Of a stretch of DNA of 44,614 bases, positions 1 through 44,614 are shown one piece after another. A program made the position numbers and the translations under genes. The notes under the pieces are model-generated. The model was not told where the DNA came from. It worked only from the letters and a program-made list of their open reading frames with translations, and did no database searches. Source of the stretch: Nemertoderma westbladi (taxonomy: Eukaryota; Animalia; Xenacoelomorpha); the NCBI GenBank assembly GCA_032718475.1, contig JAUCBJ010002972.1:1-44614 (forward strand), written 5' to 3'. Within the stretch, counting starts at the first letter, position 1. The number at the start of each line of letters is the position of its first letter.

Positions 1-143
1 CAGGCAGCTAGATATAATACCTTTTAGCAGTGATTTTTTATGCCCGCTCATTTGACTTTTTTTGTCCGCAATTTTTTACGAATTTTTGCATAATACTTTT
101 ATTTTCCGCAGAATGACTTTTTATGTATGCATTTCTTCAATTA

Positions 144-302
144 AGGGAAAGTAGCAGGTTACATAGAAGGTATTTTCTAACTAAAACAATAAACGATAAC
201 ATTACCAATTGAGAGAAAGGAGTGTTACAGAGGCGGGCTTTTCTAACCAAAACAATAAACAGTTACAATACTAAATGAGGAAAAAGAGCAGGCAACAGAG
301 AG
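144..302. repeat. Degenerate ~66-bp tandem repeat, about 2.5 copies
   Basis: TTTTCTAAYYAAAACAATAAAC...ACAGAG recurs at ~173 and ~239; a partial third copy lies upstream. Confidence 0.6.
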
Positions 303-375
303 GCAGCATCAGGATTTAACTTAAAGAGCATAAATGTAATAAATAATTATTATTTGTAGGGTTTTTCGCAATTAC

Positions 376-575
376 GGGAGTCATCTCAGCCTAAGGGGAG
401 TTTTCTCAGCCTAAGGAGAGTGTTCTTTGAGTAGGCTGAGATAACTGGGGAGTGTTCTCAGCCTAGGCTGAGATAACTGGAGGTGTTCTCAGCCTAGGCT
501 GTTATAACTCGGGAGTGTTCTCAGCCTAGGCTGAGATGACTGAAATCATTTCAAGAGGGAATTATCTCAGCCTTG
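376..575. repeat. Cluster of palindromic ~31-bp repeats (TCTCAGCCTAGGCTGAGA), probably a DNA-transposon/MITE remnant
   Basis: Several full or half copies of the palindrome. AGTCATCTCAGCCTA (379-393) is the exact reverse complement of TAGGCTGAGATGACT (527-541). Confidence 0.7.
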
Positions 576-1175
576 TAGGCCTACACCGGACCCGGGAAAT
601 ATAATATATAATAAATGTAATATATAACAATATATTTAATTAAGTCCCAAAGGGACTGACCCTAACCAAAATGCCAATATAATGAATTCCTATACTACAC
701 AAACAGTACAGACATGTACTTTGTGCTCGCTTACCATGCAAGCAAAGCAAACGTCCGTTTCTTTAACAATTAAATTTCCTTCGGGACTCAGGACCTTTTC
801 GTTGCACCTCAACTGTATCCAACTATGTACAACAGCTGTTGCAAATACCAACAATTTCAACATTTTTACAGAAACGTTATTTGTAACCAAACAATATTTA
901 AAATCAAAATAATTTATTTAAACATGAGAAATATTCAAATATTCCTATTTTATATATTTCGAATATTCAAAATTCTTAAAAAATTTCGAAAATAAAAAAA
1001 ATTTGGAAATATATCCTATCTGAATCTTTCCCACAATTTCGCACAAGAATATTTTAGACCCTATACGCACTGAGAGCAATATGTTGTGTAATATTACACA
1101 ATTATCTTTCAGATTCAATATTAGATATAATTTTATTGCTGCAAGAAACCGACATCACGTCATCAACATGCAGAA

Positions 1176-1713
1176 ACTGTGCCGAAATCTCTCCGACAAT
1201 GTGCCGAAATCTCTCCGACACTGTGCCGAAATCTCTCCGACACTGTGCCGAAATCTCTCCGACACTGTGCCGAAATCTCTCCGACACTTTGCCAAAATCT
1301 CTCCGACACTGTGCCGAAATCTCTCCGACACTGTGCTGAAATCTCTCCGACACTGTGCCGAAATTTCTCCGACACTGTACCGAAATCTCTCCGACACTGT
1401 GCCAAAATCTCTCCGACAATGTGCCGAAATCTCTCCGACAATGTGCCGAAATCTCTCCGACACTGTGCCGAAATCTCTCCGACACTGTGCCGAATTCTCT
1501 CCGAAACTGTGCCAAAATCTCTCCGACACAGTGCCGAACTCTCTCCGACACTGTGCCGAAATCTCTCCGACACTGTGCCGAAATCTCTCCAACACTGTGC
1601 CGAAATCTCTCCGACACTATGCCCAAATCTCTCCGACACTGTGCCGAAATCTCTCCGACACTGTGCCGAAATCTCTCCGACACTACCGAAATCACTTCGA
1701 CAATGTGCCGACA
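1176..1713. repeat. 22-bp minisatellite (ACTGTGCCGAAATCTCTCCGAC), about 24 copies, with a degenerate tail to ~1797
   Basis: Head-to-tail repetition seen directly; it explains the overlapping repetitive ORFs at 1081-1774. Confidence 0.97.
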
Positions 1714-2410
1714 TTAGGTGACAACAATTCAACGGTGACATCACGCCGACATTGAGCCGACACAACGTCCACACTACGCCGACACCATTGCAGACACTAA
1801 ACGAGTAAATTTCTCACAAACGTTAACGAGGAAATCAGATCAGAAACTGTTTGTAAATGCTCCAAAAACCTATTCTTATATACATTTTTCATAAAGGCAA
1901 TCAAAGATGGCAATTATATAAACAATAAGTTCTTTGTTCTTTTTTTGTCTGTTCTTTGTAGCTACCATTGTAAATAAATTATTTTTAAATTACATTAGAT
2001 TAGATTACAAGTGTGTGATTATGACAATTGAGACTGGCGCCACCATTCTATATATCTGTTAGCGCTTTTAATAAAACATATGTTCTTTCAATCTCAATCT
2101 CGTATATTTTGACTCTTTTGCAACTATGCAGAAATTCCATGCAGGGCAGGTGGACCTTGAATCGCTGGTCTGATACAATGAGCGGAGTGGCGCTAGTGTA
2201 CCTTTAACAGAGGGCCGCCCATTGTATCGATTAATCCCCCTTTTGTTTCCTTCTCATGTATTGATTTGCTCTATAACTTATTTAGTTCGATACGGTATTT
2301 GATTATCTATTGTATTTAACTGAGATACGATACCGGGAGGGTGTGACAACACAGTATAACAAGCAAATGACTGACTAATTAATTATGTAAGGACTCAAGT
2401 CTAGCGTTTG

Positions 2411-3139
2411 TGTGATGAGCCCCGGACCCTACCCTGTAGCAGCACGAGTTTCATTGTATAACGCGGCCCCACCCAAACATTTAAGATAAACATATTCTGT
2501 TTCCACTAATAATATATACAGATATATTATCCTTGTTGAATAAAGCCGGTAAACTGAAACATAAAGGATAGAAACACATAAATCATTGTTGAGTAAATGC
2601 ATAAAACAGACATACTAATACTGTATATACTATAATTCTAATACTTAGTTTACTTACAAACTATCCTTTGAGACCGCTTATAGTAGCGTGTGAAGACGAC
2701 ATAAGTCCTTACTACGATTGTTTCCCATTATATTCCCATAACGATTAACTAAACAGACCCTATAATGGGCCTTGGTACCGGTAGGTATGTATAGGCTAAA
2801 TTGATTTCCGGTAGACCATAGTCCCTATCTCTACTACATATATGTAGGCCTATCTATAATCGGTCATCGCCTGGTCCCTAAATAAATTTCTTACTTTAAA
2901 TTAATAAAGTACCATTGAGCCACACGTCAATGGTTGAGTCTGTAGGCAGTAGGACTGACAAACCTAAGTATAGTTAGCAATATGGGCAGAACGGTACACC
3001 ACTCCAACCATCTGATGGTGACAAAGGTCAGAATGAGTGATCGTGGTATCGTAATACAGTCTGATCCCTTTGGGTACCGTGTGAAGACGACATATACAAC
3101 ATACATGAACCCCAAGCAGTATATGTTTCATTTATGAAA
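2411..3139 (-). repeat. 3' LTR of element A (lacks 39 bp present at the start of the 5' LTR)
   Basis: 729 bp matching 10090-10818 with 4 substitutions seen by eye. Confidence 0.92.
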
Positions 3140-3147
3140 GTGTCGGA

Positions 3148-6100
3148 TTAACTTTCAGTTTCAACATCACGGTACAGCAGTACCAACTCGTGAATAGGTC
3201 TATTGTAATAAGTTTTCCGAATTTTTTCTTTACCGATTAGTTTCGCAATGACAACATTCACATTACGAACTAAACCATCGTCTCCTTTCTTTATTGCCGT
3301 AATGCGACCAGTGGGCCATGTATTTCGCTTGCAGTTTTTATCTCTGACCAACACAACATCACCGACAGCGAAACAAGGCCTTGGGTTTACCCATTTTGAA
3401 CGCGAATTTAAGAACAATAAATGTCCTGGTCGCCATCGTGACCAGAATTCGTCGATTAGGTACTGGACACGGCGCCATCTCCGTTTACCATAAGCCAGTA
3501 AGTCTCCTTCTGAGAACTCACTGAGTGTTGGTTGACTTGGGTTTTCTTTGAGTGTGAGTAACATCATAGGACTTAGAGGTTGAGGGTCATCTGGGCTAGT
3601 TGAGACTTCCCAAAGTGGGGATGAATTCACAATAGATGCTGCTTCGCATAATAATGTGTGCAATTCGTCTAAATGTAACGACCTTAGCTGGAGTCTCCGC
3701 GATAACAATAGGCCATCTAATATTTTCCTGATTGACCCAATGCGCCGTTCCCAGTGCCCACCAAAGTGCGATGAATGGGGTGGGTTCATTTCCCAAACCA
3801 CCCCAACTGAATCCATTTCTTCTTTTATTTCTTTCAGATTGATATTAATATCTGGGTCAGCCTCCTGGTTGATACAACCTATAAAATTTGAACCCTGATC
3901 ACTTCGAATGCGAGAACATGCACCCCGTATGGATAGAAACCGTGTCAGAGCATTCTTGAATGTTGATGTGTCCATTCCAAGAAGAATTTCAATATGAACA
4001 GCCCCTGAGACTAGGCAAACGCAAATGAGACACCATACCTTTCTCCGTCCTGTGTTACGCCGTGTTGTTTGGCCAGTGGTTATCATCCAAGGTCCAAAAA
4101 CATCAAGTCCAGTTGCAGAAAACGGGGATATTTGGGTGACACGATCTGGTGGTAAGTTACTCATCTGCTGGCTACCCAGTTTTCCTCGCAGATAACGGCA
4201 AATGGTACAGTTCTTGATAACTTCCTTTACCATACGAGAACCACCTTCTACGTACCAACCACCCCCTCTAAGAGCTCCTTGGGTAAGATGACGACCTTGA
4301 TGCGCCACCTTCTGGTGGTGATATCGTATTATCAATATGGTAATAGGGCTGTCCTTTGGTAATATAACGGGGTGGCAATTATCATATGGTAAATCTGCAT
4401 TCTTTAAACGGCCACCAACCAATAAGAGGCCATTGTTTAAGAATGGCGAGAGGGTAGCCAATTTATTCGATTCTGCCAGTGGTTTATTGGCTTTAAGCTT
4501 CTGTAATTCCTCACTGTAATAACACTTTTGAACATCTTTAACCAAGACTATAATTGCCTCTTTTTTACTGGCTTCGAACAAAGATTGCTGTCTTTTACCT
4601 ACAAACTTATTGCAGGCTTCTAGAACTTTAACAACAATCTGAACTACTCTAGTCCACTTTGAAACACGACTGGTAATATTGGTGAACAACCCTGTGTCCA
4701 TGCTATGAAGTCCTTTTAAAACTTTACCAGTATCACCTATTGGTTTTATTTCGGGTAGCTCATCAACTGGTATTGCTTCGTAACTTTGAGCAAATTTATG
4801 AGCCATTGGAGCCGATAAGGTAGCAGGTCCACTGAGCCAATTGGAATTTAACAAGCTTGTCGGTTCTATGGGACGAGTGGCTTTATCTGCTGGATTGTCA
4901 ACTGTTGAAATGTACCCCCACTGTTCTGGGTTACTAAGACTTCTTATAATATTCACTCTTCTGGTAACATACTTAGAGAATCTCCTATAATCATTGTTAA
5001 TATATCCCAGAACTACTCGACTGTCTGAGTAATAGTGAAGTATCTTAGGTTTATTTTTCAATGATTTATAAACTGAAGTAACAGCCATGACTAACTCAAC
5101 TGCTGCACATAATTCTAGGCGTGGTACAGATGATGCTCCATAGGGTGCTACCTTCGAATTGCCATTAACAAATACAACTGATATATCTTCTTTTTCATTC
5201 ACTGATCTCATGTATATGACGTGACCTATAGCAAGTTCTGAGGCATCGGCATAAGAGTGTAAAGTTTGTTCTATTATAAGTCCAAAGTTTCTGGGAATAA
5301 ATCCCCTGGGTATGGATAACTCTGACAGGTCTTTAAGTGTATTTTTCCATTTATTCCACTCTGGAAAGTATTGTTGTGGGAGGGGTGAGTCCCAATCACA
5401 AGCTTCAAGTTCTGGAGTAGAATTCTCTTTCTTAGGAATTACTGTTCTCTGTATTAATCGACCTGTTAGCACCACAGGACTTACAAATCCAATCGGATCA
5501 TATACAGAATTTATTACTGATAATATACCTCTCTTAGTAAAAGGCCTGTCTTCTATCTCAATATTGATAGTAAATGAATCTAAATTAATATTCCATACTA
5601 CTCCTAACGTCCGTGGCAGGACTCCACTTGCATCATTGAATTCATGATGGACATTGTCTGGAGCTATTTCCGAAGAGGGAAATGCATTCAATACGTCTAA
5701 GTCACTAGAGCAAATTTTGTGTAATCGGATATTAAACTTTGCTAACACTTTAATAGCACCTTTGAGTATAATTATAGCCTGATTCGTTGAATTTGCGGTT
5801 CCCAAACCATCGTCAACATAAAAGTTGTCATTTATATATTCACTTACACAATCTATGGGACTTGTTTTCTCATTGTCTGATTTACATTTATTCACTTTAG
5901 AGAGTGGATTGTCTCCATGGTATGATAACTCAATAGTTTTCCGTAATCCAATTGTAGCGATAGGTGGGCTTGGAGAATTTCCAAAAATATGAACTGTACT
6001 TCTATATGCTACAATAGGCTTTGTTGGGTCATTATTTGCAAACCAGAAAAATCTGAGAAAGTCCCTGTCACGGGGTGGAACTTTAAAGCAGTGAAACATT

Positions 6101-8664
6101 GACTCAATGTCTGCCATGAACCCTATTTCACCTTCACGGAATCTATTTAATACTTCTCTTAATTGGTTGTTTTCATCAGGACCTTTCAATAAAGCATTGT
6201 TAAGACTAGTTCCATAATAAGATGCCGAACTGTCAAACACAACTCTAACCTTGTCATTTTTTGGTTGAGTTACAGTGAAAATGGGAATATACCAAACCTT
6301 ACCTGGGATTCCATTTAATTCTTCCAGAGGCACTCTTTCAAATTTTCCAAATTCTATACATTTTCCCATCGACTTGAGGCACTGATTTAATTTATGTTCA
6401 TCCTTTTTTAATTTCAACAATGTATTGTTTGTCCTGCGATAAACGGGAACATAATTATTTGGCAAACAAGGGTCCTCAGATTTAAAAGGTAGTGGAATCT
6501 GGATATTTCCCTCATCATTTATTTCAATGTTTGGCAGAATTCTGTTCTCAAACAGCAAGTCATATGCAGATTTGCTTTCTTCTTCATCATCTTGTAGGCT
6601 TGCAAATACATTACGTTGTATTTCTGAAACACCATTGTCAATTCTCATTGGTAAAGGAGTTGGACTAATGCTAGAGAAGGTGAGAGAGGATGAGAGATGA
6701 TCTGTAGAACAGGTTAGAAGACTCTTGTGTTTTGTTCCAGTCCTTTTATGTCGCTCAGAGCAAGTCTCTCCAACCAGTGCCCACCCAAGAGGGGTTTCAT
6801 GAACAATGGGACCTTGTGTGTTGGTATTGTGGGTCTTTGTCCGCATTAATGTTGGACAATCCCTACCAATCAATAGGAGTGTTTCAGCAGCATAGTCTAT
6901 CCTTGTGAACTTATTAGCAAATTTAGAAATATTTGGTAACATCTCAACTACTGCAGGAGAAGCAACCTCATCTTTTGTGTCTGGTATCCAGACATTCCCA
7001 AATAGAGGAGGAAGTTGATAGATTTCGCTTTCATTAATACCTTTTATTGTAAGGCCTTCAATTATCATACCTTTCATTATCGAATTATGATGACTTAAAG
7101 TTGTCATTGTGTAATCGTGTAATGGACCCTCAATATTCAAATATTCAAATACTTTAGGATCTGCATAAGATGAATGACTTTGTTCATCAACAATAGCGTA
7201 AGTTCGTATAAATTTACTAGAAACATTTGGAGCTTGAACTTCTACTAGAAATGTTTTCCCACAGCTTTTTGACCCGATTCCACAAATCGCAGTACAAAGA
7301 TTATGCTGTGCCTGGTTTGAAGCCTTGTAACCATGTCCAATAGGATCTGAGTCTTTAACTGTTGAGTTATGCTTTGACATTAACTCGTCAGAACCTTTCA
7401 CTGGTTTAATAGGCCGGTGCATAATTGATATATGATTTGTTTTCTTACATACTGAACAATATAATTTTTTCCTGCATTGTGAAGCGTAGTGTCCTCCAAG
7501 ACACTTAAAACATAGCTTATTGCTTCTAGCAAACTCCTTCTTATCATTGTAGCTCAATTCAATGAATTGATGACAATCAATCAAACTGTGACCTTTCTTC
7601 CCATGATACATGCATGAAACTGTTGATTCACTTTCGGTTTTAAAAACCTTCATGTTATTATATTGTTTGTTGTGTTTAGACGTATTCTTTGAGTTATTAG
7701 TCTTTGGTTCAATACTGCAATGATAGCTATCTTTCCTTTCTGAGTCAATGGTTTTGAAGTGTGGACTGCTGCAGTTATATCTAGCTATTTTTGTGATAAA
7801 TTCACAAAAGAATTCAAAAGGTGGATGTACCCCATATTTTTCCTCATAACCACCACCCTTATCAATCCATTTGTGATCTGCCCATTCAGGTAACTTATCA
7901 CGCACACTCCTGAGACCTGTAGAATAATTTAAATCTCCAAGTTCAGAAACATTCTGAATATTAATTTGTATTATGTTGCAGAGGTCTGCTAGATCCTGAA
8001 GTCGAGTTGGTGAGTCCTCTTTTCTAATTGGTTTGAAGCTCAATATCGTTTTTCTAAGACCTTCAGCCAGGCATGGTCCTGAACCAAACCGAACATGTAG
8101 TTCTTCCCATATTCTTCTTAAGGTTAAACTTGGATCTGAACCACTAGCATCCATATAGTTGTTCACAAGTTCAAGGGGTCTCCCACTAACATTAGCTTTG
8201 AGGACTTCAATTTGATCAAGGGGTGACAACTCAATACCTTTCATTTTGTTTTCTAACATTATAAACCAAGACCTGAACCGGTGAGGTTCTCCTTTGAATG
8301 GTTTAGTTGATTTCTGCAATAGCTCTTTCTTTAGTAAGTAATTAGTTGATGTCATATCATTTGATTGGGATAAGCTATAATTATTTGGATGACTATAATT
8401 ATAGTTAGATGAATACAACGGTTGAGCTCTGTTGTGGGGCATAGCATAACTGCCGCTTACTGCAGACTGATTATTTGTTTGAGATTGGGTTGATACCAGG
8501 GGGTCTACTAAATAGCTACCTAGCATTGGGTCTGTTGCAGCTGCTCCATATATACCCCGATTGCTCCCCACTGTAGTTATTACACTGTGTGTGGTAGTTG
8601 GGTTTATAACAGACTGCAGTGTAAAACTTACAACAGGTGGTGAACTAATCGGAAATTGTTGCAT
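3148..8664 (-). CDS. BEL/Pao Gag-Pol polyprotein of element A (main part, 1838 aa)
   Basis: Three Gag Cys/His knuckles (CMYH..HSLIDC, CFKC..H..C, CSVC..H..H); protease AIVDEQS; RT RVVFD / ADIESMF / FGNSPSP / FYVDD; RNase H YADAS and PRLELCAA; integrase HH-CC, GLDVFGP, SDQGSNF, GHWERRI. Domain order and motifs are those of BEL/Pao. Confidence 0.96.
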   Translation of the reverse strand: MQQFPISSPPVVSFTLQSVINPTTTHSVITTVGSNRGIYGAAATDPMLGSYLVDPLVSTQSQTNNQSAVSGSYAMPHNRAQPLYSSNYNYSHPNNYSLSQSNDMTSTNYLLKKELLQKSTKPFKGEPHRFRSWFIMLENKMKGIELSPLDQIEVLKANVSGRPLELVNNYMDASGSDPSLTLRRIWEELHVRFGSGPCLAEGLRKTILSFKPIRKEDSPTRLQDLADLCNIIQINIQNVSELGDLNYSTGLRSVRDKLPEWADHKWIDKGGGYEEKYGVHPPFEFFCEFITKIARYNCSSPHFKTIDSERKDSYHCSIEPKTNNSKNTSKHNKQYNNMKVFKTESESTVSCMYHGKKGHSLIDCHQFIELSYNDKKEFARSNKLCFKCLGGHYASQCRKKLYCSVCKKTNHISIMHRPIKPVKGSDELMSKHNSTVKDSDPIGHGYKASNQAQHNLCTAICGIGSKSCGKTFLVEVQAPNVSSKFIRTYAIVDEQSHSSYADPKVFEYLNIEGPLHDYTMTTLSHHNSIMKGMIIEGLTIKGINESEIYQLPPLFGNVWIPDTKDEVASPAVVEMLPNISKFANKFTRIDYAAETLLLIGRDCPTLMRTKTHNTNTQGPIVHETPLGWALVGETCSERHKRTGTKHKSLLTCSTDHLSSSLTFSSISPTPLPMRIDNGVSEIQRNVFASLQDDEEESKSAYDLLFENRILPNIEINDEGNIQIPLPFKSEDPCLPNNYVPVYRRTNNTLLKLKKDEHKLNQCLKSMGKCIEFGKFERVPLEELNGIPGKVWYIPIFTVTQPKNDKVRVVFDSSASYYGTSLNNALLKGPDENNQLREVLNRFREGEIGFMADIESMFHCFKVPPRDRDFLRFFWFANNDPTKPIVAYRSTVHIFGNSPSPPIATIGLRKTIELSYHGDNPLSKVNKCKSDNEKTSPIDCVSEYINDNFYVDDGLGTANSTNQAIIILKGAIKVLAKFNIRLHKICSSDLDVLNAFPSSEIAPDNVHHEFNDASGVLPRTLGVVWNINLDSFTINIEIEDRPFTKRGILSVINSVYDPIGFVSPVVLTGRLIQRTVIPKKENSTPELEACDWDSPLPQQYFPEWNKWKNTLKDLSELSIPRGFIPRNFGLIIEQTLHSYADASELAIGHVIYMRSVNEKEDISVVFVNGNSKVAPYGASSVPRLELCAAVELVMAVTSVYKSLKNKPKILHYYSDSRVVLGYINNDYRRFSKYVTRRVNIIRSLSNPEQWGYISTVDNPADKATRPIEPTSLLNSNWLSGPATLSAPMAHKFAQSYEAIPVDELPEIKPIGDTGKVLKGLHSMDTGLFTNITSRVSKWTRVVQIVVKVLEACNKFVGKRQQSLFEASKKEAIIVLVKDVQKCYYSEELQKLKANKPLAESNKLATLSPFLNNGLLLVGGRLKNADLPYDNCHPVILPKDSPITILIIRYHHQKVAHQGRHLTQGALRGGGWYVEGGSRMVKEVIKNCTICRYLRGKLGSQQMSNLPPDRVTQISPFSATGLDVFGPWMITTGQTTRRNTGRRKVWCLICVCLVSGAVHIEILLGMDTSTFKNALTRFLSIRGACSRIRSDQGSNFIGCINQEADPDININLKEIKEEMDSVGVVWEMNPPHSSHFGGHWERRIGSIRKILDGLLLSRRLQLRSLHLDELHTLLCEAASIVNSSPLWEVSTSPDDPQPLSPMMLLTLKENPSQPTLSEFSEGDLLAYGKRRWRRVQYLIDEFWSRWRPGHLLFLNSRSKWVNPRPCFAVGDVVLVRDKNCKRNTWPTGRITAIKKGDDGLVRNVNVVIAKLIGKEKIRKTYYNRPIHELVLLYRDVETES

Positions 8665-8706
8665 GAAATGGTAGCTAGGGCTACTGTCTGAAACATAGAC
8701 CCCTGG

Positions 8707-9327
8707 TTACCCATTTGTATTTATTTGTTCGTTCTGTATTGAGTCGACATTAATGGATCTCAATTCCTTATCAACAATTATACTGTTGGATTCAACATAG
8801 TCTCTCACTTTAGACATAGTATCAACAACATGTAGGGAGTCTAGTTTATTTGTTATACATGTTTCTTTATCTGGATACCATTCAAGGAATGAAACTCCTT
8901 CGATTTGCTGCTCATTTTCGACTACCCTTTCACTCTGTTCAGTTTGTGAATGAAGGTCGAATGTGATACTTGAATTGGCACCTAAATCTTTTCTGTGCTG
9001 GGATAACTCTTTCATTATCTCAAGATAAACTGCACATTGAGTTTGATAATCCTCAGTAAATTGAGATTTTTCTTGCATTGCACCATCATTGCTTAAGCGT
9101 GCTATTAAATCACAGAAGGATTTACTGAATGCCCGTTTTTTAATTTTCAGATCACTGATATGATTATTTACCTCATCTAATGTGCACAATAATGATAGTT
9201 GGATGTTCAACAAATTTTCCAATGTAGATTTTGTTGCATCATAATTATCAATAAGAACTAACCTTGGCAGAAATGCTTTTCTTTGTGGTCTTAATGCTCC
9301 TGTTGGAGTATTACCTTTTTCAGCCAT
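8707..9327 (-). CDS. N-terminal Gag segment of element A, in frame with 3148-8664 and separated from it by one TAA
   Basis: Same frame; the 14 codons between the stop and 8664 are open (PGVYVSDSSPSYHF). Likely start is MAEKG at 9327; the upstream ATG at 9498 lies inside the tandem array. Confidence 0.75.
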   Translation of the reverse strand: MAEKGNTPTGALRPQRKAFLPRLVLIDNYDATKSTLENLLNIQLSLLCTLDEVNNHISDLKIKKRAFSKSFCDLIARLSNDGAMQEKSQFTEDYQTQCAVYLEIMKELSQHRKDLGANSSITFDLHSQTEQSERVVENEQQIEGVSFLEWYPDKETCITNKLDSLHVVDTMSKVRDYVESNSIIVDKELRSINVDSIQNEQINTNG

Positions 9328-9371
9328 TATAGAGTTATTTGTTCTTCTTAATCGAACCAAATATAAACAGA

Positions 9372-9991
9372 ACCTCGAACTGAATATTATATATCGGTAT
9401 TTCGAGAACACGTTGGGGGAGTTACCTCGAACCGAATATGACGCCGAAATTTCGAGAACCCGTTGGGGGGGATTACCTCGAACCGAATATGACGCCAAAA
9501 TTTCGAGAACCCGTTGGGGGGATTACCTCGAACCGAATATGGCGCAGAAATTTCGAGAACCCGTTGGAGGGATTACCTCGAACCGAATATGACGCCTGAA
9601 TTTCGAGAACCCGTTGGAGGGATTACCTCGAACCGAATATGACGCCGGAATTTCGAGAACCCGTTGGAGGGATTACCTCGAACCGAATTTGACGCCGAAA
9701 TTTCGAGAACCCATTGGGGGGAATTACCTCGAACCGAATAGATGCCGAAAATTTCGAGAACCCGTTGGGGGGGATTACCTCGAACCGAATATGACGCCGA
9801 AATTTCGAGAACCCATTGGGGGGGATTACCTCGGACCGAATATGACGCCAAAATTTCGAGAACCCGTTGGGGGGATTACCTCGAACCGAATATGATGCCG
9901 AAATTTCGAGAACCCGTTGGGGGGATTACCTCGAACCGAATATGACGCCGGAATTTCGAGAACCCGTTGGGGGGATTACCTCGAACCGAAT
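9372..9991. repeat. 50-51-bp tandem array (~12 copies) in the 5' leader of element A
   Basis: Unit ACCTCGAACCGAATATGACGCCGAAATTTCGAGAACCCGTTGGGGGGATT repeated head to tail, with variable G-run length. Confidence 0.96.
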
Positions 9992-10089
9992 GCTTTGCAT
10001 CTTTGTTGGTGAAATTACTGGTAGTAGACGCTGAAGGGACTATATAGTGAGTAGTTATCTACTGCTCTTGCAGTAGGATAGTTTTTTAC

Positions 10090-10857
10090 TGTGATGAGCC
10101 CCGGACCCTACCCTGTAGCAGCACGAGTTTCATTGTATAACGCAGCCCCACCCAAACATTTAAGATAAACATATTCTGTTTCCACTAATAATATATACAG
10201 ATATATTATCCTTGTTGAATAAAGCCGGTAAACTGAAACATAAAGGATAGAAACACATAAATCATTGTTGAGTAAATGCATAAAACAGACATACTAATAC
10301 TGTATATACTATAATTCTAATACTTAGTTTACTTACAAACTATCCTTTGAGACCGCTTATAGTAGCGTGTGAAGACGACATAAGTCCTTACTACGATTGT
10401 TTCCCATTATATTCCCATAACGATTAACTAAACAGACCCTATAATGGGCCTTGGTACCGGTAGGTATGTATAGGCTAAATTGATTTCCGGTAGACCATAG
10501 TCCCTATCTCTACTACATATATGTAGGCCTATCTATAATCGGTCATCGCCTGGTCCCTAAATGAATTTCTTACTTTAAATTAATAAAGTACCATTGATCC
10601 ACACGTCAATGGTTGAGTCTGTAGGCAGTAGGACTGACAAACCTAAGTATAGTTAGCAATATGGGCAGAACGGTACACCACTCCAACCATCTGATGGTGA
10701 CAAAGGTCAGAATGAGTGATCGTGGTATCGTAATACAGTCTGATCCCTTTGGGTACCGTGTGAAGACGACATATACAACATACACGAACCCCAAGCAGTA
10801 TATGTTTCATTTATGAAATAACGTACTGTATATGAGGGGCTCTATATTTCCAAAACA
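10090..10857 (-). repeat. 5' LTR of element A
   Basis: Matches 2411-3139 up to 10818, then extends to ...AAAACA at 10857, which is followed by the TSD GTTTG. Confidence 0.88.
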
Positions 10858-11631
10858 GTTTGTGTTTCCCTTTAGGGGAAACTTATTGTAACTTGTCTTT
10901 ATGTCTAATTATATTGATATCGCTACAGTATTCAATTTGTGACAACTCTCAATCGTGATGTAATTAATAATAAGGGCTTTGCTTAGAACGACTTATCACT
11001 GCTTATCACTGATACTTAATTGTAGTGACCCACCTTTTCTGGCGCGTTTAAAACTTCCTTGATTTCGTAATATCGGCATTATATTAAACAAACAAAGAGA
11101 GTAAATTGAGTTTAACGACAGAATATCAATTAATAATAATATTATAATGTCACCAAGACACAGACATTAACGGCAAAGGCATATAACATAAAGACATAAA
11201 GGCATGTAATAAACGCTGGTCATCAGTAATCTGACCAGCATCCTGCATTGGAGGTAACTCCTCTGCGATATTTTAATGTGCTGAGTGGCTAAAATGATCA
11301 ACCAGCAGAGATTATATATCAGGTTTACTCAAGGCAATAATATGGGCCAATAAGATGTCACGAATCTCAGTAAGGCATCCTATCAATTCGAATATGGGTA
11401 TAATGGTACTAGATGGCGTAAAAACCCTTACCAGAAAATAATTCATTAGGAATAATTAATAATACACAGTAACTGGTTTTTTATCAATAAAAAATGTAGT
11501 TTTGGACCAAAATTGTTAAAATAAGTAATTTAAAAGCAGAATTCATGAATGCAGCAACACCGCTTCCATTCATTTAGCTACCAGGGTGTTAAAATTAAGG
11601 CAAAAGTTCAAAATCGTACATAGAAGAAGGT

Positions 11632-13876
11632 CTAGTAAGTAAACAGTTCAATTAACAATATCAAACTAGAATTATATGGGACATATGTAACCAACATATA
11701 AAAAAAATCCGGTGTCCATAAGCTATCGAGGGATCCAATGGAGCCTCGGGCGATAACTACCGATTTGTAGCTTTGGACATTCTCTACGACGGATTTTCCT
11801 TTCAACGTGGTAGAGAGTTTATCTTCCCGGAATCGTACGTCGATGTTCCAGTAAATCAATCGATCACTAATGAAATTTACGAGATTCTGAGGGGGTGTGG
11901 GTTTATCCTCGATAGTTTGTATGTTAAAGGGTTTGCAAAAGGCATTCAGTTTGATTATGTGATCTACATGTTTCTGCAGGGGTTCGATTTGCATGACATC
12001 GAGGGGATTAAGTAAGGGTAGAAAATCCATACTGCAGGCGGGATCCTCGGGTTTCATCACATAATGTTGACCGAGTAGAACGAAATCCGGATGGTCCTGA
12101 ATTCCATAGAACAGTGGATGGAGAGGACGTCTTTCCAGATTTTTATCCCAGATTAGTGACTTGATTTGGTCAGTTCGACCAAGGGGAGTGATAATCCACT
12201 CATCTGTTTCGTCGAGAAGGGGCTCTACAATGTGGGTTTCCAGCATCGGAGCATCTGCGACTAGGTTGTGGTTAGAGATGTCAGTGTCAAAAGGTATCGT
12301 TCAGGTTTGACTGTAAGCGACACCGAAAAGCTTTACAGACCCGGACGGGTGAGCCTGCGCTTTACCTTGGAACCCTTCCATAAGAGTCTGGACCGCGGGT
12401 TGGACTAAAGAAGCTAGCTCATGCTCGTCGTTTAAACATTCATGCTCTGTCTGTTCCTCTTCTTCACGAAGACATTGGCTTTCTCTCAGAGCGTCCGCGA
12501 GGGAGATAGCCTTTCCTCGTTCGATTTCCTCTTGCAGGAGGCGGACTTCGGATTCGAATTCCGGTAGTCTCATCCAACGGAAGACATCAAGCTTGCCGGA
12601 GAGTTTAAAAGGGTAATCTATGCCGATAGAGTTTCGAAGGGAGTTTAGAAACTCGGTAACCACCAGGTAGTTGCAATTGACCTTGGAGGTGCCGGCGAAG
12701 GTGAGAAGGGAAGTCCACATGGATTTTTCATGCTGCAGCAGACTGCGCGACCGATGCCAACCATAAAGGGTTGAAGAGGGGTCGGTTCTTCCTCTTGGTA
12801 ATGGGGAGCTATCTGTTCCTCCATGATGAGGTCTCGGAAATACATGTACATGGCTTCGGAGAAGCGGGGTTCGGTTGGAGATAATGTCATGGGTTTCACC
12901 ATAGGCAACATTGGGCCGGGGGAAAACTCAGCGATGCTGATCATAGGTTTACGCACCCTCTGCAAGTTACGTAACCATTTCTCATCGACATTAAATCAAT
13001 TCTCCTCAAACCCACTGTACGTATACTTGACGAAGCTATGGTGAGGGCATCGTCGATGGGGGTGATTCGCAGGTGTAGTGGAGACCTGTTGGTTGGGATG
13101 TGGGCATTGACAGCACAAGTACCAGAGCCGGAAGTCAGTTTTGCTCGGGGGTGTAGACATTACACCTGACTTACTGTATTCCTCCATGTCGTAGAAGGCA
13201 TCAGGGAGGACAGGGAGCGGGCGACCCTCAGTAAGGTACATCATGGTGTGATAGAGTTGTTTGATCTCCTTAGCCAGGTTAGAATGATTTGGTTGGGGTA
13301 CAGAGTTTGTAAATCCTGTTAACTTGCGACCTTTATATACGTTTCGCGGAGAAAGGTAACATAGTCCTCGAAGCGGGAGAGATGAGAAGGATTCTCGGTG
13401 TCATCATCCGCGATGCCAACACTGATCTGATAGTCGTGTTGTGTTCGAGTCTCGTTTCTACGTTGCCGTTCAACGTATAGTTTGAACATCTTCTTGTCCC
13501 ATTTGACATGCTGGTCATCAACGTCCCGTAAGTCCATGGGGTGACCAGTGGTGAGGAAGCTGTTATAACTTCCGTCGCGCTCGGTATATTTGAGAATGAA
13601 CTCACAATATTGTTGTTCGATGCTGCGCTTTTCGGGGTTCATCAGCGGTTCGATGTAGTTCCCCGAAGGATCCATACGCAGTTCCATGCTTTGAGCGAGC
13701 TTGGTGGATTCGCCGGGGTAATCAGCCATCATTGTATCCATCATATCCATGTGTTGTTCCCAAGAACGTTGCTTGACGCAGGGGAGTGTCTTCGTATATC
13801 GAGACATGTGCGAGTTTGAGTAGAATAATGTGTATAGGGGGTGGCGAGTGTTACCTCCCCATAGGCGCCGAGACAC
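11632..13876 (-). pseudogene. Disrupted accessory gene of element B (originally about 740 codons, putative Zn-binding CxxC-CxxH protein)
   Basis: ORFs 13319-13876, 12996-13244 + 12645-12965 (same frame, one TGA between) and 12301-12720 + 11632-12246 (same frame, one TGA between) tile the region; peptide blocks match ORF 35142-35750. Confidence 0.72.
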
Positions 13877-14854
13877 ACCGCGACGCAGTCCCTGGTCAAT
13901 CCCTTATGGCGAGAATCGAGTTAGCAACTACCAGCGGTACCGAAATATTGTGGCTATATGCTAAACTCTCATCAAGCCAGGGAGACGGGGGACTGGCCCG
14001 GAGCCATCACTGATCTACTACGACTATAGCATCTATGAAGGGTTGGACAATTGCGTGTACCTTAAAATTTCACACTATTTGTCGGTATTTCACACTATTT
14101 AGCTTAATTTGGTGCTTATTTGTGCACTTTTGTTCAACATACGGTCAAAATACAGTTCAAAAATGCTTAACTTAAAACATTTACCAGAATGTCACCGTTT
14201 TGTGTATCCATGATAACAATATTACCTTTCCCATACAAGCTGTGCTAAGCGGTTGCATTCACAGTTATACGAGTTCTATCTATGTTTCCTTGGAAACACG
14301 TTGTTTTGTTGTTATTTAATTAATTATTCCGTGACATGTTGTTAAATTGAGATTAGAATGCTCACCTCTCACACTTATTTTACACTAGTAACTACTGTAA
14401 TTATTATTTTGGCATTTATGGTGATATTAAATTTCATTGTGGTTATTAATTTGTGTTTAATGATTTATGTTTAATATAAAATTTTGAAATTTTTTTTTGA
14501 AAATCGCATATTTCTATGCCCGTAACATTGCACAAATCCGCTTCCACGATTGAGTATTGTCGTTAGTAATTAGTAATTTATTTTGAATTATTTAAGTTTT
14601 AAGTCAAATAATTTACTGTTAAATTAAATTGTCGCATATGTAGCTATCATATACAACGCACAATTCACATAAGTAGGTTTTGTTGCTACAGTGCACTTGT
14701 AGTCTAATACTAATACTTATGCTTTACTAAATGGCTAATAAATAATTACACACTCAATCGTGACCTTTTATAAGACATTACTCCAGTTTGTATGTCAGAC
14801 TGCTTGGTCTAACCATCTGTTGCGCGTAGTTACCGGAACGTTCCCTTGCCAATT

Positions 14855-17800
14855 CTAGTAAACAAAGGCGTCCAATTGGTCGATTGAAATCGTCCAATTG
14901 GTCGGTTTGGGTCTAGCTCTCCAAATAGCCAGTTCAACTGAGCGTACCAAGTCATCGTTACCCATATGAACTTCTGTTATACGGCCCGTTTCCCAGTTCT
15001 TTCTAGGTTGGTCCTGATCCACTAAGAGTACTATATAGCCAACTGATACATCTTCCTTCTTGGAAAACCATAGTATCTTTCGAAATGTGTAGTGAATCGC
15101 CGAGATATTAGTTGTATCATTTGCCAAGTACGTCTCAACAGCTCATCACCATCCTGTGGATCAGATTTAGGCAGCATAGTTGCTGGTTTTCTTAGTAGGA
15201 AATGGGACAGTGTGAGGGGTTCCATAGCTTGTGGATTCGATGAAATAGGTAAGTGGGGTGTATCATTCAAGTAGCTTGATATCTCCTCCAAAAGAGTTCT
15301 AAGTAGTTCGTCAGTTAAATAAGCCTTACATGGGATAATGTGATGGAACGCGACCTTTGTACTTTTAATCAACCGTTCCCAACTTCCGCCCCACCCAGGC
15401 GCGTTGGTGGCATTGAAAGTCCATGTGGATGCCGACACTTTAAGGTGTTCTTCGAGCTGGTGGTCGTTCCAATCGGCAATGAATTTGGTGATTTCTTTAT
15501 TGGTGCCTACAAAATTCGTCCCCTGATCGGACCTCATAGTCCGGCTAGTTCCAAATCTACTGATCTGTCTCCAGAGACAAAGGATAAAACTTTTCATCAA
15601 CATGTCATTAACCATATCCAGGTAGACGGCTCGAAAAGTCATGCAAACGAAGATGACGCACCATCGTCTCACTATCGAGCGGGCACGCTTAACTTCAAAG
15701 GGCCCGAAGTGATCCACGCCAGTGTGGGTGAATTGGGGCTGATAACAATCAACTCTTTCTCTCGGAAGCGCCGCTTCCAGTTGCGTCATCGGCTTACTAT
15801 AAATCCTTTTGCAAGGTATACAGTTTCGTAGTATTTGGTTGAGAGCCGCACAGGGGTGTACAAGATAATAACGCGTTCTGATCTCGCTAAATATGTGTTC
15901 TCTCCCGGCGTGATAGAGTTGGTAATGAACGTCCTGTATCAACTTGGTAATGAACATCCTGTATCAACTTGTTCTGAATCTCGGGGTCGAATATTAATAT
16001 GGGGAACATAGTATCTCTGGAGATCGGAGCGTTAGTGAGGCAGCCTCCAACTCGAATTAACCCATTTATCATAGTACTTGAGAATTTGTCTGCCAATAGA
16101 GTTAAGGGATCGACGCTGAGCTGATTGTATTTCTCAGGTTTCTCAAGTCTTTGTGAAATTCTCAATAATTGTAAGTTGGATTTATCCACTTCATTAGGTG
16201 TTAAGCCTATCACAGGTTCGCTATTAATACTGTACCTGTAGTGGAAAAGTTGTTTTAGTATAGTTATAGCCCTACATATCTTATCCCACAAGCTATAATG
16301 GTTCATGGCTCGGGCTATCAGTGGGGATAGACCAATATCCACGTTGGGTAAGTCTGACTGACCTGTGGATATTTTGGGGTTGTCTGTGATAGCTTCAGCC
16401 CTGGATTTAATACTTAGGGAAGGGTCTGAATTTTGACTGTCTATTTTGTTTATATGATTGTTGGTTGCTATGTCGATGGGCTTGAATAGCTTAGACTTAG
16501 ATGGCCTGGTTTTCGGTTTAATGATTTTCAGACCCTTACTTAACCTGTCTCATTTCCTCGGGAGTAATATGAGCAGGCCATTGGTCCTCTGGTTGGGAAA
16601 GGAAATCGGGTCCATTCAACCAACACTTAGAATTTAGCAGGTCGTTAGGGGTTGCACCACGGGAAGGTATGTCCGCAGGGTTTTGAGGTCCGGGGATGTA
16701 CCTCCATTGTTCTAATTTAGTGCGGTTGAGTATTATAGATACTCGGTTTGTGATGTACACACTAAAACCGCAAACGGTATTAGTTAAGTATTCCAGCACT
16801 ATGGCTGCGTCCGTCCATAAAACTGTCCTTGAAATTACAAAGTCGGTCTTGTCCATTATATTTTTGGCAACAATCGTCGCGAACAATGAGGCCTTCAGTT
16901 CGGCTCTCTGGACAGTCAAGTCCTTACTTTTAATCAAAGATTTGGATGCAACGAGGGACACCCGAGTGTTTTGGGGCGTTGTAGCCCTATAGTAAGCTAT
17001 AATGCCAATGCCCTTGTCACTTGCGTCGCCAAATACATGTAATTGGTACGTGTGTGATGGTAGAGCGTGGGGAAAGTAAGCTCTGAGCACCCGAAAGTTT
17101 TCAATATCAGGTAAGGCATTTTCCCACCTGGACCAGTTCATCAATAACTCTCCTGCCAGGGGTTCATCCCAAGTAAGATTCTGGTCCCACATGGTTTTTA
17201 CTATCTGCCTAGCTTCTAGAATTACAGGACTTATAAAGCCTATAGGGTCGAACAGTGTACTTGATATGTATACGAAATACAAATATGCTTAATACGTAGA
17301 CCTGGAGGTCTAACCTGGACCTTGAAGAACATTTTGTTCAGTTGCGTATCCCATCTGAGGGTTTTTGTTGCCAGTAAGTCGTCTTTGCTGAGATCTAAGT
17401 CGTGGCTGCCCATTTCCGTCTCGGGAACGGTAGACAGGAATTCCCGGGAGTTGCTGGTAAACTTGGTTAAGCGGAAGCCACCTTTCTTCAAGCAATCGAC
17501 TGTTCCCTTCGTAATGGTCACGGCTTCTTGTACGGTAGGGACAGAATGTAAGTTGTCGTCCATATAAATATTTCATTTAATATTGTTAATGACTGCAGAC
17601 TCATATAGGTGTTTATTGTCGTCTGCCATGCGGGAAACAATATGGCAGGCGTTTGAAGGGCTGGATATTAGCCCGAAGACTTGTATGGTCATCCAGTACT
17701 CTTCGGGTGGCTTGCTAACATCTCCTTCAGGCCACCAGAGGAAACGCAGACTATCCTGATCATCCTGAGTGACTTTAACCTGCAGGAACATACCTTCGAT

Positions 17801-20420
17801 ATCTGAGGCAAAGGCCACATCGAATTGCCGTAATCGAATAAATATCCCTGGAAGTGAACGCAATAAGTTAGGGCCGGCCATTAGTCGAGAGTTCAACGAT
17901 TGACTTTTATACAAGATTGATCCGTCGAAAACCACTCGGACTTTGTCTGGTTTATCAGGCCGTATTAGGTAATGGTGAATTATGTAATAAGTTTGATCAG
18001 TGTGGGGAGTATCAGGTGGCACCTCTGTAGCGTATCCTTCACTAATAGTCTTGGTCATTTGTTCATTGTACATCCTATATGCGTTAGGATCACCAGTTAA
18101 ATGTCTCTTGAGTTTACTAAGACATTTCTCAGCCAGGACGCGGTTATTCATCAACTTCACCAATTTGGAGCGCCGCAGTAATCCTGTTTCGTATCTACCT
18201 TCGTCGGGGATATAGCGAGTGTTGGTAGTTTGGATTTGTATAACTTGCTCTTCCTCAATAGATAGGGCACGATCATGGGAATTTTCTTCCATCTTTTGTT
18301 GGTCTACCCAGTTGGTTATTTTCTCAGTCAAAGTGGCATCAGCAATAGATTTGCGTAATAAAATATCCCTGTCTTCTTTGGTGTCTGAATAACAATCTGT
18401 TAATGGGTCACTCCTGTTAGCAAACGATGGGTGTATTCTCCATATTCTAACATGGTGGTTGCGTCATCCGTGTTGAAATGAGAGGTTGGTAGGTCATTAT
18501 CGCTGGAGTCATTCGACCTGTAGTCGTAAATTTTTGAAATTTTTTGAGCCAAAATCGGATCCTCCCTCCGCGTATTCCTCCACTTCCATAATCCTGTTAG
18601 GTCTGTGTGAATGGATGTAATTGATGGACAGATTTTCGAAATGAATGTTATTCATCGAAATATTGTCGCTTACTTTTCTTTCGTTTAAGGTCTTTATGGA
18701 TGGACCGGTGCAGCACCATCCTATTCTGGTTCTACCAGCGTAAGTTGTCAATGGTGGAGGAGAACCAGGGAATTTCTCTAGAATTTCCATGGCTTCCGGC
18801 GTGTTCTGGCCGATAAGCAGTTGAACTCCTTGTCGATCGAGTGGGTATCTCGGTATGTTATTGTGTTTTACAAAGTCATCACTATCCCAATCATACATAG
18901 GGGCTTGACTTTCCGCAAAGTTCTTTATAGCGACCATCTTGATATTATCCAGCTTGCATACCTCATTGGTATCTCCTGGGTCGGACAGTGAGACCTTGTA
19001 ATAACGTGTTTGTATGACCGATTGCCACATTTGCATCACGCCAGAATGGTTTGGATTCATAGGATGTCCGTCATTCTCATCAAATAGTTCGTCTGCAAGA
19101 TTTTGGTCAATAGAAGATCCCAAACTTCCGGTATCCAGTAAGGCGTTTACTATGATGCTGCAGTTATTGTAATGCAGTCGGACTTGTAAGATGGGGAATT
19201 CTCGAACACCAAGTGATTTTGGGTTTGAAGTTCGCTGAGATATTTGGTCATCTGATGTCTGTTCGGGAGTAGTCGGTGACTCATACGTGATGGCTTCATA
19301 TACCATTACGTTGTTGCAACTCTCCTTGTCAGTGGAAAATTCATCTGCATCAAATTCTTGTTCAGAACAAACCGATGTGTCATAGGATGAATGATCAGTG
19401 AACTGAACTTTTGCTTCCATCTGTGGGACCATGTCTTTCTGATGCAATAGATAGTGATGGTTACCATTACATTTAACTCATTTATAAGTGTCCTTTAAAT
19501 AGCATTTGCTTCTACTGTGTCCGGGACATAAGCACAGGAAACATACTCTTAGCGTGTTAACTGTCACTCTTCATTTCTCGAGTGAAAATTTGATGAATTC
19601 CGGACACTGCGATAATCTATGGGACTCTTTATTACATAGCAAACAGCCAGCGTAGGATACTGATTTGATAATCGGTTTGAGAGTTTTCACTTCAGAATGT
19701 TGGGTCTGTTGAGTTTATACAGTTCGGACCGGGGTACGGTCACGTACTTCCCTCAGATTCTTATTCACATGTGGATAAATCTGTTTGATAGACTCGTTCA
19801 CGATGTTTGGTTGGGGGATTTTTGTCGAGTTTTGGGTCTACATTGCGCTCACGATGTTGAGTAATCATAAGTAATGAGGATTCATAATCGAGATATTCCA
19901 AGAAGTCCTTCATACCTAGTTTTGCATTCAGTACGTTACGGTCCCATCGTGTGGATACACTACCTGTGGGCAGGGCTGCAGAAATCATTCCAACAACGAC
20001 CGGAGTGTCATAATATTCATGTTGGTCCAACCAATCTAGTTGTCTACAGATTTCTTTAATCTTGTCCACAAATTCAATCATCTCCGTAGTTATCACACGT
20101 TTACGATTGACCAACTTTCGATACAGATATTGGGCTATTGAAGCTTCATCTCCGTACCTGACGTGTAATAGTTTCCATAGTTCTTCCAATCCCTGTGGGT
20201 ATCCGATATATCTTTGCGCTAATTTTTTCGAATAACTTTCCAAACAATCTATTAGGAAGCGTAGTTTCTCACTATTGGGCAATGGTGAACTAAATATACT
20301 ATCTTTTACATATTCTTTAAATGGAAGCCATTTTAACTCATTCCCATCAAATTTAATAATTTCACCTACTTTAACTGCCTGACGCGCTTCAGTACGCGCT
20401 AATTGGCGGGTGTAAAAGCC
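14855..20420 (-). pseudogene. Fragmented BEL/Pao gag-pol of element B
   Basis: Gag SEKLRFL; protease ALLDTGS; RT KVRVVFD / SDIEGMFLQ / YMDD; RNase H VFGDAS, NPAD; integrase GVDHFGP, SDQGTNF, GSWERL. Many stops and frameshifts, including a 25-bp duplication at 15921-15970. Confidence 0.93.
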
Positions 20421-21716
20421 TTTGCTGAATTGCCCCGTTATTTTTATTATCTTTTACATTGAAATACTCTGTAGTTGGTTTAATAGGTGTAAGAGACCGT
20501 ATTATTGCTATATCGGTGTTTTTTAGAGGATCTAAGAGCTATTTCCTCCGTATGTGTACTGTGAAAGGCATAGTTGATGATTCTATGGCAATTCCGTGAC
20601 GCAAAAGGTGATAGCTACTCTTGAACAGTAGTTACTATGACGACGGTTAACAGCTGATATTCATACGTGTTGATTTTCTTTGTTCTACGGCGTCTCTCAG
20701 TTCAGTCAGCCAATCAGAGCATTTTTATGGCTCTTGTACAGAAATTTCCTAGAAATCACTCAATGCTTTATGTGCAGTGTTTACATTCAGTCCTGAGCCA
20801 GGAGAGAGCGGCTTGGAAATATTTTGTGCTTTTCTGTTTTAGCCTAACACTAGTAGGCTTAATTATAAGGACATATATCCGTTATCTGCTAAACATAACT
20901 CAACTTAACAAACCATAACTGACTGATGATCTGCATGTACCACATACCTGTGCATACGTTTATATTGTTATACTGCTATTTACTGTCGGTTCTTCATAAT
21001 ATGGTTGATGAATTATTATATTTGGAATAACGATAAATAACCCCGAAAACCCAATATTCTTGATATACCGAAGGTAAGAGAGAAAGGTTACATATAACGA
21101 TTGTGACTTATGTTAAAGTGGTTTGAAGTGAATCTAATGTTATTTGATAGACCCTACATGAGTCGGTCCGTGTTACTTTTATATGTGGCTAAAATCAGTG
21201 AAGATCGGCAGATCAGTGTGCAGTATTGTGCAGCATTGTGTATGAGTGAGTCTGATAACGAAGCATTTCCTAAAGAATGCGCCATATATGTGAATTATAA
21301 CTAAGCCATATCGTTGTGAGTAGTTTAAGTCATAACTCTGTTTATATAGATAGAGCGCCACGTCCTAAAGGAACTGTTAATATTCCCCGAAGGTGAATAA
21401 TATTGTCAGAGATTATATAATACTGTCAGTCGAATAATACATTAAGCTTACATAGCAATAAGATTAAGCCGTCGAACCCAATCTCCCGGGTATATCCAGC
21501 GGGTGAATGATCGCGCACAGATTGGTTTCGACTAGTGTAGTGAATTAAATACTTGTCATAGGCTAAAAGTGATTTATTATCTAGAAGACATCCTAATTTG
21601 GCGGGTTAAACTGCCAAAGGTCTGAAAGCGCGAACAATAACGGATATTGCTTCTTTATTGCAGTAAGCAATAAAGTTGAAAGTACCGGTCAACTGGTAAA
21701 CCGGAACGGTACATCT

Positions 21717-21830
21717 GTAGGTCAGTAGGCCCAACTGCCAGAACCGGTACTGCCGTAGGTCCGTAGGTCCAACTGCCAGAACCGGTACTTATGTAGGTCC
21801 GTAGGCCCAACTGTCCTAACCGGTACTTCC
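21717..21830. repeat. 38-bp tandem repeat, 3 copies
   Basis: GTAGGTCCGTAGGYCCAACTGCCAGAACCGGTACT starting at 21717, 21755 and 21793. Confidence 0.85.
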
Positions 21831-22001
21831 CGTATAAGTACATTAGTATTATTCGATTTGATTATTGTATACCGGTAGGCTGTTTAAGAGATTAGGGACT
21901 GTACACCCCTTGTTTCTTTTAGAGCTTACTTATTTCTGTCAGTTTTATTTGTTTGTAGGCTAGTATTGAACAGAAGGCGTGTAAGCCTGATCAGATTGTA
22001 C

Positions 22002-22576
22002 AGACAATTTGTAGGTTGAACTGTTGTCTGATTGCTGTTAAGTCTGAACGGATTGCAGTGTATGTAGATCACCTGTCCGATAAAGCACGGTTAGGAAGTA
22101 GGGGCAGCCAATGCTGTAAGGTAAACCCCCAACTAAAGAATAAGTCGTACTACTGGGTTAGAACGCATACTACCTAATCATTTCGGAGTCTGCATGTCCT
22201 GTAGTTTATTTAGGCTTGAGAGTAGTCTGCCATTGTTGAGTCTGTACTTTGTTTGTGTAAGTCTGTACGGGTAGCGTATAATATTTATTTAGATAATTTG
22301 TAGGCTGGATAGTTGTCTGGCTGTTATTAGGTCTGAACGGATTGCAGTGTGTGTAGGGCCTCTGTCCGATAAAGAACGGTTAGGAAGTAGGGGCAGCCAA
22401 TGCTGTAAGGTAAACCCCCAACTAAAGAATAAGTCGTACTACTGGGTTAGAACGCATACTACCTAATCATTTCGGAGTCTGCATATCCTGTAGTTTATTT
22501 AGGCTTGATAGTAGTCTGTCAGTGTTTGGTCTGCATTTTGTTTGAGTGGTTTGTACGCGTAGCGTAATATTTATTA
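22002..22576. repeat. 289-bp tandem duplication with a near-identical core
   Basis: Copies start at 22002 and 22291; core ~22073-22219 versus ~22362-22508 differs at 2 positions by eye, while the flanks are clearly more diverged. Confidence 0.9.
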
Positions 22577-23513
22577 TTCAGAGTTTATGCGATTATTCGC
22601 AACATTCATTCCCCAAGTTTGTTCCTACAATAATTGTGTTTGTTATACATACCGCTATAGTTAAATTAACCCCGGTACTACACGGGCTGCTTGGCGTAGG
22701 TAAAGACTGGTGATTTTGTGCACCGGTCACTCCAGCAGATGCCGTGGTTCTTTTAGCTGTTCAAGTATATTTAACTACTGATTATATGTTGTACAAGTAC
22801 TCGTACCTAATTTAGGGTTTAGTGTACAGTGCTTTCCGAAAGTAATTAGTGTAGGCATTATATTTGTGTTGTAAAGTGGTTGATAGGCACGTTCGATTAG
22901 CTCTATTAACTTCTAGGTAGGAACACTCCGTGATACATAACGTAGTACCTATAGCGATACGGCTATAGGTCGTCAGGCGGTGGTATTTTCCTATCTGGAC
23001 AACGCAGTGTATTTTACTACTACGTATTATTTTCAAATACCGCAGTACCCTGTCCGTTGTAATAACCAGATTTCTAACCCTTTGTTAGGCTGGTTTGTAG
23101 ACTTCTTGTAAAATTACCCTAAAAATTTCGTATTTTGTGTTTTTGTAAATTTTTGTGTTTATTTAGAGATTGTAATCTCACCCGAATTGTACGTAATTTG
23201 TAGTATTAAGTAACTTAGGTAAATTAGCATTATTTGTTTTAGTGTCCTATAAGTAACACTTCACTAAAAGCGCACCGCTTTGTGTAGTGATTACTTCCCA
23301 GAAATAATAACATTTATTTCAAACATTGAAAAACCCATTAAAACGGGTATATATATATATTATAAATCAAATCTAACGATTTATAAATAGTAGGCCTACC
23401 ATACAACCATTAGGTCTCAATATCAGTTGGACTACTGCTCAAATAACGGTAATAAAGTAAGTAAAGTAACCAAGTAACCCTAAAATACAGAAATTCAATT
23501 ATTTAAAATAATT

Positions 23514-23800
23514 GATATACCGGTATTTACGATAGGCCTATTATCTTTATTTCTATAAATTTAGGCTGAAATTATACCGGTACTTGTAATTAATTCTAGT
23601 CCAGAATTATATATGCTACACACTGTAAGCTGTATACCGGTATTCCCGATAGGCCTATTATATATTTATATATATTTGTGCTAAAATTATACCGGTATTC
23701 TGTGATAAACCTAGTCTGTAATAATAGTTATATATACTATAAGCATACCGGTATTCTAATATATTATATATATCACGCTACACTGAGTAGCAGTACCGGT
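23514..23800. repeat. Degenerate ~57/117-bp repeat with recurring TACCGGTA palindromes
   Basis: TACCGGTA near 23518, 23575, 23635, 23690, 23746 and 23794; GATAGGCCTATTAT occurs twice about 117 bp apart. Confidence 0.75.
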
Positions 23801-23889
23801 AATTAATTACTAGGCTAGCAGTTAATACTGAGTTACTAGACTTGCTCAGACTGTAATGCAGCAGTAGACATTCAACTGTACACATAAAC

Positions 23890-26800
23890 ATGTCTGATAC
23901 TAAGCAGAACCTGTCAGACAGTTTATTAGATGTAACTATCTGCGACTCAGATAGAGGCGTAGAACCGTCTAGTCGTAAGTTCAGTTCACCTCCCACTGTG
24001 AGGAAGGTCATCCCTCCTGTAGTAATAACAGAACCTAGGCTGGTCCAACATCGTAGGTCTATCATAGGCACTCGAGCTCAGGTCAAGTGGGACCAAGAAG
24101 CAGCAGAACAGCAACAACCCGCGAGCCAAGAACTTACTTCTCAACGGCCCAACAGCTCCAGTAGTGAGGATACTGTAGAACTGACACCAGAACGCGGAGC
24201 AAAGATGATGGATGCGGTTTATTCGGATCCCCTTCTCATCCTTCCTGCAGCCGTACTCACTAGGTTATTGATTGCAGTGGAAGAACACCAGATCGATTGG
24301 GCGAGAAGTCAACGATCAACTAAAGATAATTATGCGGGATACACGAGTGAAGAACTGAAGTCTATTGTCGAGTCGCAATGGAACTTCCCCGGACCCAGAC
24401 TCCCGTTTGATTTATCAGAAGCTGCCTGGGAAGACATACACCGGATGGGAGTAGCCAAAGAAACCATAGATCCCGCTGTGTGGAAGAGGTCCGCAGCCGG
24501 ATACGCACAGGGATTCTTCAGCTCTATGGAGCGAGTAAAAGGACAACTGTTTCAACAACCACAAGGACCTCAAGAGCAGGGACAACTGCTTTATCAAGTT
24601 AGAGAAAGAATTCTACGAATCAGGCTAATATTATCGGCCTTTGAGGAGGCTTCTAAACGAAGGCAAGACACGTCGTTGCAAGTTGCCGTAAAGACTTGGT
24701 TTCAAAGGGTGAGTCTCCAGGTTCAAGGAACAGCTCAGTGGAAAGCTCAGCTGGAGGAGCGCTCAACCCATGGAGAATCAACAGACGCTACTTTTTCCCA
24801 AGTGGAAAGTGAAGCGACGGTAGAGAAACCGCATAAGAGGGATGCCATTGACATCTATCTGTCAGACTATCAACGTTTTTTAGGTGATGACGAGTTGAGG
24901 AGAAGGTTAGAGGGACTTAGCCCTAATAGTGAAGGAACCAAGCTTGTGTTGGATGCCATCGATGTGGAAATGAGGGCTGCGAATCAGGCTAAATTTGATG
25001 AACAACTCCGCCTGACACGAGTCCAAGAAGAACAAGTAAAGAAAAAACGTATAGAAGACAGAAAGAAAGCAGCAGTAGCAGCTGCCGAAGCGGAAAGGAA
25101 AGCAGCCGAAGAGGAAAGTAAAGCAGCCGAGATGGAAAGAAAAGCGGCAGCGACAGCAGCAGAAGCAAAGGCGGCAGCGGCAGAGGCAAAAGCGGCAGTG
25201 ACAGCGGCAGAGGCAGAAGCGAAAAGAAAAGCAGCCGAAATGAAAAGAAAAGCGGAAATGGCAGTGGCAGAAGCAGAACGTAGAGCGGCGGAAGAAATCA
25301 CCCAATTAGAATTGGAAAACATTCAGGAGAATCAAGACTGCATAAATAAACAGTTAACAGCTAGTAATATGCAGATGATGAATCGATCTACTCCCAAAAG
25401 ACAGGGATATACATCATCTGAGGAAGGCGATACCACCGATACTGAAGGCAAAGGAAATAGATCTCGTCTAAGCAGACGTAAAAGAACATTCCACCGTCAG
25501 AAATTGCCTGATTTGCCTCCAGCTGTTAGAAGGCAACTAAATAACACCAACTTAGGTAGTACAGAACCCACAGACCAAACAATTAAAATAGAAAGACTCC
25601 CTACGATAGTAGATGAGCCTGAAATAATTAGGCCTGTTCTTGAAATCACCCCTTCGGTGATAGACACACCTGTGCTCCCTGAAACTACCTCTAAATTCCC
25701 TCTGCATAGCACTAAGCTACCTGTGCCCCGTAGAACTGCCCAGGAGACAGTTCAGGTCCTGGACCCTGAGCGAAATATTCATGATTTGTCGCCCGTTGTC
25801 CCTCGTCCGCCCGCTACAACGTTGGCGACTCCCGCTTCGGCGGTCGAATGGGTGGACGAGAGACGACGGGGGATGGATCTCCTGCTCGGACAGATGCAGG
25901 AGACTGTTCAACAATTCAAAGGCACAGTAAGGGAAAGTAGGCTAGAGTTGCAAGAAGTGCAGCAAAGTATCGCGCTAGAACGCGATAAATTAGTAAATAC
26001 ACAAAAGGGTATACCACCACCCTCTGTAACAATGTGTCAACCTGTTAGGTCTGAAGTATCTCATGCGCAAGGTGTGGAGCCTACACGCATATGTACTGCT
26101 AGCGAAGTAGAAACTCCTATAGTGAACCCTATTAAGGGTAATTATAGACCTGTTGATAATGATATTCCCTATAGAACTGATCATAATCCGAGAAATTTAT
26201 ATACCGATAACTCGATATTAAATAACACGATGGCCCAAGAAAGTTTTACGCGTCAAATGGCTAGAACCGAAGCCCGGCAAGCGGTAAAGGTGGGAGAGAT
26301 CATCAAGTTCAATGGAGATGAGATGAAATGGTTACCTTTTAATGAATATTACAAAGATAACATACAGAACTCTGTACTATCTAATGGAGAAAAACTTAGA
26401 TACCTCATCGAGTGCTTGGAAGGATCTCCCAAGTTAATGGCGTTAAAGTTTATTGGACATCCAGACGGATTAAGACAAGTTTGGGATACACTAAACATCA
26501 GGTATGGTAATAGGAATAACATCGCTGGGTATTTGTATGCAAAGTTGGTAGCGCCCCGAAAGTTTATTAGCAGCGGGATTATCGAGTTTTCCGATGAGAT
26601 CCAGGAGATCTGCAGACAATTAGATTGGCTAGGTAAGTCTCATGAGTATCAGAACACTATGGTTATTAGAGCAGTGGCTTCTACTTTACCGAAAGGTGGA
26701 GTAGGTACACGCTGGGATAAGAAAGTGTTATATATGATGGAACAACAACGACGAAACCCTACCATGGCTGATCTCATGTCATTCCTAGATGGAGAAGTGA

Positions 26801-29800
26801 AATTACAGCTCCTGAAACTGTCCAGAGAGAAGACACCGGAAAACAAGGTAAGTGAAAAACCCGTCTCTAGGAGAAAGGTAACACCAGTGTGTTATACAGA
26901 CGACGGTGAAAGCCGGACTTCTCCAGGAGAAGATAGCGGGAAAGACACTGATAGATCTTATTACGTAAATAAAATGCCTAAAGATCAGGTAAGTAAATTC
27001 AAGTCTCGAACAAATGACAGGAGAGAACAGGTAAGAAAAACTCCTCCTACGTCTCCCAAGAAAATTCAGGTGAGAAAGCCCGAAGATAAGGCAAGTGTAC
27101 ACAATGTGACTCAGATTAAGGTGAGTAACATCAAACCAAAATGTGCGCTATGTGATGGGACCCATCGCTTGAATATGTGTGATGAATTTCTAAAGAAATC
27201 ATTAACTGAGAGACGTGAAGTCATGTGGGACAAGCGGTTGTGTTATAATTGCCTCAGACAAGGACATCAACGGCGAACCTGTTACTCAGACATAAGGTGT
27301 GCAAAGTGTGGTGCGAAACATCATATCTTGTTGCACGCTGAATTCGATCGAAATAGTCCTAATCAGGTAAGTGATTCCGAACTACATGTCCAATTCAGTG
27401 ATGTGAACGACACTGATCAATCTGAGATGGAAGGATTCTATACGGACGAGTTCTCCGACAAAAACGAATCTTGTTACATGATAAATACCGCAGTGTACCG
27501 AGCACTCACATATGAAAAAGATACAGACAGCGACTTCACTCTAACTACTTCTGAGCGACAACCATCGTGGAAAGCACCAACTTCCAATGTAGGAATCCGA
27601 GAATTTCCTGTAGTCCAGTTACGGGTCCATGGACCTCAGAAGAGCTATATAGTGAACGCCCTCCTGGACTCCGGCAGCACAGGAACATTCATTGATAAAG
27701 AACTAGCCGAAGACATCTTCGCTGGACAACCTAAGTTCCGTTCTAAGTGTCTACCTAAGCTAAATATGTCAGGCATTATGCAAGTTTGGAAATCTACAGT
27801 AATAGCGGATTACTATGTAGGAGCGTTGTCCACCCCCCAGGACGAATTAGGAGAACATAGCATAAGGTCAGTGAAAATGGTGGCTATAAAGAACTTCGCT
27901 ACTACTCAAGCAGACCTTTATAATTGGGACGAGGATGAGAGTATCCAACATCTTAAGATACCTCGATTCCAGACTGATTATCCTGGAGTGCAAATACTCA
28001 TCGGCCAAAACGCGCATGAGGCGCTGGAGACATTAGAGAAACGGCCTGCTCAACCGCAGCCACTACAGAGCTATGCGGTAAGAACTAGAGTAGGTTGGTA
28101 CTTTACTGGCCCTTCCCGTAGAACACTCAGAGAAAGACTACCGCAAGAGCGCGTCTGCCAGGTGAGTGAATGGGAAGATGATACTAGTGAGGGAGACGAT
28201 TTAACTGAGGGAACCCCATACTCCTCAGATAACGACGACGTGCACCAGCTTTTTGATGAGGAGAATACCATCGATCTCCTTAAGGAAAACGAGGCTTGGC
28301 AAAACCAAGTGAACTTATGTCAACTTCTTTATCCATCTGAACGAGAAGCTTATAACGACGAGTTAAATGACGTCATTGAGCGTTGCAATGCCAAGACTCG
28401 AGATGAACATGCCGTACGATTCTTTACGCAAGAGGCGGTAGAGCCCAATTCCTACGATAAAGCCTTGTCAGTGGAAGAGGAAAGGGCCAAGCAGATCCAA
28501 GAGACAACTACACGTTTCCTCAAAGATTATTTGCTTCAGATGCTCCATCGAGAACCTAGAGCCATTGCTGATAACTTCGTCGGCAATGAAAGAGCATTCG
28601 AGTTAGCGATGAAGACGCTTAGCGACATCTACGGGAATAAAACCAAGATGGCGCAGTCGATAGTAGAAGACTTGGGTAAGGGCGGAAGGATTACAACTCC
28701 GTTAGAGCTGTTGAACTTAGCGAACGCTATTTCGAACGCATTGGACATCTTGAGGACGGTGAATCTACCTCATCATGGTGATCACGCCGAAGTTTTAAAG
28801 AGCGTAATAAGACGTCTAAACATGCGTTATCGACAGAAATGGCGCAAATTAGAGAATAAGTTGGAGGGCCAAGGTAAAGTATTGACACTTCAGCATATTC
28901 ATGACATGATAGCCACAGACGCAGTAGCAGAGATGAAATCAAACTTCTCAGAAGAGAATATGAGGGAGTCTAAACCTGTTACCGGTAAGTCTATGGTAAG
29001 TTTTGACGATGACAGGACCACTGTGACATTTAACTCGGTAGATAGATATAATTCGAATACCCCAGCCTTTAGATCAGACTCGCGAGTATGGTCAGGTGAG
29101 CGGTTAGATAGACCTAGGTTAAAGCAACAGGAGTTGCCGGATGGATTTGTAGGTTGCCAATACTGTTTACTAAAGGAGGTAAGATCTGACGACCATAAGT
29201 TAGATAGTTGCAGACGGTTCAAGGAATTAAATTCGGAACAGAGAAGAGTTCAAGTGCGGACGTTGGACACCTGTTGGGCATGTCTTGCGCCAGGCCATGT
29301 ACGGCGGCAGTGCCCGAACAGCAAGGACGGATGCATGGAATGCGGCAGACTACATCACAAGTTGCTACATGCGGATTTCCACACCCCAACAGACCGTTAC
29401 TTACAGCGAAATCCTCAAAGGAAGGGGAGCAAAGAACCCGTATCGATAAGGAGGAATACGTATACCGGCATCCAGGACGATGGTTACCAACCAGGTTCGT
29501 CGGACGAGGATGGCGAGTCGAGCGCAAGAGAAGTGACCTGCCAAGGTTTCACCGCGGATAGTTCATCGACCAGCGCGCGGACGTATTTATCATCGGCCAC
29601 GTCGGAAATATTTAGCGTGATTCCGGTGAAACTCACTGGCGATAAGGGATCGAAGCGAATATATGTGATGTTGGACACTGCGTCCACATTATCTTATATC
29701 GACGAGGAAGTGGCGAGAGCTGTTTCTAGCTTCCAGGACGCCGAGGAGATCCAAATAGAGTTGAAGTCTATGCACGGGGTAGGAGACCTCAAGGGACACA

Positions 29801-30453
29801 GAATTTCGGTAGAACTAGATTCCCTACTTCCGAGAGACCAACATACTCGACAAGAACGGAAAGCTTTGCCATTGGACGGATTTAAGTGTCTAGCTATGAA
29901 GGGATTCGGCAGGCAGTTAGGTAAGGTGCCGCCGATGAGTCCCATAGCACAGGAGTATTTTGACAAGCTCAGGATACCCAGACACCAGGTAGGTTATAGG
30001 AATGTTTCTATGTTGATTGGTGCAGAACAGCTGATCGCACACCAGATATGGGAAACGAGACCAGCTGAGCCGCATGTCAATGGACCACATGCCCATAGGA
30101 CTATATTAGGTTGGTATACACGAGTACCCATGTCTTATGAGTTTACAGGTGGCGACAAGCCAATAAACAGATACGACGAATTACAGCCTATAACTCAACC
30201 ACCGTTAGTAGAACCACCAGACATAGACGAGTTTAGGAGAACCTGTATTGACCACTATAGTGACTTTAGCGAGTCGGACGAGGAGTTGATTCCCGATAAT
30301 GTTAGGTTGTCGGAACCACTTCATAACGACCGGACAGATAGTGAACCCGAGGACTACTGTTATCAGACCCGTGGGTCTGGTTCAGCGGCCCACGCTACTT
30401 ATCTGACTAACGTTTTGACTTATACAGACATAGTGGAGGGTCAGAGTGGCTAA
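23890..30453 (+). CDS. BEL/Pao Gag-protease-Gag-protease fusion protein (2187 aa)
   Basis: Module 1: FNGDEMKW..EKLRYL, knuckles CALC/CYNC/CAKC (~27142-27337), protease ALLDSGS (~27667). Module 2: partial Gag from ~28519, knuckles CQYC/CWAC/CMEC (~29155-29370), protease VMLDTAS (~29674). Confidence 0.9.
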   Translation: MSDTKQNLSDSLLDVTICDSDRGVEPSSRKFSSPPTVRKVIPPVVITEPRLVQHRRSIIGTRAQVKWDQEAAEQQQPASQELTSQRPNSSSSEDTVELTPERGAKMMDAVYSDPLLILPAAVLTRLLIAVEEHQIDWARSQRSTKDNYAGYTSEELKSIVESQWNFPGPRLPFDLSEAAWEDIHRMGVAKETIDPAVWKRSAAGYAQGFFSSMERVKGQLFQQPQGPQEQGQLLYQVRERILRIRLILSAFEEASKRRQDTSLQVAVKTWFQRVSLQVQGTAQWKAQLEERSTHGESTDATFSQVESEATVEKPHKRDAIDIYLSDYQRFLGDDELRRRLEGLSPNSEGTKLVLDAIDVEMRAANQAKFDEQLRLTRVQEEQVKKKRIEDRKKAAVAAAEAERKAAEEESKAAEMERKAAATAAEAKAAAAEAKAAVTAAEAEAKRKAAEMKRKAEMAVAEAERRAAEEITQLELENIQENQDCINKQLTASNMQMMNRSTPKRQGYTSSEEGDTTDTEGKGNRSRLSRRKRTFHRQKLPDLPPAVRRQLNNTNLGSTEPTDQTIKIERLPTIVDEPEIIRPVLEITPSVIDTPVLPETTSKFPLHSTKLPVPRRTAQETVQVLDPERNIHDLSPVVPRPPATTLATPASAVEWVDERRRGMDLLLGQMQETVQQFKGTVRESRLELQEVQQSIALERDKLVNTQKGIPPPSVTMCQPVRSEVSHAQGVEPTRICTASEVETPIVNPIKGNYRPVDNDIPYRTDHNPRNLYTDNSILNNTMAQESFTRQMARTEARQAVKVGEIIKFNGDEMKWLPFNEYYKDNIQNSVLSNGEKLRYLIECLEGSPKLMALKFIGHPDGLRQVWDTLNIRYGNRNNIAGYLYAKLVAPRKFISSGIIEFSDEIQEICRQLDWLGKSHEYQNTMVIRAVASTLPKGGVGTRWDKKVLYMMEQQRRNPTMADLMSFLDGEVKLQLLKLSREKTPENKVSEKPVSRRKVTPVCYTDDGESRTSPGEDSGKDTDRSYYVNKMPKDQVSKFKSRTNDRREQVRKTPPTSPKKIQVRKPEDKASVHNVTQIKVSNIKPKCALCDGTHRLNMCDEFLKKSLTERREVMWDKRLCYNCLRQGHQRRTCYSDIRCAKCGAKHHILLHAEFDRNSPNQVSDSELHVQFSDVNDTDQSEMEGFYTDEFSDKNESCYMINTAVYRALTYEKDTDSDFTLTTSERQPSWKAPTSNVGIREFPVVQLRVHGPQKSYIVNALLDSGSTGTFIDKELAEDIFAGQPKFRSKCLPKLNMSGIMQVWKSTVIADYYVGALSTPQDELGEHSIRSVKMVAIKNFATTQADLYNWDEDESIQHLKIPRFQTDYPGVQILIGQNAHEALETLEKRPAQPQPLQSYAVRTRVGWYFTGPSRRTLRERLPQERVCQVSEWEDDTSEGDDLTEGTPYSSDNDDVHQLFDEENTIDLLKENEAWQNQVNLCQLLYPSEREAYNDELNDVIERCNAKTRDEHAVRFFTQEAVEPNSYDKALSVEEERAKQIQETTTRFLKDYLLQMLHREPRAIADNFVGNERAFELAMKTLSDIYGNKTKMAQSIVEDLGKGGRITTPLELLNLANAISNALDILRTVNLPHHGDHAEVLKSVIRRLNMRYRQKWRKLENKLEGQGKVLTLQHIHDMIATDAVAEMKSNFSEENMRESKPVTGKSMVSFDDDRTTVTFNSVDRYNSNTPAFRSDSRVWSGERLDRPRLKQQELPDGFVGCQYCLLKEVRSDDHKLDSCRRFKELNSEQRRVQVRTLDTCWACLAPGHVRRQCPNSKDGCMECGRLHHKLLHADFHTPTDRYLQRNPQRKGSKEPVSIRRNTYTGIQDDGYQPGSSDEDGESSAREVTCQGFTADSSSTSARTYLSSATSEIFSVIPVKLTGDKGSKRIYVMLDTASTLSYIDEEVARAVSSFQDAEEIQIELKSMHGVGDLKGHRISVELDSLLPRDQHTRQERKALPLDGFKCLAMKGFGRQLGKVPPMSPIAQEYFDKLRIPRHQVGYRNVSMLIGAEQLIAHQIWETRPAEPHVNGPHAHRTILGWYTRVPMSYEFTGGDKPINRYDELQPITQPPLVEPPDIDEFRRTCIDHYSDFSESDEELIPDNVRLSEPLHNDRTDSEPEDYCYQTRGSGSAAHATYLTNVLTYTDIVEGQSG

Positions 30454-33400
30454 ATATCGAGACCTAGACATTTTCCAATACAGTGAGGAGGAATTACAGA
30501 AGGAATTGATACGCCAGGACCTCGAGACAGGAGCCAGAACCGTCGAATGGCTGGATAGGGACGCAATGGAACCCGGTGGATATGACCTAGCCATGTCTAC
30601 TGATGAGAAACGGTCGCTGGAGATGATGGAAGACACCATACGTCTGCTACCGACTGGACATTTTGAAGTTGGAATGTTGTGGCGTCGACAACCACCTAAG
30701 TTGGAGAACAACTACAACTTAGCCTTGAAAAGATTGAACGGAGTAAGGGCTCGGTTGTTGAAAAATCCGGACATTAGGGAGAAGTATTGCGCCCAGATCA
30801 ACAACTATTTCGCAAAGGGATTTGCTGGGAAGGTAGAGGACCCTGACTTAGTGACAGACCAGACTTATTACCTTCCACACCACTATGTGACTCACCCTGA
30901 CAAGCCAGACAAAGTCCGAGTAGTCAACGACTGCGCAGCAGTCTATAGGGGTATGTCCCTGAATTCAGAGTTGATGGATGGTCCCAACCTGAACAACTAT
31001 TTGATTGGAATACTGTTGCGTTTTAGACAGCGGCGATTCGCATTTACTTGTGACATCGAGGCGATGTTCCACCAGGTAAGAGCCTGTAAGGCAGACCAGG
31101 ATAGCCTTCGCTTTCTCTGGTATGAGAATGAAGACTTATCCGGCCCAGTGGTTACATACCAAATGTACGTTAGGATATTTGGCGCCCGCGATAGTCCAAA
31201 TGGCACGCTGTTCGTTCTAAAGAAAACGGCAACAGCCCAGATTGGTAAGTATCCAGTAGAAGTAATCGAGTCTATATTGAGAAACTTCTATATGGACGAC
31301 GGATTGGTGTCCAAGGACACGGCGGAACAAGCCATAGAAGTGGCTCACGGCCTGCAAGAGTGCTTGGCTACAGGGGGTTTCCCTCTAACCAAGTTCACTA
31401 CCAACTCGGAGGCCCTATTAGAATCGTTCCCGGTGAAAGATCGCGGGAGCGGAGACATTGAATTGGGGGTAGAACCAATCCCCATGGCGCGAGTACTGGG
31501 ACTCGCTTGGAACCCGAACTCAGACAAGTTCCAGGTAAGAGTTAGATTTGAACCCAGTAGCCCAGACAAAGTTTTGACAAAGAGAATTTGCTTATCGACG
31601 TTAAGTAGACTATTTGACCCGATGAACTTTATCAGTCCGGTTATATTACAGGCACGAGCGTGCATGAGGAAAATTTGGTTGTCCGACGTAGAGTGGGACG
31701 AACCAATATCTCCTATACATGCAAAGCAGTGGAGAGAGTGGGAAGCCGAGTTACATCTATTGAAAAATATAGACGTACCCCGTTCCTACTTTCCGAATCA
31801 GCTGGTATTCCCAGCTGATTTAGAGCTCCACTTATTTAGTGACGCAAGTGACACCGGCTTTGGTATGGTAGCCTACCTTCGCCGAGAGGTAAGTCAGGAC
31901 AAATTTGAGACGGCCTTTGTGACTTCTAGATCAAAGACAATGCCGGTCAAATACATGACTGTCCCTCGTGCAGAGTTACAGGCGGCTGTAGTTTCAGTCG
32001 AGGTAAGTAAGCAAATAACTGAGGAGTTAGACACGACATTGACCTTATTCTATTGGACGGACGCATCCTTGGTGTTAGTATACATTGCGGCCGACAATAT
32101 TGCACTAAAGACATTTGTGGCCAATAGACGCGCTCAGATCGTTGATTTTTCGACGAAGGAACAATGGAGACATTGTCCGGGAGTGTTGAACCCGGCCGAC
32201 ATAACTTCGAGAGGTGCAATGCCGGCGGAATTCTGTCAGGAAGAGTCTCAGGAGTTTTGGTTGCATGGACCTGATTTTCTAACGAGGACACAGGAACATT
32301 GGCCAGAGCGACTAAAGATAGTGACCAATCCGATGCCTGAAGATGCAGAAGTCAAAGTGGAGAAAGTCTCTAAGTCGAAGTCTAAAGCCAAACTTAAGTC
32401 ATTGGAGCGGCCTGAAGAGTCATTGGAGCGGCCTGAAGAGTCATTGGAGCGGCCCGGAGACCTGTCAGACCAACAGACTTACGTGACTACTAGGTCAGGA
32501 AGGGTAAGTTACGACGTAAAACCACCCTTACAGACTAGACGACAGTCACAGTTGGTAAGTGACGGACAGAAAATGACCGACACAATGGAGCCTTTGGTTT
32601 CCAAACCTGCGGGTTTGGATTCGAAACTTCCATTAGTTAGCGGACAACCGTCGCTGGCATTAGAGTCATGCAGTGTTTATGACAAATTACTAAATTCGTC
32701 TGCCTCTTGGCTGACAATTTGTAAAAGAACTGCGTGGTTAAGCCGATACATTTTGTACCTTTGTTTAAAACATTCGAAACATTTGAGAGAACCATTGAGC
32801 ACCAATAGTGAGCGAATTCAGAAATTGAAACAACCTCTGACAGAGGATGAGATTGATCAAGCGGAATTAAAGCATTTGAAGCATTATCAAATGTGTGCCT
32901 TCCCCAAAGAATTCCATCTATTATCGGCTCAACGACCAGTTCTCTATAAACCCCTTAGAAAATGGAGTCCATTAATCCATAAGGGTTTGATTTGTCATAG
33001 ATCGAGAATCCAGACTGTCGACATAAACTCACAGTTTCGGTTCCCAGTGATAATCCCTAGTCACCCAATAGAATTGCAAAGAGCGATTCTATGGGATATA
33101 CACAAGAGGTTGCATCACGCGGGAAAGTTACACTGTCTGTCGGCAGCGAGACAGCGATTCATTCTATTGCAGCCAAGCAGGGCAGTCGGCACTATGTATG
33201 ACGCCTGTCTGGTTTGCAAAAGGGTGAACGCCAGAGTATTGGAACAGGAGATGGCTGAACTCCCGGAAGCGAGAGTGCAGGCATATGACCCACCCTTTAC
33301 GAACACAGGGGTGGACTGTTTTGGTCCGATTGAAGCAAAGAGTGGACGGCTGACCCACAAGCGATGGGGTCTGCTGCTGACATGCATGGCTAGTAGAGCC

Positions 33401-34264
33401 ATACATATCGAGCGTGTGGCAGACATGTCGACCAAATCTCTGCTCCTGGCCTTGAAGAGATTTATGGCCAGGAGAGGACTAGTAAAGGCGTTCTACTCCG
33501 ATAAGGGTACAAACTTTGTCGGAGGGAATAGCGAGTTGAACGCGGCTCATAAAGCGGCACAGAATAAGGAAATTTCTGCAGCACTTTTGCCGCAACGAGT
33601 AGAATGGAGATTCAATACTCCAGAAAGTCCTTGGAGAGGAGGAAGTTGGGAGCGTTTAGTTCGCTCTGTAAAGCAGGCCATTGCCAAAACATTGCCTGTG
33701 AACAAACAACTTACCGACGACGAACTGGTCACAGCTTTCATTGAAATCGAGCATACCCTAAACTCGAGGCCGATAGCTATGTTGCCAGACGGTGTTGCAT
33801 TAACGCCGAATCATTTGCTAATGCAGAGTCCAGCATTTCTTGTGCCGGCATCAGAACCCGTTAGTGCCGACCTATATAGTCGTAAGAGCTGGAAAGTGAC
33901 TCAATTAGTGGCGTACACATTCTGGGAATATTGGCGGGAATACTATCTTCCCACCATATCCACCAGAACAAAGTGGTACAAAACGGTTCGGAGTCTCCAA
34001 AAGGGAGATTACGTATTGATAACCGAACCCATTGTCAAGAGAAAGTATTGGGAGACGGGAGTGATCTTGCACACACACCCAGACGTGCAAAACATAGTGC
34101 GCACAGTCACTGTGAAAATTAGGTGCAAGTGTCCGCACCCAAAAAAGTGTAAAACTAATGGTTTACACACCTTGGACCGACCGGTCCAAGATATTGTGTT
34201 ATTAGAGGAGACACGTATCGAGACGGGAGATTATAGTTTGTCTCCTGCCTCAAAACAGAATTAG
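30446..34264 (+). CDS. BEL/Pao Pol (RT, RNase H, integrase) of element C, in the +1 frame relative to the upstream ORF
   Basis: KVRVVND, CDIEAMFHQV, FYMDD (~31289), FSDAS, PRAELQAA, NPAD, H..HH-CLVC, GVDCFGP, SDKGTNF, GSWERL; catalytic residues intact. Confidence 0.96.
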   Translation: MAKYRDLDIFQYSEEELQKELIRQDLETGARTVEWLDRDAMEPGGYDLAMSTDEKRSLEMMEDTIRLLPTGHFEVGMLWRRQPPKLENNYNLALKRLNGVRARLLKNPDIREKYCAQINNYFAKGFAGKVEDPDLVTDQTYYLPHHYVTHPDKPDKVRVVNDCAAVYRGMSLNSELMDGPNLNNYLIGILLRFRQRRFAFTCDIEAMFHQVRACKADQDSLRFLWYENEDLSGPVVTYQMYVRIFGARDSPNGTLFVLKKTATAQIGKYPVEVIESILRNFYMDDGLVSKDTAEQAIEVAHGLQECLATGGFPLTKFTTNSEALLESFPVKDRGSGDIELGVEPIPMARVLGLAWNPNSDKFQVRVRFEPSSPDKVLTKRICLSTLSRLFDPMNFISPVILQARACMRKIWLSDVEWDEPISPIHAKQWREWEAELHLLKNIDVPRSYFPNQLVFPADLELHLFSDASDTGFGMVAYLRREVSQDKFETAFVTSRSKTMPVKYMTVPRAELQAAVVSVEVSKQITEELDTTLTLFYWTDASLVLVYIAADNIALKTFVANRRAQIVDFSTKEQWRHCPGVLNPADITSRGAMPAEFCQEESQEFWLHGPDFLTRTQEHWPERLKIVTNPMPEDAEVKVEKVSKSKSKAKLKSLERPEESLERPEESLERPGDLSDQQTYVTTRSGRVSYDVKPPLQTRRQSQLVSDGQKMTDTMEPLVSKPAGLDSKLPLVSGQPSLALESCSVYDKLLNSSASWLTICKRTAWLSRYILYLCLKHSKHLREPLSTNSERIQKLKQPLTEDEIDQAELKHLKHYQMCAFPKEFHLLSAQRPVLYKPLRKWSPLIHKGLICHRSRIQTVDINSQFRFPVIIPSHPIELQRAILWDIHKRLHHAGKLHCLSAARQRFILLQPSRAVGTMYDACLVCKRVNARVLEQEMAELPEARVQAYDPPFTNTGVDCFGPIEAKSGRLTHKRWGLLLTCMASRAIHIERVADMSTKSLLLALKRFMARRGLVKAFYSDKGTNFVGGNSELNAAHKAAQNKEISAALLPQRVEWRFNTPESPWRGGSWERLVRSVKQAIAKTLPVNKQLTDDELVTAFIEIEHTLNSRPIAMLPDGVALTPNHLLMQSPAFLVPASEPVSADLYSRKSWKVTQLVAYTFWEYWREYYLPTISTRTKWYKTVRSLQKGDYVLITEPIVKRKYWETGVILHTHPDVQNIVRTVTVKIRCKCPHPKKCKTNGLHTLDRPVQDIVLLEETRIETGDYSLSPASKQN

Positions 34265-35024
34265 TGTTGGACGCAACTCACTTCGTATGCATTCCTCGTA
34301 TGCAAATACTAGGAAATGCATAGGAGCGGGGTTGTGGTGATTTGCGTTGAGTTTTGTCTAGTGGGTATCAAAACAAAATTTTATTTTCAAAATTTTTGGA
34401 AAATTTAAAATTTTAAAAAATTAGAAGTGAACCCAAGACAATTCCAGACGCTGTGTATAGACGCGTTTTAGAATTCGTCTATAGACATACAGTAATTTGA
34501 AAAGTCGTGAAGCCTGGAAAATAGCATTTAGAAACCATGGTGACGGCTATATTACGTAGGAGTGTAAATTGAGTTTAGCAACTTCCACAGATTGGTGCCA
34601 ACAGTGCAACTAAGGTGCTAAAGGTTAGTAGCACCAGAGGCGTACATGGACCCCACTCAGTAGTTTGCAGGATGTGTGATGTTCGATTATCAAACCTGTG
34701 GGTTTGGTATAGTCGAGTATTGTGGCTATGGTCCTTTCTAACTACTGTAGTTTAGTACGAGTAATGGGAGTAGTTTGGGCATCAAAAAGTGAGTTGGTCA
34801 CGGCCAGTTTATCTCCAAAGTTTTTGCGCTATGCATGGGAATAGGTTAGAGGATAGTTAGTTAGGAAGAGACGGGATCTAGAGAGTCGAACCTGAACTGC
34901 TGGAAGGCGGGGGGGGGGGTTCGGGAGGTCTGTCCTTCAGCGACATCTAACTGATTACCCACAGTGTAATTGGTTTGCGTAACGGAACACTTATTGGGAT
35001 ATATATGTATATACGCGGGGCATA

Positions 35025-36258
35025 ATGGAGAGGGATATTAGAGCGCAACCGCGCAGAGGATTTACTGCCAGAGAGGAGGCGGAGCTACCATTCGCGTGAC
35101 CGGGATGTAAAGATTCGAACGTTTACTACCATGGGCGGTCCGTGATGGAGCTGAACGGAAAGTACAAACCAAGTTATGATAAAGAATTACGGAGAGAAAG
35201 AATGAGAGCGTTGGGGGACCGGATGGAAGTTTTGCGGAGAGAGTATCGCACGCGGTATCCCTACGACTTCGCTTTGGACGTGTGTGACATTAGCGCAGAT
35301 CCGGACGAGGAAATCGCACGACTATACCATATGAATATGTATTTACGACATGAGGAGCCTCTACCTGCAGTCCGAGACCAGTTCGACGGAATGCATCTGT
35401 ATCGGAGGACTCGAGGCGAGGATCAGGAGACGCCGAAAGTCTTCAGCGTGTACAAGCTGTTCTACAAGTGTGGTGAATGCATGAATAAACAAGACGTGGC
35501 GATTCCCGACCGATTAGACGAGCAACATCCGGAACCGATATTAACGCGATGTCCAGCTCACCAATTCCTTAGATACAACGAGGGAGGTTACCCGATGAGC
35601 AACCCGATGATCAGTATCGACTTCAGCGGAAAGCGACCTCCGAGACCCATTACGCCGACCGTTACGACATTAGATCCGTATACGGAGATTAAACCCTGTT
35701 CGACACGGCATAGACACGGCGGCGGCCATTTCGCTATACCGAGCCTATAAGGACCTAGAGGCGCGGCGCGAAGCGGCACGGGACTCGAGTTCCTGGACCA
35801 CGTTTACTTCGCTTCACCAGGAGAGGAAGCTCACGCCTGAGTATCCAGACGAGATTCGTGCCATCCATCCGTCTACTAACTATACCCACGATCCGCGATT
35901 TATACGATATTTACTCCAAATTATTTCGGGAAGTTTCGACGAACGCATTATTAAGCCCGAATATGTCCAATCCTTTATATATCATCGTCGCTCTGATATA
36001 TACGTCTAGAATTATTACCCAGCGCACAATTGGCGGCCTAAGGAGACTCGTTTGGGGTCATTGACCTCTGAACGAGTGGAGGATCAGGACCGCCGCGCCC
36101 ACAGCGACAACAGCCGGAGCTCACAGCTCGCGGCAAGTACCAGAGGGAGGAGCCCAGAAGGACGAAAGCGAGACTGGTGTATCTGGAGAAGGGAGCGAGC
36201 CCGAGAGACCCAGGAGCTAGCCGATGAGACTATAATATCACGGAGCGACAAACTCTAG
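35025..36258 (+). pseudogene. Accessory gene of element C (core ORF 35142-35750, probably frameshifted on both sides), homologous to the accessory gene of B
   Basis: LYHMNMYL..PLP, LFYKCGEC, RCPAHQFLRY and NPMISI align with peptides from 12645-13280 on the minus strand; an adjacent frame stays open from ~35715 to ~36009. Confidence 0.72.
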
Positions 36259-36865
36259 ACATATACATCATCGTCGCTCTGATGTATATCATAGGTTTTG
36301 ATCAATCATTCAACTGGACTCATATACACTAGTCGTATCCATATTTTAGAAATTTATTTTCGAAGGCCGAAAAATATTGAAAGGAAATACTTTTATTTTG
36401 TAGTCCGTTGGAAATAATAAATATTTTATACTATATTTGATTTGTGTATATGACTTTATTTTCTCTAAAGTTTATTGAAAGAGGCAAAGGAAGTGATTGG
36501 GGAGACAAACCCGCGGGTTTGGCTTACTCCTTTCACTTACCTGAGCAATCATCAAACCAAGATGATTTGCGTTTTTTATAAGAAATTAAGTAAAGTCCGA
36601 AAATGAAAGAAATTATTACGTATTTTATATTTAATTTGATTATCGGCCTTTAATGCAATTTAGTTAAAAGTTTAGCCTCAAATACGTTTATATTTAGTTT
36701 ATCTTGTTAATGTTGATCGTTAATTTGAGATGGGAAATGGGGGACATTGTCCTAGCCATGTTCCATTTCAATAGGTAGACCGTCAATTTGTAAATAAATC
36801 GAAGGAAGTAATATTTTGTAAATTTAATTTTGTATGTAGTAATCATTATGTAGAACGAACGAGAA

Positions 36866-38211
36866 ACAATATTTTGTAAATTTAATTTGTATGAGAGAGA
36901 TAATATTTGTAAATTTAATTTGTATGCAATTCATTATGCAATATCTATAGCAATATTTTGTAAATAGTAGGATTTATAGTATCAAGTATTTAGATTGGTT
37001 GGAAGAAATTTATTTTGTTTTGTATACATCACCTTATACTCTTCTACAATTGGAGGGAAACATTGTATGATTTCCCTTGAAGCGGTGTTATGGTATATGG
37101 CGCTGTATCCATATTATTAGTCATCATGCAGTATGTATTATTAGTCGTTATGCAGTATGCAATATTAGTCCGTTATACTGTACGTAATATTAGTCCATTG
37201 TGCAGCATGATATTTTAGATAAGGCATAATAACGCAATGATATTTAGATAGGGAAATCGAAACACCCATATATTTGAATCCATCCATTTTGTATAGTATG
37301 TAGCCCTACCTACGTAATTTTGTATTAGGATATATGTAGATAGTTCCAGGGTAGCAAGTTTATTCGGACCCTGGATTTCGTGCTTGCTGATATTAGTTTG
37401 ATAGGGCTAGCATATAGGGACACTGTCCTGGCCATTCAGCAGCCAGAGACGTGATCCATTACCATATATGGTAATAATTTGAGGGCATAGGGCTACAATC
37501 CGGCCTCCTTATTGGACTAACTGCTTCCAGGTTGGTCTAATGCTAGCACGGACTGGAGAGCCAATAGGAGAGCGATTGAGTCACCCTATTGCATCACCCC
37601 ATCCGGATCACCTATAAATTGGCGGTGTGCCGGTAGAGCCTTACAATCTGTGTACTATTCTATACCTCACTGCTGTTGTACTTGCTGAGCTGTCTCTATT
37701 CATTTTTGACGGATATTTTAGTGTATTTTCTGCAATTTGCTAATTTTGATTAATTTCTTGGAATGATTTGCTAGTGCGATTACCCTTGCTTGTGTTTCTC
37801 AATTAATTCCTTCGATTACTGCTAATTACAACTGAACTATGATTTCTACCTTTTGATTAATGGTTCTATGTGATTCTTTTCTGCGCAATAATCCTAAGGG
37901 ATTTCTGAGACTGTCAGACTTTGTGATTTGCATGCGCCGCTACGGTAGCTATTAGCGTAATGGAGGGCTAAGGCGCCAGTGGGCGGTGGGCACATCGGGG
38001 GGTTAGCGACGAAGGGAGAGCGGAGGATTCAAAGGCGAGCAACGCTGGCGGGGGGTCACCGTTGCGGTCGGGAGGTTAACGCTGTGGTATGCAGACCAAT
38101 CGCTGGTACAGTAATTAGGGGGCTGATGATCCAGGTTTCGTCTCTATTTAGTATTAGGGGGGCAGGAATCAGGTTAGTTAGGAGTCCTATATGTACCCGG
38201 GAGAGGCCTGC
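36866..38211 (+). repeat. Copy 1 of a ~1.36-kb tandem duplication: ~220 bp of internal 3' sequence plus an LTR-like unit starting TGT at 37086
   Basis: Collinear with 38231-39595; purine-rich GAAGCGG precedes TGTTA; TATA-like CCTATAAATT at ~37611. Confidence 0.8.
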
Positions 38212-38230
38212 ACGGCACAATATTGCCTGC

Positions 38231-39604
38231 ACAATATTTTGTAAATTTAATTTGTATGAGAGAGATAATATTTGTAAATTTAATTTGTATGCAATTCATT
38301 ATGCAATATCTATAGCAATATTTTGTAAATAGTAGGATTTATAGTATCAAGTATTTAGATTGGTTGGAAGAAATTTATTTTGTCTTGTATACATCACCTT
38401 ATACTCTTCTACAATTGGAGGGAAACATTATATGATTTCCCTTGGAGCGGTGTTACGGTATATGGCGCTGTATCCACATTATTAGTCGTTATACTGTATG
38501 CAGTATTAGTCCGTTATGCAATATGCAATATTAGTCCGTTATGCAGTACGTAATATTAGTCCATTGTGCAGTATAATTATTTAGATAAGGCACAGTGCGG
38601 TGACATTTAGGTAAGGAAGTTAAAACGCCCATATATTTTGCATCCATCCATTTTGTATAGTATGTAGCCCTACCTACGTAATTTTGTATTAGGATATATG
38701 TAGATAGTCCCAGGGTAGCAAGTTCATTCGGACCCTGGATTTTGTGCTTGCTGATATTAGCATCAGTAGGGCTATCATATAGGGACGCTGTCCTGGCCAT
38801 TCAGCGGCCAGGGACGTGAACCATTACCATATAAGGTAATAATTCGAGGTTTGGGCAGGCAATAGGGCTACAATCCGGCCTCCTTATTGGACTAACTGCT
38901 TCCAGGTTGGCTTAATGCTAGCACAGACTGGAGAGCCAATGGGAGAGCGATTGAGTCACCTTATTGCATCACCCCATCCGGATCACCTATAAATTGGCGG
39001 TGTGCCGGTAGAGCCTCTGTAATCTGTTCGTAATCTGTAATGTAATCTCATCACATGACCCTGTTACAATTTACTTGCTGAGCTGTCTCAATTTTGTATT
39101 AGGATATCGTATTTTCTGCGTTTTGCTAATTTTGATTAATTTTTGGAATGATTTGCTAGTGCGATTACTCTTGCTTGTGTTTCTCAATAATTCCTTCGAT
39201 TACTGCAAATTACAATTGAACTATGATTTCTACCTTTTGATTAATGGTTCTATGTGATTCTTTTCTGCGCAATAATCCTAAGGGATTCCTGAGACTGTCA
39301 GACTTTATGATTTGCATGCGCCGCTACGGTAGCTATTAGCACAATGGAGGGCTAAGGTGCCAGCGGGCGGCGGGCGCATCGGGGGGTTGAGCGACTAGGA
39401 GAGAGCGGAGGATTCAAAGCGGGCAACGCTGGCCAGGGTCACCGTTGCGGGCGGGTATCTTGCACTGCGGCACGCAGACCGATCGCCGGAACAGTCACTA
39501 GGGGGCTGATGATCCAGGTTTTGTCTCTATTTAGTATTAGGGGGGCAGGAATTGGGTTAGTTAGGAATCCTAGATGTACCCGGGAGAGGCCTGCGCGTAT
39601 TACA
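38231..39604 (+). repeat. Copy 2 of the duplication, containing a complete LTR-like unit 38451-39604 (TGT...ACA)
   Basis: GGAGCGG|TGTTAC start and ...GTATTACA end; CCTATAAATT at ~38986. Confidence 0.8.
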
Positions 39605-40636
39605 ACGTTGAGTGTGGAGTACGAGTAGTGAATTGCACAATTGTGAACTGTGATTTCTAACGCTGATTGGTGTTATTGAAGTGTGCCTATGATTGAGAAT
39701 GTTTAGGTAGGCGCCCCTTTCTTTTGATTGATTTCTATTTCTTAGTTACAATAATTAGTTACTGATTAGGTCAAAGTAATACGGCAATTTAGGCTATTAC
39801 TACCGAAACCTGTTGCGTGATAAATTAGAATTACGTATTCTGGAACTCTTAGTAATTAGTACGCTGTTAAATATTTGTGACTGTAATTAATTAGTAAAAA
39901 TTAAGAATTAGTACGCAGCATAGCGGAGAGTAGCTAAGGTAATAATTAGTGTACTGTAAACTATTCACGCTGAGCGGTTATTTGCATTAGCGGGCAATCA
40001 GCTAGAACGCACTATTCGGTACGCACGATACGCTAGTAATTTTGCTGGCCTAAAGCCAGCCGCGGGCAGTTTTAGACCCGGAGTGGTACTATCCACGAGA
40101 GACAAATACTGTACCATTTTGATTATTTTAAATATTCTCGCATTCACACATTACGTTAGGGAACCCCCAGTATTCGCGATTAGAAAGACGTAGGTAATAG
40201 CGTGTTTAGTAGTGATAAAATTAGGCGTAAGAATACTCTGAGTGCAAGGCCTCTCGCACTCGTCTTAAGTAAGCTTAGGGAGCAGACTCGGGTTTATTGT
40301 TTTGGTTATTCCCGCGTGGCTCATAGGTTCGAACAGTTAGCTCTCTACTGAGCAATCGGTAGAGAAAGGAACAAGCGATTTTGCAGGAGTTGTGTAAAAT
40401 TAGTAAAATATATTAGCGAACGGCAGATTAGCGCCATCTAGCGGTAAGTAGCGGTTTGGTATTTAGCAACCTTTACAATTTAGTAATCTCACGCTCCTGA
40501 TCCCCTTTACTTAACAGTAGGGCAGTCTTTGTGTCTTATTGGTTAGACGAGAACTTATTAGGTTGGCAGAGAAATATACCGGTATTTGTCTGTTCAACAG
40601 TTCTGCTGTTAGTATAGAGGTCGCGGTTGTTTATCA

Positions 40637-41794
40637 GTAACACTAACGTAAGTTTAACTTAGTTCTCATACGGTAACACTAACGTTAGTTTAACTTAGTT
40701 CTCATACGGTAACACTAACGTAAGTTTAACTTAGTTCTCATATGGTAACACTAACGTAAGTTTAACTTAGTTCTCATACGGTAACACTAACGTTAGTTTA
40801 ACTTAGTTCTCATATGGTAACACTAACGTAAGTTTAACTTAGTTCTCATACGGTAACACTAACGTTAGTTTAACTTAGTTCTCATATGGTAACACTAACG
40901 TAAGTTTAACTTAGTTCTCATACGGTAACACTAACGTTAGTTTAACTTAGTTCTCATATGGTAACACTAACGTAAGTTTAACTTAGTTCTCATACGGTAA
41001 CACTAACGTTAGTTTAACTTAGTTCTCATATGGTAACACTAACGTAAGTTTAACTTAGTTCTCATACGGTAACACTAACGTTAGTTTAACTTAGTTCTCA
41101 TATGGTAACACTAACGTAAGTTTAACTTAGTTCTCATACGGTAACACTAACGTTAGTTTAACTTAGTTCTCATATGGTAACACTAACGTAAGTTTAACTT
41201 AGTTCTCATACGGTAACACTAACGTTAGTTTAACTTAGTTCTCATATGGTAACACTAACGTAAGTTTAACTTAGTTCCCATACGGTAACACTAACGTAAG
41301 TTTAACTTAGTTCCCATACGGTAACACTAACGTAAGTTTAACTTAGTTCTCATACGGTAACACTAACGTAAGTTTAACTTAGTTCTCATATGGTGACACT
41401 AACGTAAGTTTAACTTAGTTCTCATACGGTAACACTAACGTAAGTTTAACTTAGTTCTCATACGGTAACACTAACGTAAGTTTAACTTAGTTCTCATACG
41501 GTAACACTAACGTAAGTTTAACTTAGTTCCCATACGGTAACACTAACGTAAGTTTAACTTAGTTCTCATACGGTAACACTAACGTAAGTTTAACTTAGAT
41601 CTCATATGGTAACACTAACGTAAGTTTAACTTAGTTCTCATACGGTAACACTAACGTAAGTTTAACTTAGTTCTCATACGGTAACACTAACGTAAGTTTA
41701 ACTTAGTTCTCATACGGTAACACTAACGTAAGTTTAACTTAGTTCCCATACGGTAACACTAACGTAAGTTTAACTTAGTTCCCATATGGTGACA
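40637..41794. repeat. 36-bp minisatellite (GTAACACTAACGTAAGTTTAACTTAGTTCTCATACG), about 32 copies
   Basis: Direct head-to-tail units with no spacers; a 72-bp dimeric sub-array at 40745-41248. Confidence 0.98.
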
Positions 41795-42392
41795 TTTACA
41801 AAAGTTTAGTGAGGTGGTTACGGTTACTGGTCGTTATGATTTTGGATGGGCACATTGTAGCGGAGTCGGCATTGCACTCCATGTGGGGTCGAACTGATGA
41901 TTTCAAGGATTGAAAGTCTGGTGTTTTAATAAATCCCATAGCAGCTCAGATAAAACTGTAACTGTAACAGCAACTGTAACCACTGCTCTCTATCATAATG
42001 TCCTTAGTCGTCTGATGATATCTGGTTGCAGTGAGTGAGTGACACTATCGTTGTTACGATATTGTAACCTACTGACGTATAATATGTAATCCCTGGTGCT
42101 TAATAACATGGTGAGCCGTTTTTAAAATGCGAGCGAAACGAGAATTATAATAAAGGCGAGAACTGAGTATCACATTAGATTGCCATAAAATTTATATAAG
42201 TTGAGATCGACGACGATCGTGGATAATTTATAAATACAAATATATTTTGGTTTAAAGAAATAAAATAATGCACTCCAGGTCGGGATTAAATTGATTATGA
42301 ATATTAAATAGATACTCTTCTTATAAACTCATCCATTTCCTATATATATATAATACTCTACCTTAGCTGTTAATAATTATTTTATAACATAG

Positions 42393-42807
42393 AGGGAACT
42401 CAAAGATGTATGAATTCGTTAAACATATGGAGTGTCCTGTGCTGATATCGGACAATCGGTTGCCCACGTTGGTTCGACTACTTGCGTTGCACGCGAATCT
42501 CGCATCCTTGGTGCAGAAGAGTTGCATGCACAACCACCCGTACAGTTCCAACTGGTTAGCCAGACTGCGGCAGATAAAGCTGCTGAAACAGCTGGTGCTG
42601 CTGGCAGACCCCCAATGTCCCCCTAACAACGCCCAATCCAATGCCCAGGGGTTCTCTAGTCAGTTGCGACCAACACGATCCTCAACGCCAACCAAGAGTG
42701 GGACAACGGCCATAGGGTTAGCCAATAGCAGAGCAGCTGCACACGCACTGCCACAACCTGCCGACCTATCCAATCTAGACTTCACCAAGTATGTGGTCCC
42801 TCAGTGA
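42393..42807 (+). CDS. TSC2: Terminal coding exon of a tuberin (tuberous sclerosis 2) homologue
   Basis: LISDNRLPTLVRLLALHANLAS..YSSNWLARLRQIKLLKQ and C-terminal DFTKYV match the human tuberin C-terminus as I recall it ([39 protein letters not shown]...DFTEFV). Candidate acceptor TTTTATAACATAG ends at 42392, with an in-frame stop just upstream; AATAAA at 43093. Confidence 0.88.
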
Positions 42808-43221
42808 TTTACAATTTAATATGATAATATTTATTATTTTTATTATCTTTTTTTAAAGAATTATAATGAAACAGAACGATATAAAGTAATTGTTGTGCAG
42901 TGTTACCATCGCTATTAGTTAATAATATATTTATATTAATCTGTTATCCAACTGGTAAGAAGACCATCGATTGACCTATTCTGATTATATATTTAAACTA
43001 GAACCGGTGAATTAATGAATTTAATATTTGATATAGTTACTACATAGGCCTACAATATTAGTATTTTTACCAGTTTTCTTTGAATAGTGAACAATAAATG
43101 CGATACGAATTATTATTAGTAATATTAGTTTTTACCGACTGAATATTGCTCAAGCCCTTTATCTTTATCTGGTCTCATACAATATAGCAATTATTCGTAT
43201 GAGCTGAAAGTTGAAAGACCA

Positions 43222-44614
43222 GTGACCCGGTGCTAACTATCACTAACGCTTGCTGGAAGCTCCATGTGTGACCCAGTGCTAACTATCACTAACGCTTGCT
43301 GGAAGCTCCATGTGTGACCCAGTGCTAACTATCACCAACGCTTGCTGGAAGCTCCATGTGTGACCCGGTGCTAACTATCACTAACGCTTGCTGGAAGCTC
43401 CATGTGTGACCCGGTGCTAACTATCACTAACGCTTGCTGGAAGCTCCATGTGTGACCCGGTGCTAACTATCACTAATGCTTGCTGGAAGCTCCATGTGTG
43501 ACCCGGTGCTAACTATCACTAACGCTTGCTGGAAGCTCCATGTGTGACCCGGTGCTAACTATCACTAATGCTTGCTGGAAGCTCCATGTGTGACCCGGTG
43601 CTAACTATCACTAACGCTTGCTGGAAGCTCCATGTGTGACCCGGTGCTAACTATCACTAACGCTTGCTGGAAGCTCCATGTGTGACCCGGTGCTAACTAT
43701 CACTAACGCTTGCTGGAAGCTCCATGTGTGACCCAGTGCTAACTATCACCAACGCTTGCTGGAAGCTCCATGTGTGACCCGGTGCTAACTATCACTAGCG
43801 CTTGCTGGAAGCTCTATGTGTGACCCGGTGCTAACTATCACTAACGCTTGCTGGAAGCTCCATGTGTGATCCGGTGCTAATTATCACTAACGCTTGCTGG
43901 AAGCTCCATGTGTGACCCGGTGCTAACTATCACCAACGCTTGCTAGAAGCTCCATATGTGACCCGGTGCTAACTATCACTAACACTTGGTGGAAGCTCCA
44001 TGTGTGACCCGGTGCTAACTATCACTAACACTTGCTGGAACTATCACTAACGCTTGCTGGAAGCTCCATGTGTGACCCAGTGCTAATTATCACTAACGCT
44101 TGCTGGAAGCTCCATGTGTGACCCGGTGCTAACTATCACCAACGCTTGCTAGAAGCTCCATATGTGACCCGGTGCTAACTATCACTAACACTTGGTGGAA
44201 GCTCCATGTGTAACCCGGTGCTAACTATCACTAACGCTTGCTGGAAGCTCCATGTGTGACCCGGTGCTAACTATCACCAACGCTTGCTAGAAGCTCCATA
44301 TGTGACCCGGTGCTAACTATCACTAACACTTGGTGGAAGCTCCATGTGTGACCCGGTGCTAACTATCACTAACACTTGCTGGAACTATCACTAACGCTTG
44401 CTGGAAGCTCCATGTGTGACCCGGTGCTAATTATCACTAACGCTTGCTGGAAGCTCCATGTGTGACCCGGTGCTAACTATCACTAGCACCTGCTGGAAGC
44501 TCCATGTGTGACCCGGTGCTAACTATCTCTAACGCTTGCTGGAAGCTCCATGTGTGACCCGGTGCTAACTATCACTAACGCTTGCTGGAAGCTCCATGTG
44601 TGATCCGGTGCTAA
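43222..44614. repeat. 46-bp satellite (GTGACCCGGTGCTAACTATCACTAACGCTTGCTGGAAGCTCCATGT), about 30 copies, running off the window
   Basis: Direct head-to-tail repetition; two units shortened by the same 24-bp deletion. Confidence 0.98.

Follow-up and report, generated by a model that had tools for sequence, protein, structure and literature searches.

The ICTV profile of the Belpaoviridae, the family of BEL/Pao retrotransposons, gives gag, pol and env as their only genes (PMC8742986). The env-like genes described in the reports cited here include the F-type gene of roo, gB/chuvirus-like genes of mosquito elements and, in nematodes, those of Tas, Cer7 and Atlas (Gn-Gc) (PMC8742986, PMC13524379, PMC554778, PMC9094657). 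Non-Env third genes are already known from Ty3/gypsy and plant elements. In LTR elements of bdelloid rotifers, such ORF3s are reported to encode a DEDDy exonuclease, a GDSL esterase, coiled-coil or TM proteins, and are described as separate units (PMC5408684). Extra ORFs between pol and the 3' LTR are reported in plants, as gene23 of Grande and in RIRE2 and Retand (PMC7264820), and as an AlkB gene in orchid elements (PMC9289625). Additionally, the Arabidopsis VANDAL transposons are reported to encode VANC, an accessory protein that lifts the silencing of its own family (PMC6719617).

Here we describe a third gene present in two BEL/Pao elements of Nemertoderma westbladi, called B and C. It occupies the slot of env, behind pol, ahead of the 3' LTR and on the sense strand, as reported for the env-like genes of the Belpaoviridae, but it differs from them in having one compact C-x2-C...C-x2-H cluster and no convincing membrane anchor, glycoprotein character or sequence match to them. 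As a family-specific non-Env gene behind pol in animal LTR elements it resembles the bdelloid ORF3s; those, however, have been described in the Juno, Vesta, TelKA and Mag clades and are clearly homologous to cellular genes (PMC5408684), whereas the gene described here belongs to BEL/Pao and matched nothing. With the plant ORFs, described as mostly orphan and proposed to be regulatory, it shares conservation across copies (PMC7264820, PMC9289625); these differ in their hosts and in being often antisense, and the likeness is one of description. The likeness to VANC would be a functional analogy alone, that of an accessory protein serving its own element family, since VANC belongs to a plant DNA transposon and has a demonstrated activity whereas the present gene is known from sequence (PMC6719617). 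No non-Env third gene of a BEL/Pao element was found in the literature searched, although unannotated ones may exist in supplements and repeat databases. Genes of this kind are known, and this family in the BEL/Pao superfamily appears to be new.

Three BEL/Pao elements in one window

The window, by which we mean the whole stretch of 44,614 nt analysed, is the forward strand of contig JAUCBJ010002972.1 (assembly GCA_032718475.1). It is repeat-dense, with nested elements and with tandem arrays at 1063-1792, 40493-41900 and 43084-44614 (units of 22, 36 and 46 nt), and contains three BEL/Pao retrotransposons, A and B on the minus strand and C on the plus strand (Table 1). Both B and C encode DUF1759, Peptidase_A17 and Integrase_H2C2 domains, and C also DUF5641, in the order expected for BEL/Pao pol (protease, reverse transcriptase, RNase H, integrase). 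The best database relatives of the C pol were 35-41% identical to it and shared its Pfam domains, the named ones being mostly from marine invertebrates. B and C were 46% identical in gag, 44% in the protease region, 39% in reverse transcriptase plus RNase H and 37% in integrase, and either of them was less similar to A (28-34%) than they were to each other (37-46%). When the integrases were placed in a tree together with those of 80 outside loci, B paired with C at a support of 0.505, which weakly suggests a B plus C clade.

Element A is a recent insertion, as its LTRs are 99.5% alike and it holds an open frame of 1852 codons. One stop precedes this frame, and a 50-nt tandem array lies in the 5' leader. 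Its pol stop is 9 nt from the LTR, and A serves as an internal control that has no third gene. Element B is truncated near 11003 and its 3' LTR is absent from the window. In C, the LTR-like stretch at 36748-39604 contains an internal tandem duplication of 1365 nt (copies 89% alike), and no second LTR partner for it was found within the window. The first frame of C matches the gag-protease region of B at residues 1096-1427 (main match) and again, at 24%, at residues 1763-2091, with a short stretch resembling the start of a reverse transcriptase (1514-1557) between the two gag-protease-like modules; this doubled module is likely a chimera or an internal duplication that remained open. Furthermore, all four AAAATTTT octamers of the window fall in the spacers between pol and the third gene, one in B (14478) and three in C (34375, 34389 and 34407). 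They resemble the central termination sequence of lentiviruses with its A/T-tracts, and they could alternatively be a promoter feature.

Table 1. Coordinates of the BEL/Pao elements of the window and of the pieces of the third gene.
Feature	Position	Strand	Remarks
Element A	2411..10818	-	BEL/Pao, more distant; LTRs of 729 nt; no third gene
B gag and protease pieces (broken)	18509..20453	-	DUF1759; 44-46% to C ORF1
B reverse transcriptase and RNase H pieces (broken)	16536..18463	-	Peptidase_A17, E 1.5e-34; 39% to C pol
B integrase and pol end (broken)	14855..15963	-	Integrase_H2C2, rve; 37% to C integrase
B spacer, pol end to third gene	13808..14854	-	A/T-tract near 14478
B third gene, piece 1	13319..13903	-	N-terminal flank, homologous to that of C; first ATG at 13807
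B third gene, piece 2 (conserved core)	12996..13400	-	LYHxxMYL...PLP and C-x2-C-x18-C-x2-H
B piece 2 motif codons	Cys 13113-13115, 13104-13106, 13047-13049; His 13038-13040	-	
B third gene, piece 3	12645..12995	-	Frame of piece 2; PMISI motif; marginal match to C
B piece 4	12301..12927	-	After frame change near 12750; no counterpart in C
B piece 5	11632..12300	-	Frame of piece 4, past in-frame stop 12301-12303; no counterpart in C
B 3' tail	11003..11631	-	Loose ends at 10985 and 11003
C gag-protease frame	23857..30453	+	2198 codons; DUF1759, Asp_protease_2; second gag-protease-like module
C pol (reverse transcriptase, RNase H, integrase), open	30434..34264	+	Peptidase_A17, Integrase_H2C2, DUF5641
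C spacer	34265..35024	+	A/T-tracts at 34375-34414
C third gene, N-terminal remnant	about 35025..35145	+	RDVKIRTFTTMGGP; frame differs from core
C third gene, core piece	35100..35750	+	C-x2-C-x23-C-x2-H
C core motif codons	Cys 35469-35471, 35478-35480, 35550-35552; His 35559-35561	+	
C third gene, C-terminal remnant	35674..36009	+	After frame change
C purine-rich tract, then LTR-like stretch TGT...ACA	36727..39604	+	Tract 36727-36744; putative LTR

Layout and homology of the third gene

A preliminary description of this DNA had placed the gene about 1 kb after the integrase in sense orientation, and in both elements it does lie 0.8-1 kb beyond the end of pol; the first ATG of B is 1048 nt from the pol stop, and the distance in C is 760-880 nt. 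All the peptides quoted there were found where it had put them in B and C, and the motif spacings that it gave for the two elements are exact. Both copies are broken: the gene of B consists of five pieces, with two frame changes and two in-frame stops, and no intact copy was seen, none of the contigs listed from other copies spanning the stretch. A simple pattern search revealed no splice signal common to B and C (one acceptor-like site in B, 0 in C).

The core pieces of B and C aligned with a Smith-Waterman score of 129, which none of 1000 shuffles reached (mean 31.5, maximum 56), and tblastn gave an E value of 1e-11. The weaker flanking matches were not significant when taken piece by piece (36, 138 and 46 of 1000 shuffles reached them). 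When the pieces of a flank were joined with an X at each break, with the junctions for these read-through alignments picked by eye, the N-terminal flank scored 51 (0/1000 shuffles) and the C-terminal flank 44, a marginal result (19/1000). The observation made in the preliminary description is confirmed. Next to the Cys/His set, the alignment also contains conserved His, Asp, Tyr and Arg residues. On these alignments the third genes of B and C are homologous.

The homology extends over residues 50-335 of B and 6-264 of C, so the length of about 740 codons given in the preliminary description for the fragments of B applies to B only (725 codons from the first ATG, or 748 from the end point used in that description), the counterpart in C ending at about residue 335 of the 725. 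Accordingly, the distal part of B (about 375 codons) scored at chance level against C (371/1000 shuffles), and piece 5 may be a separate reading frame or a second gene. At the end of the C gene, a 27-nt piece (35975-36002) recurs about 285 nt further on (36261-36288, 25/27 alike), which may point to a local duplication or deletion at the place where the C gene ends short of that of B.

Codon-level conservation and other copies of element B

Over 94 aligned core codons, identity between B and C was 0.59, 0.54 and 0.29 at the first, second and third codon position, and at the 34 identical residues third positions agreed at 0.26, i.e. at chance. The core proteins are 32-36% identical, near the 37-39% of Pol. 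Because the first two positions are kept and the third is saturated, the protein has been held at about the identity of Pol while its silent sites turned over fully.

The family of element B has many diverged copies, as 933, 1026 and 876 contigs from three DNA runs of two studies fell on 10800-15200, most of them 80-99% alike. The core variants examined among these copies were those in the 40 rows listed of 100, of which 33 were classed and 7 near a break were dropped. In the frame of the gene 15/33 of these listed variants were synonymous, against 28% expected (p 0.024), compared with 9/33 and 8/33 when they were read in the other two frames. Among listed sites at which the B copies are split, defined by a cut-off of 0.55 chosen after inspecting the variant table, the proportion was 13/23 (p 0.004), and where the window's B copy departs from most others it was 2/10, as expected of a decaying copy. 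Pieces 4-5 had 9 synonymous changes among the 17 variants listed, with about 30% expected. In the 40 rows listed, the four codons of the C-x2-C...C-x2-H set showed one synonymous variant and 0 amino-acid changes; at four other Cys/His codons nearby, by contrast, the amino acid does vary among the B copies. The in-frame stop at 12996-12998, with which piece 2 ends, is absent from most other copies, another letter in this codon making up 87-93% of the summed depth. In some other copies internal deletions run across the third gene (11966-12788, 13088-13928 and 13616-13946), and deleted derivatives thus exist in the B family.

The interpretation in the preliminary description is supported in part. 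It had proposed a lineage-specific accessory gene of BEL/Pao elements, retained under selection and with a shared Cys/His motif, and these points agree with the results: among the contigs of other B copies, some run from the gene into the spacer and some from the spacer into the pol end, no third gene of this kind was found beside 80 other BEL/Pao integrase loci (20 of the 80 extend 1500 nt past the integrase; 0 are close relatives), third positions are saturated while first and second ones are kept, the variants of the B copies lean synonymous, and the four motif codons are free of amino-acid change in the rows listed. We are confident that the third gene is a real element gene kept by purifying selection. 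Furthermore, none of the three outcomes named beforehand as speaking against the proposal (an alignment at the level of shuffles, a match to a known Env or other family, or homologues unlinked to BEL/Pao pol) was observed.

Possible functions of the third gene

The family had been called unrecognised, and it matched nothing in the libraries searched: no credible homologue was found among 1.84 billion representative proteins or, for any piece, in Pfam, PHROGs, NCBIfam or PDB sequences, and word-based protein searches, the ESM Atlas and viral and metagenome contigs were blank. Two matches among the representatives were rejected as summed FAZ1 repeats. These blanks most likely reflect a poorly sampled lineage rather than proving a new fold, and structure models built from one or two sequences were unusable (pLDDT 35.5 and 29.8). 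Among known domains with a similar cluster, the THAP domain (C2CH) has the spacing C-x2-4-C-x35-53-C-x2-H and was rejected, the spacing here being 18 in B and 23 in C and Pfam giving no match. In LIM or other zinc fingers with a treble-clef fold, a second finger of the form C-x2-C-x16-21-C-x2-H is preceded by a first one; the spacing of B (18) fits this and that of C (23) does not, and neither a first finger nor a Pfam match was found.

The non-Env character that had been proposed also held. In a simple hydropathy scan of the broken copies, the best 19-residue window of six of the seven pieces scored between -0.02 and 0.90, and that of B piece 5, at its moderately hydrophobic terminus, scored 1.52. 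None reached 1.6, and the scan revealed no convincing signal peptide or C-terminal membrane anchor. Sequons for N-glycosylation number 0-1 per piece, cysteines are few beyond the one cluster, and no fusion glycoprotein family or structure was matched in Pfam or PDB sequences. With no convincing membrane segment and few sequons, the third gene is not an Env of the types described for BEL/Pao, and a decayed env or other membrane-spread gene is highly improbable, despite the position of the gene, the hydrophobic end of piece 5 and the fact that env is the sole third gene listed for the Belpaoviridae (PMC8742986). A separate mobile element or captured fragment riding in both B and C, rather than a BEL/Pao gene, is also very unlikely. 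The lack of a homologue beside the 80 other integrases would suit such a fragment, and free-standing copies elsewhere in the genome are possible; against it, the gene has the same position and strand relative to pol in two related elements with saturated silent sites, contigs of other B copies join gene, spacer and pol end, and no transposase or reverse transcriptase family was matched.

Two other readings are compatible with a genuine element gene. A captured enzyme (nuclease, demethylase or hydrolase) that diverged past recognition, in which the Cys/His cluster would bind a structural or catalytic metal, has reported precedents in the DEDDy and GDSL third genes of bdelloids (PMC5408684) and the AlkB of orchid elements (PMC9289625), and both the His, Asp, Tyr and Arg residues beside the cluster and the length of the B gene would fit. 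Those precedents are, however, recognisable by profile search, whereas no piece here matched a DEDDy exonuclease or GDSL esterase profile in Pfam or NCBIfam, or anything else credible, and we consider an enzyme unlikely. A little less unlikely is a factor that would bind Gag, integrase or a chromatin protein of the host by means of its zinc module, and would thereby help to assemble particles, enter the nucleus or choose integration sites. A predicted soluble protein that is not strongly basic would suit this role, as would its occurrence together with a gag well conserved between B and C and the location of the elements in a repeat-dense window of nested elements. Targeting domains of LTR elements are usually fused to integrase, and the separation of the third gene from integrase speaks against it.

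The reading that we favour, although tentatively, is that the third gene is a non-Env gene of one BEL/Pao sub-lineage whose product would be a soluble zinc-binding helper that keeps the element expressed against silencing. The gene would have been present already in the ancestor that B and C share and, given its distance from the pol stop, would have an RNA of its own, made by splicing or by internal initiation. Its protein would contain a conserved module of about 290 residues in which C-x2-C...C-x2-H probably holds one zinc ion, and a C-terminal part that may be variable or separate. Kept as tightly as Pol and having no membrane or enzyme features, it most plausibly serves the element in trans. 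By analogy, the protein may act on the DNA or RNA of its own element, sustaining expression against host silencing, and a nucleic-acid- or chromatin-directed regulator that counters silencing is a possibility we put somewhat short of even; none of the pieces matched a DNA- or RNA-binding family, and none is strongly basic. The further step, in which a new zinc-binding family in the env slot would serve an animal BEL/Pao lineage as its own factor against silencing (anti-piRNA or anti-chromatin), much like VANC or a retroviral accessory protein, and would make these elements complex retroelements with a regulator of a new fold, is improbable on the present evidence.

Lastly, an orphan non-Env third gene under selection widens the cargo known for BEL/Pao elements and offers a concrete candidate for an accessory factor of an animal retrotransposon. 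If it is merely another orphan extra ORF, it would be a modest addition to a known pattern. The transposon-encoded anti-silencing proteins named in a review are from plants (PMC6719617); if the third gene does encode such a protein in an animal, the resistance of elements to host silencing would be opened to direct test.
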